NCBI GenBank assembly: GCA_049305795.1
Contig: JBAQPM010000006.1
Span: 38,902 to 102,901 of the forward strand
Reading direction: 5' to 3'
DNA: 64,000 nucleotides
Source: Minisyncoccia bacterium
GTDB taxonomy: Bacteria; Patescibacteriota; Minisyncoccia; Phycocordibacterales; Phycocordibacteraceae
In this document: one piece after another, positions 1-64,000 of the stretch
How the letters are laid out: every line of letters starts with the position of its first letter
How positions within the stretch are numbered: position 1 is the first letter of the stretch
Translations under genes and position numbers: made by a program
Notes under the pieces: model-generated
Seen by the model: the letters and a program-made list of their open reading frames with translations, nothing else
What the model was told of the DNA's origin: nothing
The model's database searches: none

Positions 1-696
1 GACGAAGCAGAAGAGCAAATTGATGACGCGAGCGAAGGGGAGGGTAAGGTGCAGGCAGAAGGCGATTTTGAAGATGCCACCGAAGACTTTATGGACGCGA
101 TTGGTTCATATTTCAGAAACAATTTTGCTGACGCGGTAACTTCGGCTGACAAAGCATATGACAACGCGGAAGATGCTTTGCAGGCTGCTGGTGGCGAATC
201 GGAAGAAGATGAAATAGAAAACTTCCTTGACGAAGTAGATGATAAGATCGACGCAGCGCAGGATAGTATTGATCAGGCTGATGATGATGGGGAAGATGTA
301 GACGAGGCCGAGAATTTACTCGAGAAAGCCGAAACAACTCTTGATAAAGCATGGGATGCGTTCGAGGACGATGATCTCGATGAAGCAGAAAATCTTGCTC
401 AAGATGCGGATGATTTTGCTGAGGACGCCGTGGACGCCATTGGTGAAAACAGTGAGAAAGATGACGCCAAAGATGCGATAGATGATGCCCGCGATGCTAT
501 CAGTGATGCACAGGGAGAAATAGACGAGGCAGATGATGATGGGGAAGATGTGAATGACGCGGAAGACCTGCTTGAGGAAGCCGAAGATACGCTCGATGAT
601 GCTGAAGAGGAATATGACGACGAGAATTACGACGAAGCGAAAGATTTGGCAGAAGATGCAGAAAATCTTGCAAACGACGCTATAGACGAGCTGTAG
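1..696 (+). CDS. 5'-truncated highly acidic (D/E-rich) tandem-repeat protein
   Basis: The frame is open from position 1 and the listed ORF is 49..696. The translation is over 40% Asp/Glu with two ~58-aa repeats (IDQADDDGEDVDEAENLLEKAE... and IDEADDDGEDVNDAEDLLEEAE...), mirrored by DNA repeats near 271-444 and 520-693. Confidence 0.55.
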   Translation, partial: DEAEEQIDDASEGEGKVQAEGDFEDATEDFMDAIGSYFRNNFADAVTSADKAYDNAEDALQAAGGESEEDEIENFLDEVDDKIDAAQDSIDQADDDGEDVDEAENLLEKAETTLDKAWDAFEDDDLDEAENLAQDADDFAEDAVDAIGENSEKDDAKDAIDDARDAISDAQGEIDEADDDGEDVNDAEDLLEEAEDTLDDAEEEYDDENYDEAKDLAEDAENLANDAIDEL

Positions 697-789
697 TAGC
701 GCTTTGTTCTAGAAAAGTGACTTTTGACCATCTTTCGATTACTGTCTGTAGCAGATGAGTTTTGAAACCGAATCAGGGGAGGGTATGGA

Positions 790-1089
790 ATGGCTGAGAT
801 ACATGATCTTGAAGAGGAAAAAATACGCAGGGAAGTCGCAGATCTTCTAAAATCAATAGGTACGTTTAAAAAAATTGATAAGGAAATTAATGCTTGTGGG
901 ATATCCATCGTCGTCACAGGCTTCCTTGTCGGGGCAGGAGAAATGAACAAGGACAAGCTTACCATTATGTTATATTCCTCTGGCGAAGTGATTGGTGTTA
1001 TTCGCCTAGAACGAGGGCAGTGGATGAATCTGAAGAGTTTTGCTGACGTTATGTTTGGTGAAACGTCCTCAGATATTCTTTCCAAATGA
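790..1089 (+). CDS. hypothetical protein (99 aa)
   Basis: An RBS-like aggggaggg lies about 10 nt upstream of the ATG at 790. The reading frame is coding-like, with no family recognised. Confidence 0.45.
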   Translation: MAEIHDLEEEKIRREVADLLKSIGTFKKIDKEINACGISIVVTGFLVGAGEMNKDKLTIMLYSSGEVIGVIRLERGQWMNLKSFADVMFGETSSDILSK

Positions 1090-1102
1090 AGGGAGAACTG
1101 CA

Positions 1103-1261
1103 ATGAGCGCACACGAACACTATGGACCGCCCTTGACTCAAAAAGAGATGATCGAGGAGCTCAATCGCCGGGCCAAGGCTATTGCCGACCAGCAAGGCCT
1201 CACGCTTAGCCAGCTCTATCGTCGGGCATTGGCCCAAACGCGAGAATCCCAGGACAAGTGA
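1103..1261 (+). CDS. small ribbon-helix-helix-like (CopG/ParD-like) protein
   Basis: The ATG at 1103 follows gggaga. The translation MSAHEHYGPPLTQKEMIEELNRRAKAIADQQGLTLSQLYRRALAQ resembles an RHH helix-turn-helix core. Confidence 0.4.
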   Translation: MSAHEHYGPPLTQKEMIEELNRRAKAIADQQGLTLSQLYRRALAQTRESQDK

Positions 1262-1338
1262 CCGTTCTGGTTTCCCTGAAGAAGACCCTGTCAGACCAAT
1301 CGTCCGGCAGGGTTTCTTTCTTGCTACAATTTCCCTCA

Positions 1339-1590
1339 ATGGTACACACTGTCTACATCCTCACATGCGCTGACGACACCTTATATGTCGGCTGCACCAA
1401 CAACCTTGAACGCAGGCTCAAGCAACACAATCACTCAAAACAAGGTGCTCACTACACTAAAATCAGGCGTCCCGTAACACTGGTTTATTCCGAGACGTTT
1501 CCAACACTCGCCGAAGCGCGCAAACGCGAAGCCGAGATAAAAACCTGGAAGAGAGAGCAAAAACTCTCTCTTTTAAAAAGAACAATTTAA
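1339..1590 (+). CDS. GIY-YIG nuclease domain protein (stand-alone URI domain)
   Basis: The translation VYILTCADDTLYVGCTNNLERRLKQHN...EAEIKTWKREQKL is a classic GIY-YIG core. Confidence 0.8.
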   Translation: MVHTVYILTCADDTLYVGCTNNLERRLKQHNHSKQGAHYTKIRRPVTLVYSETFPTLAEARKREAEIKTWKREQKLSLLKRTI

Positions 1591-1760
1591 CGTTTCTCCA
1601 TCCCCCATGCACGAGTATGAGAAATGAGGGTTACATCAGAAGTGTCGCGTGTACGCATAATCGTATCGAGAACCTGGTCTTCTTCAATTTCAAATGCCAT
1701 GTGACAAAGTGTATCACTCCTATCAAACATTGGTTGTAAATAATTTGCTATAGTCACTCT

Positions 1761-2180
1761 ATGGAATGTCGATTTTGCGATATAGATACCACCGGAAAAC
1801 AGCGCGTGTATGAAGTGCGAGAGCGTGTCGTAGTTATTTTCAGCAATCCTCGATTCATGCCAGGACATCTCTTAGTCATTCCAAAACGACACGTTACGCA
1901 TCTTTCAGAATTAAGCGGGGAAGAACGAAAGGAACTCTTTGACACGGCGATTGAACTTCAGAGTCGTATTTTGGAAAAAGCTGCATCTGGATGTGACCTT
2001 AAACAACACGATCGTTCGTTTCTTCCTGAAAGTGACCTTAAGGTTAATCACGTACATTTGCATCTTCAGCCACGCGAACCTGAAGATGAGCTTTATACCG
2101 AAGGTCAAATACATGAACGAAAATTATTTAAACCGCTACTTGATGAGGAAGTCGAGAAGTATAAGAAATTGTTGCTATAA
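1761..2180 (+). CDS. HIT (histidine triad) family hydrolase
   Basis: A histidine-triad motif VNHVHLHLQP is present. The protein is 139 aa. Confidence 0.8.
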   Translation: MECRFCDIDTTGKQRVYEVRERVVVIFSNPRFMPGHLLVIPKRHVTHLSELSGEERKELFDTAIELQSRILEKAASGCDLKQHDRSFLPESDLKVNHVHLHLQPREPEDELYTEGQIHERKLFKPLLDEEVEKYKKLLL

Positions 2181-2187
2181 TCTTTCC

Positions 2188-2601
2188 ATGACATGGATAC
2201 CACTCGCACTTTTGGGTGCCGTGTTTGCCGCCCTTGTGGCAATCTTGGGGAAAATTGGACTTCAAGGAGTTGACACGACTGTTGCCACGACCGTGCGCGC
2301 TGTCGTGATGGCCGTCTTTTTAGTCGGAATTTCTCTGGCACTCGGCAAAATTAATTTTGCAGCGCTTCCACACGGACGCACGCTGCTTTTCATTGTGCTT
2401 TCCGGCATTGCAGGCGCTCTTTCATGGCTTGCCATGTTCTCCGCGCTTAAAATCGGTCCTGCTCCCGGAGTTTCTGCTCTCGACAGGACAAGTGTGGTAT
2501 TCGTGCTGTTTTTCTCAATTCTCTTTTTGGGAACGCAATTTTCTTGGAAAGCGATACTTGGCGCGGCACTCATAACTGCCGGTGCAGTTTTGATGATTTA
2601 A
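2188..2601 (+). CDS. EamA/DMT-superfamily small membrane protein (4 TM)
   Basis: It is hydrophobic, with four predicted helices and an EamA-like half-transporter pattern. The internal ATG at 2188 is used. Confidence 0.55.
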   Translation: MTWIPLALLGAVFAALVAILGKIGLQGVDTTVATTVRAVVMAVFLVGISLALGKINFAALPHGRTLLFIVLSGIAGALSWLAMFSALKIGPAPGVSALDRTSVVFVLFFSILFLGTQFSWKAILGAALITAGAVLMI

Positions 2602-2751
2602 ATTTGTTAACTAAAAAGTAAATTATTTTTTTACGCGTAACAAAAAGTTACGTGGTTTATGTACTTCACATGAACGTAAGTGATACGTAGTACATTCGTC
2701 TTCTCATCTATGCCGCACATGCGGTACTTATCAGACTAATTACTTCTAACT

Positions 2752-4005
2752 ATGCACACTATTGCAGCAAAATTCGGAGCACTTGCCGTAACGCCGTTCT
2801 TGTTTTTCGGCGGACACGGACAGGTTGCTCAGAGTGCAAATGTAAACGGGCTTGAACATCGCTCGGAAGTTGCACAAGTAAAAGCAAAAGCTGAGCTCTC
2901 CTGTACTGACCTTACCAACGCACTCTATTACGGCCTTCGTGATGAGGGTACGGATGGGGAAGTAAGTAAGCTCCAAACATTCCTTCGCGCGCAAGGTTAT
3001 CTAAACAGCGCGCCGACCGGCACTTTTGGGGCATCGACGGTGCGTGCCGTGCAAGCGTTCCAGAGTGACCATGACATTCAGGCAACTGGATTCGTCGGCG
3101 CAAAAACGCGTGCAGAAATTAAGTCTATAAGTTGCGAGGAAGATCAGCATGAAGACTTCACCATTACCAGCATTGATGGGCCTACCGGACTTGCGGTCGG
3201 CAAGGAAGGCACGTGGACCGTGCATGTGGAGGGTGATGTTGATGGAAATCTCCGCTACGCGGTGAAGTGGGGCGATGAAGGTTTCCAGCCGCTTTCTCTT
3301 TTCCGCTCGAGCGCGGAGGCAACACAAGCTTCGGCAACATTCACCCACACCTACGACCGCACAGGAACCTACAAGCCAGAATTTACGGTTACCGATGAAA
3401 GCGGACAGCGTGCAACGAAGGTTGCTACATCCGTAGTTGTAGGAACTGAATCGATAGTACGTATTTCCTCGACCACACCTTCTTCTGGTCCTGTAGGGAC
3501 AATGGTGACTCTTGGGGGTTATGGATTCAAAGCAGACGGTACTACTGTTACAGTTGGTGGCAAAACCGCGGACAGCATTGAAATAAAGGATGATTCGAAG
3601 ATTACCTTCATGGTCCCTTCGATAGATCCGGGCAAGTATTATGTGCGAGTTACTAACAACGAGAGTGGCAGTAACCGAGTGTGGTTCACGGTGACTGCTC
3701 CCTCGGGCCGCCTATCTATTTCCGGCATTGATGCGCCTGCGAAACTTGCCGTTAATGAAAGCGGCACGTGGACCGTGCACGCCGACTCGAACATGTCGGG
3801 CAATCTCCACTACGCTGTAGTGTGGGGAGATGAGGCCACTTCCGCAGACCGCATGATGGCGGCTTCTCTGGAAACTACGCAATCTTCAGCGACATTCACG
3901 CACGCATATGCAAAAGCCGACACCTATACACCAACATTTACCGTTTCGGATGACTATGGTCATTCAGCTACGGTAAGTGCATCGGTTATCGTGACGGCCC
4001 CATAA
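2752..4005 (+). CDS. secreted protein with a peptidoglycan-binding domain, two PKD-like repeats and an IPT/TIG-like domain
   Basis: There is an N-terminal signal peptide. A PG_binding_1-like segment (LQTFLRAQGYL...VRAVQAFQSDHDIQATGFVG) is followed by two repeats: WTVHVEGDVDGNLRYAVKWGDE...TFTHTYDRTGTYKPEFTVTDESGQ and WTVHADSNMSGNLHYAVVWGDE...TFTHAYAKADTYTPTFTVSDDYGH. Confidence 0.7.
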   Translation: MHTIAAKFGALAVTPFLFFGGHGQVAQSANVNGLEHRSEVAQVKAKAELSCTDLTNALYYGLRDEGTDGEVSKLQTFLRAQGYLNSAPTGTFGASTVRAVQAFQSDHDIQATGFVGAKTRAEIKSISCEEDQHEDFTITSIDGPTGLAVGKEGTWTVHVEGDVDGNLRYAVKWGDEGFQPLSLFRSSAEATQASATFTHTYDRTGTYKPEFTVTDESGQRATKVATSVVVGTESIVRISSTTPSSGPVGTMVTLGGYGFKADGTTVTVGGKTADSIEIKDDSKITFMVPSIDPGKYYVRVTNNESGSNRVWFTVTAPSGRLSISGIDAPAKLAVNESGTWTVHADSNMSGNLHYAVVWGDEATSADRMMAASLETTQSSATFTHAYAKADTYTPTFTVSDDYGHSATVSASVIVTAP

Positions 4006-4035
4006 CGTTCGACGTATTGGAAGAATACGTACGAG

Positions 4036-4064
4036 AAAAATCACCCTCAAGGGGTGATTTTTCT
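4036..4064 (+). terminator. rho-independent terminator
   Basis: The hairpin aaaaatcaccc-tcaag-gggtgattttt is followed by a T-run. Confidence 0.6.
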
Positions 4065-4114
4065 CGTCTATCACACCGGCATGGTATACAATGGCCGAAA
4101 TATAATCTGGATAC

Positions 4115-5032
4115 ATGGCTGAAATTTTCCCACTACTCGTTGTTGTCGTAGGGCTCACTCTTTTTGAAATTATCAGCAGCATTGATAACGCCGTTATCAA
4201 TGCTGAAGTTCTTTCAACGGTGGGGCAGCGCGCGCGGCGCTGGTTTCTTACCTGGGGTATGTTTTTTGCCGTGTTCGTCGTGCGTGGCATCTTACCGTTT
4301 CTTATTGTTTTTCTTGCAACACCCTCGCTTGGCATTTGGGGTACCCTTACGGCAACGTTTTCAAGCGATCCGGCCGTCATTGCTGCAATAGAAAAAACGG
4401 CGCCCATTCTGCTTATGGGTGGTGGCACTTTCCTCGTTTTTCTGTTTTTGTATTGGCTTTTCATGGAAGAAAAGAAATATGGCTTTGTTGGTGAGCGTTT
4501 TATTCACCGACACTCTGTCTGGTTTTATGCAGCGACATCTATTTTTGTATCCGTGCTTGTATGGTTTGCACTTAAGGAAGATCCTATTCTCGCATTTGCA
4601 GCAGTTGTCGGATCAACTGGGTTTTTCATCATCCAGGGCTTTAAAGATAACGCCGCAAAACAAGAACAACAGCTTCTTTCTTCGAGTGCTTCAGACATAA
4701 GCAAGGTTCTGTATCTCGAAGCACTGGATTTGACGTTTTCGATTGATGGCGTTCTTGGCGCCTTTGCCTTTACGTTTGCCGTGCCACTCATCCTCCTTGG
4801 AAACGGCATTGGCGCCATTGTGCTTCGCCAGATCACCGTTTCAAACATTGAACGCATCAAACGCTATGCGTATCTTAAAAATGGCGCCATGTATTCAATC
4901 CTTGCGCTTGGTGCCATCATGGTTGCCGAAGGCTTTGGTGCTCACATACCATATTGGATTTCCCCGATAGTCACGATTGGATTTGTAGTGTTTTTCTTTT
5001 GGAAGTCTCTGCAAGATCAAAAAAGAGTCTGA
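4115..5032 (+). CDS. DUF475/TerC-like integral membrane protein
   Basis: It has several TM helices and an N-terminal LFEIISSIDNAVINA motif typical of the TerC/DUF475 family. Confidence 0.5.
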   Translation: MAEIFPLLVVVVGLTLFEIISSIDNAVINAEVLSTVGQRARRWFLTWGMFFAVFVVRGILPFLIVFLATPSLGIWGTLTATFSSDPAVIAAIEKTAPILLMGGGTFLVFLFLYWLFMEEKKYGFVGERFIHRHSVWFYAATSIFVSVLVWFALKEDPILAFAAVVGSTGFFIIQGFKDNAAKQEQQLLSSSASDISKVLYLEALDLTFSIDGVLGAFAFTFAVPLILLGNGIGAIVLRQITVSNIERIKRYAYLKNGAMYSILALGAIMVAEGFGAHIPYWISPIVTIGFVVFFFWKSLQDQKRV

Positions 5033-5107
5033 TGTAGTGCGTAAAAGAAAAGGGAATGCATTGCGGTGCGCGCCGGAAATATGTCCTGGTTTTGATATAC
5101 TGTCCTC

Positions 5108-5824
5108 ATGAACATACTTCTCCATAAAGCAGGAGAGCGGGGAGGTGGAAACCACGGCTGGCTCACGACGAAATACAGTTTTAGTTTTTCTGATTGGTAT
5201 GAACCCTCGCGTATGGGCTTTGGGGCACTTCGCGTACTGAATGATGATTCCATCGCACCTTCTTCTGGTTTTCCGCCACATAGCCACCGAGAGATGGAAA
5301 TTATTACCATTGTCACCAGTGGTGCAGTGACGCACGAAGACAGTATGGGAAACAAGGGCGAAGTGAAAAAAGGAGATGTGCAGGTAATGTCTGCGGGAAC
5401 GGGAGTAACCCACGCCGAACAAAATAATTCCACCACAGAGCCGCTCGCTCTTTTTCAACTATGGATTGAACCGAACGAAAAAGGCATCGTTCCGCGGTAT
5501 GACCAGCGTGCCTTTGGCTTTGAAAATCAGGGCCTCGGCATAACCACACTCGTATCGCCTTTTTCTGATACGGAGGGTCTTTCAATACACCAGGAGGCCT
5601 ATGTTTCCTATGCAAGTATTGATAAGAATAATCCTTTTACCTACACACTTCATGACGAGCATGCGGGAGTATATGTTTTTGTGATAGAGGGAAATGCGGA
5701 AATAGAAGGGCGCGAGCTTGGTGCGCGCGACGCTGTCGGTATTTCCGAAACGGACTCATTTGATATCTCCTCTCCCGATCAGGTAAAAGTTCTTCTCGTT
5801 GAAGTCCCTTTCGAGAGCGAATAA
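5108..5824 (+). CDS. pirin-family cupin protein
   Basis: A cupin HxH motif (FPPHSHREMEIITIV) and the pirin family architecture are present. Confidence 0.8.
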   Translation: MNILLHKAGERGGGNHGWLTTKYSFSFSDWYEPSRMGFGALRVLNDDSIAPSSGFPPHSHREMEIITIVTSGAVTHEDSMGNKGEVKKGDVQVMSAGTGVTHAEQNNSTTEPLALFQLWIEPNEKGIVPRYDQRAFGFENQGLGITTLVSPFSDTEGLSIHQEAYVSYASIDKNNPFTYTLHDEHAGVYVFVIEGNAEIEGRELGARDAVGISETDSFDISSPDQVKVLLVEVPFESE

Positions 5825-5842
5825 GGTAATTGCGGATATTCT

Positions 5843-6937
5843 ATGCAAAAGTTGTTTTTCTCTTTCTTTCTTTTGGTCGCGCTCTTCTTCCCGCAGGCGT
5901 CGTGGGCGCAAGAAACAGTAGCAACGGAAATTCTCGAAAAAGCACAGGTGCTCGAAGTTTCAAATGTTCGCACAGAAATTCCTGCGGGAACTACGGCGGC
6001 ATCAACCATTCAAACCTTGAAGGTAAGAGTGCTCGAGGGGGAAGAGCAGGGTTCAGTCTTTACATTTGAAAACGATTTTACCCAACTTTCAGTAGGGGAC
6101 GTGTTTTACCTGCGCCATACGTTCACTGAAACTGGCATTGAACTGTATGCGGTTGCAGATCCTTATCGTCTGCCAGTATTGCTTGGTCTTACAGGGATTT
6201 TTGTTGTCCTCGTTTTTTTGTTTGGGGGTTTGCAAGGTATACGCGGACTTGCGAGCCTTGCGGGAAGTTTTATTCTTATTTTCTATCTTCTCTTGCCCGG
6301 TATTGTGGCTGGATATTCTCCCGTTCTTGTTTCAATTGGCGTTGCATCGCTCATCATCATTGTGGGTTCGTATATAACGCACGGATATAACCGCACAACA
6401 ACTGCTGCGGTGTTTGGCATGATTGTTACGGTCGTTATTTCCGGTGTTGCTGCCTATATTGCAGTGCATGCCGCAGATCTTTCTGGATACAATTCGGAAA
6501 ACAGCACCTACCTGCATTTCAATAGTGGAGGAACGATCAATATCTTGGGTGTACTCATGGGAGGTATTTTGATTGGACTTTTGGGCGTGCTCTACGATGT
6601 TGCTATTGGTCAAGCCGTTTCCGTTGAAGAGCTTATGAGTGCAGGGAAACATCTTTCAAAAGGACAAATCTATCGCAAGGCTATTCGCATTGGACGCGAA
6701 CACATCGGAGCCCTCGTAAACACACTTGCGATAGCGTATGTGGGTGCCGCTCTTCCACTCCTTCTTTTGTTCCATATGTCGAGTGGTGTTTCTGTTGGGT
6801 ATATTATCAACGGTGAAATATTTGCTACCGAGATCATACGCATTTTGATTGGAAGCATCGGGCTTATTCTTGCAGTTCCCATCACCACGTTCATAGCAGT
6901 GACACTTCTTGGGAACGTGCGTGAAAAGGGTGTGTAG
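5843..6937 (+). CDS. YibE/F-like membrane protein
   Basis: A signal peptide and N-terminal soluble domain are followed by a polytopic TM region, which matches the YibE/F architecture. Confidence 0.6.
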   Translation: MQKLFFSFFLLVALFFPQASWAQETVATEILEKAQVLEVSNVRTEIPAGTTAASTIQTLKVRVLEGEEQGSVFTFENDFTQLSVGDVFYLRHTFTETGIELYAVADPYRLPVLLGLTGIFVVLVFLFGGLQGIRGLASLAGSFILIFYLLLPGIVAGYSPVLVSIGVASLIIIVGSYITHGYNRTTTAAVFGMIVTVVISGVAAYIAVHAADLSGYNSENSTYLHFNSGGTINILGVLMGGILIGLLGVLYDVAIGQAVSVEELMSAGKHLSKGQIYRKAIRIGREHIGALVNTLAIAYVGAALPLLLLFHMSSGVSVGYIINGEIFATEIIRILIGSIGLILAVPITTFIAVTLLGNVREKGV

Positions 6938-6961
6938 GATTACACAAATCAAAAATACAAA

Positions 6962-7315
6962 ATGGTATACTGGGATCCTATGAATATATTTCTTCATTGG
7001 ATTATCTCCGCAATTGCGATAGTTGTTGCAGCGTATCTGATTCCAGGTGCGAACGTTTCGTTTGTCGGGTCACTCGTTCTTGCTATTGTCCTTGGGCTCA
7101 TTAACCTTACGCTTCGACCACTTATCTTTGTGTTAACTCTTCCGATTAACATTCTGACGCTTGGACTTTTTTCTTTCGTTATAAACGCTCTTCTCATTAT
7201 GCTTGCAGCGGCGATTGTTCCTGGTTTTTCCATCGCTGGTTTTTGGACTGCACTTTTGTTCTCTATCGTTCTCTCCCTCATCAATATCCTTTTTGGAAAG
7301 GGTGCAAAGGCTTAA
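6962..7315 (+). CDS. phage-holin-family 4 (DUF360) membrane protein
   Basis: The 117-aa protein has 4 TM helices. Motifs AAYLIPG, RPLIFVLTLPINILTLGLF and INALLIMLAAAIVPGF are typical of DUF360/Phage_holin_4_2. Confidence 0.65.
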   Translation: MVYWDPMNIFLHWIISAIAIVVAAYLIPGANVSFVGSLVLAIVLGLINLTLRPLIFVLTLPINILTLGLFSFVINALLIMLAAAIVPGFSIAGFWTALLFSIVLSLINILFGKGAKA

Positions 7316-7411
7316 CTTTAGGGCTGCATAACTCCTCGCGCAAAATTTGCAGGGGTATAGGATGGTATCAGATGGGCCTAGAGTTCATCAGAAATAACGG
7401 GGGAGGAAACA

Positions 7412-7624
7412 ATGCGAGATCTGCCGAGATGCAAAAAGTGTGACACTCAATTCGAGCCCAGATTTTCGGATACCGATGCGACAGATTTCTGTTGCGATCG
7501 GTGTGAACTGCTCCACAAAATTTCGAAATGCGTGGAGCTTGAGGGACACTTAGTGTTTAGACGGCACTCAGACCCCTTTCACCTTGATCCCCTGGTTGAT
7601 CAAAGCATTTATTCACGCAAATAG
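7412..7624 (+). CDS. small Cys-rich zinc-ribbon-like protein
   Basis: Cysteine pairs CKKCD and CCDRCE are present in a 70-aa protein. An intrinsic terminator follows. Confidence 0.35.
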   Translation: MRDLPRCKKCDTQFEPRFSDTDATDFCCDRCELLHKISKCVELEGHLVFRRHSDPFHLDPLVDQSIYSRK

Positions 7625-7628
7625 ACAC

Positions 7629-7655
7629 GGCGCGCCAAAGGCGCGCCGGCTGTTT
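7629..7655 (+). terminator. rho-independent terminator
   Basis: A GC hairpin (cggcgcgcc-aaa-ggcgcgccg) is followed by tgtttta. Confidence 0.6.
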
Positions 7656-7705
7656 TATCCCACAACATCTGCGTATCTAGCAGCCAGATACCTTATACTG
7701 AAGAC

Positions 7706-10459
7706 ATGGAAGGACTTGAACGACCTCTTACAACTCCCGAAGAGGAGCTTGCCTATCTGCGCGCGCAGGTTGAAGCAAAAGAAAAGGAGCTTTTTGCACT
7801 TCGGGAAGTACAGCCACGCGAAGAAGTTGTTCGCGAGCGCATTGTGCATCACCGTAACATCGAAGGGGAGAAGGTCCTTGCATCCGAATACCGTCTTACC
7901 GAACCTGAGGTTCGTGTTCTCGCGCTTAACCTTGATCCGGATGATAACGACGAAACCATAGAGGAACTCCGAGGTATTTTAGAAGCGAAAGGTGTTAAGA
8001 ATGCACTTTCCGTTCTTGAGAAACTTAAAAATCCACACCTCGAAGACGACTTTCACCGCTTCCTTGTGCAATACATTGCAGGCGGCATGGAAGTTAAGGG
8101 TTGGTCGGAGAAAGAGCCAACGTGGAAAGCGCTTCACATGACGCTATATGAGGTTGCCCTTCCTGAACCGACCGGAAGTACGGGCGAAGATCGGGCAAAA
8201 ACCCTCAAAGAGCTTGTTTCTTCGATGGAACAATTTTATTCTGGCATGCTCTCGGTTAGTTCAGGGAGCGCGAGTGATGAACCCTCGTATTTTTCGATGG
8301 AACTCGCTGTTCCAGTGAACCGTCCCGAACTTCTTTTTTATGTTGCCGTGCCTAACCATAAGCGTGCCCTTTTTGAACAACAGCTTCTTGCGATATTTCC
8401 AGATGCGCATCTTGTTCCTCAGCCAAACGACTACAACGTTTTTGCAGAAGACGGTACTACGCAAGTTGCTGTTGCAACCCTTGCCACCAAAGCGGTCCTA
8501 CCGCTAAAAGATTATGCTGACTTTGATTACGACCCGCTAAACGCCTTACTAAATGCTTTCGGGAAAATTGAAGAAGCGGGTGAGGGTGCTGCACTGCAAA
8601 TCGTGATTGAGCCATCAGGAGAACGGTATATTTCGCACTATCGTAAAATCTTGCAAGCGCTGCGGCGTGGAGAAAATCAATCGAAAGCTTTTTCAACTCC
8701 GGAAGGACTCCTGGGCGAAGTCGCACGTGACTTTGGTTCAACATTGTTTGGCAAGTCACGGGATTATAAAGATGAACACGAAACCCGCACGCGCCAAACC
8801 GAAGCAAATAAGACAGATATTGAGCAAGTAGAGAAAAAGATTGCTGCACCCATTGTGCGTACCACCATCCGTCTTTTAGTTTCTTCGAGTAATCCATCTC
8901 GTGCTTCTCTCGGGCTTTCTGATCTTGAGGCTGCCTTTAATCAGTTTGGTAACACCCAGGGAAATCATTTAGTATTCGCGCATCCAACAGGGGAGCGGGC
9001 ACGTCAGGTTTTTAAAAGTTTCTCTTATCGCTTGCCTTCGCCAGACGTGCTTCCGCTTTCGCTTCGTGAACTCACCACGATGTATCATTTTCCTCCGCGG
9101 GGCATTGCATCCACGCCTCAACTCAAACAGTCCCGTTTTGCCGCAGCACCGGCACCAATGCATCTACCTAAGGCAGGACTCCAAATTGGTATAAACACCT
9201 ATCGCGGACAACAAACGGAGGTACGCATTGCGGACGAAGATCGTTTGCGACATCTGTATGTTATTGGTCAGACGGGTGCCGGAAAAACCGGACTCTTGAA
9301 GACAATGATTGCACAAGACATCGCTGAGGGACGCGGCGTTTGTTTTATTGACCCGCACGGCAACGACGTGCTTGATGTTCTTGCCATGGTTCCGCCTGAA
9401 CGTTACGAAGACGTTATTTATTTTGACCCTGCAGAAATTTCTCGGCCGTTCGGGCTTAACATGCTCGAATACGATGAAAACCGTCCCGAGCAAAAAACAT
9501 TTATCGTAAACGAGCTGTTGATGATTTTCCGTCGCTTATATGGCGATGTTCCGGAGTCCATGGGCCCAGCTTTTGAACAATATTTTAGAAACGCGACGCT
9601 TTTGGTGATGGAGTATCCTGAATCGGGTTCCACCATGCTCGATATCGCGCGCGTTCTCTCAAACGAGGAGTTTCGTCGTCTCAAATTGTCGAAAAGCAGA
9701 AATCCAATTGTGAATCAATTTTGGAATGAGATTGCCACAAAGGCGGGAGGAGATGCGGCCCTTGAAAATATCGTTCCCTATATCACCAACAAATTCGACG
9801 ATTTCACCGCAAACGATTTTATTCGTCCCATTGTTGGACAACAGCATTCTTCTTTTAATTTCCGTGAAGTCATTGATTCGAAAAAGATTCTCCTGGTGAA
9901 TCTTTCAAAGGGTCGGCTTGGTGAACGTAATGCAAACCTGCTCGGTCTTATTCTGGTCGGAAAACTTTTCATGGCCGCACTTTCGCGAGCGGATAATCCA
10001 CGCGCGGAATTTCCGCCCTTCTATTTGTATATTGATGAATTTCAGAACATCACGACTGACTCTATTCCAGGCATTCTCTCTGAAGCTCGAAAATACAAGC
10101 TGTCGCTCACCGTGGCACACCAATTTCTTGCCCAAATAGACGATAAAGTTCGCGAAGCGGTTTTTGGAAACGTGGGTTCCATGGCCGTGTTTCGTGTCGG
10201 AGAAGAAGATGCCGAATTTTTTGAGAAACAATTTGCTCCTGTCTTTTCTTCGCTCGATTTTGTGAATATTGAAAATAGAAATGCCTATGTCCGCATTCTT
10301 GCAAACGGAGTTCCGCAAAAGCCTTTCAACATCAAAACACTTGAGCTTCCCAAAGGAAATCAAAACCAAATAGATGATTTGCGTGAACTGTCATACCTCA
10401 CCTATGGTCGCGACCGTCAACAGGTAGAGGATTTCATCCGTGCGCGGTATCTGTCATAA
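7706..10459 (+). CDS. TraG/VirD4/TrwB-like coupling-type P-loop ATPase (FtsK-HerA superfamily) with a large novel N-terminal domain
   Basis: Motifs present: Walker A HLYVIGQTGAGKTGL, Walker B FYLYIDEFQN, and the TraG/VirD4 signature ARKYKLSLTVAHQFLAQI. The ~470-aa N-terminal region has no TM helix and matches no domain I recognise. Confidence 0.7.
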   Translation: MEGLERPLTTPEEELAYLRAQVEAKEKELFALREVQPREEVVRERIVHHRNIEGEKVLASEYRLTEPEVRVLALNLDPDDNDETIEELRGILEAKGVKNALSVLEKLKNPHLEDDFHRFLVQYIAGGMEVKGWSEKEPTWKALHMTLYEVALPEPTGSTGEDRAKTLKELVSSMEQFYSGMLSVSSGSASDEPSYFSMELAVPVNRPELLFYVAVPNHKRALFEQQLLAIFPDAHLVPQPNDYNVFAEDGTTQVAVATLATKAVLPLKDYADFDYDPLNALLNAFGKIEEAGEGAALQIVIEPSGERYISHYRKILQALRRGENQSKAFSTPEGLLGEVARDFGSTLFGKSRDYKDEHETRTRQTEANKTDIEQVEKKIAAPIVRTTIRLLVSSSNPSRASLGLSDLEAAFNQFGNTQGNHLVFAHPTGERARQVFKSFSYRLPSPDVLPLSLRELTTMYHFPPRGIASTPQLKQSRFAAAPAPMHLPKAGLQIGINTYRGQQTEVRIADEDRLRHLYVIGQTGAGKTGLLKTMIAQDIAEGRGVCFIDPHGNDVLDVLAMVPPERYEDVIYFDPAEISRPFGLNMLEYDENRPEQKTFIVNELLMIFRRLYGDVPESMGPAFEQYFRNATLLVMEYPESGSTMLDIARVLSNEEFRRLKLSKSRNPIVNQFWNEIATKAGGDAALENIVPYITNKFDDFTANDFIRPIVGQQHSSFNFREVIDSKKILLVNLSKGRLGERNANLLGLILVGKLFMAALSRADNPRAEFPPFYLYIDEFQNITTDSIPGILSEARKYKLSLTVAHQFLAQIDDKVREAVFGNVGSMAVFRVGEEDAEFFEKQFAPVFSSLDFVNIENRNAYVRILANGVPQKPFNIKTLELPKGNQNQIDDLRELSYLTYGRDRQQVEDFIRARYLS

Positions 10460-10482
10460 TACGGGTACATTCTCAATTTTAT

Positions 10483-13032
10483 ATGTCTGAAATTCCTCCG
10501 CGTATAGTTCCAAATCCCGAAAATGCGCTCGATCCAGGGCGTGCTGAAGCTTTTCAAAAAAGTGCAAAGACAAAAGAAAAAATAGTCTTGGATGCTTCAC
10601 CTGTTTCATCACAAGAGAGTGGGAATACCACGAAGGAGTATAAAGAACGCTTAAGTTGGCTTGTCTCACAATTTCAAAAACCAAAATTAAAGAAAGGCAA
10701 GGAAGCTCAGAGAAATCCAGAAAAAATAAAACCTCTTTCGCCCTTCGCCGAACAAGAATTTAAAAAGGCTCTTTTATCAACAAGCAACGCATCTGAGGTA
10801 ATTTTCTCTGAGCGAAAAAATGAAAATTTCTTAACGACCAAAAAGGGTAATAGTGAACGAATACTTTCAGACACGAAAGCATTTAGAGAAGCCCTTGCGG
10901 TTGCGCGAGCGGAAGATGCTGGGATTGAAATAAAAAAAGCCCGAGAAGATATGCTTGCTGCAGAGCAAGCATATCTTGAGGAGGAAAAGAAATTCCATAA
11001 AAAACATTCCCTATTGGGACGAAAAATGGCTTCACAGCTTGGAAAAATTGATCTTCAAAAGACTGAAGCAGAATATAACGAAAAAAGTCTCGCTTTTGAA
11101 AAGGTGCTTGAGGATCGTCTTAAGAATCGTTTGGCTATAAGAGATTATTCAAAAATCTCTATGTTTGCAGAGGAGCGTGATGAGGAGGGGAATGTGCTTC
11201 GTATTGCAACTAATCCCGAAGATTTTGCGAAGAAAGTGGCAGCACGGTATCGACGTATGATGATTTCGCGGGACATCATTGATCGAGGGGCGACGCAACT
11301 TGCGGAAACGAGAGCTGCAGCACTTGATGCAAAAGGAAAAAAGACATTTGATAAGGCTCTGGGATGGGTGGCGGGACTAAACAAAGGACTCGAAGATAAA
11401 CTTGGTAAAAGGGGTGCGCGTGCAGCTCGTATACTTACGGGCGCTGCCGTAGGTGCATTTGCAGGAAGTCTTACGGGAGGAGCTGGATTCCTTTGGGGAT
11501 TTGGGACACGCACGATGCGTGCAGTACTTGGAACGTCCTTTGGGGCGGCTGCTGGATATGGCGCAGGGAAAGCGTATATGGCTACGCTAGGTAAGGGTGC
11601 CGCAGAAAAGCTTGCTGCCGCGCGCGAAACTGCTGCTACCGATGCTAAGGGAATCAAGGCAAAACGTAAGGCATACGCGAGTGGTACAGAAGAAGCTATT
11701 GCAAGAAAACGGGCACTCGTTGAGTCGCTTACGGCAGTACTTACGGGTGCCGGAGTGTCCATGGAATCTGCCCGCCTGTTTGCAGAAAACGAAATTGTTA
11801 CACAGGCTCTTTCGGATGCTTCAGACTCTGTTAATCCGGTTTCTGCTCCTGAGGCTCTCGCGTCAGTACTGCCACCAAGCCCATTGTTGGCAGTAACGAG
11901 TGTTGAGGTGCGAACCGGGGAGGGTGCCATTGGTCTTTTCAAGCATCTCCAACAACAGCTTCAAGAAACGTATGCGAGTGTTGATCGGGCAACTCTTCCA
12001 CACTCCGTGCAGCATATGCTCACGCTTTCTCCTCAAGAACTCGCTAAAGAGTATGGTTTTTACAATCCATCGGCTGCTGCGGAAAGTGCCCTCATACCAA
12101 GAGGTGCAACCCTTGGCATTGATCCAGGAGGCAGTTTGGTTTACGAGGCGCCAACAGCTCACGGTTCACATCTTATGGTTCTTGAGCAGGGAAGCACGGC
12201 TTCGGTAACTCCTTTTCATGGGACCATGCAAGATACTGATGCGTCTTCGCGGCCAACCCAAGGACCGGTAACTCATTCTGAAACACGAGCTGAAGTTGAT
12301 GCACGAGAACGTGCTGAAACAGCGAGGCTCATGACTGAACAACATCTTCGAAATGTTGAAGCACAACGTGCGTTTGACGCACAGCGCACAGCGCCTCCTG
12401 TAGTTCCAGAAACAGCTCCTGTCCCCACAGCTCCTCCTACTATTGTCCCAGAGACTACTCGTGTTTCTCCCGTGGCTCCTGTTGAAGTTACTCAAGTTCC
12501 TCGTCCAGCTGCGTCTCTCAGTGATTCGGAGAAGTTCAGAATTTTGAGTGAGTGGTCGAAGCTACATAAGGGCGAGCCGTGGCCCCCTGGTGGCCTTGAT
12601 TACGACAAGGCTGCCGCTGAGCTTGCGAATCCGGAAGTATCCAGTTCTTCCGTTGAGTCTCAACCGCTCGCATCCCTCGGACAAGTTCCCGAGACTCCAG
12701 TGATTTCACAAGAGGGAATTGTTCAAGGTATTGATGGTCTTACGGTAAATACCGGAGAAGCCCATGTGTATCAAAACACAGACGATTCTTTCGTTGTTTT
12801 TGGAGGGACTGAGGAAACACGGTCTCGTCTTACATTTGAATTCTTACAAAAAAATCCAAGAGCAACTATCTTGGTGGAAAGCTATACGACGAATGACAAA
12901 GGTCTTACCATTCCATGGAAAATGGTAAATGGAGAGCCTGTACCAGGCGAGCCGATTCGAGATACGTTTCTAGGATTTGGAGGATTTGCAAGTGAGCCTG
13001 ATCCGACTACCTTTAAAAGCAAAATATTATAA
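10483..13032 (+). CDS. large hypothetical protein with a coiled-coil N-terminus, a Gly-zipper TM segment and a Pro/Thr-rich region
   Basis: The 849-aa protein has a Lys/Glu coiled-coil region. A glycine-zipper hydrophobic segment (ILTGAAVGAFAGSLTGGAGFLWGFG) and a PVVPETAPVPTAPPTIVPETT linker are present. Confidence 0.65.
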   Translation: MSEIPPRIVPNPENALDPGRAEAFQKSAKTKEKIVLDASPVSSQESGNTTKEYKERLSWLVSQFQKPKLKKGKEAQRNPEKIKPLSPFAEQEFKKALLSTSNASEVIFSERKNENFLTTKKGNSERILSDTKAFREALAVARAEDAGIEIKKAREDMLAAEQAYLEEEKKFHKKHSLLGRKMASQLGKIDLQKTEAEYNEKSLAFEKVLEDRLKNRLAIRDYSKISMFAEERDEEGNVLRIATNPEDFAKKVAARYRRMMISRDIIDRGATQLAETRAAALDAKGKKTFDKALGWVAGLNKGLEDKLGKRGARAARILTGAAVGAFAGSLTGGAGFLWGFGTRTMRAVLGTSFGAAAGYGAGKAYMATLGKGAAEKLAAARETAATDAKGIKAKRKAYASGTEEAIARKRALVESLTAVLTGAGVSMESARLFAENEIVTQALSDASDSVNPVSAPEALASVLPPSPLLAVTSVEVRTGEGAIGLFKHLQQQLQETYASVDRATLPHSVQHMLTLSPQELAKEYGFYNPSAAAESALIPRGATLGIDPGGSLVYEAPTAHGSHLMVLEQGSTASVTPFHGTMQDTDASSRPTQGPVTHSETRAEVDARERAETARLMTEQHLRNVEAQRAFDAQRTAPPVVPETAPVPTAPPTIVPETTRVSPVAPVEVTQVPRPAASLSDSEKFRILSEWSKLHKGEPWPPGGLDYDKAAAELANPEVSSSSVESQPLASLGQVPETPVISQEGIVQGIDGLTVNTGEAHVYQNTDDSFVVFGGTEETRSRLTFEFLQKNPRATILVESYTTNDKGLTIPWKMVNGEPVPGEPIRDTFLGFGGFASEPDPTTFKSKIL

Positions 13033-13038
13033 AGACGT

Positions 13039-13332
13039 ATGGATGTTTCTACCCAAAAAAATCTACTTCAAGCACTCAATCTAGAAGATTTTCCGCTGAA
13101 AGAACAAGAAGAAATGCTTCTTAGTGTTGGTGATCTTGTATTTAAAAATTCACTGGTAAAACTTTTGGAGCAGATGGATGATGCAATGAAAGATGCTTTC
13201 GCAGCACTACTTGAAAAAAATCCTTCAGAAGAGGAGGTGGTCGCTTTCCTCCAGAAAGTGCCGGGAGCAGATAAGGCAGTTGCTGAGACTGTACAGGAGC
13301 TTACGGATGATATACTAGCGGCAACCAAATAA
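13039..13332 (+). CDS. small acidic hypothetical protein
   Basis: The 97-aa protein is tightly packed 6 nt after the upstream gene. Confidence 0.5.
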   Translation: MDVSTQKNLLQALNLEDFPLKEQEEMLLSVGDLVFKNSLVKLLEQMDDAMKDAFAALLEKNPSEEEVVAFLQKVPGADKAVAETVQELTDDILAATK

Positions 13333-13343
13333 TTATCGAGCAT

Positions 13344-13865
13344 ATGAACATCACTGGTACCGGAGTTGCAGTCGCCCTTGCCGTTTCTGTGGCTCTCGCG
13401 TTCTTGTTTTTCGGGCCTGCTATATTTACTTCTTTTAATGCAGCTTCTAATTCCGCCGCAACAGCGGAGGCAACAACAGATATGACTCTTCCTGCAAATG
13501 ATGGTGCAATTGATTCAGTTCCTACACAAGATTCAGATACATTAAGAATTAATGACGCAAAAGTGGGAATGGGTGCCACTGCGGAGGCGGGTGACACGGT
13601 CACAGTGAATTATGTTGGCGCACTCACTGACGGTACTGTTTTTGATGCTTCACAAAATCATGGTCAGCCATTTACCTTCACGCTTGGTTCAGGCGAGGTG
13701 ATTTCTGGATGGGACCAAGGTCTTGTTGGTATGAAAGAGGGAGGACAGCGTTTGCTTGTTATTCCTGCCAACATGGCGTATGGAGATAAGGCTGTAGGTC
13801 CGATACCAGCGAATTCGACACTTGTTTTTCAGGTTGAGTTGGTAAAAGTAGAGAAAGGAAAATAG
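13344..13865 (+). CDS. FKBP-type peptidyl-prolyl cis-trans isomerase, membrane-anchored
   Basis: There is an N-terminal TM or signal segment. The FKBP core reads GDTVTVNYVGALTDGTVFDASQNHGQPFTFTLGSGEVISGWDQGLVGMKEGG. Confidence 0.85.
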   Translation: MNITGTGVAVALAVSVALAFLFFGPAIFTSFNAASNSAATAEATTDMTLPANDGAIDSVPTQDSDTLRINDAKVGMGATAEAGDTVTVNYVGALTDGTVFDASQNHGQPFTFTLGSGEVISGWDQGLVGMKEGGQRLLVIPANMAYGDKAVGPIPANSTLVFQVELVKVEKGK

Positions 13866-13882
13866 CAACCAATTTCAAAAGT

Positions 13883-13927
13883 AAAACCGCCGAGTTTTCG
13901 TGAGAAAACTCGGCGGTAGTGTTTGTT
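13883..13927. terminator. bidirectional terminator between convergent genes
   Basis: The hairpin is ccgccgagttttc-gtga-gaaaactcggcgg, with A-runs on one side and T-runs on the other. Confidence 0.6.
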
Positions 13928-14480
13928 AGTACGGGCTCTTAGTCAGAACCGAGATACTGTATTCTTCGTAGCCCGGTCGGGTCACGAGCTCTCGAAGACA
14001 ATTTTCAAAGGTATAGGTTTTACCTCCACCTTGGACAATGCCGTTCGCGATCCCACCCATGCCGTATACGGACCCGGTATACTGGGCATATTCGCCAATC
14101 ATGCCAGCAGTCCCCGCAAAAGCTTGGGAACCGAGCGCGCCGCCGGCAGCACCTGCGAGCGCATAGACCACGCCGTTGATGGCAATGGCTACGAATTCGT
14201 TGGGCCTGACCACGCTTGTATACTCCTGGCACGCAACTTCCGCGTCGGCGATGAACTTCTGGAGGCCAGGAGTCTTGTCGCCTGCCCGCACGATGTAGTT
14301 CATTTTGAGGCCGCTTGTCCGCAAGAGCCAGTCCGGAACGTCCTGGTTGTGTGCGACGATGACCGACGTAATGCCGTTGGGCGCCGTGAAGGGAATCTGC
14401 ACAGCCTCACCTTGAACACAGCCGGCAACGAGAGTTGCAGCCAAGGAGGCCGCAATAATGGGATTGGACTTGTTCCTCAT
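13926..14480 (-). CDS. lipoprotein with a Gly-zipper-like C-terminal domain
   Basis: A lipobox (LVAGC) follows the signal peptide. A glycine-rich region GAAGGALGSQAFAGTAGMIG is present, and the RBS ggagg lies upstream on the minus strand. Confidence 0.65.
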   Translation of the reverse strand: MRNKSNPIIAASLAATLVAGCVQGEAVQIPFTAPNGITSVIVAHNQDVPDWLLRTSGLKMNYIVRAGDKTPGLQKFIADAEVACQEYTSVVRPNEFVAIAINGVVYALAGAAGGALGSQAFAGTAGMIGEYAQYTGSVYGMGGIANGIVQGGGKTYTFENCLRELVTRPGYEEYSISVLTKSPY

Positions 14481-14632
14481 CGGAACCTCCTTGGTTGGAA
14501 TTGAAGGGAATCTCTCAAAAGAGACTCCGAACTTCTGAGGTTAATTATATACCTATACTACATACTTGTCAATAGCCCTAATAGGCCCGTGTTTACTTGC
14601 TCAAATGGCGCGCGGCGGATAGGGTAAGGGGA

Positions 14633-15853
14633 ATGGCGGCTATCTCTTTTTCGATAGAAAAGCGCGCGACCAAAGGTCGCGCGCGTTCTGGCATTTTGAA
14701 AACGCCTCATGGCGATATCCAAACCCCTGCCTTTGTCCCTGTTGGAACCAAGGCAAACGTAAAAGGCATTTTACCTACAGCGCTTGAATCGCTTGGTGCA
14801 CAGGTCGTTCTTGCAAACACCTATCATCTGTATCTACAGCCTGGTGAAAAAATAGTCGAACAGGCAGGAGGTTTGGGAAAATTTATGGGATGGCATGGTC
14901 CCACCATGACTGATTCCGGCGGATACCAAGTCTTTTCCCTCGGAGCTGCCTTTGGTCGAAACGTGACTAAGATTGCAAAGGGCGAAGAAAAACCACGAGA
15001 GCATAGTGTCGCAATGTATGACGACGAGGTGCGTAGCCAACACGGACAACTTGCCGTGATTGACGACGAGGGAGTTACCTTCACCTCGCACATCGATGGG
15101 TCACTCCATCGTTTTACTCCCGAACGTTCCATTGAAATTCAACACGCCCTCGGCGCTGATATGTTTTTTGCTTTTGACGAATGCACGGCACCCACCGAAA
15201 GCTATGAATACCAAAGGGAAGCCATGGAGCGTACCCATCGCTGGGCAGAACGTTCTCTTAAGGCCCATCGACAAAACATCGAGGCAAGTAAAAAACAAGC
15301 GATCTTCGGCATCGTACAGGGAGGTCGTCACGAGGATTTGCGAAAAGAATCAGCGCGTGAAATTGCCTCGATGGGTTTTGACGGCATCGGCATCGGAGGC
15401 TCTTTCAGTAAGGAAGACATGCGAGGCGCACTGCAAGCGGCAGTGGGCGAATTGCCCGAAGAACTTCCAAAACATTTCCTTGGCATTGGCGAGCCCGGAG
15501 ATGTGCTTGAGGGTATTGCACATGGTATGGATCTTTTCGACTGTGTGGCGGCGACCCGCATCGGACGGCACGGTTCGGTGTATACGAAACGCGGCATCAT
15601 TCACATCACTGGCGAAAAATATAAAGATGACTTCGGGCCGCTTGATCCGCGAATCATCATTCCTGGCACAGAGAGATTCACCCGTGCCTACATTGCCCAC
15701 CTCGTTCGCTCTGGTGAAATGCTCGGCTCTGTTATTTGTTCCATGCACAACGTCGGCTTTATTTTGAAACTTGTTGACGAGGCACGCGCGGCTATTACGA
15801 ATGGACAATTTGATGACTTCCGGCGAGACTTTATACGCGACTACTATGGCTAA
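14633..15853 (+). CDS. tgt: queuine tRNA-ribosyltransferase (tRNA-guanine transglycosylase)
   Basis: Tgt motifs DSGGYQVFSL, FAFDECT, LGIGEPGD...DLFDCV and RAYIAHL are present. The start at 14633 follows aagggga. Confidence 0.9.
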   Translation: MAAISFSIEKRATKGRARSGILKTPHGDIQTPAFVPVGTKANVKGILPTALESLGAQVVLANTYHLYLQPGEKIVEQAGGLGKFMGWHGPTMTDSGGYQVFSLGAAFGRNVTKIAKGEEKPREHSVAMYDDEVRSQHGQLAVIDDEGVTFTSHIDGSLHRFTPERSIEIQHALGADMFFAFDECTAPTESYEYQREAMERTHRWAERSLKAHRQNIEASKKQAIFGIVQGGRHEDLRKESAREIASMGFDGIGIGGSFSKEDMRGALQAAVGELPEELPKHFLGIGEPGDVLEGIAHGMDLFDCVAATRIGRHGSVYTKRGIIHITGEKYKDDFGPLDPRIIIPGTERFTRAYIAHLVRSGEMLGSVICSMHNVGFILKLVDEARAAITNGQFDDFRRDFIRDYYG

Positions 15854-17915
15854 TTTTAAACTTCACTCCCCGTTTCCTCCTGCGGGCGATCAGCCCAAGG
15901 CTATCGAAGCTCTTTCAAAGGGTCTTGATAAAGGTCTTGTCCACCAGACACTTCTTGGGGTGACCGGCTCAGGGAAAACATATACTGCCGCGAATGTCAT
16001 CGCGCACCTTGATAAACCAACGCTGGTGTTGGCACACAACAAAACCCTTGCCGCCCAGCTTGCCCAGGAGTATCGCGAATTTTTCCCTGAAAATGCGGTG
16101 CATTATTTTGTTTCTTACTACGACTATTATCAGCCGGAAGCATATATCGCACACTCAGACACCTATATTGAAAAAGAGGCTCAGATAAATGCGGAGATTG
16201 ATCGTTTGCGCCACGCAGCAACGCAGGCCCTCCTTACCCGCAAAGATGTGATCATTGTGGCTTCGGTTTCTGCCATTTACGGTCTTGGTTCACCAGAACA
16301 ATACGAAAAGGTGCATGTGAAGCTTGTTAATGGTGCAGAAGTTGAGGGCGGCAGAGCAGGTCTCATCCGTCAGCTCATTCGTATTTACTTTGAACGCACG
16401 AATGCTGACCTTGAGCCAGGAAACATTCGAGCGGTGGGGAACGCGGTTGAGTTTATGCCAGTAAACGAACGCTCTATTTATCGTGTGCGTTTTGACGGCG
16501 ATAGCATCGCAGCAATCGAAACGCTTGATCCGATTTCTCGTGCACGCACGGGGGAGGTTGATTCTGCGTTTATTTTTCCTGCAAAGCACTTCGTGACCGA
16601 TGAACACGAACGTCTGCGTGCCATTGAAGACATAAAGCTTGAACTTGATGAACAGCTTGCAAAATTAAAGCGAGAAGAAAAGCCGCTTGAGGCGGAACGT
16701 CTCAAGCGGCGTACCCTTCACGACCTCTCACTCATTCGCGAAATTGGCTACACCAACGGCATTGAAAACTACTCACGGCATTTTGATGGACGAAAACCAG
16801 GAGAGCCGCCCCACACACTCCTTTCGTATTTTCCACATAAAAAAGATGGCTCGGCAGATTTTCTTACGGTCATTGACGAGTCGCACGTGACCATTTCACA
16901 AATTGGTGGCATGTATGCAGGTGATCGTTCGCGAAAAGATGTGTTGGTGGAATATGGTTTTCGTTTGCCTTCTGCGCGCGACAATCGCCCGCTTATGTTT
17001 TCAGAGTTTGAAGAACGTGTCGGACAGCGAATTTACACCTCGGCAACGCCAGGTCCCTATGAACGTGAACACTCAATTGCCCCCGTGGGTCAAATTGTTG
17101 AACAAATTATTCGCCCTACGGGACTTATTGATCCAGAACTAGTCATTCGCCCGGTAACCGAAACGGGTGATTTTCGAGGACAAGTTGCAGACTTTATTGA
17201 TGAGGCGGCTACAGTCATTAAACGCGGTGGCCGCGTTCTTGCGACAACGCTCACCAAACAAATGGCAGAAGATCTCTCTTCTTTTCTTAGGGCACGCGAT
17301 ATCAAAGCAGAGTATCTTCACTCCGACATCAAAACCATTGACCGCATTACCATCCTTACTGAATTTCGAAAGGGAACATTTGATATTTTGGTTGGCGTGA
17401 ACCTTCTTCGTGAAGGGCTCGATCTTCCCGAGGTTGAGCTGGTCGGCATACTCGATGCAGATAAAGAAGGTTTTCTCCGTAGCGAGACATCACTCATTCA
17501 AACTATTGGACGTGCAGCGCGCAACATCCTCGGACGGGTTATTTTGTATGCTGACAACATGACCGGCTCCCTTGAACGAGCCATTTCAGAAACGAATCGT
17601 CGCCGAGCGGTTCAAGTTGCCTACAACACCAAGCACGGCATCACACCAATAACTATTAAAAAAGAAATTCGAGATATTGCAGAATCCATCCGCAGCGAAC
17701 ACGACAAAACGGTGGATTCACTTCTCTCCATTGATGCAAAACTATACCGGGAAGACCCAGCAACGTTTGTCGAAGACAAGCGCCGCCAGATGGACGAAGC
17801 AGTGGAGGCACTCGATTTTGAAACGGCGGCGCTCATTCGTGATGAACTCTATGCACTTACGGGCGAAGGTAAGGGAAAAAAGAAATCCAGACCCACAAAG
17901 CGCAGAGGCCGTTAG
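15846..17915 (+). CDS. uvrB: excinuclease ABC subunit B
   Basis: UvrB helicase motifs (GVTGSGKT, the beta-hairpin region YYDYYQPEAY) are present. The start overlaps the tgt stop (ATGGCTAA). Confidence 0.95.
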   Translation: MANFKLHSPFPPAGDQPKAIEALSKGLDKGLVHQTLLGVTGSGKTYTAANVIAHLDKPTLVLAHNKTLAAQLAQEYREFFPENAVHYFVSYYDYYQPEAYIAHSDTYIEKEAQINAEIDRLRHAATQALLTRKDVIIVASVSAIYGLGSPEQYEKVHVKLVNGAEVEGGRAGLIRQLIRIYFERTNADLEPGNIRAVGNAVEFMPVNERSIYRVRFDGDSIAAIETLDPISRARTGEVDSAFIFPAKHFVTDEHERLRAIEDIKLELDEQLAKLKREEKPLEAERLKRRTLHDLSLIREIGYTNGIENYSRHFDGRKPGEPPHTLLSYFPHKKDGSADFLTVIDESHVTISQIGGMYAGDRSRKDVLVEYGFRLPSARDNRPLMFSEFEERVGQRIYTSATPGPYEREHSIAPVGQIVEQIIRPTGLIDPELVIRPVTETGDFRGQVADFIDEAATVIKRGGRVLATTLTKQMAEDLSSFLRARDIKAEYLHSDIKTIDRITILTEFRKGTFDILVGVNLLREGLDLPEVELVGILDADKEGFLRSETSLIQTIGRAARNILGRVILYADNMTGSLERAISETNRRRAVQVAYNTKHGITPITIKKEIRDIAESIRSEHDKTVDSLLSIDAKLYREDPATFVEDKRRQMDEAVEALDFETAALIRDELYALTGEGKGKKKSRPTKRRGR

Positions 17916-17945
17916 CGGCTTGTTGCACCTGGTATCATATACGAC

Positions 17946-19001
17946 ATGACGCTTGGATTATTGTTTCTCATTTCCTTCCTCGTTCTCGTTGTGGTTTCTG
18001 GAGGATTATTTTGGCTTTTCGCACACATTCTCGCACCGCTTGTTCCAGCAATAAATTACATACACACGCTCGTGCAGCTGGAAATCATTATTGCTGTTGC
18101 GCTCGGAATCGTTGCGATTGTGTTTCTGGTGCTGCGTCGTGTTATCGGACGACCCATGCGTGAGCTCACCAGGGTGATGGCGTTATTTGTGGCGAAGGGT
18201 ACAAGGACCACTGCTGTCACCTCCTCTTTTTCCCCGCGCGAAATTATTGAGCTCAAGCAATCGCTCGAACAGTTCATGGAAAATGTCGAAAATGCTCACA
18301 AACGTGACGTTGAAGTCTCGAGAGTAAAGTCTGACTTTATTTCAACAGCGGCACACCAGCTGCGCACGCCCCTCACCGGCATTCGTTGGGCTCTTGAAGC
18401 ACTTGAAAAAGACAACATCACCGAAGAACAACACTCTCTCGTAAAAAGTGCGGCCGATAAAAGTCGCGAGCTTGTTTCCATCGTGGGAACACTGCTTGAT
18501 ATTTCAGCTATTGAGTCGGGTAAATACAAATATGTATTTGAATCAGTAAATCTTGACGCGCTGGCGCTTGAAATCGTGCAGGACTTTATGCCGCTTGCCA
18601 AAACAAAAAATGTTTCTTTGCAATACCTGGCTCCTGATGGCCTCGTTGCGCCTGTGCGAGCCGACCGTGAACGCATTAAATGGGTTCTTACCAACCTTGT
18701 GGAAAATGCCGTTCGGTACACGCCCGAGGGAGGAAGCGTCATTATCACCATGGGCTCTGGCGCGGGGCGTGTGTACGTTATGGTTCGAGACAACGGCATT
18801 GGCATACCCCTTGAGGATCGTGGAAACATTTTTGAGCGTTTTTATCGCGCAGGAAATGCTGTGGCAAAGGAAAATCAGGGCAATGGTCTGGGGCTTTATA
18901 TCGCACGCACCATTGCAAACGACCATGGTGGGGATCTGAATTTTAACGCAAACGAGGACGGGCCAGGTACCACCTTCGTCCTGTCTCTTCCGAGTCTGTG
19001 A
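17946..19001 (+). CDS. sensor histidine kinase (2 TM, HisKA + HATPase_c)
   Basis: The H-box is FISTAAHQLRTPLTGI. The N, G1 and G2 boxes (NLVENAVRYT, RDNGIGIP, GNGLGLYI) are present. Confidence 0.85.
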   Translation: MTLGLLFLISFLVLVVVSGGLFWLFAHILAPLVPAINYIHTLVQLEIIIAVALGIVAIVFLVLRRVIGRPMRELTRVMALFVAKGTRTTAVTSSFSPREIIELKQSLEQFMENVENAHKRDVEVSRVKSDFISTAAHQLRTPLTGIRWALEALEKDNITEEQHSLVKSAADKSRELVSIVGTLLDISAIESGKYKYVFESVNLDALALEIVQDFMPLAKTKNVSLQYLAPDGLVAPVRADRERIKWVLTNLVENAVRYTPEGGSVIITMGSGAGRVYVMVRDNGIGIPLEDRGNIFERFYRAGNAVAKENQGNGLGLYIARTIANDHGGDLNFNANEDGPGTTFVLSLPSL

Positions 19002-19014
19002 TATAGTTACGCGT

Positions 19015-19392
19015 ATGACGGACACCAAGTTTATTATGGTTGTCGAGGACGATCCGATTTTAAAAAACCTCCTCGGACACACCTTTGCAGGTAAATATCA
19101 AACTCTCTACGCCTCAGACGGAAATGAGGCCATTTCTCTTTTTGAGGAATACAAACCAGCCCTTGTGTTGCTCGACCTCATGCTTCCTACGCTCGATGGC
19201 TTTGCGGTGCTTGAACAAATCCGCAAACGCACGGACGTTCTTAAAAGCGTGCCCATCGTTGTCGTTTCAAATCTCGGACAGGACAAAGATAAAGAACGCG
19301 CGATAACCCTTGGAGCGACGGATTACCTCGTGAAAGCCGAAGTTTCAGTAGAGGAAATTGTTTCGAAGATAGAACAGATACTCAACAAGTGA
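19015..19392 (+). CDS. stand-alone response-regulator receiver domain (CheY-like)
   Basis: The residues DD...D (VVEDD, LLDLMLP) and the T/K region are present. There is no output domain (125 aa). Confidence 0.85.
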   Translation: MTDTKFIMVVEDDPILKNLLGHTFAGKYQTLYASDGNEAISLFEEYKPALVLLDLMLPTLDGFAVLEQIRKRTDVLKSVPIVVVSNLGQDKDKERAITLGATDYLVKAEVSVEEIVSKIEQILNK

Positions 19393-19446
19393 GTTGTGCT
19401 ATAGTGTCATCGACCCTGCGCCGCCACGCGCAGGAAGTCTCATATA

Positions 19447-22092
19447 ATGACTGCGAAATCTTCCAAAGAAAAACACGAACATGAACGGGGAGCCGATTGG
19501 CTCACTGTGAAAGGTGCGCGCACTCATAACCTCAAAAACATTTCCGTAGAAATGCCGCGTGGCGCTATGACGGTCATCACGGGTCTTTCCGGTTCCGGAA
19601 AATCATCTCTTGCCTTTGATACTATTTTTGCCGAAGGACAACGGCGCTATGTCGAATCGCTTTCCGCATACGCGCGCCAGTTTTTAAACCAAATGGGGAA
19701 GCCAGACGTAGATGAGATTACCGGCCTTTCTCCAGCCATTTCCATAGACCAAAAAAGTCGCTCGAACAATCCGCGCTCAACGGTGGCAACCATTACGGAA
19801 ATTTATGACTACCTGCGTGTTTTGTATGCGCGTGCAGGCCAGCCCTACTGTATCAACCACGATGTGCCCATTTCAAAACTCTCAAAAGAGGAAATGATTA
19901 AGCTAATCATGACTCGCATGGAAGCTCGTAATGAAGCCGAGACTGAATCGGTGATGAATGTGTTGGTCGACAAACGAGCCGTCACTATTTACGCGCCGAT
20001 TGTTGTTGGCAGAAAGGGTGAATACTATCAGCTTCTCTACGATTTACTTGGAAAAGGATATGAAAAAGTGTTGGTGGACGGCAAAACGCACTCCCTTCGT
20101 GAAAAAATAGAACTTGATAGGAATAAGCGACATGACATTGATGCCGTCGTTGATTCTATCTATCTTTCAGAATTTACAAAAAACGCTTCGTTCGCGCGTG
20201 AACGCCTGGGAGACGCTCTTGAGCTTGCCCTTAAGGAAGCTGATGGATTGGTGAAAATAAAACACACCGATGGGGAAGTAGAAACACTTTCCGCAAAATT
20301 TATTTGCCCAGACGATGGTGTTTCTTTCCCCGAGGTGGAACCTCGTCTCTTTTCTTTCAACAGCCCCTATGGCGCCTGTCCAAATTGTAATGGTCTTGGA
20401 ACCGAGTCTCTTTTTTCAGAAGAGCTTTGTCCTGTCTGTGGTGGGGCACGTCTTCGCCCCGAAGCTCTTCGCGTGTATTTGAAAGGCAAAGAAAAAGGTT
20501 TGGGAAAAAATATCGTTGAATTCACTTCGCTTTCCATACGCGAGGCGAAGACGTTTATTGACGGACTTGAACTTTCGGATTTGAAAAAAGAAATCGCTGC
20601 ACCCATTGTACGCGAGATAGACAATCGGCTTACCTTCATGCTCGATGTGGGGCTTGAATATCTTACCCTAAACCGCACGGCCCTCACCCTTTCAGGAGGC
20701 GAGAGCCAGCGCATCCGTCTTGCCTCCCAGCTTGGCACGGGGCTTGTGGGAGCACTCTACGTGCTTGATGAGCCTACTATCGGTCTTCACCAGCGCGATA
20801 ATGACCGGCTCATTAAAACCCTCTTGTCTCTTAAGGAGCTTGGAAACACTATCATTGTGGTTGAACACGACGAAGACACGATTTATTCGGCAGACTATCT
20901 TGTTGATATTGGTCCTGGTGCTGGTGTGCATGGCGGGGAGGTAGTGGTCTCTGGTTGGCTTGATGAGTTGCTGACGGCAAAAAAGAATGACAGCAATTCA
21001 GTAACGCTTGCGTATCTGCGCGAAGAAAAAGAAATAGAGGTTCCCGAGGAGCGTCGTACTTCGGAAAAAGGTTCCATCAAGGTTCGTGGCGCAACACTCC
21101 ATAATTTGAAGAATCAAAATATAGACATTCCACTTGGAAAACTGGTTTGTATCACGGGAGTGTCTGGTTCGGGTAAGTCAACCTTCCTTTACGACATTTT
21201 GCATAAAAACGTTGCCGCTCGTTTTTCAAGACGAGAAGTAAAGCCCGTGCATGTGTCTTCCATCACAGGCACGGAATATGTCGGGCGCGTGGTCATGATT
21301 GACCAGTCTCCCATTGGCCGCACGCCGCGTTCAAACCCTGCAACCTACACAGGAGCGTTTACGCACATTCGTGATCTTTTCTCCGCAACCTCCGAAGCGC
21401 GAGCGCGCGGGTGGAAACCAGGACGATTTTCTTTCAACGTGCCTGGCGGACGCTGCGAAGCGTGTCAGGGAAATGGCATGATCGCCGTTGAAATGCACTT
21501 TCTCCCGACGGTATATGTCACGTGTGACATCTGTAACGGAAAGCGATTTATGAAAGAGACGCTCGATGTGACCTTCCACGGAAAAAATATCTTTGAAGTA
21601 TTGCAAATGACTGTTGAAGAGGGTGTGTCATTTTTCCAAGATATTCCTGCCATTGCTGACCGGCTTGAAACCCTTCAGTCAACGGGTCTTGGGTATTTAA
21701 CTCTTGGTCAGTCTGCAACAACACTTTCAGGCGGGGAGGCGCAGCGCGTTAAAATCGCAAGTGAGTTTTACCGACCCATCACCATGAAGACTTTGTATCT
21801 TCTTGACGAGCCTACGGTCGGCCTTCATTACGAGGACGTCAGAAAACTGCTTGAAATACTTCAGGAACTCGTGCGGCGTGGAAATACCGTGGTGGTGATT
21901 GAGCACAATCTCGATGTTGTAAAGTCAGCCGACTATCTCATTGACTTTGGTCCAGAGGGTGGAGCGGGTGGCGGTAAAATTGTTGCAAAAGGCACGCCAG
22001 AAGAAGTTGCAGAGGTGGAAGGGTCACACACGGCAACCTATCTCGCAAAAGTATTGAAACGACGAGTCAAAAAAGTAAAAAAGGAAACATAA
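19447..22092 (+). CDS. uvrA: excinuclease ABC subunit A
   Basis: Two ABC ATPase modules ([19 protein letters not shown]) and zinc-finger cysteines are present in an 881-aa protein. Confidence 0.95.
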
Positions 22093-22127
22093 AGAGTAAT
22101 GAGCGGCATACCAGACGCCGCTCATTG

Positions 22128-22373
22128 CTACGTTCCTTTCTCTGTAAGGATCAGGCGAAGGATCGGAAATCCTTCTTTGAAAAGATCACCCCACCGCAGA
22201 TCCTGGTCGTTTTTCGGCTCGTCTGCGTAGACATGCACGAATATTTTTCTCCAGAAAACAGGGCTCGTGAAGATTCCGTACATGTCGTGTTCCACGAACA
22301 TGGGCACTTCCTCACGAAGCGCTTCTTCCATTGGTATTGGATATGTGGGAATAAGGAGCGGGAGTCCGGGCAC
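22128..22373 (-). CDS. small hypothetical protein (81 aa) wedged between uvrA and uvrC
   Basis: A near-perfect RBS aaggaggtca sits immediately upstream of the minus-strand ATG. The reading frame is protein-like. Confidence 0.45.
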   Translation of the reverse strand: MPGLPLLIPTYPIPMEEALREEVPMFVEHDMYGIFTSPVFWRKIFVHVYADEPKNDQDLRWGDLFKEGFPILRLILTEKGT

Positions 22374-22432
22374 AATTGACCTCCTTCTTGGTACGTTCTA
22401 GATATATATCGTACCATGGGTATACCGCCCTT

Positions 22433-23755
22433 ATGGAAAGAAGCGCACTAAAAGCATACGACCTTCCGGATGTTCCCGGAGTGTATTTGTTTTCCACGGG
22501 AAGGGGTCGTGGGAAAAAGGTCACCTATGTAGGCAAGGCAACCAGTCTTCGCGACCGGGTGCGCTCGTATTTTGATGACGACCTTATTGCCACTCGGGGG
22601 CCGCGTGTTGTGGACATGGTCACCAAGGCTGATGGGCTTTCATACGAAACTACTCCCACCGTGCTTGAAGCTTTGGTGCGCGAAGCGGCGCTCATTCGCA
22701 AATATCATCCCTATGCAAACGTAGAGGGAAAGGATGATAAAACATTTCTGTACGCCGTCATTACTGACGAAATCATTCCGCGTGTTCTTGCTATACGGGG
22801 CAAAGATTTGGAACAGCTTGCCAGTGGCAGCTGGCAGCTGGCAGAAGAATCCTCTGCTATACATCTGCCCACTGCAAGCCGCAAGCTGCACGCGGTCCAT
22901 GGTCCGTTTCCGTCGGGTTACCAACTTCGCGAGGGGCTCCGTCTCATTCGTCGTGTTTTTCCTTTTTATGATACCGATCAGCCCATTACCATTGATGCCT
23001 CCACGGGGCGTTTGATGCGCGGAGGAAACAAACACCATCAGGCAAAAGTAGAATTCAATCGTCAAATTGGACAGTATCCTCGGGAATTCAACCGAAAAGA
23101 ATATTTGCGCTCTATTCGAAACGTCTCTCTTTTTCTTGAGGGGGAAACCCGGGCGCTTCGGCAAATGCTTACGCGCGAAATGAAAAAGGCTGCGGAAGAC
23201 GAGCGATTTGAAGATGCTGCTGATATTCGCCGACAACTTTTCTCTCTTGACCACATACAGGATGTCTCGCTCATTAAGGAAGAACGAGATCATGATGCAA
23301 ACAGTCCTCGCATTGAGGCATATGACACTGCACACATCTCAGGCACGAATGCCATTGCAGTGATGACCGTTGTAGACGGAGGCGTGCCGGTAAAACGCGA
23401 TTATCGAACATTTCGTATACGAGGAGTCAGGGGCAAACAATTAAATGACGACATTGCTTCTTTAAAAGAAGTTCTTTCTCGAAGACTTCCACACACCGAA
23501 TGGCAATACCCCCGTGTCATTGTGGTGGATGGCGGAAAAACCCACAAAAAAGCAGCAGAGGATGTCTTAAAAGAAGCTGGTGTTGCCATTCCGGTTGTTG
23601 CCGTGGTGAAAGATGAAAGGCATCGTCCTCGAGAAGTCATTGGTGCTCGGGTCGCGGGTATTTCCGAAGCAGATGCAGTGCTCGCAAACAGCGAAGCGCA
23701 CCGTTTTGCTCTTCTACGCCACCGCAGAGCTCGACAAAAGAATTTGCGGGTATAG
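22433..23755 (+). CDS. uvrC: excinuclease ABC subunit C, short form lacking C-terminal HhH
   Basis: It has an N-terminal GIY-YIG (GVYLF...YVGKA), a UVR domain (FEDAADIRRQLFSL) and an RNase-H-like endonuclease domain. The protein ends without an HhH. Confidence 0.85.
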   Translation: MERSALKAYDLPDVPGVYLFSTGRGRGKKVTYVGKATSLRDRVRSYFDDDLIATRGPRVVDMVTKADGLSYETTPTVLEALVREAALIRKYHPYANVEGKDDKTFLYAVITDEIIPRVLAIRGKDLEQLASGSWQLAEESSAIHLPTASRKLHAVHGPFPSGYQLREGLRLIRRVFPFYDTDQPITIDASTGRLMRGGNKHHQAKVEFNRQIGQYPREFNRKEYLRSIRNVSLFLEGETRALRQMLTREMKKAAEDERFEDAADIRRQLFSLDHIQDVSLIKEERDHDANSPRIEAYDTAHISGTNAIAVMTVVDGGVPVKRDYRTFRIRGVRGKQLNDDIASLKEVLSRRLPHTEWQYPRVIVVDGGKTHKKAAEDVLKEAGVAIPVVAVVKDERHRPREVIGARVAGISEADAVLANSEAHRFALLRHRRARQKNLRV

Positions 23756-23773
23756 CTTTGCTATACTGTTCCC

Positions 23774-24745
23774 ATGCATGGCACCGTTGTAGGCGTTTTG
23801 CGGGGAGGTCCTTCACGCGAACATGATGTTTCGCTTAAAACGGGTGCGGCAATTGTCGCGAGCCTTCCAACAGATCGTTACACTACTCGTGATATCTATA
23901 TTGACCGACAGGGCACGTGGCATGACCATGGGCGGCCCGTTTCTCCCGTTCGGGCGCTTCAAGCTGTTGACGCGGTGCTTATTGGTTTGCATGGTGAGTA
24001 TGGAGAAGACGGAGGGGTACAGAAGCTCCTCGAACAACTCGGCATTCGCTATGCTGGCTCCGATTCTTTCGGTTCGTTTCTTGCGATGCATAAGTTTCTC
24101 GCAAAACAAAAAGCAAAAGAAGCAGGGCTTCTGGTTGCCCGTGATTACTTTGTTGAAAACATTGAAGACGCGGAGCGCGGAGCGCACGAAGCAACACGAA
24201 GTTTTTCGCAACCTGTTGTTATAAAGCCTGTTGCGTGGGGCTCGTCGGTCGGCGTTTCCGTCGTTTCTGGCTACCTTCCCATCTATGAGGCTATCCAAGC
24301 TTTGTTTGAGGGTGGCGCGCGCGGAGTTCTTATCGAAGAGCGAATTAAGGGCATCGAAGCAACGGCCGGTGTGGTTGAAGGTTTGCGGGATGAGACCCTC
24401 TATGCGCTTCCACCCATTGAAATCATTCCTCCAGAATTTGCAGGATATTTTGCTGCCCATGTGAAATATACTGGCGAAACAAAAGAAATATGCCCCGGTC
24501 GTTTTCCAAGATCTACACATGAAGAATTGATGCAGGCGGCAAAAACAATGCACGAGGCACTTGGACTTAAACACTACTCACGCTCGGACTTCATCGTTTC
24601 TCCAAAAGGCGTGTACTACCTTGAGACAAACACGCTTCCCGGAATGACCTCCGAATCTCTTCTGCCAAAATCCCTCGCAGCGGTCGGCGTGTCGTTTCCA
24701 GACTTTCTGTCACATCTTGTTGAGCTTGCTCTTCAGAAAAAATAA
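23774..24745 (+). CDS. ddl: D-alanine--D-alanine ligase
   Basis: An ATP-grasp fold with N-terminal VLRGGPSREHDVSL is present. Confidence 0.9.
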   Translation: MHGTVVGVLRGGPSREHDVSLKTGAAIVASLPTDRYTTRDIYIDRQGTWHDHGRPVSPVRALQAVDAVLIGLHGEYGEDGGVQKLLEQLGIRYAGSDSFGSFLAMHKFLAKQKAKEAGLLVARDYFVENIEDAERGAHEATRSFSQPVVIKPVAWGSSVGVSVVSGYLPIYEAIQALFEGGARGVLIEERIKGIEATAGVVEGLRDETLYALPPIEIIPPEFAGYFAAHVKYTGETKEICPGRFPRSTHEELMQAAKTMHEALGLKHYSRSDFIVSPKGVYYLETNTLPGMTSESLLPKSLAAVGVSFPDFLSHLVELALQKK

Positions 24746-24746
24746 T

Positions 24747-25079
24747 ATGAATCCACTTGTCTTAAAAAAATGTAAACCATGCGAGGGTAATGTGCAGCCT
24801 CTTACCGGAAGTGAGCTAGAAACCTACCTTGCCAGTGTTCCCGAATGGAACATAACTGATGACGGTAAATCAATTTCTCGAGAATTTGGATTTCCCGATT
24901 TTGCGAAAGCCATGGCTTTCGCAAACAAAGTCGCCACTATTGCCCAGGAAGAATGGCATCACCCTGACATGCGCGTCGGGTGGGGGCGGGTAAGCATCAC
25001 GCTCCAAACCCACGCCATCAAAGGCCTTTCCGAAAACGATTTCATTGTTGCGGCGAAAGTGGGGGAGTTGCCTCAATAA
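24747..25079 (+). CDS. pterin-4a-carbinolamine dehydratase (PCD/DCoH)
   Basis: The motif EEWHHPD and the family length (110 aa) match. Confidence 0.8.
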   Translation: MNPLVLKKCKPCEGNVQPLTGSELETYLASVPEWNITDDGKSISREFGFPDFAKAMAFANKVATIAQEEWHHPDMRVGWGRVSITLQTHAIKGLSENDFIVAAKVGELPQ

Positions 25080-25093
25080 AAGCGGCGGAAAAA

Positions 25094-25129
25094 TTGACGT
25101 ATTTTAATAGGTGTGTTAGTATAGTTTTA
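25094..25129 (+). promoter_or_regulatory. sigma-70-like promoter (TTGACG ... TAGTAT/TATAGT) preceding a ~200-nt leader
   Basis: TTGACG, a ~17-nt spacer and tagtatagt are present. The downstream ORF starts at 25330. Confidence 0.35.
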
Positions 25130-25329
25130 GATCAAAAACGACCATAAACTAAACCCGAAGTGTCATTTGGACACCTCCTCGCCTGTTTGGGTAATCAGGG
25201 CGCTAGAGGGAGGAAATGCAGGTCGGCTGCATGGTTCGAGGGTTCTTCTCACACCTTATCCCCTTCCGTAAGGAAGCAAGCGGTAGAGAAGCGTATTTGA
25301 GTAATTCGGCTCAGATATGGAGGGTATTC

Positions 25330-25659
25330 ATGACCGTCGTAAAGAAAATCGCGCTCCTTGATGTGGTTCAAAATGGATACGAACCTTATGACCGTAGGTT
25401 TATGTTGCAGATGACTTACGAATTCTGCCTCAAAAATCCTTCTATCATTCGGAACGTGTCATTGGTCAACTTGCTAAGGCAGGTTCGACTTGGAGGTCGG
25501 GTGATTAATGCACCCCACATTTCCTTTGAAATAGATGAAATAACGGAGGCAAAGTGGGAGTTTTTGCTGGATTCGATAGGAAGTTGGGCTGTAAAGCTTG
25601 AAGTCCTTCCCGATGATACTGAAACTACCATTCTGGTTCCGAGCGAGTTCAGGAAATAA
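25330..25659 (+). CDS. hypothetical protein (109 aa)
   Basis: The ATG follows ggaggg. No family is recognised. Confidence 0.5.
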   Translation: MTVVKKIALLDVVQNGYEPYDRRFMLQMTYEFCLKNPSIIRNVSLVNLLRQVRLGGRVINAPHISFEIDEITEAKWEFLLDSIGSWAVKLEVLPDDTETTILVPSEFRK

Positions 25660-25736
25660 CAGTGGCGCTGTCTTCGGACAGCGCCACTTCTTTTATAAGA
25701 TCTAGAGTGTCCTTGAGATAGATTAGAAAACCTCTA

Positions 25737-26243
25737 TTATTCTTTCGAAGGCAATCCAAGTTTATTTCGTACCTCTGAGAGACGTGTGGAATCTTCTCCC
25801 GCAGGTTGTAAATTTTCTGTTTGTTTCTCTTGCACTTGAGAAATGGCCGAAATTTTATTCTCTATTTCTCCAGATTCATTCCTTGCATGAATACCGACAA
25901 GATCGTTGACAGTCACTATTCGTGAACTTGCAATAGAAAAGGGAGCTTCAAGCACCACATGATCGGGTTGAACATTATGGAATTCACCATCCTTTCCACG
26001 TGTCCAATAGACTCTATCGCCATACTTTCGCACTCGTCCGACCCCAGCGCTTCCTGCGTTTCGTACTACTCCGCTAGTCATCAGATCATCAACTGCTCCA
26101 GCTTTAATTTGTCGGTACACATTCTCTGATGTCGTTGGGACATCAGTATTCTTTATCATCACACCCCACTCGAATACGGCATTGGGATTGGAGACAGGCT
26201 CTCTATTTTCAGGTTCTTTGTCAGCTGGAGGAGGTTTTTCCAT
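25737..26243 (-). CDS. hypothetical protein (168 aa)
   Basis: It is a full ORF convergent with the upstream gene. No family is recognised. Confidence 0.5.
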   Translation of the reverse strand: MEKPPPADKEPENREPVSNPNAVFEWGVMIKNTDVPTTSENVYRQIKAGAVDDLMTSGVVRNAGSAGVGRVRKYGDRVYWTRGKDGEFHNVQPDHVVLEAPFSIASSRIVTVNDLVGIHARNESGEIENKISAISQVQEKQTENLQPAGEDSTRLSEVRNKLGLPSKE

Positions 26244-26291
26244 ATGTTTTCAGTATAAGATAATTTGCGAAGATTAAAATCTATACTTTTG

Positions 26292-27514
26292 GTGGACACG
26301 TACAGGACCGCGAGTACGCTAGAGCCTGGAGACGTTCGGAGGTTAGAACCCCTTTTGGGGCTTTAAACTTTTCATATGTGGTCATTGGTACATCATATTA
26401 GAACCTTTCTCGTCCAATCCAGACCAATACATTTCCTTAGGCTGGTGGATTCGTGGGGTAGTCTGGAGGGTCAAAATGGCCTTCGGAGCCTAGAACGGAT
26501 CGGAGATTAGAACCCCTATTACTCCATAGGAAGATATAAGTGGCCGCCTGTTGTTTCTAGCCATCGTTTAATATTCTGCAACATGAGATATGTCCACATT
26601 GCCATTGTCCCAGAAGCTTCTGGCTTAAGAGTGTACACATTCAAAAGTTTATCTACATCACTAGGTGCAAAATCTCCAAAGTCTTCCACCACATGCTCAC
26701 CTTTTCCTTTATTCCTCAATAGGATGAACCTGTTCGGATAGCGTGTATTCTCTGAGTTTATGTCTGTACCTTTAGCTACACTGAAGTTAGCAATCTTCTG
26801 CGAACCAAGGGTGAAATTCTCACGCGTTTCAAAAGAACGCTTGATACTTGCTAACGTATTGCGCATTTCGAGCACTATTAGAATTTGCTCATCATTGAGC
26901 CTTGTAAGTACAAAGTTGTTCTCAAGTATTCTCGAAAAGTATTCGTATATCTCATCCCATGATTTAAACAGCTCAAACCCAGCAAACTTCCGATGCTGAA
27001 TGAGAGTTTCCAACTCCGATGGGGACATTTTTAGAAGGAGTGACGTTTGCGACCATACTCGCCCCCGCCCGAAGCCATAAAGGAACTTTGAGAGCGTGTG
27101 GAGTATGGAGTAAATATCTCTATCAACAATCCTCTTGGCATATTCAAAGACTTCTTTATTTAGTTCTTTCTGTGATCGGGCTTTTATGAGTTCGTAGAGA
27201 AAGAAAGCAAAGAATATTGAAGCAATGTTTGATGATATGGAAAGAAACCAATTATTCCAGAGTTGATTTGAAATGAAGTAAGAAAGATAAAAGAAAACCC
27301 CAGCTGTGATTGCTAAGGAGATATAAGGAATTGTTCTCCAGAAAGTCTTCCCAAATATTGTTCGCATTACTTAATGATACCTCGCAAGTGGGTTCTAGGT
27401 ATCATAGGGGTTTCTGGGATATTAGAACCTACGACGAGTAGGAAATAAAAGACGAAAACTCCCTTTCAGGAGTTTCGTGAACAAATGTGGACCGTACAGG
27501 ACCGCGATTACGCT
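26292..27514. mobile_element. putative integrated-element remnant bounded by 28-29-bp direct repeats that share 15 bp with the tRNA-Ala 3' end
   Basis: The direct repeats are GTGGACACGTACAGGACCGCGAGTACGCT (26292-26320) and GTGGACCGTACAGGACCGCGATTACGCT (27487-27514). The interior is lower in GC than its flanks. Internal repeats GAGCCTGGAGACGTTCGGAGGTTAGAACCCCT (26322-26354) and GAGCCTAGAACGGATCGGAGATTAGAACCCCT (26485-26516) are present, with an inverted partial copy at 27405-27430. Confidence 0.4.
26519..27367 (-). CDS. hypothetical membrane-anchored protein (2 N-terminal TM + cytosolic domain), island cargo
   Basis: The 282-aa ORF is AT-rich, with the RBS gaggt upstream on the minus strand. 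TTAGAACC repeat motifs flank it in both orientations. Confidence 0.5.
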   Translation of the reverse strand: MRTIFGKTFWRTIPYISLAITAGVFFYLSYFISNQLWNNWFLSISSNIASIFFAFFLYELIKARSQKELNKEVFEYAKRIVDRDIYSILHTLSKFLYGFGRGRVWSQTSLLLKMSPSELETLIQHRKFAGFELFKSWDEIYEYFSRILENNFVLTRLNDEQILIVLEMRNTLASIKRSFETRENFTLGSQKIANFSVAKGTDINSENTRYPNRFILLRNKGKGEHVVEDFGDFAPSDVDKLLNVYTLKPEASGTMAMWTYLMLQNIKRWLETTGGHLYLPME

Positions 27515-27739
27515 TTTTGACCTCGAGTCCAACACTCTAATATTTAAATCCGTACAGGCACGGCTTCGCCTTTTGGTCACGACTCACTAAGTTCGAGGAC
27601 TCGCTAAGTGGTCTCGACCCCGACTCGACAACAGGTTTCGCGGACTCAACCTGGCTTCGCGTCTCCGTCTTTCAAATCCTGTACGGTCCTACAAAAACAA
27701 TAGTCGCCCAATGCTTTCGCATCAGGCTCCTTTGTTTTG

Positions 27740-27812
27740 TGGACCGTACAGGATTTGAACCTGCGACCCCCTCATTGCAAATGAGGTGCTCTACCAACTG
27801 AGCTAACGGCCC
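27740..27812 (-). tRNA. tRNA-Ala (anticodon TGC)
   Basis: The cloverleaf folds by hand: acceptor GGGCCGT/ACGGTCC with G3:U70, anticodon loop TTTGCAA, T-loop TTCAAAT. No CCA is encoded. Confidence 0.85.
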
Positions 27813-27880
27813 TCTGAATTTCACAAGCCTACTTGGCCCGTGGGCTCCTTTATACCATAACGAAGGTATACTGTGTATAT

Positions 27881-28780
27881 ATGCGCCTGTTCACGCTTCT
27901 GGCTTTGCTTGGTCTTTCGGGCTTTGTCTATATTCAATCGGCCCGAATTGAGCAATTGCAAGGGACGCTCGCGGTCCTGGAAACTCAAGTGGGAGGGGTC
28001 GGAGATACAGCTCTTCAGCTTTCAGGGCAGCTGCAAGATGTGGCCTCTATTGCAAGTTCTACGGCTGCTAGCACAGCCGAGTTTGCGAAAAAGGGGACTC
28101 AAGATGAAATTCTTCAAAGGGCGGTGGCAAAAGTAACTCCTGCCGTCGTTTCCATTGTTGAAACCAAGCAAACACAATTTGTCGTTTCTTATACCGATGC
28201 TTTTGGAAAAACTGCAGAAATACCTGCAAACACTTCTCCTAAAAAAGTTGCTTCTGGAACAGGATTTTTGGTGCGATCGAATGGATACATCGTTACGAAC
28301 CGCCACGTAGTGGCGGATACGGATGTGGGCGTTGTATATACCGTGACTCTTTCTGATGGAAGTGAAAAAATTGCAACGGTCGTGTGGCGTGATCCGACAG
28401 AAGACATCGCCATCCTTAAAATCTCCGGCACAGAATTTCCTACCGTTCCTCTTGGAGACTCTTCAATGCTCCATCTTGGCGAAACAGTGTTTGCCGTGGG
28501 CAATGTGCTCGGAAAATATAGTAACTCTGTTTCCACGGGAATCATTTCGGGACTAAATCGAAGTTTGAAAGCACGTGGAAGTGATGGCGCAATTGAATCT
28601 CTATCCGGAGTTATCCAGACTGACGCAGCTGTAAACTTTGGAAACTCCGGTGGGCCCTTGGTGGACTTGGAAGGAAATGCGGTCGGAGTGAATGTCGCGA
28701 CTGTTTCAGATTCTGAAAATATCAGCTTCTCAATTCCTATTTCAGAAGTTAAAAGTATATTGATAAGATTGGGCATTTAA
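27881..28780 (+). CDS. S1C trypsin-like serine protease (HtrA-like protease domain, no PDZ), membrane-anchored
   Basis: The catalytic triad context is TNRHVV, DIAILK, GNSGGPL. There is an N-terminal TM segment. TTG at 27833 is an alternative start. Confidence 0.8.
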   Translation: MRLFTLLALLGLSGFVYIQSARIEQLQGTLAVLETQVGGVGDTALQLSGQLQDVASIASSTAASTAEFAKKGTQDEILQRAVAKVTPAVVSIVETKQTQFVVSYTDAFGKTAEIPANTSPKKVASGTGFLVRSNGYIVTNRHVVADTDVGVVYTVTLSDGSEKIATVVWRDPTEDIAILKISGTEFPTVPLGDSSMLHLGETVFAVGNVLGKYSNSVSTGIISGLNRSLKARGSDGAIESLSGVIQTDAAVNFGNSGGPLVDLEGNAVGVNVATVSDSENISFSIPISEVKSILIRLGI

Positions 28781-28791
28781 AAATAAACACC

Positions 28792-29250
28792 ATGGAAAGA
28801 AAACTTCTCACGCTCTGCATACTTCAGCACGAGGGGCGGTTCTTACTTGGAATGAAAAAGAAAGGAATGGGAACGGGGAACTGGAATGGTTTTGGGGGAA
28901 AGGTTGAAGAAGGGGAGGCTATTGAAGTTGCGGCAAAAAGGGAAATGCAAGAAGAGTCTGGAGTAATCGTTTTAGACTTAGAAGAAGTGGGCGTGCTTAT
29001 GTTTACGGCACCAACGCGGCCACCTCTTGAAATGCATATTTTCAAATCAACAAAATATACGGGGACGCCAATTGAAAGCGATGAAATGAAACCGGAATGG
29101 TTTTACAAAGACGAGTTACCTTTTGGCGGAATGTGGTCTTCCGACCTTTACTGGTGGCCGTTATTTTTGCGGGGCAAACGTTTTACTGGCGACTTTGTCT
29201 TTGATGAAAACGATAAGGTGATTTCTCACGAACTTACGGAAGTTATTTAG
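28792..29250 (+). CDS. NUDIX hydrolase (MutT-like)
   Basis: The Nudix box is GGKVEEGEAIEVAAKREMQEESGV. Confidence 0.85.
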   Translation: MERKLLTLCILQHEGRFLLGMKKKGMGTGNWNGFGGKVEEGEAIEVAAKREMQEESGVIVLDLEEVGVLMFTAPTRPPLEMHIFKSTKYTGTPIESDEMKPEWFYKDELPFGGMWSSDLYWWPLFLRGKRFTGDFVFDENDKVISHELTEVI

Positions 29251-29352
29251 TAGTCTGGATATGTTATTCTCGACTTCGTCGCGGGCTGTAAGCGAAGCTT
29301 TCAGCTCCTCGTTTCGTTCAAGGATACCTGCGTGGTATCCTCTCTCTCAACT

Positions 29353-29423
29353 CGGGCTGTAGTATACCGGTAGTACGCGTCCATGGGGTGGATGTAGACC
29401 GGGTTCGATTCCCGGCAGCCCGA
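29353..29423 (+). tRNA. tRNA-Pro (anticodon GGG)
   Basis: The cloverleaf folds by hand: acceptor CGGGCTG/CAGCCCG, anticodon stem CGTCC/GGATG with loop ATGGGGT, T-arm CCGGG-TTCGATT-CCCGG. Confidence 0.75.
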
Positions 29424-29436
29424 CATAAATAGTGAT

Positions 29437-29464
29437 GAGGAGCCTTTGGAAAAGCTCCTCATGT
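29437..29464. terminator. bidirectional hairpin terminator
   Basis: A perfect palindrome atgaggagc-ctttggaaaa-gctcctcat lies between tRNA-Pro and the convergent minus-strand ORF. Confidence 0.55.
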
Positions 29465-29644
29465 GTTCGTGTCCGTTTCCTCAAGCATCAAAAACCTGCT
29501 CCAGATCCGGTGCTCTTCAATGGCAAGCTCAAGAATCGCCACCGCCAATATTTTCTCTTCAAAGAGAAACGCAACCTCCTCCTCCGTTTTCAGAAAAGCT
29601 TTGACTACGGCGGGAACTTTGTCGTCGTTTGACTCGTCTGACAT
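29459..29644 (-). CDS. small acidic hypothetical protein (61 aa)
   Basis: The minus-strand ATG at 29642-29644 is preceded by gaggagggg. Confidence 0.45.
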   Translation of the reverse strand: MSDESNDDKVPAVVKAFLKTEEEVAFLFEEKILAVAILELAIEEHRIWSRFLMLEETDTNT

Positions 29645-29745
29645 AGGTAGCCCCTCCTCACAGCAAAAGTTTTGTCCACCTCCACCAATTATAACCACAA
29701 AACTTTCTTCAGGTTTCGGTCTAGGGTACTGCTACAATTATCCCA

Positions 29746-30786
29746 ATGAGGAGGCTTTTTATCCTTCTTTTTCTGGCGGTTGGAGTCGCCCTCTTTTTTC
29801 TTGCGGTAGTTCCATCAAACACCGAGGTTTCTCGGCTGGCTTTGGTGCCAGAGGCTGCAGATGCGCGCAGTGTTGATACGAAACCCATTCAAATACTTTT
29901 CACGGGAGACGTGATGCTTGACCGGGGTGTTGCGGCACATGCCATACAAAAAGGTGACGATTCTATCATCCTCGGAGTTCAAGAGTTGTTTTCGAGTGTG
30001 GATGCCGTCGTAATCAACATTGAGGGAACTATCACCACAAACCCCTCAGTCGCAATGCCAAACCATGACGATTTACGCTTCACCTTTGATCCGCGTTTTG
30101 CAGCTTGGCTCAAAGACATCGGTGTTACGGTCGTAAGTCTTTCAAATAACCATACTGACGATTTTGGAATGGCAGGCCTTGAAGAAACAAAAATACTGCT
30201 TCGTTCGGTGGGTATCGCCTATTTTGGTTCGCCCTTTAATGATTCTGATCTTTCCACAAAAATAACGGTTCAAAATAAAACGCTCTGTTTTGTCGGCTAC
30301 GAAGGTTTCATTAGCACTGACCCGGCTCCCATTGCTGCGGAAATTGCTCGGCTGCGTCCCGAGTGTGCTTTTCTTGCTGCTACCATGCACGCCGGAGAAG
30401 AATATCAGCCAACGTATACCACGCTTCAGCAGACTGCAGCGCATGCCTTTATCGATGCGGGAGCCGATGTGGTGATTGGGACGCATCCGCATGTGGTTGA
30501 ACCACTCGAAATATACAAAGACAAAGCCATTTTTTACTCGCTTGGCAATTTCATATTTGACCAAGATTTTTCTTTTGCAACCGAACACGGTATTGCGGTT
30601 CGAGCCACGTGGGAGGATGAAAAAACACAGTACGTGCTTATCCCTATTACCATACAGGGAAGCGAGGTGAAGGTAACGCATGACGAAGAGACTGCAAAAA
30701 GAACTCTCACGTCGCTTATTAATGAGCAGGTGCCACCCGACATCGCGACGGCTATTCTTTCCACGCATTCCTTTATGCTCCCGTAG
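29746..30786 (+). CDS. CapA/PGA_cap-family metallophosphoesterase-like protein
   Basis: Motifs GDVMLDRG, NIEGTIT and SLSNNHTDDFG are present, with an N-terminal TM anchor. Confidence 0.75.
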   Translation: MRRLFILLFLAVGVALFFLAVVPSNTEVSRLALVPEAADARSVDTKPIQILFTGDVMLDRGVAAHAIQKGDDSIILGVQELFSSVDAVVINIEGTITTNPSVAMPNHDDLRFTFDPRFAAWLKDIGVTVVSLSNNHTDDFGMAGLEETKILLRSVGIAYFGSPFNDSDLSTKITVQNKTLCFVGYEGFISTDPAPIAAEIARLRPECAFLAATMHAGEEYQPTYTTLQQTAAHAFIDAGADVVIGTHPHVVEPLEIYKDKAIFYSLGNFIFDQDFSFATEHGIAVRATWEDEKTQYVLIPITIQGSEVKVTHDEETAKRTLTSLINEQVPPDIATAILSTHSFMLP

Positions 30787-30817
30787 TTTCTATGCTTGTT
30801 TGTGGTAAGGTGCAATT

Positions 30818-31303
30818 ATGAATCGAACGAAAGAGTACAAACCGACCATTGTGGAGAAAATCACCACCAATGTAGGCTCGGTCCCGTCGCTCGTGATGCA
30901 CACGCTCGTATTTGCGAGTTTTTTCGGGCTTTCAATTGAAGGTGTCGTTTCCTGGGATTTGATGTTTTTAATTTTGACCACGATTGTTTCGCTCGAAGCC
31001 ATCTATCTTGCCATTTTCATTCAAATGTCGGTAAACCGACAGGCGCAAAGCTTGCGCGAAGTTGAGGAAAACGTCGACGAAATTCAAGAAGACATTGAGG
31101 AAATTAGTGAAGACGTCGACGAGATTCAAAAGGACGTTGATGAAATTCAAGAAGATGTGGACGAAATCCAGGAGGATGTGGAAGAAATCACCGAGGAGGG
31201 TGCAGGAGAAGCGCAAACAATCTCACCCGTTACACTTGAACAACTCACAGCAGACATTCGTCGTGTCCTTGCCGACATTGAAACCCTAAAGACAAAACAG
31301 TAA
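30818..31303 (+). CDS. DUF1003-like membrane protein with C-terminal acidic octapeptide tandem repeats
   Basis: The TM core has the MSVNRQAQ motif. It is followed by (D/E)(V/I)(D/E)EIQ(E/K)D repeated 4 times, encoded by 24-bp DNA repeats at 31081-31190. Confidence 0.65.
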   Translation: MNRTKEYKPTIVEKITTNVGSVPSLVMHTLVFASFFGLSIEGVVSWDLMFLILTTIVSLEAIYLAIFIQMSVNRQAQSLREVEENVDEIQEDIEEISEDVDEIQKDVDEIQEDVDEIQEDVEEITEEGAGEAQTISPVTLEQLTADIRRVLADIETLKTKQ

Positions 31304-31323
31304 AGTAGGCTTTGTTATCTAAA

Positions 31324-31396
31324 GGGCCCGTAGCTCACTTGGTAGAGCGCTGCCATGGCATGGCAGAGGTAAGGGGTTCGATCCCCCTCGGGTCCA
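31324..31396 (+). tRNA. tRNA-Ala (anticodon GGC)
   Basis: The acceptor GGGCCCG/CGGGTCC has G3:U70. The anticodon stem is CTGCC/GGCAG with loop ATGGCAT, and the T-loop is TTCGATC. Confidence 0.85.
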
Positions 31397-31529
31397 CTAA
31401 AACAACGAGTCGAAGACGACTATGTTTTAGTAGGATGTCGCCGTCCTCGGCGACGCCACAAAACAACGCTTTTTATACTTCCTACTTTAATGCTAAATTC
31501 AAACCAGTCGTTCTTAAAGGGAGGTCCGT

Positions 31530-31937
31530 ATGACCCAGTACGTAATCGAGGAAACTCTTCTTGAAAAAGCTTTGGGGGAGTTGATACAGCATCTCCGGCA
31601 CGATTTTCCGGATATTTCAGATGATGTGATTCAGGAAAAAGCTAGAGAAAGGTTTTCCCGAGCACTAAGTCTGGCTATAGAATATTACGAACGGTATGCG
31701 GCACCATACCCCAAAAACGTTGAGTCTCTTGCAGAAGCAAGGCAATTTAATGAGCTTTGCAAAAAATTGAAGTTGCCGAATCGGGAGGTGATAGGGATTC
31801 TTCGTGAATTCATCATAAAACGAATAGCGGCAGATCACCGAGCAGCACTCGTACAAATACTTGTAGTTAATGGGGGCCAAACTCGCACCACAGCAGACAA
31901 AATTATTAGAAAACATGTTCTTGCTGATAAGACATGA
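31530..31937 (+). CDS. hypothetical protein (135 aa)
   Basis: The RBS gggagg is 5 nt upstream. A strong terminator follows. Confidence 0.55.
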   Translation: MTQYVIEETLLEKALGELIQHLRHDFPDISDDVIQEKARERFSRALSLAIEYYERYAAPYPKNVESLAEARQFNELCKKLKLPNREVIGILREFIIKRIAADHRAALVQILVVNGGQTRTTADKIIRKHVLADKT

Positions 31938-31970
31938 AAGGGCGTCCTGGGAAGGACGCCCTTTCTCTTT
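31937..31970 (+). terminator. rho-independent terminator
   Basis: The hairpin is aagggcgtcc-tggg-aaggacgccctt followed by tctctttt. Confidence 0.7.
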
Positions 31971-32017
31971 TACCCACCAATCGCTTGACGCCCGCCAAAA
32001 TATGCTATGCTTTCCCA

Positions 32018-32185
32018 ATGACCGACGAAAACAAAGTAATTGGGTATTGTGTGAAGTGCAAAGAAAAGCGTGAAATGAAGGACGTAGAAAAGGTAGAAAT
32101 TAAACCAGGTCGCCCAGCAGCAAAAGGTAAGTGCACCGTTTGTGGCACCGGTATGTACAAGATCCTTCCTAAGGACCAAGCGTAA
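32018..32185 (+). CDS. small zinc-ribbon protein (55 aa)
   Basis: Cysteine pairs CVKC...CTVC are present. A TTGACG promoter-like hexamer lies at 31985. A terminator follows at 32198-32232. Confidence 0.45.
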   Translation: MTDENKVIGYCVKCKEKREMKDVEKVEIKPGRPAAKGKCTVCGTGMYKILPKDQA

Positions 32186-32197
32186 ATTCTTACTAGC

Positions 32198-32232
32198 TCG
32201 TAAAAACAAAACACCGCCTAAAGCGGTGTTTT
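32198..32232 (+). terminator. rho-independent terminator
   Basis: The hairpin is aaaacaccgc-ctaa-agcggtgtttt followed by gtcgtt. Confidence 0.65.
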
Positions 32233-32322
32233 GTCGTTATGGGGACATCTGGTATCATTTGTCCATGGACAGGGCCCAGCATATGTCCCGCGCGGCTGCG
32301 CGGTCGTTCGTCTCGTAACCGT

Positions 32323-33069
32323 ATGCATTCGGGAGTTGAAGTGGTGCTTAAAGCAGAGGAACTCGGACACTTTTTCGGGCTACCCATCACCAACAGTCTC
32401 GTGATGTCATGGCTCGTCGTCGTCATACTCATTATTGCGGGAATAATGATTGGAAGAAGTGTAAAGCTAAAACCGGGGAAATTTGTGGCAGGACTCGAGT
32501 GGGCTTTTGAAGGTGCTTTTAACTACATTGCCAACACCCTTGGAAGCGAAGCGCTTGCGCGGAAATTCTTTCCGCTTCTCGCGACGGTTTTCCTTTTCAT
32601 TCTTGTTGGAAATGAACTTGCCTTCATTCCAGGCGTGGGATCAATCGGCATCATGGAAGGAAATATTTTCGTTCCAGCGCTTCGGGCACCTGCGGCAGAC
32701 CTCAATTTCACGCTCGCCCTTGCCATTATTGCGTTCTTTACGATTGAGGTTACGGGCATACTCACCATCGGCTTCTTGAAGTACGCCGGAAAATTCGTTA
32801 ACCTGAAGTCACCCATCGGTTTTGTGGTGGGTATCATTGAATTGGTTTCAAACCTGGGCCGTCTCATTTCCTTCTCATTCCGTCTCTTTGGGAACATTTT
32901 TGCCGGGGAAGTGATGATTCTGGTGGCAGGCTATTTCCTACCGTATTTCCTTCCGGTGCCGCTCATTGCTTTTGAGGTATTCGTGGGAATGATCCAGGCG
33001 CTCGTGTTTTCGATGCTCATTCTGTTTTTCATCAAGCTTGCTATCCTTGAGCCACACGAGAGCCACTAA
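32323..33069 (+). CDS. atpB: F0F1 ATP synthase subunit a
   Basis: The motif FRLFGNIFAGEV is present and the N-terminus is LKAEELGHFFGLPITNSL. The start is uncertain (ATG 32323 or GTG 32340). Confidence 0.85.
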   Translation: MHSGVEVVLKAEELGHFFGLPITNSLVMSWLVVVILIIAGIMIGRSVKLKPGKFVAGLEWAFEGAFNYIANTLGSEALARKFFPLLATVFLFILVGNELAFIPGVGSIGIMEGNIFVPALRAPAADLNFTLALAIIAFFTIEVTGILTIGFLKYAGKFVNLKSPIGFVVGIIELVSNLGRLISFSFRLFGNIFAGEVMILVAGYFLPYFLPVPLIAFEVFVGMIQALVFSMLILFFIKLAILEPHESH

Positions 33070-33097
33070 GTAGAGGCTTTGTTGTGGCTTCGGCTGA

Positions 33098-33370
<273 letters not shown>

Positions 33371-33414
33371 GGCTTTGACGTCACCCTCAGGCTTTACTTG
33401 GTAACTACGCAAGA

Positions 33415-33861
33415 ATGGAACAACTTTTCGAGGCATTCGGTATTAATTGGAAATTGCTTCTCGCACAAGCGGTGAACTTTGGTGTACTTCTTGTTGCACT
33501 TCGCTATTTCCTCTACCGGCCAGTCATGGATGTTCTTGAAAAGCGCAGAATACTGGTTGCAAAGGGTGTTGAAGACGCGCAGGCAGCAACAGAAAAATTA
33601 GCGCAAGCTGACACGGAAGCGTCAGCACGTCTTTCGGTTGCAGAAACACAGGCGTCTGAAATTGTTGAAACTGCTCGACATTCTGCAACTGACGAAAAGA
33701 CCCGCATTGTAAAAGACGCCGAGCTTCGTGCAGCGCGTGTGGCGGAAGACGCTGAGCTTCGTGCAAAAGAGGTGGCAGCAAAGACGCTTCGTGAAAGCGA
33801 ACAAGAAATTTCCCGACTCGCCATTTTGGCAGCAGGGAAGGTGCTTGCTGAAAAGTCATGA
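33415..33861 (+). CDS. atpF: F0F1 ATP synthase subunit b
   Basis: A single N-terminal TM is followed by a long charged helix. Confidence 0.85.
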   Translation: MEQLFEAFGINWKLLLAQAVNFGVLLVALRYFLYRPVMDVLEKRRILVAKGVEDAQAATEKLAQADTEASARLSVAETQASEIVETARHSATDEKTRIVKDAELRAARVAEDAELRAKEVAAKTLRESEQEISRLAILAAGKVLAEKS

Positions 33862-34232
33862 TTAGCGCGCGCGTCTACGCCAAAGCACTCGCGCGTCTCT
33901 CTTTAAAAGACGCTGCGAACAAAAACGCTGTTCAGAATCTTGTAACGCACCTCAGAGGTGCTGGACGGATTAAACTTTTACCCGCCATTCTTTCTGAGCT
34001 TAAAAGTATCGAAGCGCGTGCTGCAAAACTTTCTCCTCGTGTTGAGGTAGCGCGCGAAGCCGATGTTGCTCTAAGTCTTGCGGCTGCTCGTAAAGAGGGT
34101 ATCGAAACCACAGAGGCTAGGGTAAACCCGAATCTCGTAAGGGGGTGGCGTGCGATGAATAAGGGAATGCTTGTCGACCGTTCGGCAAAACATTCACTCG
34201 TAGAACTTTATAGGAATATTACAACCCGATAG
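33858..34232 (+). CDS. atpH: F0F1 ATP synthase subunit delta (short, 124 aa)
   Basis: The operon position and an OSCP-like helical pattern support the call. The start overlaps the atpF stop. Confidence 0.65.
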
Positions 34233-34234
34233 GT

Positions 34235-35782
34235 ATGGAGAGCATTATCAAACGAATCGAAGAAGAAATCACGGCATTTGCGCCGACATTTGCCACAGAA
34301 GAAGTGGGTACCGTCCGCACGGCGGGTGACGGTATTACGGAAATTGACGGTCTCACGAATGCCGTCATGACCGAAATGGTGCTTTTCGATCCGACATTTG
34401 ATCGAACGCTTGAAGAAGCATTGAAAGATCCGCAGCCGCTTTACGGTCTTGTGCTCAACCTTGAAGAAGATGGTGTGCGTGCCGTGGTCCTTGGAGATGC
34501 GTCCAAGGTTTACGAAGGCATGCTCGTTCGTCGTCTCGGTCGTTTGCTCTCCATTCCTGTGGGTGAAGGTTTCATTGGGCGTGTGGTAAACCCGCTTGGT
34601 GAACCCGTTGATGGGAAAGGTCCTATCGTTTCCAAAGAAGTACGACCAATCGAACGCGAAGCATACGGCGTTATTGATCGCGCTCCAGTGAATGTGCCGC
34701 TTCACACGGGCATCAAAGCAATCGATGCCATGATTCCGATTGGTCGCGGACAGCGAGAGCTCATCATTGGAGACCGCGGAACAGGAAAAACAGCCGTTGC
34801 TATCGATACTATTTTAAACCAGCAGAACGAGCCGGAAGATAAGCGTCCCATTTGTATTTACGTTGCCATAGGCCAAAAGGAATCTAAGACCGCAAAACTG
34901 GTCGCCGAACTTGCCGAAAAGGGAGCCATGGAATATTCCATCGTTGTCACTGCCCCTGCCTCAAGCCCTGCCGCGCTTCAATACCTCGCACCTTTTGCGG
35001 GTGCAACCCTTGGTGAATATTTCATGGAACAGGGCAAGGACGCGCTGGTGGTATACGACGATCTTTCAAAACAAGCAGTCGCCTATCGCCAAATGTCTTT
35101 GCTCCTTCGCCGTCCTCCTGGTCGCGAAGCATATCCGGGCGACGTGTTTTATCTGCACTCTCGCCTTCTTGAGCGTGCTGCAAAACTCTCGAAAGAAAAG
35201 GGAGGGGGTTCACTCACAGCTCTTCCCATTATCGAAACGCAAGATAATGACGTATCAGCGTACATTCCAACCAACGTGATTTCAATCACGGACGGTCAAA
35301 TCTTCCTTGAGTCGAATCTTTTTAACCAGGGCCAGCGTCCGGCTATCAACGTCGGTATTTCGGTTTCGCGTGTGGGCTCTTCCGCGCAAACGAAGGCTAT
35401 GAAAAAAGTGTCAGGCAAAATCAAGCTTGAGCTCGCACAGTTCCGCGAACTTGAAGCCTTCATGCAATTTTCTTCTGATCTTGATGCCGACACCAAGGCG
35501 CGCATTGATTCTGGACGTCGTATGACGGAAGTTCTCAAGCAAAACCGCGGTGAGCCTTTGGCATTTGAAATTGAATCCACGATTATCTTTGCAGCAACCA
35601 ATGGTTACTTTGACCGATTCTCTCCAGAGGAAATTGGTGGTGTTGAAAAGAAACTTCGCGACTTTCTTGCTCGTGAAGGAAAAGCAGAGCTTGAAGCAAT
35701 CAAAACATCTCGTGAGATAAGCGAGGAAACCGAAAAGACACTTCGTCCAAAACTTGAGCGTTTTGCCGAGCACGCCGCATAA
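34235..35782 (+). CDS. atpA: F0F1 ATP synthase subunit alpha
   Basis: A Walker A motif GDRGTGKT and full-length alpha hallmarks are present. Confidence 0.95.
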
Positions 35783-35787
35783 ACATC

Positions 35788-36318
35788 ATGCACATCAAGG
35801 TCGGTACAAAAAACAAAGCAAAGGTCGGAGCCGTAGAAGAAATTCTCGCTGACTACCCGCACCTCAAAGATGCGGTGGTTGAAGGCGTTGAAGTCTCTTC
35901 CGGTGTTGCCGACCAGCCTAAGTCGCTTGAAGAAACTATTGCTGGCGCTGAAAATCGCGCGAAGGCAGCTTTTGTTGATTGTGCCTATGCTATTGGTATT
36001 GAGTCAGGCCTTATGGCAGTGCCTCGAACGAAAAGTGGTTTTATGGATGTGTGTGTTTGTGCCATTTATGACGGTTCAGAACTTCACCTAGGACTTTCTT
36101 CTGGTTGGGAATTTCCCGATCCAACCATCATAACGAAACATATGATTGCCGAAGGCTTGAATCTTACAGAGGCAGCTAACAAAGCGGGTCTCACAAATAA
36201 TCCTTCTATTGGTTCTGGTGAAGGAATCATCAACACTCTTACAAAAGGTCGTATGGATCGAAAAGAGTATACGAAACAAGCACTTCTCACAGCTCTCATT
36301 CATATCGATCCTCTGTAA
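35788..36318 (+). CDS. inosine/xanthosine triphosphatase, YjjX/DUF84 (Maf-Ham1 superfamily), embedded in the atp operon
   Basis: The translation MHIKVGTKNKAKVGAVEEIL...VSSGVADQPKSLEETIAGAENRA...AIGIESGL aligns with the E. coli YjjX motifs (SGVPEQP, EET..GA.NR, IEAG). Confidence 0.7.
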   Translation: MHIKVGTKNKAKVGAVEEILADYPHLKDAVVEGVEVSSGVADQPKSLEETIAGAENRAKAAFVDCAYAIGIESGLMAVPRTKSGFMDVCVCAIYDGSELHLGLSSGWEFPDPTIITKHMIAEGLNLTEAANKAGLTNNPSIGSGEGIINTLTKGRMDRKEYTKQALLTALIHIDPL

Positions 36319-36323
36319 ACGCT

Positions 36324-37231
36324 ATGGCACTCAAAGATGTAAAAGCAAAGATTCAGGCAACGCTTCGCACGCACAAAGTAACGCGGGCGATGGAAGCGGT
36401 CTCTGCCGTAAAAATGCGCAAGACCCAAGTGAGTGCACTTGGCGGCCGTGCATATGCGCGTGCCGCGCTTTCCATCCTTGCCCGCCTTTCGGGAACGGCG
36501 GATTTCAAAAGCCATTCGCTTGCAAGTATTCGTCCGGTTAAAAATATTGCCGTGGTGCTTATCACCAGTGATAAAGGTCTTGCAGGATCCCTAAACAGTA
36601 GTGTGATAAAGGCAGCGGTCGAAATAATTGCAGACCGGCCAAAGGATTCTGTGCGTATATACGCATATGGCCGAAAGGGTGAAGAATATTTCGCTCGTCG
36701 TGGGTACACCATTGAAAAATCCTTCGAAAATAAATTAGACGACATACCAACTGCGGCAGTGGAAGCACTTTCCGCAGAACTGTCCGCTGGATTTTCGGAA
36801 GGTCTTTTCGATGAAGCAGTTGCCGTGTATAGCAATTTCAAATCCACCTTTGAACAATTGCCAACAGCACGAACCTTTTTGCCGGTTTCAGTTTCGAGTA
36901 TCGAACAGCTCGTTGCAGATATTGTTCCCATTCGCGGTAAATGGAGTGATGAAATTTCCACGAAAGCCCCGACGAGCTACACTATCGAACCTTCGCCGGA
37001 AGTGGTGCTTGATACGCTCGTGCCACGCCTCGTTTCCGTGTCGCTCTACCATATGCTTCTTGAATCAAAAGCCTCGGAGCATTCGGCACGCATGGTGGCG
37101 ATGAAAAATGCAAGCGACAAATCGAAAGAACTGGCGCAAGATCTTACCCGAACATTCAACAAGATTCGTCAGGCCGCAATCACTCGCGAAGTGTCGGAAA
37201 TTGTGAGTGGCCGGGAAGCATTATCAGCTTA

Positions 37232-37232
<1 letters not shown>
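36324..37232 (+). CDS. atpG: F0F1 ATP synthase subunit gamma
   Basis: The N-terminus is MALKDVKAKIQATLRTHKVTRAMEAVSAVKMRK and the C-terminal helix is conserved. Confidence 0.9.
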
Positions 37233-38707
<1,475 letters not shown>

Positions 38708-38710
38708 CGC

Positions 38711-38956
38711 ATGGCAAAGACCTTCCACGCGACCATTGCAAAAGTAGGTGAGAATCTCTTTAACGGGGAAGTCATTTCGCTCACCCTTCCGGGCGCTAGC
38801 GGCGTGCTTACGGTGCTTGCCAATCACGCGCCGCTCGTTTGCGAACTCAAAGCCGGACAGATAGAAATAAAGGCTACAGACGGAACTGCGCAAAGCGTTC
38901 TTGTTGAGCGGGGAGTTTTGGAAGTGTCGAGCAATCAGGCGACGGTGCTCTTATAA
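38711..38956 (+). CDS. atpC: F0F1 ATP synthase subunit epsilon, N-terminal beta-sandwich only (81 aa)
   Basis: The operon position and epsilon N-domain pattern support the call. The C-terminal helical hairpin is absent. Confidence 0.75.
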   Translation: MAKTFHATIAKVGENLFNGEVISLTLPGASGVLTVLANHAPLVCELKAGQIEIKATDGTAQSVLVERGVLEVSSNQATVLL

Positions 38957-38983
38957 GTTTTCTCGACGTGATATTCTATAGGT

Positions 38984-39214
38984 ATGTCGATAAAAAGTTT
39001 TCTCACCTCACAGGTACTCAAATATAAAATGAAGGATGTTCCGGAAGAAAAACGGAACCAAATCATCGGTTTTGTCGAAAAAGATCCTGAACTTTTCAAA
39101 AAAATAGGTGCAGAAATCGAGCGCAGGAAAAAAGGAGGCGAGAGCGAAATGAAGGCAACGATGGACGTGATGAAAAAATATCGTGCCGAACTTGCGGCAC
39201 TCACGCAAAAATAA
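38984..39214 (+). CDS. hypothetical protein (76 aa)
   Basis: The frame is coding-like, with no family recognised. Confidence 0.45.
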   Translation: MSIKSFLTSQVLKYKMKDVPEEKRNQIIGFVEKDPELFKKIGAEIERRKKGGESEMKATMDVMKKYRAELAALTQK

Positions 39215-39217
39215 CCT

Positions 39218-39781
39218 ATGCTTACGTCGCTCGCGACGGTTTTGGTGATGCTTCACGCCTTTGGCAGCGCCCTTGGCGCCGGCGGCGTAACGTTTGCCGA
39301 AATTTTCTACACTAAGGCAACAGCAGATGGTGTCGTTGATACGCGCGAACGTGAGTGGTTTTCAACAACCTTTTGGGCTCTTCGCTGGGGCATGACGATG
39401 GTGCTTTTCTCCGGACTCGCGCTCGCGGTTTTGCAGGTTGCGATGATGCAATCATCAGAAATACTCGCGTACGAATCTCTGTGGAAGCAAAATACACTCG
39501 CCCTTATCATTGCCGTGTCAGCATGGCTGCTTGTCATAAAGAGACTCTCTTTTAAAACGACGTCGGCAATAATTTTCACCGCGTGGTGGATGATGTTTTT
39601 TCTTGATGTGTGGAAAGGAATTTCTTTTAGTTATTTCTCTTTTATTTTCTCGTATGTGATTGCGGTGTTCTTTTCACTTTTTGTGTGGGAATACGCACGT
39701 GCACTGGCGCATCGAAAAGCACTGAAAAGAATTATTCACAGAAAAGAACACGAATTTAAAGCGCATTCTGGGCATTCATAG
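39218..39781 (+). CDS. hypothetical polytopic membrane protein (187 aa)
   Basis: It has 4-5 hydrophobic helices. Confidence 0.5.
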   Translation: MLTSLATVLVMLHAFGSALGAGGVTFAEIFYTKATADGVVDTREREWFSTTFWALRWGMTMVLFSGLALAVLQVAMMQSSEILAYESLWKQNTLALIIAVSAWLLVIKRLSFKTTSAIIFTAWWMMFFLDVWKGISFSYFSFIFSYVIAVFFSLFVWEYARALAHRKALKRIIHRKEHEFKAHSGHS

Positions 39782-39795
39782 GCTACACTTCACCT

Positions 39796-40371
39796 ATGCG
39801 TATTTTTCTTTTGCTCGGGCATCCTGATTCAAGTCCCGAACCACTTTCACGTCATGTTGCTGATGCGTATGAACGTGCGGCAAAACAAGCGGGACACGAG
39901 GTTCGTCGCATGAACATAAGCGACATGGCATTTGATCCAGTGTTACATCATGGATACCGAGAGCGCATGAATCTCGAACCAGACCTTCTTAAAGTTCAGG
40001 AAAACATCACCTGGTGCGAACATTTCGTATTGGCCTATCCAAACTGGTGGGGAGGTATGCCCGCACTCCTCAAAGGCATGTGGGACCGCATGTTCTTGCC
40101 ACGCTTCGCTTTTTCCATGCACAAAAATAGACTCGGATGGGACCGTCTCCTTAAAGGCCGCACAGCCCGAGTGTTTATCATGTGTGGAAATCCGCCCATT
40201 CTTGATTACATTGCCTTTGGTAATTTTGCCGCTTCCATCGGCTGGTCCATTTTGCGTTTTGCCGGATTCAAAACACGCATTACCTCTTTTGGTCCCTCCG
40301 AAAATCCTTCAGAGTCAAGACACGCCCGCTTCATTAGAAAAGTAGAATGTTTTGCTCAAAAAGGAAAATAG
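39796..40371 (+). CDS. flavodoxin-like-fold NAD(P)H-dependent oxidoreductase (Flavodoxin_2/NQO-like)
   Basis: The N-terminus MRIFLLLGHPD...SRH and the WGGMPALLKGMWDR pattern match the family. Confidence 0.7.
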   Translation: MRIFLLLGHPDSSPEPLSRHVADAYERAAKQAGHEVRRMNISDMAFDPVLHHGYRERMNLEPDLLKVQENITWCEHFVLAYPNWWGGMPALLKGMWDRMFLPRFAFSMHKNRLGWDRLLKGRTARVFIMCGNPPILDYIAFGNFAASIGWSILRFAGFKTRITSFGPSENPSESRHARFIRKVECFAQKGK

Positions 40372-40476
40372 CTGCTCTGTCTCGGTACATACATTTGAAT
40401 ATTTTATATTGAATATGTTACTCTAGAAAAAGTAGTAAAAGCTCTGTTAATCAATCAACTTGGGCGTATTGCCTAG

Positions 40477-40992
40477 ATGGAGGCTCCAATGAGTTCGTTT
40501 TATATCCAGAAGACAATCAAGCTCGGTCTCTACAAAACCCCCGACAAATACTACGAAGCCTTAAATGAAATGGGCGCGTTCTACGATGACCGCATCATTG
40601 GCGACAAGGAAGTTAGAAAGGAAATCAGGTGTTCACAAATTGAGACCGAAGTCGATCTCGTTTTGCGCTCGAGTGCAGATCTCGGCTTCAAAATAAGATA
40701 TCCGGTAAAAGAGGTGAAATATCGCGATGTTTGTGCCAGAGCCGTCGAATCAGGATTTCAACTTTGTCCTGCAGAAATGGGTCCCGCCCTACGACTTCAG
40801 TACAAGGATCAGTCTCGTGGCCGGGCGGTATATATTGGAATGGATCCGATTATTGACCGGGAGGGTGTCAATCGCATATTCGTCGTGGGGCGTGGGTATG
40901 ATAACGGCCTTTTCTGGTTGATTGGTGACCACATTGCTGATCGTTATGGAATCACTGTTGAAACCCCGCTTGTCTTTATTTGTCCTCGGTAG
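40477..40992 (+). CDS. hypothetical protein (171 aa)
   Basis: A strong terminator follows. Confidence 0.45.
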   Translation: MEAPMSSFYIQKTIKLGLYKTPDKYYEALNEMGAFYDDRIIGDKEVRKEIRCSQIETEVDLVLRSSADLGFKIRYPVKEVKYRDVCARAVESGFQLCPAEMGPALRLQYKDQSRGRAVYIGMDPIIDREGVNRIFVVGRGYDNGLFWLIGDHIADRYGITVETPLVFICPR

Positions 40993-41006
40993 AATTCCTG
41001 TCTCCC

Positions 41007-41050
41007 CCGTCAGAAGCACGATGCTTCTGACGGGGGTTTCTTTTTTATAT
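41007..41050 (+). terminator. rho-independent terminator
   Basis: The hairpin is cccccgtcagaagc-acgat-gcttctgacggggg followed by tttctttttt. Confidence 0.75.
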
Positions 41051-41071
41051 ACAAAGCCGTAGAGTCTATAC

Positions 41072-42169
41072 ATGCTTCGAATCGGAATCGTTGGACTCCC
41101 AAACGTCGGTAAATCGACGCTTTTTAATGCACTCACCAAACAAAGCGTGCCAGCGGAGAATTATCCTTTTTGCACCATCGAACCCTCAGTGGGCATTGTT
41201 GGGGTTCCTGACGAGCGCCTCAACGCCCTTGCTGATCTCTCAAAGAGCGAAAAGGTCATTCCCGCAGCTGTCGAGTTTGTCGATATTGCAGGACTCGTAA
41301 AAGGAGCTTCGGAAGGCGAGGGACTTGGAAACCAGTTTCTCACACACATCCGTGAAGTGGACGCCATCCTTGAAATGGTCCGCTTTTTTGACGATCCTGA
41401 TATCACGCACGTGCATGGTGATGTTGACCCGGTGCGTGATATTGAAATTATCAATCTTGAGCTTGTGCTTGCCGACCGCGAACAAGTGACCAAGCGTCTT
41501 GAAAAAATAACTCGCGATGTACGCGCAGGAAACAAAGATGCCATCGCAGAAGAGATAGCACTTAAGAAACTTGAACAAACCCTTTCGGAAGGAAAGATGG
41601 CAAATCGAGCTGGTCTCACAAAAGAAGAACTTGCACTTGTGCGATCACAAAACCTCCTCACTCTAAAACCAATTCTGTATTCTTTTAACGGAAAATCAGG
41701 CGGACACAACCTTTCAGAACTCCAAGATGGTCGCGCCGAGAAAGCCTATGATTTCGTCACGTCACTTGGCTCAAAATATGTACATGTGGATGCGGCAACC
41801 GAGCGCGAGTTGAATGATGTGGCAGCCGGGGATCAGGAAATGTTTCGCCAAGAGCTTGGTGTGCAGGTAAACGGCCTTACCGAGCTTATCCGTGGCGCAT
41901 ACGAAACACTTGGTCTCATTACTTTTTTTACTACGGGTCCCAAAGAAACGCGTGCGTGGACGGTTCTTCAGGATGCCACCGCGCCCGAAGCGGGCGCGGC
42001 CATCCACACGGATTTCAAAGACAAATTTATTCGCGCCGAAGTAGTTGCGGTAGCGGACCTCTTAAGTGCTGGTTCCTATGCTGCTGCACGCGAACAGGCA
42101 AAAGTCAGGACAGAAGGAAAAGAATACAGCGTGAAAGACGGCGACGTCATGGTTTTCCTACATAGTTGA
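41072..42169 (+). CDS. ychF: redox-regulated ribosome-binding ATPase YchF (Obg-like)
   Basis: The G1 motif is GIVGLPNVGKST. The C-terminal TGS domain (KVRTEGKEYSVKDGDVMVF) is present. Confidence 0.9.
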   Translation: MLRIGIVGLPNVGKSTLFNALTKQSVPAENYPFCTIEPSVGIVGVPDERLNALADLSKSEKVIPAAVEFVDIAGLVKGASEGEGLGNQFLTHIREVDAILEMVRFFDDPDITHVHGDVDPVRDIEIINLELVLADREQVTKRLEKITRDVRAGNKDAIAEEIALKKLEQTLSEGKMANRAGLTKEELALVRSQNLLTLKPILYSFNGKSGGHNLSELQDGRAEKAYDFVTSLGSKYVHVDAATERELNDVAAGDQEMFRQELGVQVNGLTELIRGAYETLGLITFFTTGPKETRAWTVLQDATAPEAGAAIHTDFKDKFIRAEVVAVADLLSAGSYAAAREQAKVRTEGKEYSVKDGDVMVFLHS

Positions 42170-42175
42170 TTCAGT

Positions 42176-42290
42176 GGTCGAAATAGATATGTTACTGCGG
42201 GAGTACGCGTAATTTTTCTGCTGAAAAATTCGCTCACTCTCACGCCGTCGCGTTCCGAGAGCCTCTCCTCGTAACATATCTATTTCGACC
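42176..42290. repeat. 20-bp perfect inverted repeat (imperfectly extended to about 27 bp) with a ~75-nt loop
   Basis: GGTCGAAATAGATATGTTAC (42176-42195) pairs with GTAACATATCTATTTCGACC (42271-42290). The loop contains a nested hairpin aattttt-ctgctg-aaaaatt. Confidence 0.7.
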
Positions 42291-42335
42291 CCGGCTTGTA
42301 TGTAGTGATTTTATGGTGTGGTATAATTTGTCATT

Positions 42336-43292
42336 ATGGAAAACACACCCGTTGCAAAAGCAGAACCGAAAGATTTTTTTCTCTGGGCCGGTGCGCTTAT
42401 AGCACTCTATGCCGCTATCACATCATTCATCACTCTCCTTTTTGAATACATAAATTATTCGTTTCCAGATTCTCTTGCCGGATGGAGCGACCCGTATAGC
42501 GGCAGCATCCGCTTTTCAATGGCAGCACTTATTGTGCTCGCGCCAACTGTGCTCATCCTCATGCGTCTCATTCGAAACAGCATCGCCGCACATCCAGAAA
42601 AGGCAACTGTGTGGGTGCGAAGGTGGGCACTCATGCTCACGCTTTTTGCCGCCGGAGCAACCATTGTTATTGATCTCATTACGCTCCTTTACACATTTCT
42701 CGGGGGAGAAATATCGACCCGATTTTCCCTTAAGGTTGCCGTCATCTTGCTTGTTGCTGTGCTCGTATTCCTTCATTTTCTTGCCGACATAAAAGGCTAT
42801 TGGATACGGGAACGAGCCAAGGCAAACCTGGTTGGAATTGCAGTGTTTGTACTCGCACTTCTTTCGGTGGTTGCTGGTTTCTTTATCGTTGGTAGTCCAA
42901 ACGATATTCGCATGGTTCGTTACGATGAACGCAAGGTTTCTGATCTTCAGGCGATTCAATGGGAGCTCGTTAATTTTTGGCAACAAAAGCAGACTCTTCC
43001 AAAAACTCTCGATGAACTAAAAGATCCACTCAGCTCGTTCATGGTCCCTATGGATATCCAGACAGACGCGCCGTATGTATATGAAGTTGTTGATGCGCGT
43101 TCGTTCAAGCTCTGCGCCACGTTCAATCGCGAAACGCAGGATACCAAAGGACGCGGCGAGTATCCGGCCTATTACGATACATCCCTTGGTTCGGGAGGTA
43201 CCTTTGAAAATTGGAAACATGGGGAAGGGGTAACGTGCTTCACGCGCACCATTGATCCGCAGCGTTATCCTCCTCTTACCAAGGGCATATAA
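42336..43292 (+). CDS. DUF5671-like membrane protein
   Basis: A 6-TM N-terminal half is followed by a soluble C-terminal domain. The architecture is common in Patescibacteria. Confidence 0.5.
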   Translation: MENTPVAKAEPKDFFLWAGALIALYAAITSFITLLFEYINYSFPDSLAGWSDPYSGSIRFSMAALIVLAPTVLILMRLIRNSIAAHPEKATVWVRRWALMLTLFAAGATIVIDLITLLYTFLGGEISTRFSLKVAVILLVAVLVFLHFLADIKGYWIRERAKANLVGIAVFVLALLSVVAGFFIVGSPNDIRMVRYDERKVSDLQAIQWELVNFWQQKQTLPKTLDELKDPLSSFMVPMDIQTDAPYVYEVVDARSFKLCATFNRETQDTKGRGEYPAYYDTSLGSGGTFENWKHGEGVTCFTRTIDPQRYPPLTKGI

Positions 43293-43305
43293 GGGGCCAG
43301 GTTCC

Positions 43306-46203
43306 ATGCGGGGATACGACCATCGGGAGATAGAAAAACGTACCCAGGAAAAATGGGCGGCTTCGGAGCTGTACGTTACCGATCTCTCAGATAAAGAAAA
43401 AGAACCGTACTATCTTTTAACGGAATTTCCGTATCCATCAGGCGACCTTCACATTGGTCACTGGTATGCCTTTGCTATACCTGATATCTTTGCACGCTAT
43501 CTGCGCATGAAAGGGAAAAATGTACTTTTCCCTGTTGGTTTTGATGCCTTCGGTCTTCCTGCTGAAAACGCTGCTTTCAAAAATGGTGCGGATCCGAAAG
43601 AGTGGACGTATGCAAACATGGACCGCATGCGCACCCAGCTTAAAAGCATGGGAACCTCTTTTGATTGGTCTAAAGAAGTTGTTACTGCAGAACCCTCTTA
43701 CTACAAATGGACCCAGTGGCTTTTTGCGAAGCTCTTTGAGCATGGTCTTGCGACGCGAAAAGAAGCTCCAGTGAAATGGTGTCCGAAAGACCAGACGGTG
43801 CTTGCAAACGAACAGGTGATTGATGGGAAGTGTGAACGTTGTGGCACTGAGGTTGAAGAAAAAAGACTTACGCAGTGGTTTATGAAAATCACCGAGTATG
43901 CTGATCGGCTGCTCTCTGATTTAGACGCACTTCCGTGGCGCGAAGACATTAAGGACGCGCAGCGTACGTGGATAGGAAAGTCCGAAGGGGCCAAAATCAA
44001 GTTTAGAGTCAAGGGTCAAGAGTTACCGGAAGCTCATGACTCGCAACTTTCAACTCATGACTTCATTGAAGTGTTTACGACGCGTCCTGAAACTATTTTT
44101 GGTGCAACTTATCTCGTAATTGCACCGGAACACCCACTCGTGGCCCAGCTTGCAGGGAGCGACTTGCCGGGAGCAGTGAAAAATGTAGAAGAGGTACAGA
44201 AATATATTGAAGCAACAAAGAAAAAGACCGAGCGTGAACGATCAGAAAATAAGGAAAAAACAGGAATCAAACTTGAAGGTATGGTTGCGATTAATCCCGC
44301 AACGAAAGAAGAAATCCCAGTGTATGTTGGAGAGTATGTACTCGGTTCATACGGCACGGGCGCTCTCATGGCCGTGCCGGCGCACGATGAGCGAGATTTC
44401 GAATTTGCAAAGAAACATACCATTCCTGTGCGTCATGTAGTTATTCCTCGATTCATTGACGAGAGAAACCCACATGTTCCGGGTAAGGAATTGGTCCCTC
44501 GAAACATCATCATTGGCATTGTGTACGATCCAAAGACGGGAAAATATTTGGGCCTCAAATGGAAGAAACAATCGTGGACGACATTTATTACAGGCGGCAT
44601 CGATGGCGATGAGGATCCCGTGGACGCGGCGCGCCGAGAGATACACGAAGAGACAGGATACAAAAATTTGAAATATATCCGCACACTTGGTGGACCGACA
44701 CAATCGGAATTTTTTGCCGCGCATAAAGACGTAAATCGCATTACCCGAGCGACAAGCATTCTTTTTGAACTTGAAGACGAAGAACGAGACGAGGTGGGGA
44801 TTGAAGAGTTAGAACAACATGAAGTTGCTTGGCTCGACGAGTCTGATGTTACACGAGAAAAAATGCAGCATGCAGAACTCGACATTATTCGATTCCGACT
44901 CTTAAACGAGGAAGCCGATTACTATACGGAACCCGGGATACTCACCGATTCAGGGATTTTTTCAGGTCGTGAAAGCGAGGAGGCAAAATGGGACATTGTC
45001 GAGGCGGTCGGTGGGGAACGCACCACGCAATACCGCATGCGAGACTGGCTTGTGTCGAGACAGCGTTACTGGGGGTGTCCTATTCCAGTTGTCTACGACC
45101 CAGAAGGCAGGGCACATTTGGTGCCTGCAGAGCATCTTCCCTGGCTTCTTCCGACGGACGTGGATTTCACGCCGACAGGAAAATCCCCACTCGCTTCTTC
45201 AAAAGAACTTCACGAGCGCGTTACGAAAATTTTTGGTGAAGGATGGACACCAGAGTATGACACACTCGATACCTTCGTAGATTCCTCCTGGTATTTCTTG
45301 CGTTATCTCGACGCGAAAGACTCGCATGATTTTTCTGATCAGGGGTTGATGAAACAGTGGCTTCCCATAAACCGCTACTCAGGTGGAAGTGAACACACCA
45401 CGATGCATCTTTTGTATGCACGCTTCTTCCACAAAGCACTGTACGATTTGGCACTTGTCCCAACTCCAGAGCCTTTCAATGAACGATTCAATCGTGGACT
45501 CATTATGGGAACTGACGGACAAAAAATGAGCAAGCGATGGGGAAATGTGGTAAATCCCGACGAAATGGTGGAGCGTTATGGCGCGGATGCGGTGCGGGTC
45601 TACCTTGCTTTCATTGGGCCTTATAACGAACCAGGCCACTACCCTTGGAATCTTGAAGGGGTTTCTTCCATGCGGAAGTTTTTGGAGCGTATTGCAGCAC
45701 TTTCTGAAAACCTTTCGGACGACAGTGCTACGGAAAATATATTACGCGCCTTTGCAAAAACCCAAACGAAGTTGGATGCGGATATCGAACGATTCAAACT
45801 CAACACTGCCGTTTCTGCGCTTATGGTGCTCGTGCGCGACCTTGAAGCTCTTTCTAATGTGCCTAAAAGCGCATGCCAAGACCTTCTTCGTTTTGTTGCT
45901 CCTTTCGCACCACATCTTGCAGAACATCTATGGGAACAGACAGGAGGAGGGGGGAGTGTCCACATGGCACCTTGGCCAACGTTTGACCCTTCACTTTTGA
46001 TTGAAGATACTGTTTCGGTGGTTGTGCAGGTAAATGGAAAACGACGTGCAAATATTTCTGTTTCTCCAGATGCTGACGAAGCAGTGGTTGTAAAAGAGGC
46101 TCGTGTGCTCCCTTCTGTGGAGACGGCACTCTCTGGAAAAGAGCCAATTCGGGTGATCTATGTGCCCGGGAAAATACTTAACCTGGTGACAAAGCAGGCT
46201 TAA
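43306..46203 (+). CDS. leuS: leucyl-tRNA synthetase carrying an inserted NUDIX hydrolase domain
   Basis: Class I motifs HIGH (HIGHWY) and KMSKR are present. The CP1 editing region runs TTRPETIFGATYLVIAPEH...GTGALMAVPAHDERDFEF. Before RMRDWLVSRQRYWG lies a ~125-aa insert (nt ~44485-44870) with a perfect Nudix box GGIDGDEDPVDAARREIHEETGY. Confidence 0.9.
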   Translation: MRGYDHREIEKRTQEKWAASELYVTDLSDKEKEPYYLLTEFPYPSGDLHIGHWYAFAIPDIFARYLRMKGKNVLFPVGFDAFGLPAENAAFKNGADPKEWTYANMDRMRTQLKSMGTSFDWSKEVVTAEPSYYKWTQWLFAKLFEHGLATRKEAPVKWCPKDQTVLANEQVIDGKCERCGTEVEEKRLTQWFMKITEYADRLLSDLDALPWREDIKDAQRTWIGKSEGAKIKFRVKGQELPEAHDSQLSTHDFIEVFTTRPETIFGATYLVIAPEHPLVAQLAGSDLPGAVKNVEEVQKYIEATKKKTERERSENKEKTGIKLEGMVAINPATKEEIPVYVGEYVLGSYGTGALMAVPAHDERDFEFAKKHTIPVRHVVIPRFIDERNPHVPGKELVPRNIIIGIVYDPKTGKYLGLKWKKQSWTTFITGGIDGDEDPVDAARREIHEETGYKNLKYIRTLGGPTQSEFFAAHKDVNRITRATSILFELEDEERDEVGIEELEQHEVAWLDESDVTREKMQHAELDIIRFRLLNEEADYYTEPGILTDSGIFSGRESEEAKWDIVEAVGGERTTQYRMRDWLVSRQRYWGCPIPVVYDPEGRAHLVPAEHLPWLLPTDVDFTPTGKSPLASSKELHERVTKIFGEGWTPEYDTLDTFVDSSWYFLRYLDAKDSHDFSDQGLMKQWLPINRYSGGSEHTTMHLLYARFFHKALYDLALVPTPEPFNERFNRGLIMGTDGQKMSKRWGNVVNPDEMVERYGADAVRVYLAFIGPYNEPGHYPWNLEGVSSMRKFLERIAALSENLSDDSATENILRAFAKTQTKLDADIERFKLNTAVSALMVLVRDLEALSNVPKSACQDLLRFVAPFAPHLAEHLWEQTGGGGSVHMAPWPTFDPSLLIEDTVSVVVQVNGKRRANISVSPDADEAVVVKEARVLPSVETALSGKEPIRVIYVPGKILNLVTKQA

Positions 46204-46299
46204 AAACTGCTTTTTAAGGGCCCCTTGACTCTATTTCACCATTTTGGTATAAATAATACCACATTTGACTTATATTAAACGAACGTAGACCCGACCCGT

Positions 46300-47370
46300 A
46301 TGGTAAAAAAATCCAAGACCGCCCCAAAACGAGCAACAAGCACTGCTCCGCTTTCCCTTGATACGGTTACGTCTGTAAAGCGTCTCCTTGCCGAGGTTCC
46401 TGAGCGTGCCCGCGAAGTGCTTATGTATCGTTTTGGTCTTGGAACAAGCGCCGAGCGTCAGACCCTCGAAGAGATTGGGGAACGCTGGGATATTACGCGC
46501 GAGCGCGTTCGTCAAATTGAAAGTGCTGGCCTTGAGGCAGTTCGTGGAAGTAAAACATTTCGCGAACTCGAGCCTATTTTTGAAAACCTTCGCGCGCACA
46601 TTGCAAACCTTGGAGGCATTGTTCCGGAAGATGAACTTCTTGAAAATCTTGCGAAAGATGAAAAAACCCGCAATCGGTATCGATTTCTTTTAGTTGTTGG
46701 AAGCGCTTTTTTCCGTGAACGCGAAACTGATGATTTCTATGCGCGTTGGCACGTAGATCACAAAACTGCAGAAGCAGTGCATGATGCTCTTTCTCGTCTG
46801 TACACATCACTGCCCGACAGCGACGTGCTTCCCGAAGGTGAGCTCATGGACCATTTCCTTGATGAGCTCAAAAGCGTCAACGACGCCTATAAAAATGAGG
46901 AAGTATTGAAGCGTTGGCTTTCTCTTTCAAAAACCATTGCAGCCAACCCGCTTGCCGAGTGGGGACGGGCAAGCTCTCCTACGGTTCGTACAAAAGGTGT
47001 TCGTGATTATGCGTATCTCGTTATAAAACAGCACGGCAAGCCGATGCACTTTTCTGATGTGGCAAAGACCATTAGCGGCATGTTTGCGAAAAAAGCGCAT
47101 GTTGCGACAACGCACAACGAACTCATTAAAGACTCTCGCTTTGTTTTGGTTGGTCGTGGACTCTACGCGCTTGCAGAATGGGGATATCAGCCAGGCGTTG
47201 TGCGCGACGTGATTCGTGATGTTCTTAAGAAAAAAGGTTCGCTCACCAAAGAACAGGTCATGGATGAAGTAAAAAAGGTCCGTTACGTAAAAGACAATAC
47301 TATTCTTGTAAACCTCAACGACGCACGCAACTTCAAGCGCGCAAAAGACGGTACCTACGCTGCAGTGTAA
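46300..47370 (+). CDS. sigma-70 region-4 HTH plus HARE-HTH-like domain protein
   Basis: N-terminal region 4 reads RQTLEEIGERWDITRERVRQIESAGLEAVR. The C-terminal segment KPMHFSDVAKTISGMF...DSRFVLVGRGLYALAEWGY resembles HARE-HTH. Confidence 0.55.
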   Translation: MVKKSKTAPKRATSTAPLSLDTVTSVKRLLAEVPERAREVLMYRFGLGTSAERQTLEEIGERWDITRERVRQIESAGLEAVRGSKTFRELEPIFENLRAHIANLGGIVPEDELLENLAKDEKTRNRYRFLLVVGSAFFRERETDDFYARWHVDHKTAEAVHDALSRLYTSLPDSDVLPEGELMDHFLDELKSVNDAYKNEEVLKRWLSLSKTIAANPLAEWGRASSPTVRTKGVRDYAYLVIKQHGKPMHFSDVAKTISGMFAKKAHVATTHNELIKDSRFVLVGRGLYALAEWGYQPGVVRDVIRDVLKKKGSLTKEQVMDEVKKVRYVKDNTILVNLNDARNFKRAKDGTYAAV

Positions 47371-47390
47371 GTTCATACTAGTATATCGAA

Positions 47391-47426
47391 AAAAGAAATC
47401 ACCCGAGAGGGTGATTTCTTTTTTCT
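47391..47426 (+). terminator. rho-independent terminator
   Basis: The hairpin gaaatcaccc-gagag-ggtgatttc is followed by tttttt. Its core is the same as the terminator at 4036. Confidence 0.65.
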
Positions 47427-47456
47427 CAAGTCCCGTTACGGGTTATACTGCTTGAT

Positions 47457-48854
47457 ATGTCTTCAGGAGGTGGTCACGGGGGAGGCGGTTTGCCATTTTT
47501 GGGTTCAATTACGGGCTTCACTCACGCACTGCACGCTAAGCACGGTGTGCATTTGCCGATGTGGCCCTTTCCCACATTGTTTGTCGTTCAAAATTTTCTC
47601 TTTCTCCTCTTTGCTCCTACGCAAACATTTCAAAATTACGAATTTCTCCTTTTTCTTTCTCCCCTATGGCTCCCGATCCTGCTTATCCGTTTTATGTGGG
47701 AGAGGCGGAAGGACGTAATGCAATATGCCTATAGTTTTTCTCAAGACAAGGTGCTTCTTGAAATCCGTATTCCACGGGAAGTACGCAAAACACCTCTTGC
47801 CATGCAGTCCTTTTTCACAAGCATACATTTGAGCCCCGGCGAAGGTACCTGGTACAAAAAACATATTCTGGGCCGCACCCGCCCCACGTGGTCTTTTGAA
47901 TTGGTTTCAATTGAAGGACAAGTGCATTTTTGCGTGTGGACTCGCGAATCTTTTCGTCGAGCTATAGAAACCTATTTGTATGCTGAATATCCGGGCATAG
48001 AGGTTATTGAAGTACCTGATTTTTTACGGACCTTTGAATTCGATCAGCACGAAAAACATCGCGCCTGGTCGTGTGAATATGCCCTTAATCAACCCGACCC
48101 GGTTCCTATTAAATCATTTGTTGATTTTGGTATTGATAAACCAGGGCTTAAACCTGAGGAGGTTGCTGACCCGTTGTCCCACGTTATTGAATTTCTCGGC
48201 TCTCTTGGTAAGGGTGAGCGTGCGTGGATTCAAATCATTCTTCAAACTCACAAAGGAGGAAAATATAACCGCAAAAATGCAAAAGGAGGGGTATATACCT
48301 GGAAGGATGAAGCAGACGAGATGATTAAAGAAATAAAAGACTCCACGGTTTCTGAAACCCAGTATGTCGACGCTGTCACGGGGAAGCTTGTAAAAAGCAA
48401 AGGATTTCCAAACCCAACCAAAGGCCAGGTTGAATATATGGGTGAAATCGGACGAAATGCGTATATGCCAGGTTTTGATGTCGGTATCCGCTCGCTCTAT
48501 ATTGCAGAGAAAGATCGGTATTTCGGAACTATCGGCGCGCATCTTTCACAAATATTCAGAGTTTTTGCGGGAAGCAATGTGCTTGGACCGCATCCATCGG
48601 TAGGTTCTGAAAAATTTAGCGAGTTCCCCTGGGAGGATCCAAGTGGTCATCACTACCAACACGAAATGCAAAAGATGTTTGATTTTGCAAAGCGTCGCGT
48701 TTATTTCCACTACCCATATAAGGGTCCAAACATGGTCATGAGCACAGAATCGCTCGCAACTCTCTACCACATACCTTCTTCGACAACCACGACGCCGGGT
48801 CTTCCACGCATCCAATCAACAACATCAGAAGCTCCACCTAACCTACCGATATGA
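47457..48854 (+). CDS. hypothetical membrane-associated protein (465 aa)
   Basis: A Gly-rich N-terminus and two hydrophobic segments are followed by a large soluble domain. No family is recognised. Confidence 0.5.
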   Translation: MSSGGGHGGGGLPFLGSITGFTHALHAKHGVHLPMWPFPTLFVVQNFLFLLFAPTQTFQNYEFLLFLSPLWLPILLIRFMWERRKDVMQYAYSFSQDKVLLEIRIPREVRKTPLAMQSFFTSIHLSPGEGTWYKKHILGRTRPTWSFELVSIEGQVHFCVWTRESFRRAIETYLYAEYPGIEVIEVPDFLRTFEFDQHEKHRAWSCEYALNQPDPVPIKSFVDFGIDKPGLKPEEVADPLSHVIEFLGSLGKGERAWIQIILQTHKGGKYNRKNAKGGVYTWKDEADEMIKEIKDSTVSETQYVDAVTGKLVKSKGFPNPTKGQVEYMGEIGRNAYMPGFDVGIRSLYIAEKDRYFGTIGAHLSQIFRVFAGSNVLGPHPSVGSEKFSEFPWEDPSGHHYQHEMQKMFDFAKRRVYFHYPYKGPNMVMSTESLATLYHIPSSTTTTPGLPRIQSTTSEAPPNLPI

Positions 48855-49867
48855 GGTTACTGTTGCTAACGAAAGACGCGCTTCTCGCTGCGTGGGTAGC
48901 GATAACATTTAATGTTGCTCGTCTGCGTGTGTTGTATGCTTCGGGATTTCTTGCCGGTCTTCTTTTGCTCGGCATTGTTGGATATATCGTGTATGTTCCT
49001 GTCGCTGGTTTTCGATTGGGAACACGTATCACGATTGAAGAGGGAGCATCTATTTCAGATATTGCCCAGAAACTTGCGGACGAACAGGTCATCCGTTCTC
49101 CTTTTTTATTTGAAGCTGGTATCCGAATCCTTTCTGCAGCAAAAACACCGCAGGCCGGTACCTATGTATTTGCAGAGCCGGCAGGTCTCGCATCAGTTAC
49201 CCATCGTGTTCTGTTTGGTATCTATGGCATCACGCCGACGCGGGTTGTATTTCCCGAAGGTTCAACGGTGCGTGAAATGGGAGAAATTCTTTCCGAGCGC
49301 ATTCCTGGATTTGACGTTGTAGCGTTTACTAAGGAAGCGGCGCCTTTTGAAGGATATGTATATCCGGACACGTATTTCGTATATCCAGATGTAACGCCGC
49401 ATGAAATTCTAACCATGTCCTATGAAAATTTCATGACACATCTTTCGTCTGTTGATGAAAAGATACAGGCGTTTGGTCGTCCCACTTCGGAAGTGTTGGT
49501 GATGGCGTCTCTTCTTGAAAAGGAAGCCCGGACGCTTGAAGAGAGACGTATGATTGCTGGCATTTTATGGAATCGTATTGAAGAGGATATGCCGCTTCAA
49601 GTTGATGCAGTGTTTGGATATATCAATAATCGTGATACATACAGCCCGCTCCTTTCGGATCTTGCCATAGATTCTCCGTACAACACGTATAAAAACAAGG
49701 GACTTCCTCCGGGGCCCATCACGAATCCAAGTATTGAATCCATCCTTGCAGCTATAACTCCCGCAACCACCACTGATTTGTATTACCTCACCGGGAATGA
49801 TGGGAATATGCACTATGCGCAAACATTTGCACAGCATAAGAAAAATCGTTCACTCTATCTAGATTAG
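48851..49867 (+). CDS. mltG: endolytic murein transglycosylase MltG (YceG-like)
   Basis: An N-terminal TM is followed by a YceG core with GILWNRI and LQVDAVFGY. Confidence 0.85.
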   Translation: MRLLLLTKDALLAAWVAITFNVARLRVLYASGFLAGLLLLGIVGYIVYVPVAGFRLGTRITIEEGASISDIAQKLADEQVIRSPFLFEAGIRILSAAKTPQAGTYVFAEPAGLASVTHRVLFGIYGITPTRVVFPEGSTVREMGEILSERIPGFDVVAFTKEAAPFEGYVYPDTYFVYPDVTPHEILTMSYENFMTHLSSVDEKIQAFGRPTSEVLVMASLLEKEARTLEERRMIAGILWNRIEEDMPLQVDAVFGYINNRDTYSPLLSDLAIDSPYNTYKNKGLPPGPITNPSIESILAAITPATTTDLYYLTGNDGNMHYAQTFAQHKKNRSLYLD

Positions 49868-49921
49868 GTAAGCGGTCGTATCTTTGAGAAGAATACGACC
49901 GCTCGTTTGGTTTCTTGTCTT

Positions 49922-50269
49922 TCATGGGTGTCTCTCCATGTTGATGTTGAGGCGGGTGTCTCGATGTTCTCGTTCTCGCCAGAACGACACACTTTGGCCA
50001 ATCCAAAGCTCTTTTTGCGTGGGATCTCGTATCAGCAACCATTCCTCCTCATTAGTAGAGGAAACTTGAAGGATTGCCTCATGAGTTCCTGGCTCAAGTT
50101 TGGTTGGACGTCGTATGTCCGGATCATCTGGATCTCGCAGCACGATGATCAGTGTTTTCGTGACCACCAGCAGTGCTCGTCCCTGCACTTCATGAAAAAC
50201 TTCTTTATTCAAAGAACTCACCTCCTTTCGGTGATTTTGGAAGTCTCCTCTATTGAGATAGAATCGCAT
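49922..50269 (-). CDS. possible small hypothetical protein divergent from mnmA
   Basis: The reading frame is protein-like from the internal Met. There is no clear RBS. A competing + strand ORF at 49907-50290 is less protein-like. Confidence 0.3.
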   Translation of the reverse strand: MRFYLNRGDFQNHRKEVSSLNKEVFHEVQGRALLVVTKTLIIVLRDPDDPDIRRPTKLEPGTHEAILQVSSTNEEEWLLIRDPTQKELWIGQSVSFWREREHRDTRLNINMERHP

Positions 50270-51332
50270 GATGAAAGAGTTTGTCAATAAACGGGTGTTT
50301 GTAGGACTCTCTGGGGGAGTTGATTCTGCCGTTTCTGCCGCGCTTCTCAAAGAGGCAGGCGCAAAGGTAACCGGCGTGTTTATAAAAGGCTGGTATCCGC
50401 CCCAATTGCCCTGCACCTGGAGGGCAGACAGGCGAGACGCCATGCGTGTTGCAGCGCACCTTCAGATACCGTTTCTCACGCTTGATGCAAGCAAAGAATA
50501 CAAAACGGCAGTCATCGACTATCTCATTCGTGAATATGCTCTTGGTCGCACGCCAAACCCGGACATCATGTGTAATCGTGAGGTTAAATTTGGCGCTTTT
50601 TACAGGTATGCGCGGGTGCAGAGTGCTGATTTTATCGCAACTGGTCACTATGCGCGGGTGGAAAGGGGAGTTGCGGGAGAGACAAATCTTTTACGCGGTA
50701 CCGATCCTTCAAAAGACCAGAGCTATTTTTTGTGGGCTATTTCCAAAGAAGTGTTGCCACACCTTATTTTTCCTGTAGGAAATCTTTTGAAAGAAGAGGT
50801 ACGCAAATATGCAAAACGATTCACGCTTCCTGTCGCTACGAAAAAAGATAGTCAAGGTATTTGTTTTCTTGGAGACATATCCATTGAAGATTTTCTTAAA
50901 AGCGAAATTGGTCTTACTTCTGGAATTGCGTATGACGAGTCGGGAAACCAGATAGGAACGCATGGTGGTGTAGTCGCGTATACACTCGGAGAACGGGTTT
51001 CACTTATCGATGCTCCTGCCGGACCCTGGTATGTTCTTGCAAAACGCATTCGGGAAAATGAACTTGTGGTATCACACCTGCCGTATGCCACCTCACAAGG
51101 AGTTGGGCGTGATATCAAGCTTGCCGCTACCAATTGGTTTGTACGTCCAGTGCCGCAAGAAATATATCAAGCTCAATATCGCTATCATGGACTAGAGATA
51201 GCGGGAACGTATGATACTGAGAATTCAGTTTTCAAACCTAGCGAGTCTCCGAAAGACACCCTTTCGCCTGGTCAGTCCCTGGTGCTGTATAGGGGGAACT
51301 GCGTCGTCGGAGGTGGTAGTATAGAGGCATAA
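50268..51332 (+). CDS. mnmA: tRNA-specific 2-thiouridylase
   Basis: The PP-loop is GLSGGVDSAV, with catalytic Cys context PCTW and CFLG. Confidence 0.9.
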   Translation: MMKEFVNKRVFVGLSGGVDSAVSAALLKEAGAKVTGVFIKGWYPPQLPCTWRADRRDAMRVAAHLQIPFLTLDASKEYKTAVIDYLIREYALGRTPNPDIMCNREVKFGAFYRYARVQSADFIATGHYARVERGVAGETNLLRGTDPSKDQSYFLWAISKEVLPHLIFPVGNLLKEEVRKYAKRFTLPVATKKDSQGICFLGDISIEDFLKSEIGLTSGIAYDESGNQIGTHGGVVAYTLGERVSLIDAPAGPWYVLAKRIRENELVVSHLPYATSQGVGRDIKLAATNWFVRPVPQEIYQAQYRYHGLEIAGTYDTENSVFKPSESPKDTLSPGQSLVLYRGNCVVGGGSIEA

Positions 51333-51733
51333 TGAGGGTTTGGATTGCAGCCGGAGTCTTTATAGTGGTGGGTATTGGAGCTTTTTTCGTTTTTGTATTT
51401 CGCACGGGCGAAGATGTTCCCTTAGAGAAAGATACTGAAATTTCAGCGCCCGTCATGACCGACCTTACGTTCACCCATACCTATAAAACAGGGACGCATA
51501 CCATACGGGGTGCTGTTACCGTGCCTACGCGCTGTATCACGGTCGCTGCAAAAGCCATTGTGGACGCCTCTTCCACTCCGGAAAATATACGTCTGGATCT
51601 TACGGCACCTTCTGAAACTGGTGTGTGCCTTCGGTTGCCCACGAATGCATCATTTTCAGTGACGGCCCAGGCGAACGAGGATGCAACACTCAGTATTTTT
51701 GAAAATGGTGTTCTTGCCACGAGCACTCCGTAG
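51332..51733 (+). CDS. hypothetical membrane-anchored protein (133 aa)
   Basis: It has an N-terminal TM helix. The start overlaps the mnmA stop. Confidence 0.45.
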   Translation: MRVWIAAGVFIVVGIGAFFVFVFRTGEDVPLEKDTEISAPVMTDLTFTHTYKTGTHTIRGAVTVPTRCITVAAKAIVDASSTPENIRLDLTAPSETGVCLRLPTNASFSVTAQANEDATLSIFENGVLATSTP

Positions 51734-51735
51734 AT

Positions 51736-52605
51736 ATGGAAACCACCGTTGTATCTCCAGCTAAAAATATTTCAATAATTAAAGCCGATGGGGCAGTAGA
51801 GCGTTTTGAGCCTGAGAAACTTGCGGCCTCGCTCCGCAGGGCCGGGGCAGGAATGCACACCGCAGCTCGTATTGCCGGTACCATCACGGCGACGGCTCCG
51901 AAAGAAGTAAATTCCCACGAAGTATATCGAAAAGCGTTTGCCATGTTGCGCCGAGAGGCGCGGCCTGCGGCCGCACGCTATGCGCTTCGACGCGCGCTTC
52001 TTGAATTCGGTCCCTCGGGACATCCTTTCGAAGATTTTGTTGCGCAACTCTTTAGTTCAGAAGGTTGGAAGGTCGAGTGGCGCAAAATCATTAAAGGAAG
52101 GTGTGTTTCTCACGAAGTCGATGTGTACGCGACGCGAGGAAATGAAACCATGGCTGCCGAACTTAAATATCATAATGACGCTTTTTACAAAACCGATGTA
52201 AAAGTTGCCCTCTATGTGAAGGCGCGTTTTGACGATATCTGGAACTGCGATCCTCGTGTAAAAACATGCCCTATGGATCGCGGATTTCTTATCACCAATA
52301 CGAAATTCACGAGCCAGGCCATCGACTATGGAACCTGCGCGGGCATTGAACTTGTTGGCTGGAACTATCCTGAACAAGGAAATCTGTATGACCGCATCAT
52401 TGCCTCCGGACTCTATCCCATCACAACGCTGACGATGCTTAAAAAAGCCGAAAAAAAACTGCTCATCAACAATGGCATTGTTACCTCCTCAATGCTTCGC
52501 GACAACCGGGAAGCACTCCGCTCTATCGGTGTTCCCTCAGAGCGAATTGGAGGTATACTCGGAGAGATTGAATCACTGCGCTCACCCATGTCCTATGCCA
52601 CCTAA
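51736..52605 (+). CDS. ATP-cone domain fused to Mrr-cat restriction-endonuclease-like domain
   Basis: An N-terminal ATP-cone-like segment IIKADGAVERFEPEKLAASLRRAG is followed by an Mrr_cat-like segment FEDFVAQLFSSEGWKVEWRK...HEVDVYATRGNE...KYH. Confidence 0.65.
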   Translation: METTVVSPAKNISIIKADGAVERFEPEKLAASLRRAGAGMHTAARIAGTITATAPKEVNSHEVYRKAFAMLRREARPAAARYALRRALLEFGPSGHPFEDFVAQLFSSEGWKVEWRKIIKGRCVSHEVDVYATRGNETMAAELKYHNDAFYKTDVKVALYVKARFDDIWNCDPRVKTCPMDRGFLITNTKFTSQAIDYGTCAGIELVGWNYPEQGNLYDRIIASGLYPITTLTMLKKAEKKLLINNGIVTSSMLRDNREALRSIGVPSERIGGILGEIESLRSPMSYAT

Positions 52606-53086
52606 CATTGTCCAACAACACACCCAAACAAAAAAAGTTCTCATTGGTTTTGCCCTGAGCCTCATTCTCCTTATGGGCGCGGTGGTGTGGCTCGTGCTTT
52701 CTCAGTCAAAACCAGAAGGAAACATACCTTCGACCGAGCAGCGTGAAGCGGCACAGCAATACATTGTTTCGGTTCAAGACCAAAAGGCCGGCACTACGGT
52801 GGAGGTCGAATCAATCAGCATAGCTGCGACTGCCAACCTATGGGTTGCCGTAGCGGAAACAGACAGTGAAGAAATCACTCGTGTCCTTGGTGCTGCACGA
52901 GTAGTTAGCGGAGCAGGCAAGATTGAAATAAATCTTCTTCGCGCGACAATACCAAACACTTCGTATGCCGTTGTGCTGTACCGAGACGACGGCGACCAGA
53001 TCTTTGACCTATATAAAGACAGTGTCTATATAGATTTTGAAAGTGGCAAACGAGTAGTAGTGCCTTTCAAAACACTTGCCGAATAA
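52595..53086 (+). CDS. hypothetical membrane-anchored protein
   Basis: An internal start at 52595 overlaps the upstream stop. There is one N-terminal TM helix. Confidence 0.45.
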   Translation: MPPNIVQQHTQTKKVLIGFALSLILLMGAVVWLVLSQSKPEGNIPSTEQREAAQQYIVSVQDQKAGTTVEVESISIAATANLWVAVAETDSEEITRVLGAARVVSGAGKIEINLLRATIPNTSYAVVLYRDDGDQIFDLYKDSVYIDFESGKRVVVPFKTLAE

Positions 53087-53091
53087 CCAGC

Positions 53092-53874
53092 ATGGCTTTC
53101 GGCGGATATAAATTAAAGTGGGAGAAAGGGCGTTTTGACCCTTCTTCTAAAGAGCCCTACACACTGAGCCGTTCAAAAGTAGAACGATACTTGGAATGTC
53201 CGCGCTGTTTTTGGCTTGAAGCCCGCTATGGCATTGGAAGGCCTGATACGCCACCTTTTACGCTTAACAACGCCGTTGATGAGTTGTTCAAAAAGGAATT
53301 TGATATACATCGCGCAAAAGGCGAACCGCATCCACTCATGAAAACGTACGGCATAGATGCTGTGCCTTTCAAACACGAGAAAATGGAAGAATGGCGTGAC
53401 GCGTTCAAACGCGGTATTAAGTATCACCACACACCAACGAATCTTATTTTTCGTGGCGGGATTGATGACGTGTGGCAGGGAAAGAATGGGGAGCTATATA
53501 TTGTTGATTACAAAGCCACTGCCGGAAAAGACGAAGTAACGCTCGACGATGAGTGGAAAGATGCCTATAAGCGTCAAATTGAAATGTATCAGTGGCTCTT
53601 TCGCCATAATGATTTTACGGTTTCTCCTACCGCCTATTTCGTATACGCCAATGGCGACAATGATAAAAAAGCTTTCGATGGGAAACTCGAATTTGATATC
53701 ATTATCCTGCCCTATGAAGGAGATGATTCCTGGGTGGAAGGTACCCTTACGGATCTCAAGACATGTTTGATGGATGATGAAATTCCAAAACCTGGATCTC
53801 GTTGTGAATACTGCCCCTATCGTGAGCACGCCGGCAAAACGTTGCTTTCACTCGTAAAAGCAAAGAAAAAATAA
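53092..53874 (+). CDS. PD-(D/E)XK nuclease, Cas4/RecB-like with four Cys
   Basis: An N-terminal CPRC is followed by the core GGIDDVW...YIVDYKAT and a C-terminal CEYCP. This is a Cas4-like Fe-S architecture. Confidence 0.7.
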   Translation: MAFGGYKLKWEKGRFDPSSKEPYTLSRSKVERYLECPRCFWLEARYGIGRPDTPPFTLNNAVDELFKKEFDIHRAKGEPHPLMKTYGIDAVPFKHEKMEEWRDAFKRGIKYHHTPTNLIFRGGIDDVWQGKNGELYIVDYKATAGKDEVTLDDEWKDAYKRQIEMYQWLFRHNDFTVSPTAYFVYANGDNDKKAFDGKLEFDIIILPYEGDDSWVEGTLTDLKTCLMDDEIPKPGSRCEYCPYREHAGKTLLSLVKAKKK

Positions 53875-53875
53875 C

Positions 53876-54544
53876 ATGAACGTCGTGATAGACGACTCTT
53901 GGAGAGAGAAGTTGCAAGAAGAGTTTGAGAAGCCATATTTTGCAGACCTTACTTCTTTTGTGAAAAAGGAATATCTCAGTGAAAAAATTTATCCGGCACC
54001 TAAACATATTTTTCGCGCCTTTGATTTGTGTCCTTTCGAGAAAGTGAAAGTGGTCATTTTGGGCCAAGACCCCTATCACGGAGCGGGCCAAGCAAATGGT
54101 CTTTCTTTTGCAGTGGACAACGGAGTCACAACACCTCCTTCTCTGCAAAATATTTTCAAGGAGATAGAAAGTGATTTTGGGAAACCGCTTGTGCACAAAA
54201 CCGGAGATCTCTCGAGGTGGGCAACACAGGGTGTGCTGTTATTAAATGCCACGCTCACGGTGAAAGCGCATGCAGCCGGCTCGCATCAGGGCCGTGGGTG
54301 GGAATTGTTTACAGACGCCGCTGTGCGCGCCCTTTCAGAAGGGCGCGAGCACCTGGTCTTTATGCTGTGGGGTAATTATGCAAAGGCAAAAGGTGCGCAT
54401 ATTGACCGCCTAAAACATCTCGTGCTTGAAGCTCCGCACCCCTCACCATTTTCAGCGGCAAACGGTTTTTTCGGCTGCAAGCATTTCAGCAAAGCAAACG
54501 ACTACTTAGTTGCACACAATCAAACTCCAATTGATTGGCTCTAA
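53876..54544 (+). CDS. ung: uracil-DNA glycosylase (family 1)
   Basis: Motifs GQDPYH and HPSPFS are present. Confidence 0.9.
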   Translation: MNVVIDDSWREKLQEEFEKPYFADLTSFVKKEYLSEKIYPAPKHIFRAFDLCPFEKVKVVILGQDPYHGAGQANGLSFAVDNGVTTPPSLQNIFKEIESDFGKPLVHKTGDLSRWATQGVLLLNATLTVKAHAAGSHQGRGWELFTDAAVRALSEGREHLVFMLWGNYAKAKGAHIDRLKHLVLEAPHPSPFSAANGFFGCKHFSKANDYLVAHNQTPIDWL

Positions 54545-54545
54545 A

Positions 54546-56513
54546 TTACCAAATTTTTGCACGTGCGGTGGAAGTTCGGTACAACTTGTCACCCGTAGTA
54601 ACACCAAACGTTTCGTAAAACTCGTCTACGTTTGAGGCGGGACCATTGATGCGGAATGTGCCGGGCGAGTGGGGGTCGTTCAAAGCATGCATTTTTTCAA
54701 ATTCTGGACGACAGATCTCACGTTCGAAAACAGCAAAGGCAACAAAGAATCGTTCGAGGGGAGAAAACCCGTCAATGGTCACACTCGGATGTTTTACAAG
54801 GTGATTTTTATAGGCATCAAGGGCAATGACAAGACCGCCAAGATCAGCAACATTTTCTCCAAGAGTGAGTTTTCCATTTACCGGCACTCCGTCTGCAACT
54901 TTGTATTGATTAAATTGCATAACGAGCTGTTTCGTTTTTGCTTCGAAACGTTTTTTATCTTCCGATGTCCACCATGTTTTTACGTTGCCCTTGGCATCAT
55001 ATTTTGCCCCCTGATCATCAAACCCATGAGTCATTTCGTGTCCAATAACCGTACCTATACAGCCATAGTTGTGCGCATCGTCAGCAGAAAGGTCAAAGAA
55101 TGGTAGCTGCAAGATGGCAGCAGGGAAGACGATTTCATTCAAGCTTGCTGAAAAATAAGCGTTTACCGTTTGTGGATACATAAACCACTCCTTTCGATCG
55201 ACGGGTTTTTCAAGCTTTTTCATTTCACGACGATGTTCGTAAAGGGCAGTACGCATAACATTGCCAACATACTCGTCTGCTTTGATGACAAGACCCTTAT
55301 ACGATTTCCAACGATCGGGATAGCCGATCTTGTGATTCATGGTGTGCAATTTTGCAATAGCTTTTTTCTTTGTCGGAGCACTCATCCAGTCAAGGTTTTT
55401 AATACGCTGTTCGTACGCAACAAACAAATCTTCTACGAGAGCGTTCATGCGTTTTTTTGCTTCAGGACCAAAATGTTTTTCAACGTAGAGCTTGCCAAGC
55501 ATTTCGCCCAGGTTTCCATTCACGGTGCTCAGGGTGCGTCGCCACAAGGGTTTTAGTGCTTTTGCGCCTGAAAGCACAGTTCCATAAAATGCAAAACTCT
55601 GTTTTACAAAGGCAGGGGAGAGAAATCCTGCAAAATCATTCACCAAATGCCATTCTAGATAAGTTTTCCAGTCAGAAAGCGAAATAGCATCAACCATGAT
55701 GGCAATTTCTTTGAAAAAGTCTGGCTGCATGACAATAAGGTCGCCGGCCTTTTTTGCGTCAATGTTTAGAAGATAGGTTGCCCAGTCAATCTGTGGCGCG
55801 ATCTTCTTTAATTTCGCACTGTTCATTTTGTGATAGGTCTTATCAATGTCACGCCGATCTTCTTTATTCATCCATGCTTTTGCAATGCGTGTTTCAACAC
55901 CTACGATAATTTTCACTTTTTGTTTTGTTTCTTGTGTGGCATATCCTGTAAGGCGAAACATCGCCTCGACGTGTTTTACATAGGCATCGTAAACGCGTTT
56001 CGATTCAGCATCATTTTTTAAATAGTAGTCACGATCAGGCATGCCGAGGCCATCTTGGAAAAGATGTAGGGCATACCGGTCGCTGTTTTTTGCGTCTTGA
56101 TCTATGCCTGCTCCCCAGAGCACACCGACACCGAGGCGGTGTAGGGTAGTAATCGTTGCGAGAAGATCTTTTTTCGATTCAATTTTTTCTATCTCCTGCC
56201 GTAACGTTTGTAGAGGTTTTATGCCAAGAGCGCGGCGGCGTTTTTCATCCATGCCGGAACGAAAGAAATCTCCAATCAATTGTTTAGGACTTCCTGCGGT
56301 ATATTTTTTCGTACTAAGCAGGCCTTTCACGATAGTGTGGAGTTGTTTTTCGGTCTTAACCCGAAGCATGACAAAACTTCCCCACCAAGATTCTGTCTTT
56401 GGAATGCTATTTCTTTGCATCCAGCCCCCATTTGCATATTGGTAGAAATCGTCCTGCGGACGTACTTTTGTATTGAGGTCTTTAGTCTTAAATCCAAGGA
56501 CTTTTTGTTTCAT
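54546..56513 (-). CDS. M13-family zinc metalloendopeptidase (PepO/neprilysin-like)
   Basis: Motifs HEMTHGFD and ENVADLGG are present in a 655-aa protein. Confidence 0.9.
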   Translation of the reverse strand: MKQKVLGFKTKDLNTKVRPQDDFYQYANGGWMQRNSIPKTESWWGSFVMLRVKTEKQLHTIVKGLLSTKKYTAGSPKQLIGDFFRSGMDEKRRRALGIKPLQTLRQEIEKIESKKDLLATITTLHRLGVGVLWGAGIDQDAKNSDRYALHLFQDGLGMPDRDYYLKNDAESKRVYDAYVKHVEAMFRLTGYATQETKQKVKIIVGVETRIAKAWMNKEDRRDIDKTYHKMNSAKLKKIAPQIDWATYLLNIDAKKAGDLIVMQPDFFKEIAIMVDAISLSDWKTYLEWHLVNDFAGFLSPAFVKQSFAFYGTVLSGAKALKPLWRRTLSTVNGNLGEMLGKLYVEKHFGPEAKKRMNALVEDLFVAYEQRIKNLDWMSAPTKKKAIAKLHTMNHKIGYPDRWKSYKGLVIKADEYVGNVMRTALYEHRREMKKLEKPVDRKEWFMYPQTVNAYFSASLNEIVFPAAILQLPFFDLSADDAHNYGCIGTVIGHEMTHGFDDQGAKYDAKGNVKTWWTSEDKKRFEAKTKQLVMQFNQYKVADGVPVNGKLTLGENVADLGGLVIALDAYKNHLVKHPSVTIDGFSPLERFFVAFAVFEREICRPEFEKMHALNDPHSPGTFRINGPASNVDEFYETFGVTTGDKLYRTSTARAKIW

Positions 56514-56558
56514 GCTGGGATTATAGTACCCGCGTAGTGTTCATGCTATCTTTTTCGT

Positions 56559-58481
56559 ATGACGGTAAACGAGGTACGCAGCCGCTATCTGGCCTTTTTT
56601 GAAAAACGGGAACACGCCATTATCCCCTCGGCTCCCATCGTTCCTGAAAACGACCCTACAACGCTTTTTACCTCAAGCGGCATGCAGCCCTTGGTGCCGT
56701 ATCTTCTGGGTGCACCACATCCCAAGGGAACCCGTCTGGCGGACTCACAAATTTCATTTCGAGCGGGGGATATTGAAGAAGTGGGAGATAATCGGCACAC
56801 TACTTTTTTTGAAATGCTCGGTAACTGGTCGCTTGGAGATTACTTCAAGAAAGAACAGCTTCCATGGATTTTTGAATTCCTCACCAGCAAAGAAGAAGGT
56901 CTTGGTTTTGATCCTGTAAAACTCTATGTAACCGTTTTTGATGGAGACGTTGAGGCAGGTATGGATCTTGATACCGAGGCAGTCGAAATATGGAAAGAAC
57001 TTTTTGCACAAAAAGGAATGGACGCTGCGCTAGTGCGCATTGGTACCGAAGAAGAGGGATATGAAAAGGGAATGCAGGGAGGACGCATCTTTTCCTACGG
57101 TTCAAAGAAAAACTGGTGGAGTCGTGCGGGTGTTCCCAAAAACATGCCACCCGGCGAGCCAGGAGGTCCCGACTCTGAAATTTTTTATGATTTTGAAACA
57201 CCCCATGACCTGAAATGGGGCAAGGAATGCCACGTGAACTGCGACTGCGGACGTTTTGTTGAGATTTCTAACTCAGTGTTCATGCAGTTCGTGAAAAACG
57301 CAGACGGTTCCTTCAGCGAGCTTCCAAATAAAAACGTGGATTTTGGAGGTGGGCTTGAGCGACTCGCCGCAGCAACTCTTGACAGTTCAGATGTTTTTAC
57401 CATCGATGTGTTTGCTGCACCGAGAGTAATTCTTGAAACTCGTTCTGGAAAAACATATGGAGAGAATGAACAAATAACACGTTCGTTTCGTATCATTCTT
57501 GACCACATCCGGGCGGCCACCTTTATGCTGGCTTCTGGTATTCGGCCGCAAAACAGTGAGCAGGGGTACGTGCTTCGTCGCCTTGTTCGTCGCGCCATAC
57601 GCGAAGCAGATCGTCTTGCTATTACAGATGCCATTCTTCCAGAAATTGCAGCGGCGTATGGGGAATCGTATGCCGGTGCCTATCCTTTTATACGAGAATC
57701 AGCAGAAAATATCCGCACCGAACTTTCCCAAGAAGAAGAGCGTTTTCGAAAAACCCTCACCCAAGGACTTCGTGAGTTTGAAAAATTTGCTGCTACCAAC
57801 GAAATTTCAGCAGATGCGGCGTTCACTCTTTTCACTACCTACGGCTTTCCTATTGAAATGACCGAAGAATTAGCAAAAGAACGTAACATTTCGATAGATC
57901 AAGCTTCTGTTGAAACTCGCCTGAAAGAACACCAAGCACAGTCACGTGCCGGAGCGGAACAAAAGTTTACCGGCGGCCTTGCCGACCACGCAGAACAGAC
58001 GGTCCGTTATCATACGGCTCATCATATTCTTCTCAAGGCATTGCAAATGGTATTGGGTCCTGAAGTGCACCAGCGGGGAAGTAACATCACGAGCGAGCGT
58101 TTGCGTATTGATTTTTCTTACGGACAGAAAATGACACCGGAACAAATTGCTGCAGTGGAAAAAATAGTAAATGAGAAAATCATTGAAGAGCTTCCCGTGT
58201 CTCGCACAGTTATGCCAAAAGAAGAAGCGGAGAAGTTTGGCGCGGAGCACGAATTTGGGGTGAAATACCCCGACATGGTTTCGGTATATTCCGTTGGTCC
58301 AAAAAATGCCACTCCCGAAAATCCAAATATAGACCAGGCTTTTTCAATCGAATTTTGTGGCGGCCCGCATGTTTCTAACACGCGCGAACTTGGCGAGGGA
58401 GGAAAGAAATTCAAGATTCTAAAAGAAGAAGCTTCCTCTGCCGGGGTGCGTCGTATCAAAGCAGTCTTGGTAGTTTCTTAA
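56559..58481 (+). CDS. alaS: alanyl-tRNA synthetase, short form lacking the C-Ala domain
   Basis: It has the AlaRS catalytic N-terminus and an editing domain with HTAHH and CGGPH. The protein ends at 640 aa. Confidence 0.9.
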   Translation: MTVNEVRSRYLAFFEKREHAIIPSAPIVPENDPTTLFTSSGMQPLVPYLLGAPHPKGTRLADSQISFRAGDIEEVGDNRHTTFFEMLGNWSLGDYFKKEQLPWIFEFLTSKEEGLGFDPVKLYVTVFDGDVEAGMDLDTEAVEIWKELFAQKGMDAALVRIGTEEEGYEKGMQGGRIFSYGSKKNWWSRAGVPKNMPPGEPGGPDSEIFYDFETPHDLKWGKECHVNCDCGRFVEISNSVFMQFVKNADGSFSELPNKNVDFGGGLERLAAATLDSSDVFTIDVFAAPRVILETRSGKTYGENEQITRSFRIILDHIRAATFMLASGIRPQNSEQGYVLRRLVRRAIREADRLAITDAILPEIAAAYGESYAGAYPFIRESAENIRTELSQEEERFRKTLTQGLREFEKFAATNEISADAAFTLFTTYGFPIEMTEELAKERNISIDQASVETRLKEHQAQSRAGAEQKFTGGLADHAEQTVRYHTAHHILLKALQMVLGPEVHQRGSNITSERLRIDFSYGQKMTPEQIAAVEKIVNEKIIEELPVSRTVMPKEEAEKFGAEHEFGVKYPDMVSVYSVGPKNATPENPNIDQAFSIEFCGGPHVSNTRELGEGGKKFKILKEEASSAGVRRIKAVLVVS

Positions 58482-58547
58482 ATTCTTATAGGTATTTATT
58501 CGTTCTCACCTCAACGTTTTAGCTAAAGATGTTTTATACTTGAAGAC

Positions 58548-59708
58548 ATGTCGTTCTTCAGGCGTCTATTTGGAAATTCCCATGCAGAGTCGGTGGTACT
58601 CATTGATATCGGCTCCGGTTCCATCGGCGGCGCGTATGCCGTTTTGAAAGAAAAAAACTATCCGACCATTTGTTACACCTGCCGGATACCCATCCGTACA
58701 AGCGAACCAATTCCAACGATTGATGATCTTTCAATAACCCTTCGCGAAGTGACACGCTTGCTGGTGACGCATGGCGCAAGCGAATTACGGCGTATGACTG
58801 GCAGTGGAAGCGTGGGACGCGCCGTTGTTTCGGTCGCATCTCCTTGGCAAGAAACGACGGTTCGTATTGCCCGCACCGAACGAGACAAACCCTTTGTTTT
58901 TACGCGTTCACTCTTAAATGAACTCGTTGCAAAGGAGGCGCATCTGCCTTCCGGACGCACATCGACCGGCGAGTCGGTGATCGCAACCCTATTGAATGGG
59001 TATGAAATACAAGAACCCTTCAATAAAAGAGTTCGCCACGCAGAAGTTGTTATTCTTTCTGAAAATATCGTTACTGAAGCGGTAACCATTATTGAGACGC
59101 GAGTGCGGGAAGCCTTTCACCTACATGAAGTAACGCTCACCGCATTTGCGCCGCTTGCGTATACGGTGTTTCGCGATGTATATCCCCATGAAAATGATTA
59201 CCTCATGCTCGACATTGCAGGAGCCGCTACCGATGTGGCCCTTGTAAAACGACACCTTCTTACGTCAATGGCCTCAATACCCAGAGGAGTAGGGAATCTC
59301 ATGCAGGGATTTAAAAAGAGTATGGGAGAAGCACCTCCAAGAGAATCCTCCGCAGCAAACAACATTCGTCTTGTTCTTGACGTCAAACCAAATGCAAAGT
59401 TTGAAGCAGTGCGCTCCGAATGGATTACCGGTTTACGAGATGCGTTGCGAAAAATGTCGAACGAACAAGCATTACCGCGAACTCTTTTCCTCCTCTCGGA
59501 TGATTCTGAGCGTGAATATTTACATCACACGCTTGATGATTCTGCACTCCGGTCACTCTGGCTCTCTGAAACACCATTGTCGATTATTCCAGTTCTTCCA
59601 TCCCATTTTGCACCCTATGTTAAAACATCGGGGTCTGCCCATGCTGATGTATTTCTCATGCTGTTGGCGCTATTTTTGCGTAAACGCATCGAAACCCTGC
59701 ACGCATAG
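58548..59708 (+). CDS. actin-like (ASKHA) ATPase-fold protein, PilM/FtsA-like
   Basis: The phosphate-1 motif is VLIDIGSGSIGGAY and the phosphate-2-like motif is MLDIAGAATDVALV. Confidence 0.4.
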   Translation: MSFFRRLFGNSHAESVVLIDIGSGSIGGAYAVLKEKNYPTICYTCRIPIRTSEPIPTIDDLSITLREVTRLLVTHGASELRRMTGSGSVGRAVVSVASPWQETTVRIARTERDKPFVFTRSLLNELVAKEAHLPSGRTSTGESVIATLLNGYEIQEPFNKRVRHAEVVILSENIVTEAVTIIETRVREAFHLHEVTLTAFAPLAYTVFRDVYPHENDYLMLDIAGAATDVALVKRHLLTSMASIPRGVGNLMQGFKKSMGEAPPRESSAANNIRLVLDVKPNAKFEAVRSEWITGLRDALRKMSNEQALPRTLFLLSDDSEREYLHHTLDDSALRSLWLSETPLSIIPVLPSHFAPYVKTSGSAHADVFLMLLALFLRKRIETLHA

Positions 59709-59768
59709 CAGCCATTAGGGTGTTATGAACACTCCTTCATTCCCCTAGACTGTGGTGCGGGGTATACT

Positions 59769-61022
59769 TTGCCTACTATGCCGCGAACCATAAACGATAT
59801 TATTCCACCTTCTCGCAGAAAGCCTCAGGTTACTGTGGAAGCGCCATCTTCCTTTGAAGCTCCGCCACGTGAAGATCCTATGCCGCCGACATTCGGGCGC
59901 CCACGATCGCGTTTCCCGTGGGGAACTGCACTTGTTGCGCTTGTGGTAGTTTCGGTTAGCGTGGGCGCGTTGTTTATTTTTGCGGGAGCAAAGATCCAAA
60001 TTGATCCCCAAACAGCACAAGGAACCGTGACCGGGACCTTTACCGCAACAGCACAGTCAGGAGAACTTCCGTATATGCTTGTTTCAGTGCAGAAAATTGC
60101 AAGTCAGAGTGTTCCTGCAGAAAGCACCGTGACGGCAAACGATGCCGCGTCGGGAACCATCACCATTTACAACGAACAGGCAAAAGCACAACCGCTCATA
60201 AAAAATACGCGCTTTGAGACCGCAAATGGCCTTATCTATCGTATCCATAACTCAGTCACGGTACCAGCAGCTTCCGCCGGGAAACCAGGAACCCTGACGG
60301 CAACTGTGTATGCTGATTCCCCAGGTGATTCTTACAACGTAGGAGCATCAAACTTTACTCTTCCCGGCCTTGCTGGAACTCCACAGGCTTCGCAAGTATA
60401 TGCAAAATCAGTTTCTCCAATGACGGGTGGTTTTTCAGGGACTCGCCCTTCAGTAAGCCAGGCGACTGATGATGCCCAGCACGCAGCTCTTCAAACAGCA
60501 CTTGCCTCCGAAATTCAGGCCGCAGTAGCGGCACAGGTTCCGGAAGGGTATGTGCTTATTCCTGGGGCGGTAACTACAACCTACACACCTCTTACTGATA
60601 TGGGAGATGCAAACGGGGGAGTGCTTGTTCGCATGCAAGCAGATGCGACCGCTGTTGTGTTCCCGAAAGAGGCGCTTGCAAGAGCAGTCGCTATGGAGAT
60701 AGCTCCTAGCCTTTATAAGGGCGAGCCAGTCGACTTTCTCGACGTAAAAGGATTAACCCTCAGACCCGCAGAGGGAGCCGCGTCCGATGCGTCCTTTAGC
60801 TTCTCTTTGAATGGCAGCACGACCATCGTGTGGCAGGTAAACATCGAAAAGATTCAAGCTGCGGTTGCAGGGAAGTCAAAAGCGGCTGCAGGCGTGGTTA
60901 TTTCGGGACTTCCGGAAATTGCAAAAGGTTCCGTCGTTGTTCGGCCGTTTTGGAAGGGTACATTGCCCCAAGATCCGACAAAAATAACGGTGGAAGTCAA
61001 TAAACCTGAGGCCTCCAATTGA
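59769..61022 (+). CDS. bitopic membrane protein with PilN-like N-terminus and Ala/Thr/Ser-rich extracytoplasmic domain
   Basis: The N-terminus INDIIPPSRR resembles the PilN INLLPxR motif. It has a single TM (ALVALVVVSVSVGALFIF). Confidence 0.4.
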   Translation: MPTMPRTINDIIPPSRRKPQVTVEAPSSFEAPPREDPMPPTFGRPRSRFPWGTALVALVVVSVSVGALFIFAGAKIQIDPQTAQGTVTGTFTATAQSGELPYMLVSVQKIASQSVPAESTVTANDAASGTITIYNEQAKAQPLIKNTRFETANGLIYRIHNSVTVPAASAGKPGTLTATVYADSPGDSYNVGASNFTLPGLAGTPQASQVYAKSVSPMTGGFSGTRPSVSQATDDAQHAALQTALASEIQAAVAAQVPEGYVLIPGAVTTTYTPLTDMGDANGGVLVRMQADATAVVFPKEALARAVAMEIAPSLYKGEPVDFLDVKGLTLRPAEGAASDASFSFSLNGSTTIVWQVNIEKIQAAVAGKSKAAAGVVISGLPEIAKGSVVVRPFWKGTLPQDPTKITVEVNKPEASN

Positions 61023-61061
61023 CGAGGATACGATGTACTGCTAAGATAATGAGCGCTTCAC

Positions 61062-61283
61062 ATGGAGGAAAATAGCGAGAAAAAAGAGGCACCGACAGGA
61101 GTCGTCGAAGAGGTGCTTCCGAACTCGTTATTCCGGGTACGGATGCCTTCGGACGAGCTTCTTTTAGCCTATCTTGCAGGGAAAATGCGTCTTCATAGAA
61201 TTCGCGTTCTCGTTGGAGATCAGGTTGAACTGGTGCTTGATCCATACGGCGGAAAGGCCCGTATTGTGAGGCGACTTAGCTAA
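61062..61283 (+). CDS. infA: translation initiation factor IF-1
   Basis: It has an S1-like fold and is 73 aa. Confidence 0.9.
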   Translation: MEENSEKKEAPTGVVEEVLPNSLFRVRMPSDELLLAYLAGKMRLHRIRVLVGDQVELVLDPYGGKARIVRRLS

Positions 61284-61306
61284 GTTAAACGTTTTTAAAA
61301 CTCAAT

Positions 61307-61423
61307 ATGAAGGTGCGTGCTTCTATTAAAAAACAACAGCCGGGAGATATCCTTGTCCGCCGCCGCGGACGCTTGTACCGTATCAATAAGCGCAATCCCC
61401 GTCGCAAGGCACGCCAGGGCTAG
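61307..61423 (+). CDS. rpmJ: 50S ribosomal protein L36, cysteine-free (zinc-less) variant
   Basis: The translation is [38 protein letters not shown]. The ORF is below the 60-aa cutoff of the supplied track. Confidence 0.8.
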
Positions 61424-61449
61424 ATTTACATCATTATTTAACCGTATCC

Positions 61450-61830
61450 ATGCGTATCTCCGGAGTTACCATTTCTGACGAAAAACAGCTTGCGTATTCA
61501 CTACCGCAGATTTTTGGTATTGGTCCAACACGCGCAAAAAATATTTTGAATGAAGCGGGAGTAGCACTTACTGCAAAAGGCAAAGATTTGAATTCAGAGC
61601 AGGAACAAAAAATCCGCGCGCTTGCAGAAGCTTTTGTCATAGAAGGAGAGCTTCGTCGGGAAATCGGCCAAAATATCAAACGACTCAAAGATATTCGTTC
61701 TATTCGCGGAAGTCGTCATGAACGACACCTTCCAGTTCGTGGCGGTCGCACGAAAACCAATTCACGCACTGTTCGTGGAAACGTGCGTAGAACCATGGGT
61801 TCAGGTCGCCGTACGCTCGAGAAGACATAA
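61450..61830 (+). CDS. rpsM: 30S ribosomal protein S13
   Basis: The translation contains MRISGV...IFGIG. Confidence 0.95.
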   Translation: MRISGVTISDEKQLAYSLPQIFGIGPTRAKNILNEAGVALTAKGKDLNSEQEQKIRALAEAFVIEGELRREIGQNIKRLKDIRSIRGSRHERHLPVRGGRTKTNSRTVRGNVRRTMGSGRRTLEKT

Positions 61831-61859
61831 TTCTCAGCATATTTTCGTAACAACATCCT

Positions 61860-62294
61860 ATGGGTAAAAAACGTATCATCAAAAAATCAGGAAGAGGTCT
61901 TGATCAAGGACGCAAAGAGCGCGCCCTTTCAAAGATTGCAAAAAAGCGTGTCGAGCGTGGCATTTTACACATTGAAGCAACCTTTAATAACACGAAGGCA
62001 GTGCTCACCGATGAAAAAGGTAATGCCATTATGTCTTCCTCGGCAGGCGCCCTTGGTTTTTCTGGAGCTCGAAAATCAACTCCTTATGCCGCAGCAAAGG
62101 TTGGTGAACTCCTTGGTGAAAAGGGAGGCCTTGTAGGCCTCAAAGAGGCTTCAGTCATCATTCGTGGTGTTGGAGCAGGTCGCGAGTCAGCACTTCGTGG
62201 TTTTGCGGGAAAGGGTATTCAAATCCGCTCTATCAAGGATGCGACCCCCGTTCCTCACAACGGCCCTCGTCCTCCTAAGCCTCGCCGCATCTAA
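61860..62294 (+). CDS. rpsK: 30S ribosomal protein S11
   Basis: The S11 core GILHIEATFNNT is present. Confidence 0.95.
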   Translation: MGKKRIIKKSGRGLDQGRKERALSKIAKKRVERGILHIEATFNNTKAVLTDEKGNAIMSSSAGALGFSGARKSTPYAAAKVGELLGEKGGLVGLKEASVIIRGVGAGRESALRGFAGKGIQIRSIKDATPVPHNGPRPPKPRRI

Positions 62295-62303
62295 TCTTTT
62301 TCT

Positions 62304-62912
62304 ATGAAAATCGGACCAAAATACAAAATAGCAAAACGACTCGGACCCTCAGTCTTCGAGAAGACGCAAACCCAAAAGTTTGCGCTTTCACAAGAACGAA
62401 AGGCAAAAGCAAAAGGTCGTCCGCGCAATGCTTCTGAATACGGCAAACAGCTTCTTGAGAAACAGAAGGTGCGCATTACCTACGGCCTTTCAGAGAAACA
62501 GTTTGGTAACTACGTTGCAAAGGCAATGGAAGAACACGGCGCAAATCCTGCTGAAATTTTGCATCGATACCTTGAGCTTCGTCTCGACAGCGTTATTTAT
62601 CGCCTCGGACTTGCAAAAACCCGGCGCGCTGCGCGCCAGATGGTTTCTCACGGCCACATCACCGTAAACGGTAAAAAGACCACCATCCCTTCCCAGTACA
62701 TTAAGATTGGAGACCGCATTGCGATTCGCGGAGGCAGCAAAGCAAGCGTCATGTTCGAAGGATTCGCTGAGCGATTTATGGAACGTCCGCTTGCCTCATG
62801 GCTCTCATGGAATCCCAAAGACATGGAGGGAGGTATTTCTGATCTTCCTTCAGTTGCATCTGCGGATCCTGCGGGAGATTTGGGTGCCGTGCTTTCGTTT
62901 TATAGTCGTTAA
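62304..62912 (+). CDS. rpsD: 30S ribosomal protein S4
   Basis: The S4 N-terminus and an S4 RNA-binding domain are present. Confidence 0.95.
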   Translation: MKIGPKYKIAKRLGPSVFEKTQTQKFALSQERKAKAKGRPRNASEYGKQLLEKQKVRITYGLSEKQFGNYVAKAMEEHGANPAEILHRYLELRLDSVIYRLGLAKTRRAARQMVSHGHITVNGKKTTIPSQYIKIGDRIAIRGGSKASVMFEGFAERFMERPLASWLSWNPKDMEGGISDLPSVASADPAGDLGAVLSFYSR

Positions 62913-62938
62913 TTTACTACCAGGTAATCGATTGAGTT

Positions 62939-63895
62939 ATGGAATACCACATTACACTTCCGTCAAAGCCCCGTGTTGTTTCTGAAGATGAACTTTCAGG
63001 AACGTACGAAATAGATTCTTTGTACCCAGGGTACGGTCACACGCTTGGCAACAGCCTTCGTCGCATTATTCTTTCTTCACTTCCTGGTGCGGCAGTCACG
63101 TCGGTGAAAATCGAAGGCGTTCCCCATGAATTCGCTACTATCGAAGGCGTGCGTGAGACTATGCTTGAGCTTATTTTGAACCTCAAGCGTGTTCACTTTG
63201 TGCTCCATGGTGACGAGGCACAGACCATTCGTCTTTCAGTCAAAGGCCCTAAAAAGGTTACGGCCGCAGATTTCGAACTCCCATCGCAGGTTGAAATAAA
63301 AAATCCTGAACAATACGTTGCCGATGTTTCTGGAAAAATTCCTTTTGAATTTGAGGCAACGATTGAACGCGGACTCGGCTATGTTCCTCGCGAACTTCTC
63401 ACCAAAGAAAAGGTTGATATCGGCACAATTGCGCTTGATGCAACCTTCACACCGATTCGTCGCGTGAACTACGAAGTTGAAAATATGCGTGTCGGTGACC
63501 GAACTGACTTCAACCGTCTTCGCATTCTCATCGAAACCAACGGCACTATCATGCCGCGCGAAGCGCTTGAACGTTCTGTTGAAGTCATGATTCATCAGTT
63601 GAAGGCAGTCGTTGGTTTCCAGGAGGAAGCTTCTTCGGAGACTCATGAGGATGCTTCTCATTCCTCAGCTGTTGTTGAGAGTACTGACAAAGATGCCACA
63701 AAAGTGAAAGTTGCTGACCTTGGTCTTTCAGCTCGCATCACAGCTGCCCTTGAAGAAGCTGGCATCAAATCGGCGGCAGGACTTGCGCGCAAGTCAGCAA
63801 GCACTCTTAAGGAGCTTGACGGCATTGGAGACAAGGCCATTGATGAAATCGAGTCTGCACTTACCGATATTGGACTATCGCTCAAAGGAGAATAA
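62939..63895 (+). CDS. rpoA: DNA-directed RNA polymerase subunit alpha
   Basis: The N-terminal dimerisation domain YGHTLGNSLRR and a C-terminal domain are present. Confidence 0.95.
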   Translation: MEYHITLPSKPRVVSEDELSGTYEIDSLYPGYGHTLGNSLRRIILSSLPGAAVTSVKIEGVPHEFATIEGVRETMLELILNLKRVHFVLHGDEAQTIRLSVKGPKKVTAADFELPSQVEIKNPEQYVADVSGKIPFEFEATIERGLGYVPRELLTKEKVDIGTIALDATFTPIRRVNYEVENMRVGDRTDFNRLRILIETNGTIMPREALERSVEVMIHQLKAVVGFQEEASSETHEDASHSSAVVESTDKDATKVKVADLGLSARITAALEEAGIKSAAGLARKSASTLKELDGIGDKAIDEIESALTDIGLSLKGE

Positions 63896-63922
63896 CGATA
63901 GACACGTTTACTGATTACTACC

Positions 63923-64000
63923 ATGCGTCACCACCACAAAGGCCGTTCACTCTCTCGACCAAAGAACCAGCGACAAGCGCTGTTGCGCTCTCTTGCGCGC
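63923..64000 (+). CDS. rplQ: 50S ribosomal protein L17 (3'-truncated by window end)
   Basis: The translation begins MRHHHKGRSLSRPKNQRQALLRSLA. Confidence 0.75.
   Translation, partial: MRHHHKGRSLSRPKNQRQALLRSLAR

Follow-up and report, generated by a model that had tools for sequence, protein, structure and literature searches.

The closest described systems to the protein analysed here are the bacterial leucyl-tRNA synthetases (LeuRS) of T. thermophilus (1H3N/2BYT) and E. coli (4AQ7), with which it shares the domain order, the HIGH and KMSKS signatures, the T-rich and AHDxRD motifs of the CP1 domain and the anticodon-binding and C-terminal domains, at 34-36% identity and TMt 0.75-0.78. Domains added to aminoacyl-tRNA synthetases are known mainly as terminal appendages with signalling roles in eukaryotes, whose synthetases bear appended GST, WHEP or EMAPII domains, and the lysyl-AMP made by LysRS is hydrolysed in trans by Hint. 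Such cases show that synthetases, a very well-studied group of enzymes, are able to bear or work together with further enzyme modules. A synthetase with an extra enzyme module is also the subject of NCBIfam model NF040702 (isoleucine--tRNA ligase, N-acetyltransferase domain-containing), but both the synthetase and the added domain differ from those of the present case. A survey of domain insertions (Protein Sci 2026, PMC13114784) found synthetases to be frequent hosts and PF13603, the family of the CP1 editing domain, to be a classic inserted module, which it classed as "insertion-exclusive" with zero host events.

The window, that is, the whole stretch of 64,000 nucleotides analysed here, comes from a Minisyncoccia bacterium (GCA_049305795.1 JBAQPM010000006.1:38902-102901) and encodes a LeuRS in which a complete, apparently active Nudix pyrophosphatase is nested in a surface loop of the proofreading (CP1) domain. 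In contrast to the eukaryotic additions, which are terminal appendages, this domain lies within the editing domain. PF13603 itself thus hosts a nested insertion, contradicting the survey (PMC13114784). Neither a Nudix domain nested in the CP1 domain of LeuRS in bacteria nor any other Nudix-LeuRS fusion is described in the literature that we searched, and to that extent the preliminary description of this window, whose author knew of no precedent, was right, but the architecture itself sits in hundreds of database LeuRS.

The leuS gene and its nested Nudix domain

The gene occupies an uninterrupted open reading frame on the + strand (43252..46203) with no internal stops. The mechanical start is a TTG at 43252 and the likely start an ATG at 43306, from which the 965-amino-acid product is 100% identical to an NCBI MAG protein (P0010). 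The features of the gene are as follows:

43306..46203, + strand: leuS, complete bacterial-type leucyl-tRNA synthetase, 965 amino acids plus stop, with matches to TIGR00396, 1h3n and 4aq7
43450..43461, + strand: HIGH signature of the class I catalytic site (residues 49-52), invariant in 49 fusion LeuRS
43963..44442, + strand: portion of the CP1 editing domain upstream of the insert (residues 220-379), PF13603
44077-44094, + strand: T-rich motif TTRPET of CP1 (residues 258-263)
44380-44397, + strand: AHDERD of CP1 with the editing Asp (residues 359-364)
44443..44919, + strand: inserted Nudix hydrolase domain (residues 380-538); the HMM-defined insert is residues 386-534, nucleotides 44461-44907
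44593-44661, + strand: Nudix box GGIDGDEDPVDAARREIHEETGY (residues 430-452), an exact GX5EX7REUXEEXGU with the catalytic or metal-binding residues E445, E448 and E449
44722..44739, + strand: subfamily motif HKDVNR (residues 473-478), of which K474, N477 and R478 are shared with free-standing homologues
44920..45030, + strand: remainder of CP1 on the 3' side of the insert, YYTEPGILTDSGIFSG..., up to the YRMRDW linker (residues 539-575)
45031..45705, + strand: second half of the catalytic domain (residues 576-800), leucine-specific domain absent
45040-45075, + strand: RDWLVSRQRYWG in the second catalytic half
45523-45537, + strand: KMSKR, the KMSKS signature (residues 740-744), invariant in relatives
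45706..46200, + strand: anticodon-binding and C-terminal tRNA-binding domains (residues 801-965), aligned to T. thermophilus residues 638-877

The sequence and fold features that mark a bacterial LeuRS are present: the whole protein scores 879.1 bits on the equivalog model TIGR00396 leuS_bact (cut-off, 548.4), the HIGH/KMSKS signatures and CP1 motifs are in place, and the predicted model of the full protein (pLDDT of 82.9) has the overall fold, with a Foldseek match to 4aq7 at an E value of 2e-68 and TMt of 0.78. The alignment to the T. thermophilus enzyme (1h3n) has an E value of 8e-195, PF08264 scores 70 bits over residues 811-928, and PF13603 scores 184 bits over residues 220-382, which correspond to profile positions 1-143 of 185. 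Among the 49 fusion LeuRS, the CP1 residues T258, T259, R260, T263, D361 and D364 are invariant, and aminoacylation and post-transfer editing by CP1 would be expected to run as in an ordinary LeuRS.

The protein differs from T. thermophilus LeuRS in lacking the leucine-specific domain (T. thermophilus residues ~581-637) and in having residues 380-538 in place of a CP1 loop of 13 residues (363-375), after which residues 539-736 match T. thermophilus 376-580, so that the LeuRS sequence resumes behind the insert. The insertion point is ~16-20 residues downstream of the AHDxRD motif of the editing site. Compared with a minimal CPR LeuRS HMM, 149 residues (386-534) are inserted, and the empty site in the alignment of insert-free close relatives is a loop of just 3-20 residues. 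The preliminary description had placed about 125 extra residues at 44485-44870, which is residues 394-521 and translates as it was quoted; the extra domain is real, but the excess is ~146-149 residues, and the N-terminal strand (PRFID) and the C-terminal helices fall outside that span.

The proposal that this is a self-contained Nudix domain in cis is confirmed by the profile match, the predicted fold and the intact catalytic box. On PF00293 (NUDIX), residues 394-521 alone score 49.0 bits (E value of 7.9e-13; gathering cut-off, 21.1) and the whole protein scores 46.3 bits over residues 420-524, while the predicted LeuRS model contains the alpha/beta/alpha sandwich typical of Nudix proteins, in which the box occupies a loop-helix-loop. 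The perfect box seen at first reading is a general property of the fusions, with a strict box in 168/174 fusion LeuRS; in the 49 fusion sequences, G430, G431, E445, E448, E449 and G451 are invariant and E436 and R444 are kept in at least 90%. The conserved catalytic residues suggest that the insert is active, and the box residues appear to be under purifying selection for catalysis, though over its full length the insert changes more quickly than the catalytic core does (mean frequency of the major residue, 0.57 versus 0.75-0.77). The insert is acidic, with a net charge of -12 and a pI of 4.9 (family medians, -8 and -10).

That a Nudix gene was artificially joined to leuS by assembly or gene calling is hardly credible, since there is a single frame without stops and no compositional break (GC3 of 0.44 in the insert versus 0.445 in the rest of leuS), the LeuRS sequence runs on at both flanks, the identical fusion is found in P0010, and the same architecture occurs in hundreds of independent assemblies. 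The chimera or frame break that the preliminary description had allowed for is thus not seen. An intein or other self-excising insertion was rejected as well: the junctions VVIP/RFIDE and NEEADYY/TEPGI are without the nucleophile (C/S/T) required at the N-junction and the His-Asn followed by C/S/T required at the C-junction, and no Pfam intein or Hint match was found in the window LeuRS.

Distribution, insertion sites and free-standing relatives

The insert is kept across CPR lineages, so that all three checks put forward in the preliminary description (profile match, predicted fold and conservation) had a positive outcome. PF00293 is present in 120/120 of the closest LeuRS relatives, all with at least 61% identity, and a Nudix-bearing LeuRS was found in 55 of 68 GTDB loci (55 species genomes) and in 56 metagenome loci. 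The domain is not confined to one place in LeuRS of other lineages: Nudix insertions lie near residues 201, 239, 286, 385 and 601 in the numbering of the window LeuRS and at the C terminus, so that at least five positions are used, before CP1, at two places within it and in the catalytic body after it, with most sites in or beside CP1. The Pfam layout varies accordingly, with the Nudix domain before an intact PF13603 in P0349, after it in P0388 and splitting it in P0360. Multiple copies, sometimes 2-4, are present in 10 of the 70 Nudix-bearing representatives. Fitch parsimony for the trait "Nudix at site 385" gave 38 changes, compared to 43 for shuffled traits, whose minimum was 36, on a neighbor-joining tree that comprised 138 representatives after clustering at 50% identity and is without real resolution at such depth. 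The fusion is conserved throughout a large radiation of uncultivated bacteria and has been invented anew at several positions, the link between LeuRS and this Nudix having either originated or been moved around at more than one site. A test for co-evolution of insert and core gave a Pearson r of just 0.36, a value that says little, as the large alignment is distorted by other insertions and insert identity saturates at ~0.45-0.5.

The same LeuRS hotspots also host Ham1/ITPase, HAD_2, Ser_hydrolase/abhydrolase (alpha/beta-hydrolase), GNAT and NTase (nucleotidyltransferase) domains. Embedding small enzymes, probably for clean-up, in this one synthetase is an undescribed habit of CPR bacteria.

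The insert belongs to a Patescibacteria-specific Nudix subfamily that is also found as free proteins of ~155-190 amino acids, typically ~160. These proteins (P0003, P0006, P0007 and P0153, for example) align with the insert from end to end at 35-52% identity and share with it the EETGYKN, F(F/Y)..K..NR, E and W motifs, the N-terminal strand and the C-terminal helix. They differ in being encoded by separate genes unlinked to leuS, with no leuS within ~5 kb of the stand-alone genes in 16 loci, and in most of them the box departs from the consensus, position 7 being Q and the Arg either displaced or missing, whereas the window copy is strict. At one locus (L069), the families of enzymes inserted in LeuRS are found among the neighbours of a free-standing homologue. 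Close, syntenic LeuRS relatives are without the insert, among them P0246, which has an empty site, and no Nudix gene was seen adjoining an insert-free leuS. Fused and free forms were found together in 0/68 GTDB genomes, which is weak evidence because the forms were recognized by a handful of exact peptide patterns. In three samples, the only fusion partner of this Nudix subfamily was LeuRS.

The window contains another, stand-alone Nudix gene (28792-29250), which was rejected as the donor of the insert, in agreement with the preliminary description: its product is MTH1/NUDT1-like (E value of 5e-47), is 19% identical to the insert and scores 21.6 bits on the insert-subfamily HMM.

Probable substrate class and possible roles of the embedded domain

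The best structural match is 2azw, a MutT/Nudix protein of Enterococcus faecalis with 16% identity, which is free-standing and uninformative on function because this structural-genomics entry has no function in its title and no assigned substrate. Other structural matches are ADP-ribose, NTP, RNA and ApnA enzymes with similar scores, and the Nudix-fold regulators NrtR and AraR are also among them. The best full-length solved sequence relative (E value of 6e-9) is AvrM14 of flax rust (AvrM14-A/B, 8DP8/8DP9), described as an mRNA-decapping Nudix (10.1101/2023.11.14.566975). AvrM14, Dcp2 and the ApnA/polyphosphate hydrolases (Ndx1, 3I7U and DIPP) are ~20% identical to the insert, come from eukaryotic or unrelated contexts and, unlike the insert, are not embedded in another enzyme.

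The insert falls below all NCBIfam Nudix equivalog cut-offs, with 19-28 bits on the RppH models NF001934-NF001938 (cut-offs, 116-259) and 31 bits on the NudB (dihydroneopterin triphosphate diphosphatase) model NF006961 (cut-off, 103), and no NCBIfam MutT model matched it at an E value of ≤0.01. ApnA hydrolases reportedly have a Tyr 16-18 residues downstream of the Nudix box, a criterion attributed to Dunn et al. in 1999; in the insert subfamily, the residue at +17 is always Phe and that at +18 is F, Y or H. A second mark of such an enzyme would be closest similarity to characterized ApnA hydrolases, which are among the structural matches but do not stand out from the other classes. A small-molecule substrate is favoured by the acidic nature of the family, and a MutT-type function is disfavoured because an MTH1-like protein is encoded by another gene of the genome and the equivalog cut-offs were not reached. 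The substrate is probably a diffusible, nucleotide-type compound (NDP-X or dinucleoside/polyphosphate class) and not 8-oxo-dGTP.

The suggestion that the insert takes part in pre-transfer editing or hydrolyses aminoacyl-adenylates found no support. The position of the Nudix domain varies, it can be multicopy and it is also free-standing, and this independence of position disfavours any editing role that depends on geometry, as do the insert-free syntenic LeuRS and the unrelated enzymes at the same hotspots. Moreover, aminoacyl-AMP hydrolysis is not favoured because aminoacyl-AMP is an acyl-phosphate and not a nucleoside diphosphate-X, the substrate of established Nudix chemistry.

The explanation that we lean towards, with somewhat less than even confidence, is that the insert is an autonomous house-cleaning Nudix pyrophosphatase that is tethered to and co-expressed with LeuRS. 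The CP1 surface loop has been swapped for an entire Nudix domain of ~150 residues, which would fold independently and act as a Mg2+-dependent pyrophosphohydrolase, with the metal held at E445, E448 and E449 of the Nudix helix, without direct coupling to editing. Autonomy is suggested because the free homologues align end to end and are unlinked to leuS and because an insert-free syntenic relative exists. LeuRS would in these reduced-genome bacteria be a privileged carrier of enzyme modules at a few permissive hotspots, a role proposed because Nudix, Ham1/ITPase, HAD, alpha/beta-hydrolase, GNAT and nucleotidyltransferase domains share these sites. If true, this would show how housekeeping functions are packaged in ultra-small genomes and would point to LeuRS surface sites with room for insertions of 150-350 residues, of use in protein engineering. 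The carrier model does not explain why LeuRS was the sole fusion partner in the three samples; some LeuRS-specific benefit is likely, because a domain that merely hitch-hiked should turn up in other large, essential proteins as well.

In line with the ApnA clearance or signalling raised in the preliminary description, the tethered Nudix domain might hydrolyse the Ap4A, Ap3A and ApnN that LeuRS makes from Leu-AMP and nucleotides, and so hold an alarmone or RNA-cap precursor low or signal LeuRS activity. We regard this as possible but rather unlikely. The nearest solved relatives include ApnA and RNA-cap enzymes, which fit the rival coupling models equally well, but the structural matches do not discriminate, as ADP-ribose, NTP and RNA enzymes score alike and 2azw has no assigned function. 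In addition, tethering gains little for a diffusible product that is released, the same enzyme is free in sister lineages with no leuS linkage, and it is left unexplained why Ham1, HAD, esterase, GNAT and NTase domains are inserted at these sites too. An action on RNA or tRNA ends seems improbable to us: the domain would sit on CP1 as a tRNA repair or decapping module and remove a pyrophosphate-linked group such as a 5' triphosphate, an NAD or Np4N cap or a 3'-pyrophosphate from toxin action. AvrM14 as the best full-length solved relative, the presence of Dcp2, NudC and RppH among the matches and the preference for sites in or beside CP1, which receives the tRNA 3' end, agree with such a role, but a strongly acidic family is unfavourable to binding an RNA backbone, the RppH scores are far under their cut-offs, Nudix domains also occur after CP1 and at the C terminus, and the free homologues have no RNA-binding extension. 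Activity on either synthetase by-products or tRNA would, if true, amount to a hitherto undefined form of quality control in translation.

Two further explanations carry very little weight with us. LeuRS-embedded enzymes could destroy or modify adenylate-mimic antibiotics or other LeuRS inhibitors, in line with the resemblance of the GNAT, aminoglycoside-NTase-like and serine hydrolase inserts to resistance and immunity families and with the NCBIfam "exception" models, which include the GNAT-bearing IleRS beside mupirocin-resistant IleRS. This is purely circumstantial, however. Ham1/ITPase is out of keeping with it, the surroundings of leuS showed no genes for toxins or antibiotics, and, to our knowledge, the known adenylate-mimic LeuRS inhibitors have no pyrophosphate bond for a Nudix enzyme to cleave. 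It is just as improbable that the domain is non-catalytic and serves as a ligand sensor or as a structural spacer that tunes CP1 movement or LeuRS stability. Nudix-fold regulators such as NrtR and AraR do exist, and in a small share of the copies the box deviates, position 7 being Q and position 15 lacking the Arg, but the window copy and the 168 strict fusions retain all catalytic box residues, and the E..EE core is kept even in the variant copies.

A broader alternative to the autonomous clean-up enzyme, to which we assign a low probability, is that the Parcubacteria-type CPR LeuRS is a modular platform whose hotspot cassettes work on what LeuRS binds or makes, tRNA ends and inhibitors included. 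The hotspots, few, fixed and mostly on the mobile CP1, which handles the tRNA 3' end, may take up interchangeable catalytic cassettes (Nudix, often in several copies, Ham1, HAD, serine hydrolase, GNAT and nucleotidyltransferase), and the targets may include ApnA, damaged ATP analogues, mis-acylated or modified tRNA ends and adenylate-mimic inhibitors. This idea stays alive because LeuRS is recurrently and exclusively chosen as the host, and, if true, it would mean a new quality-control or defence layer built into a synthetase.

The data also allow annotations to be corrected in both directions. In hundreds of database sequences, the annotation of the fusions names leuS or a class I tRNA ligase and nothing more, and free Nudix proteins carry the wrong label "leuS".

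A Nudix domain nested in the editing domain of LeuRS

The leuS gene of the window is intact and, from the ATG at 43306, encodes a 965-aa LeuRS identical to the NCBI MAG protein P0010, annotated as 'class I tRNA ligase family protein [Minisyncoccia bacterium]'. Minisyncoccia is a class within the phylum Minisyncoccota, which corresponds to CPR/Patescibacteria according to PMC12281837. The protein passes the leuS_bact equivalog model (879 bits against a cut-off of 548), and Pfam recognizes the catalytic, editing (PF13603) and anticodon-binding domains together with PF00293 NUDIX. The four LeuRS motifs listed here are invariant among 49 relatives.

43252-46203, + strand: leuS, a single uninterrupted ORF
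LeuRS residues 49-52: HIGH
LeuRS residues 258-263: T-rich motif TTRPET
LeuRS residues 359-364: editing motif AHDERD
LeuRS residues 740-744: KMSKR
44443-44919, + strand: Nudix insert, delimited by comparison with the empty site, T. thermophilus LeuRS and the HMM
44593-44661, LeuRS residues 430-452: Nudix box GGIDGDEDPVDAARREIHEETGY, an exact match to GX5EX7REUXEEXGU

The preliminary description had placed a Nudix domain inside LeuRS at 44485-44870. Both the domain and its location are borne out, with PF00293 scoring 46.3 bits at residues 420-524 of the whole protein and 49.0 bits on that span alone (residues 394-521) against a gathering score of 21.1, but the insert is slightly larger than had been proposed. 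In the alignment to T. thermophilus LeuRS, residues 380-538 of the window protein replace residues 363-375, and relative to an HMM of insert-free CPR LeuRS 149 residues (386-534) are inserted; in close insert-free relatives the empty site is a loop of 3 to 20 residues between '...V(I/V)xP' and 'YTGxGxLxNS'. An assembly chimera is ruled out, as the ORF runs through without stops, and composition and GC3 are the same in the insert as in the rest of the gene. We conclude that a complete Nudix domain, self-contained in its fold and with its catalytic residues conserved, sits inside the C-terminal portion of CP1, and this editing domain is in turn inserted into the Rossmann fold. The window protein has every testable defining feature of both bacterial LeuRS and the Nudix superfamily and belongs to both.

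Elsewhere in the protein, the leucine-specific domain is absent (nothing corresponds to T. thermophilus residues 581-637, the alignment jumping from residue 736 of the window protein to 741), and the lowest-confidence part of the structural model, with pLDDT below 50, is at residues 730-748 around KMSKR (45500-45550).

Fused and free-standing forms and the insertion hotspots

The insert is conserved across CPR LeuRS. PF00293 was present in all 120 best relatives in the whole-protein search (61 to 68% identity; Parcubacteria/Paceibacteria MAGs), and a scan of GTDB species genomes gave 68 loci, comprising 55 LeuRS ORFs, with insert identities between 61% and about 35%, along with 13 short free-standing genes. 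A subfamily profile run independently against metagenomes returned 76 ORFs (56 LeuRS and 20 short free-standing), with no non-LeuRS host among them. When only the insert was searched, the matches were eight free-standing Nudix proteins of about 160 aa, which align to it end to end at about 50% identity, plus a single LeuRS fragment. In related genomes, no leuS was found within about 5 kb of the free-standing genes. Two metagenome loci, L119 and L127, carry a short ORF (214 and 182 aa) within about 4.5 kb of a fusion gene; these match the subfamily HMM weakly (32 to 35 bits) and may represent an additional, more divergent Nudix beside leuS.

The strict Nudix box is kept in 168 of 174 fusion proteins, and those lacking it still retain the E..EE core. 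Among relatives, six box residues (G430, G431, E445, E448, E449 and G451) never vary, and at least 90% of sequences keep E436 and R444. The box residues are thus conserved although the insert as a whole is less so than the catalytic core (mean major-residue frequency of 0.57 versus 0.75 to 0.77), which indicates that purifying selection acts on Nudix catalysis.

An exhaustive search for the nearest LeuRS among representatives clustered at 50% identity gave 150 proteins of 619 to 1344 aa, which were mapped onto a minimal CPR LeuRS HMM. Insertions of at least 50 residues fall at discrete hotspots near window residues 201, 239, 286, 385, 601, 668 and 803 and at the C terminus. Of the representatives, 70 carry this Nudix subfamily, with 61 segments at site 385, that of the window insert, 6 at 239, 5 at 201, 3 at 601, 1 at 286 and 2 at the C terminus; it is missing from the other 80, of which 22 (780 to 840 aa) served as the insert-free minimal set. 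Pfam bears out the alternative sites independently: the domain lies upstream of an uninterrupted PF13603 in P0349 (Nudix at 245-357, PF13603 at 394-584) and downstream of one in P0388 (531-655 and 219-408), while in P0360 it splits PF13603 early. Ten of the representatives have two or three copies, and two to four were found in P0254, P0283, P0305, P0291 and the metagenome loci L074 (three in a 1399-aa ORF) and L097. Tandem pairs at site 201 combine a copy with a canonical box and one with a variant box, which has Q at position 7 but no Arg at position 15 and is the usual form among free-standing proteins; such a pair may be a built-in pseudo-dimer.

Among the insert-free representatives, P0246 (57% identity) has an empty site, yet its locus is syntenic with the window: leuS is followed by a Sigma70_r4/HARE-HTH gene and then by DUF8128. 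In the window these are a Sigma70_r4 plus HARE-HTH protein (46300-47370, + strand) and a protein of about 465 aa (47457-48854, + strand) corresponding to DUF8128, for which the window copy gave no match in the Pfam copy used. Locus L072 has this pair beside an insert-free leuS, and locus L071 has it too.

Unrelated enzymes occupy the same hotspots, with up to three different cassettes per LeuRS and protein lengths up to 1344 aa.

Enzyme cassettes other than Nudix in LeuRS (examples; representatives P0243-P0392 and loci L008, L010, L013, L030, L046 and L050)
Ham1/ITPase: P0252, P0303, P0366, P0296 (197 bits)
HAD_2: P0248, P0250, P0045
Ser_hydrolase/alpha-beta hydrolase: P0253, P0278, P0298, P0303, P0311, P0366
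GNAT: P0311, P0392
Nucleotidyltransferase (NTP_transf_5 or aminoglycoside-NTase-like): P0286, P0310

In the 1271-aa representative P0358 the N terminus is extended by 462 residues that include an NB-ARC/STAND NTPase domain; this could be a real fusion or gene-calling read-through. None of the other large proteins of the window (UvrA, UvrB, AlaRS, ATP synthase alpha and M13 peptidase) carries a cassette insert.

We found no mention of a LeuRS-Nudix or other aaRS-Nudix fusion in the literature searched. Databases have nevertheless held such sequences for years, with no label beyond leuS or class I tRNA ligase. Even two free-standing Nudix proteins of 157 aa, P0146 and P0148, are named 'leuS' in NCBI records, probably by annotation transfer from the fusions; the gene in L071 (8001-8474) adjoins no leuS. 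A 2026 survey of domain insertions classes the LeuRS editing domain as insertion-exclusive and records no host events for it (PMC13114784), and this is contradicted by the Nudix domain nested in the window LeuRS. The parts are known, while the nested architecture and the family-wide pattern of enzyme cassettes are undescribed.

Possible functions of the insert

We infer that the insert is an active Mg2+-dependent pyrophosphohydrolase, and a non-catalytic Nudix has a low probability. It scores below the cut-off of every NCBIfam Nudix equivalog, and membership of the RppH, NudB and MutT/MTH1 families was rejected on these cut-offs. Among proteins of solved structure, its closest match by sequence is AvrM14 (E 6e-9), described as a Nudix that decaps mRNA (10.1101/2023.11.14.566975), and its structural neighbours after 2azw include Ap6A/Ap4A hydrolases, DIPP, RppH, NudI and ADP-sugar hydrolases. 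With a net charge of about -8 to -12, the domain family is acidic, which favours a small-molecule substrate over RNA, and activity directed at RNA or tRNA ends is given a low probability, as is inhibitor detoxification. A role as oxidised-purine sanitiser is unlikely since the genome has a separate MTH1-like gene.

The reading that we tentatively favour is that the Nudix would work autonomously as a house-cleaning enzyme, with LeuRS as the privileged carrier to which it is tethered and with which it is co-expressed. This is argued by the variable position in LeuRS and by the unrelated clean-up enzymes at the same hotspots. The free-standing homologue P0003 sits in a run of small genes from these families: four Nudix genes, Ham1, PF06821, HAD_2 and His_Phos_1. 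In full, the run (locus L069, 545-10375; about 10 kb, all on one strand) encodes four Nudix proteins, Ham1, HAD, His_Phos_1, Ser_hydrolase, LDcluster4, flavin reductase, an aldo-keto reductase, and 2',5'-RNA-ligase-like and aminoglycoside-phosphotransferase-like proteins, and it looks like a 'house-cleaning island'. The main rival, which we consider less likely, couples the Nudix to the ApnA that the synthetase produces; in its favour are the partnership with LeuRS, which is both exclusive and recurrent, and the presence of ApnA hydrolases in the list of structural neighbours, but it leaves both the other cassettes and the free-standing form unexplained. The earlier suggestion of pre-transfer editing or aminoacyl-adenylate hydrolysis is unlikely, because an aminoacyl-AMP does not belong to the NDP-X compounds and the variable insertion sites are at odds with a role that depends on geometry.

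Other genes of the window

27739-27812: tRNA-Ala(tgc), flanking the MTH1-like gene
28792-29250, + strand: stand-alone Nudix gene, a close homologue of the vertebrate oxidised-purine NTPase MTH1/NUDT1
29353-29424: tRNA-Pro(ggg), flanking the MTH1-like gene

The stand-alone Nudix protein matches 5otn over its full length (E 5e-47; residues 3-151 against 7-156) and bacterial MutT structures far more poorly (E about 1e-7). Such a gene is unexpected in a CPR bacterium; it may have arrived by horizontal transfer or belong to a bacterial MTH1 family that has been under-appreciated. The alanyl-tRNA synthetase (56559-58481, + strand) is short, at 640 aa; its sole domains are the class II catalytic and tRNA_SAD ones, with no C-terminal C-Ala region detected. 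Two adjacent large ORFs, 7706-10459 (917 aa) and 10483-13032 (849 aa), both on the + strand, are nearly without Pfam matches; the sole match of the former is a weak TraG-D_C (24.7 bits), and the two may be a conjugation or type IV coupling-protein-like pair.

Follow-up and report, generated by a model that had tools for sequence, protein, structure and literature searches.

An ATP-cone joined to an Mrr-type nuclease in a conserved gene run of Minisyncoccia

Does a nuclease joined to a nucleotide-sensing domain, encoded beside a small membrane protein, a Cas4-like nuclease and a uracil-DNA glycosylase (UDG), belong to a DNA defence module or to the ordinary gene complement of its lineage? The question was raised by four predicted genes, all on the + strand, at 51736-54544 of a 64-kb stretch of DNA (the whole of which is here called the window) from a Minisyncoccia (Patescibacteria/CPR) genome. 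An earlier note had described these four genes as a candidate surveillance module in a compact defence or DNA-quality island. The four-gene cluster itself, with unchanged coordinates, was borne out by open reading frames, Pfam/NCBIfam models and structure matches. As to its meaning, we favour, with some reserve, a lineage-conserved and probably co-transcribed housekeeping run in Minisyncoccia over a mobile or variable defence island.

The gene run and its surroundings

The genome is compact, with 95% coding sequence and 85% of genes on one strand. Core genes surround the cluster in the window, namely YchF, LeuRS, a sigma factor, MltG, MnmA, AlaRS, S13, S11, S4 and RpoA, and the co-directional core-gene array leads from LeuRS, the sigma factor, DUF8128, MltG and MnmA through the four genes to PepO, AlaRS and ribosomal proteins. 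The features of the region are as follows.

50268..51332, +, mnmA, tRNA 2-thiouridylase (Pfam tRNA_Me_trans, 244 bits), first gene of the six-gene run
51332..51733, +, TM133, N-terminally anchored protein of 133 aa (hydrophobic residues 3-23)
51736..52605, +, ConeMrr, 289 aa: ATP-cone, Mrr-type PD-(D/E)XK nuclease and AF1548-like C-terminal domain
51769..52005, +, ATP-cone domain of ConeMrr, about residues 12-90 (PF03477 at 23.2 bits, Foldseek, conservation)
52015..52365, +, Mrr-like PD-(D/E)XK nuclease domain of ConeMrr, about residues 94-210 (Mrr_cat, 1Y88)
52378..52581, +, AF1548-like C-terminal helical (HhH-type) domain of ConeMrr, about residues 215-282 (1Y88, PF22357, AF2)
52595..53086, +, TM163, membrane-anchored protein of 163 aa from ATG 52595 (hydrophobic helix at about residues 14-36)
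53092..53874, +, solo Cas4-like/RecB-family PD-(D/E)XK nuclease, 260 aa (PDDEXK_1, 51.4 bits)
53876..54544, +, ung, family-1 uracil-DNA glycosylase, 222 aa (NF003589, TIGR00628; Pfam UDG, 59.7 bits)
54546..56513, -, convergent M13/PepO-type peptidase gene (NCBIfam PepO model, E=2.4e-103, below the equivalog cut-off)

The genes mnmA, tm133, coneMrr, tm163, cas4-like and ung thus form a packed run of six, whose five successive junctions each measure between -11 and +5 nt. The mnmA/TM133 junction is TAATG, an overlap of 1 nt, and ung starts one nucleotide past the Cas4-like stop. The overlap of the ConeMrr stop with the start of the membrane gene, which had been described before, was found to be 11 nt when the likeliest TM163 start, ATG 52595, was set against the ConeMrr stop (TAA, 52603-52605). 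The PepO-type gene is the downstream limit of the co-directional run and occupies the same position in 47/80 relatives. No composition anomaly was detected, and no CRISPR-like repeat array was found in the 64-kb window, in agreement with the earlier note.

Neither TM133 nor TM163 gave a Pfam, NCBIfam, PADLOC or PHROG match. A TM133 homologue was present in only 28/80 relatives; TM163 homologues were obtained in 17/80 (tblastn), the corresponding slot being filled in about 20-22 of 74 loci, so that the membrane gene did not hold up as a conserved partner. Both of these small proteins are fillers peculiar to the lineage. The idea that TM163 is a paralogue of TM133 was rejected on comparison.

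Domain architecture of ConeMrr

The predicted fusion of an ATP-cone with an Mrr_cat domain proved right in its architecture. Against the Pfam ATP-cone model (PF03477), residues 13-83 of ConeMrr scored just under the 25.8-bit cut-off, at 23.2 bits, and the same match is precomputed on most of its homologues. In the AF2 model (pLDDT 93.9) the N-terminal domain superposes on the ATP-cones of NrdR and ribonucleotide reductase (RNR) at 2-3 Å over some 80-87 columns with 19-23% identity (Foldseek), and a ConeMrr profile gave marginal matches to the NrdR cone region (E ~0.8-0.95). Model and alignment together showed the four-helix/beta-hairpin ATP-cone fold with its N-terminal nucleotide-binding signature K-x-x-G...F...K-[IL]; K16, G19, F24, K28, L29, Y64 and R81-Y82 are invariant in the family. 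The Arg of the canonical K-R-D-G is Ala in ConeMrr; E. coli NrdR, as aligned by HMMER, has no Arg there either.

The nuclease domain passed the Mrr_cat model (PF04471; residues 94-207, 25.8 bits against a cut-off of 21), and its catalytic residues E127, D129, E142 and K144, which make up an (E)xD...ExK motif, are invariant across 49 diverse homologues. A TNTKF motif lies at residues 187-191. Cys123 and Cys201 are conserved family-wide, and Cys171 and Cys178 are specific to the source clade. The only Pfam matches were ATP-cone and Mrr_cat, with no Mrr_N or SRA reader domain.

A third, C-terminal HhH-like domain, absent from the earlier note, was recognized through PDB entry 1Y88 (AF1548). Residues 101-279 matched this structure at E=1.4e-25 by phmmer and at 6.9e-48 with a profile, and the model matched it at a Foldseek E=2e-14 with 32% identity and a TM-score of 0.75 on the target. 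This homology covers the nuclease domain as well as the helical domain at the C-terminus, which places ConeMrr in an AF1548-like family; AF2 helices at residues 217-281 have a pLDDT above 95, and PF22357 is precomputed on many homologues. AF1548, from Archaeoglobus fulgidus, has the same predicted catalytic D/E/K, given as D38, E51 and K53 in the GOS paper (PMC1821046). It is a structural-genomics entry, and the sole published comment on it that we found is the restriction endonuclease prediction in that paper. With only about 20 residues before its nuclease domain, AF1548 has no ATP-cone. The ConeMrr family is one already known, from databases and from this cone-less structure.

The architecture was further compared with that of known enzymes. 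NrdR and RNR carry the same sensor domain, which in NrdR is likewise joined to a nucleic-acid-binding module, and the K..G..E.F...K[LI] signature is conserved; the effector of NrdR, however, is a Zn-ribbon, whereas that of ConeMrr is a PD-(D/E)XK nuclease with intact catalytic residues together with an HhH domain. Mrr, MspJI and AspBHI share with it the catalytic fold and motifs of Mrr_cat type, but in ConeMrr the N-terminal DNA-modification reader of Mrr/type IV enzymes is missing and the N-terminal domain is an ATP-cone. The logic of Can2, Card1 and Cdn1, whose nuclease domains were among the Foldseek matches, is analogous in that a sensor for a nucleotide ligand is joined to a PD-(D/E)XK nuclease. 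Their sensor is a CARF domain with cyclic oligoadenylate as ligand, as against an ATP-cone with ATP/dATP as presumed ligand, and ConeMrr, unlike them, has no CRISPR type III context.

With this architecture and its invariant residues, it is reasonable to expect that adenine nucleotides gate the nuclease activity of ConeMrr. If its cone behaves like those of RNR and NrdR, it would bind ATP or dATP and the oligomeric state would change; this change may switch on or off an Mg2+-dependent nuclease, with the HhH domain holding the nucleic acid, and cleavage would then track the adenylate or dNTP status of the cell. For the family as a whole, the binding of nucleotides, the sense of the regulation and a DNA or RNA substrate are all presumed. 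The role of such an enzyme would be a housekeeping one in nucleic-acid turnover, nucleotide recycling or repair, and not restriction.

The Cas4-like nuclease and its repair neighbours

The description of the downstream nuclease as a four-Cys PD-(D/E)XK enzyme of Cas4-like type was upheld. It passed PDDEXK_1 (51.4 bits against a cut-off of 22) and fell under the cut-offs of the Cas4 models (PF01930, 16.6 vs 22.7; TIGR00372, 40.9 vs 65). Among the profile matches anticipated for the cluster, Mrr_cat was thus over its cut-off, while PF01930, like the ATP-cone model, was not. Cas4 HMMs of PADLOC matched at 5e-11. The nuclease motifs D126, D139-x-K141 and Q162...Y166 are invariant, and C36, C39, C238 and C241 are invariant across 40 homologues. 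The RecB-type motifs and four conserved Cys, putative Fe-S ligands, are those expected of Cas4; the Cys are spaced 2+2 (CxxC...CxxC) and not in the canonical 1+3 pattern, C...CxxCx5C. The AF2 model (pLDDT 91.2) gave Foldseek matches to the AdnAB nuclease, RecE, the Cas4 proteins SSO0001 and Pcal_0546, MGME1, lambda exonuclease and EXO5.

The gene was not seen in the company of cas1/cas2 or a CRISPR array. With no repeat array in 64 kb and with ConeMrr, Ung and an Ogt-like gene as neighbours across 80 relatives, the nuclease is 'solo' as this is defined by Hudaiberdiev et al. (2017; PMC5704561). Like the solo Cas4/pfam12705 nucleases of CPR treated there, it is a stand-alone, four-Cys protein of a CRISPR-less small genome, though it fits PDDEXK_1 better than the Cas4 models and departs from the canonical Cys spacing. 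That paper describes solo Cas4 in many CPR genomes, with over-representation in those that are CRISPR-less, and leaves its role as 'defense or repair'; the gene is one of these four-Cys nucleases of solo Cas4/RecB type, whose frequency in CRISPR-less CPR was known before.

An Ogt/MGMT-like alkyltransferase gene (87 aa) comes directly after the Cas4-like gene in many relatives (21/80 close loci, 27/34 distant ones), and often Ung follows too. This tight pairing supports a DNA-repair role, and together with Ung it points to DNA-damage processing, namely end or flap resection after removal of base damage. A keyword search of PMC5704561 did not find the pairing. The glycosylase named in the earlier note is a full-length, equivalog-level family-1 Ung (NF003589, 320.2 bits vs 223; TIGR00628, 279.5 vs 185.75), in which no unusual features relative to family-1 enzymes were detected. 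The label 'DNA-quality' thus suits, loosely, the downstream half of the cluster, with its Cas4-like/Ogt-like pair and frequent Ung.

Conservation and linkage of ConeMrr within and beyond Patescibacteria

The ConeMrr family is large, slowly evolving and present in both bacteria and archaea, with 3804 clusters at 90% identity and 1036 at 50% (E<1e-3), nearly all members being about 280 aa long with the same layout. A protein with 100% identity to the query is recorded under a Minisyncoccia MAG. No functional study of the family was found in the literature searched, and we know of none. Among 80 species the median identity was 64% for ConeMrr, as against 70% for AlaRS, 70% for Ung, 60% for MnmA, 57% for the Cas4-like protein and 46% for MltG; ConeMrr evolves at housekeeping rates, as slowly as tRNA synthetases.

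Linkage was scored in a close set of 80 related GTDB species and in a distant set of divergent Patescibacteria backbone loci (30-37 scorable, depending on the gene). In the close set MnmA accompanied ConeMrr in 80/80 loci, the Cas4-like gene in 74/80, UDG in 73/80 and AlaRS in 65/80, but the test is uninformative at this range because the whole region of about 16 kb is syntenic in 80/80 species. In the distant set MnmA was retained in 37/37, AlaRS in 25/30, the Cas4-like gene in 23/35 (66%) and UDG in 5/30. MnmA lies upstream of ConeMrr in all Patescibacteria loci, a tighter linkage than that of the Cas4-like gene or UDG. The backbone is therefore kept in divergent Patescibacteria, and the genes that fill it in drop out with distance. 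The expected linkage of the four genes was found in close relatives, except for the membrane gene; in distant ones UDG was mostly unlinked, and outside the CPR Cas4-like or UDG genes stood near ConeMrr in 0/15 loci.

ConeMrr and the Cas4-like gene are directly adjacent in about 51/74 species, with no gene between them and a junction of at most 34 nt that is often an overlap. Apparent fusions of the two were ORF-calling artefacts, stop codons being present. The tight junction and the 66% distant retention could be real functional coupling, to which a reading mostly in terms of synteny gives too little weight. That ConeMrr works together with the Cas4-like nuclease, Ogt and Ung, beyond mere synteny, is possible, though we hold it to be the less probable case.

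The strongest competing explanation, which we nevertheless consider unlikely, is a DNA-repair operon in which ConeMrr would act as an endonuclease specific for damage or for structure, its cone licensing incision only when dNTPs (dATP) suffice for repair synthesis, alongside resection by the Cas4-like enzyme, alkyl reversal by Ogt and uracil excision by Ung. CPR bacteria depend on nucleotide salvage, which makes a dNTP-gated excision plausible. The joint occurrence of ConeMrr and the Cas4-like gene in both sets, their short junctions, the Ogt-like gene that follows and the nearby Ung are what this explanation would lead one to expect, as is one non-CPR locus in which genes for a LexA-like S24 peptidase and for a Y-family polymerase come after ConeMrr. 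Against it, ConeMrr is retained without the Cas4-like gene in 3 close loci (L004, L006, L028) and in 12/35 distant ones, the functionally unrelated MnmA is its more constant neighbour, the apparent fusions were artefacts, and outside the CPR nucleotide-catabolic and cation-ATPase genes take the place of Cas4-like and UDG genes.

A pure coincidence of position, by which four functionally unrelated housekeeping genes lie together by chance in a genome that is compact and rearranges slowly, appears improbable to us. The high coding density and strand bias favour it, 35% of same-strand junctions across the window are 10 nt or shorter anyway, tRNA-modification, aaRS, peptidase and ribosomal genes share the array, and linkage falls gene by gene with phylogenetic distance. 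Five successive ultra-tight junctions nevertheless exceed the expectation from the window average (roughly 0.35^5), and the Cas4-like/Ogt-like pair with its frequent Ung looks like a real repair cluster.

An anti-phage module, in which the ATP-cone would detect infection-induced dNTP/ATP changes and unleash the nuclease in abortive infection or restriction, with the other three gene products as accessories, is very improbable: the Mrr/type IV catalytic domain, its likeness to MspJI, AspBHI and the ligand-activated Can2, Card1 and Cdn1, a weak ZorD-nuclease-domain match (E=0.004) and the 'defense or repair' wording for solo Cas4 in PMC5704561 speak for it, but ConeMrr is fixed in a core-gene array at a housekeeping substitution rate, has neither an Mrr_N-type reader (Pfam) nor a partner methyltransferase among its annotated neighbours, is joined by a poorly conserved membrane gene and a UDG that is mostly unlinked in distant relatives, and has metabolic contexts outside the CPR rather than defence islands. 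Searches with PADLOC-DB v2 HMMs gave, besides the ZorD match on ConeMrr, only generic Cas4 matches on the Cas4-like gene and none on either small membrane gene or UDG, and ConeMrr had no system-level PADLOC match and no PHROG match. Its homologues were absent from 50,697 phage genomes (0/50,697), an IMG/VR scan gave 0 confirmed loci, and plasmids yielded 2/72,556. The compact defence island proposed earlier thus found no backing: where type IV restriction enzymes such as Mrr are sporadic, mobile and island-borne, ConeMrr is syntenic, slowly evolving and fixed in 80/80 species, and where defence islands have variable content and mobile or defence flanks, this block lies in a lineage-wide core array flanked by LeuRS, sigma factor, MltG, MnmA, AlaRS and ribosomal protein genes. 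In organisms otherwise poor in defences, ConeMrr may still serve innate immunity as a conserved gene fixed in the chromosome.

With the housekeeping reading retained, the loci outside the CPR (Pontibacter, Criblamydia and Nitrososphaera among the taxa) suggest what the family may do. No RNR genes were seen linked to ConeMrr in any locus examined. Its non-CPR neighbours included a beta-CASP/MBL hydrolase in 8/20 contexts, a member of the AMP/thymidine-phosphorylase family in 7/20, and PRPP-synthetase-like genes and P-type ATPases (~10/20), counts that overstate independence since the loci are partly interrelated. We tentatively propose, as a minority possibility, that the family comprises adenylate- or dATP-gated nucleases tying nucleic-acid breakdown to nucleotide and energy status, which in CPR would be a core housekeeping gene beside DNA-repair nucleases and elsewhere would head a nucleotide-catabolic cluster. 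This cluster would hold a beta-CASP nuclease, an AMP/thymidine-phosphorylase and a PRPP-synthetase-like protein, to which P-type ATPases, MgtC, phosphoketolase or RuBisCO-III would often be added. If true, no earlier ATP-cone is known whose target of control is a nuclease instead of ribonucleotide reduction. In Nitrososphaera the genes e2b2, RuBisCO-III and AMP phosphorylase come before ConeMrr, and in Bradyrhizobium microoxia induces the three genes MBL, Prs and TP (PMC6515984).

Domain architecture of ConeMrr

The four consecutive plus-strand reading frames that the earlier note had placed at 51736-54544 were recovered exactly as described, and the genes were assigned as follows.

51736-52605, + strand: ConeMrr, 289 aa, assigned from Pfam, homology to AF1548 and an AlphaFold2 model
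start ATG 52595, + strand: TM163, small protein with a single hydrophobic helix near the N terminus; no family match
53092-53874, + strand: Cas4-like nuclease, PDDEXK_1 at 51.4 bits, RecB-family motifs, four invariant Cys
ending at 54544, + strand, last of the four: Ung, a textbook family-1 uracil-DNA glycosylase, 320 bits

The proposed fusion of an ATP-cone to an Mrr-type nuclease was borne out by the domain searches. With Pfam, Mrr_cat matched residues 94-207 of ConeMrr at 25.8 bits (cut-off 21 bits), and the ATP-cone matched residues 13-83 at 23.2 bits, slightly below its 25.8-bit cut-off. On structural modelling the ATP-cone assignment nevertheless appears sound, because Foldseek matched the modelled N-terminal domain to the ATP-cones of NrdR and RNR at 2-3 Å rmsd over about 80-87 columns. 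AF1548 (PDB 1Y88) was found to be homologous to residues 101-279 (E=1.4e-25; 6.9e-48 with the family profile), and ConeMrr therefore has a third, C-terminal domain, helical and of the HhH type ('AF1548-like_C'), which had been missed before. The AlphaFold2 model, built on 49 homologues, was confident (pLDDT 93.9, pTM 0.88); its top Foldseek match in the PDB was 1Y88 (E=2e-14), after which came MspJI and AspBHI as well as the ligand-activated nucleases Can2, Card1 and Cdn1, all through their catalytic domains.

Five cone residues (K16, G19, F24, K28 and L29), the GPxGxPFE linker, the catalytic E127, D129, E142 and K144, and TNT187-189 were all invariant in the alignment of close homologues (A1) as well as in those of distant ones (A2 and A4). 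The catalytic residues correspond to D38, E51 and K53 of AF1548, which were predicted to be catalytic in the GOS paper (PMC1821046), the sole relevant mention of AF1548 found in the literature. ConeMrr thus shares both the fold and the motifs of the AF1548/Mrr_cat family and is a member of it. It resembles NrdR in that an ATP-cone is proposed to control a nucleic-acid-binding module, and Can2 and Card1 in fusing a sensor for a nucleotide ligand to a PD-(D/E)XK nuclease, but it lies outside the families of both; it also differs from type IV restriction enzymes, having neither their reader domain nor their sporadic mobile distribution. No NCBIfam model exists for ConeMrr, and our literature search found neither a functional study of it nor a paper on a fusion of an ATP-cone to an Mrr-type nuclease.

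Four cysteines (C123, C171, C178 and C201; window 52104-52338) are invariant in the Paceibacteria-type clade of ConeMrr. C123 and C201 are kept family-wide, AF1548 included, and C171 and C178 lie within a clade-specific insertion, where the pLDDT of the model drops to about 78. Judged from the alignment, the four could form a candidate metal or redox site.

Gene neighbourhood and conservation in relatives

A Minisyncoccia MAG of the phylum Minisyncoccota (Patescibacteria/CPR) is the recorded source of a protein with 100% identity to ConeMrr. About 95% of the window is coding, 85% of its genes lie on one strand, and its GC content is flat throughout. Upstream, the order is YchF, DUF5671, LeuRS with a NUDIX insert, a sigma70_r4 + HARE-HTH protein, DUF8128, MltG and MnmA; then come TM133 (a small anchored protein), ConeMrr, TM163, the Cas4-like gene, Ung and a convergent PepO-type peptidase, past which lie AlaRS, a Ppx/GppA-like protein, S13, S11, S4 and RpoA. 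The neighbours of the four genes are thus core genes.

The five junctions between mnmA (50268) and ung (54544) measure -1, +2, -11, +5 and +1 nt; across the window, no more than 19 of the 54 same-strand junctions are as short as this (≤10 nt). The -11 junction is the stop/start overlap pointed out in the earlier note, where the likeliest TM163 start (ATG 52595) and the ConeMrr stop (52603-52605) overlap by 11 nt. Although a promoter scan of 49800-56700 did not rise above shuffled expectation, a single promoter-like (sigma-70-like) site, at 50237-50264 immediately 5' of mnmA, fitted an operon start, and no convincing internal terminators were found in the same interval. Given the five tight junctions and the 400-nt gap with this promoter-like site before mnmA, the transcription unit is likely to comprise six genes from mnmA rather than four. 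Within the gap (49868-50267, MltG to mnmA), the only ORFs, present on both strands, are short and overlap one another, and some relatives have MltG and mnmA almost contiguous. A search of the window with Rfam returned three tRNAs only, all distant from the region, and nothing in 49868-50267.

Several other features of the window were recorded. LeuRS (43252-46203, + strand) carries its NUDIX hydrolase insert at residues 438-542 (Pfam NUDIX, 46 bits), between the editing domain and the remaining catalytic core, and the same architecture occurs in a distant relative (L089). The sigma70 region-4 + HARE-HTH gene (46300-47370) and the DUF8128 gene (47457-48854) belong to the conserved backbone upstream of MltG/MnmA in all Patescibacteria loci examined. 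A 21-nt tandem repeat present six times at 31050-31209, which in one frame would encode an acidic heptad (...EDVDEIQ... type), is the sole tandem array of the window and is not CRISPR-like.

Linkage was determined by scanning one genome per GTDB species. Close ConeMrr homologues were found in 213 species, and the best 80 of these 213 loci were kept; the divergent set consisted of Patescibacteria loci with ConeMrr 38-46% identical.

Table. Genes found near ConeMrr: close species (best 80 of 213); divergent Patescibacteria; non-CPR loci
MnmA: 80/80; 37/37; not seen
AlaRS: 65/80; 25/30; not seen
Cas4-like: 74/80; 23/35; 0/15
UDG: 73/80; 5/30; 0/15
TM133: 28/80 (close species)
TM163: 17/80 (close species)

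The block of about 16 kb from LeuRS to the genes past AlaRS was wholly syntenic in the close set. The expected linkage of the four genes was accordingly kept in close species, but it is not discriminating there, since unrelated housekeeping genes were linked equally well or better; farther away it broke up, UDG being rare near divergent ConeMrr and both UDG and Cas4-like being absent from the 15 non-CPR loci. ConeMrr and Cas4-like were directly adjacent (≤34 nt) in about 51 of 74 close species, the TM163 slot was occupied in only about 22 of the 74, and the gap from Cas4-like to UDG was mostly variable (250-1500 nt). In some divergent genomes ConeMrr leads straight to AlaRS, or MgtC and EamA genes are found there instead. 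A Rosetta-stone fusion of ConeMrr with Cas4-like, considered at two close loci (L011 and L034), was rejected because a stop codon separates the genes in both. TM163 matched no family in the Pfam, NCBIfam, PADLOC or PHROG models, and comparison with TM133 led us to reject the two as paralogues.

Across the best 80 of 213 species, ConeMrr had a median of 64% identity to its counterpart in the window, compared with 72% for the sigma factor, 70% for AlaRS and for Ung, 60% for MnmA, 59% for PepO, 57% for Cas4-like, 46% for MltG and 44% for DUF8128. By this measure of protein identity, few genes of the block evolve more slowly than ConeMrr. Its identity in the close-relative genomes (L001-L080) was unimodal (60-74%). 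The Cas4-like orthologues of these genomes looked bimodal (about 49-55% and 57-79%), which may reflect two sub-lineages or paralogue replacement in one slot.

The ConeMrr family amounted to 3804 clusters at 90% identity (single query) and, at 50% identity, to 1036 (E<1e-3) or 397 (E<1e-30) clusters, with thousands of members; almost all share a length of about 280 aa, the three-domain layout and the motifs, and databases label them only 'restriction endonuclease', 'ATPase' or 'ATP cone domain-containing protein'. No homologue was detected by tblastn in 50,697 phage genomes, and only 2 of 72,556 plasmids carried one. In IMG/VR, the family patterns hit 26 stretches, of which not one was confirmed as a relative, and PHROGs gave nothing for ConeMrr, TM133 or TM163. 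In rate, family size and mobility, this is the profile of a housekeeping gene, unlike that of a gene for restriction or abortive infection; in Patescibacteria, ConeMrr behaves like a core gene.

The Cas4-like nuclease and an Ogt-like partner

The third gene had been described as a four-Cys Cas4-like nuclease. C36, C39, C238 and C241 were indeed invariant in its homologues in a CxxC...CxxC arrangement, and the RecB-family motifs (D126, D139-x-K141, Q162...Y166) were retained along with the PDDEXK_1 match, but the protein missed the curated Cas4 cut-offs (PF01930, 16.6 vs 22.7; TIGR00372, 40.9 vs 65) and has no CRISPR association: as had been stated before, no CRISPR-like array was found in the 64 kb window. 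Its model (pLDDT 91.2) resembled AdnAB nuclease domains, RecE, Cas4 (SSO0001, Pcal_0546), MGME1, lambda exonuclease, ACE1 and EXO5. Hudaiberdiev et al. (PMC5704561) found solo Cas4 to be over-represented among CPR bacteria without CRISPR-Cas, did not decide its role beyond 'defense or repair', and handled pfam12705 Cas4-like proteins as a separate branch. The window protein fits this branch and is a solo Cas4-like/PDDEXK_1 nuclease, a kind of protein that earlier work had described in CPR.

Directly 3' of Cas4-like, 21/80 close loci (best 80 of 213) and 27/34 distant Patescibacteria loci carried a stand-alone Ogt/MGMT-like gene of 87 aa with a DNA_binding_1 domain and the PCHR acceptor/active-site motif, for example at L029 9373-9633, L007 8043-8303 and L089 8344-8619. 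The junctions often overlap, and this pairing is tighter than that of Cas4-like with UDG; a keyword search of PMC5704561 found no mention of it. The Ogt-like gene was absent from the position next to Cas4-like and from the whole 64 kb window, so that it is lost in this lineage and Ung, itself ordinary, now abuts Cas4-like. The neighbourhood of Cas4-like argues for DNA repair over immunity, because a resection nuclease adjoins two base-damage enzymes. It gives partial support to the 'DNA-quality' alternative of the earlier note, and the Cas4-like/Ogt-like pairing offers a lead on the role of solo Cas4 in CPR bacteria.

Contexts outside the CPR backbone and proposed role of ConeMrr

Twenty ConeMrr contexts without the MnmA/AlaRS backbone were examined, and three associations recurred; these non-CPR loci are partly interrelated, so the counts are not of independent events. 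In the first, ConeMrr clusters with an MBL-fold/beta-CASP (RMMBL) hydrolase, a thymidine/AMP-phosphorylase-family protein and ribose-phosphate pyrophosphokinase. This cluster spans Bacteroidota, on a Pontibacter actiniarum plasmid (L170, NZ_CP021236, 1972-6597), and Chlamydiota, on a Criblamydia sequanensis plasmid (L171, NZ_LK031773, 6001-10608), where P-type ATPase, phosphoketolase and glycogen phosphorylase genes lie upstream and acetate kinase downstream. It also occurs, whole or in part, at L172 (7001-14245), L149, L154, L134, L144, L162 and the P0379 contig; beta-CASP was found in 8/20 and the phosphorylase in 7/20 contexts. L083 (2266-6867) is likewise among the recurrent non-CPR cluster loci. 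In the second, a Nitrososphaera genome, which adds an archaeal AMP-phosphorylase link, has e2b2, RuBisCO form III and AMP phosphorylase followed directly by ConeMrr; the three make up the archaeal AMP/pentose-bisphosphate pathway. In the third, a P-type cation ATPase adjoins ConeMrr in about 10/20 contexts, at times with stop/start overlap, and L134, like the CPR locus L085, has MgtC downstream of ConeMrr. In the recurrent cluster of the non-CPR loci, ConeMrr stands at the head, and frequent companions are P-type ATPases, MgtC, phosphoketolase/acetate kinase or RuBisCO-III/e2b2. Microoxia induces part of this cluster, the MBL, Prs and TP-family trio, in Bradyrhizobium diazoefficiens (PMC6515984). 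The recurrent cluster looks like a nucleotide-catabolism or energy-stress module; homologues of beta-CASP, TP-family, Prs, RuBisCO and e2b2 were absent from the 64 kb window.

By analogy with RNR and NrdR, the cone of ConeMrr would bind ATP/dATP and change oligomerisation. Because PD-(D/E)XK nucleases commonly act as dimers, such a change would gate cleavage, while the HhH domain would provide non-specific contacts to the backbone. Across the family, the association with nucleotide-catabolic genes points to an activity tied to adenylate/dNTP status and nucleic-acid turnover. Overall, we consider ConeMrr to be probably a housekeeping, nucleotide-gated nuclease rather than a defence protein. Within CPR it may be merely syntenic with the neighbouring repair nucleases; real co-function with Cas4-like, Ogt and Ung, for example with ConeMrr incision licensed only if dNTPs are available, seems rather doubtful. 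That the four genes form a defence island, as first proposed, is very improbable, as the setting is one of core genes, the conservation and position of ConeMrr are of the housekeeping type, and defence hallmarks are absent: the suggested PADLOC check, run with its HMMs on the six genes, gave no system-specific match, and none of the 50,697 phage genomes carried ConeMrr.

The compact four-gene unit of the earlier note is real as a run of consecutive genes, but these are genes of known kinds within a conserved housekeeping block and not a distinct system; the defence lead is weak, and the set ought not to be listed among new immune modules. What remains of interest is ConeMrr itself and two context leads, namely the nucleotide-catabolic cluster and the Cas4-like/Ogt-like pairing. 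ConeMrr represents a very large, strongly conserved family that joins the allosteric ATP/dATP sensor of RNR to an intact nuclease. Patescibacteria have minimal metabolism and rely on salvaged nucleotides, and knowing the substrate and switching nucleotide of ConeMrr would make clearer how they reconcile the upkeep of their DNA with the supply of nucleotides; its clustering with beta-CASP, AMP phosphorylase and PRPP synthetase provides a concrete, testable hypothesis. On one non-CPR metagenome contig (L088, 6001-9551), the genes after ConeMrr encode a LexA-like S24 peptidase and a Y-family (IMS) polymerase, a gene set of the SOS-mutagenesis cassette type.
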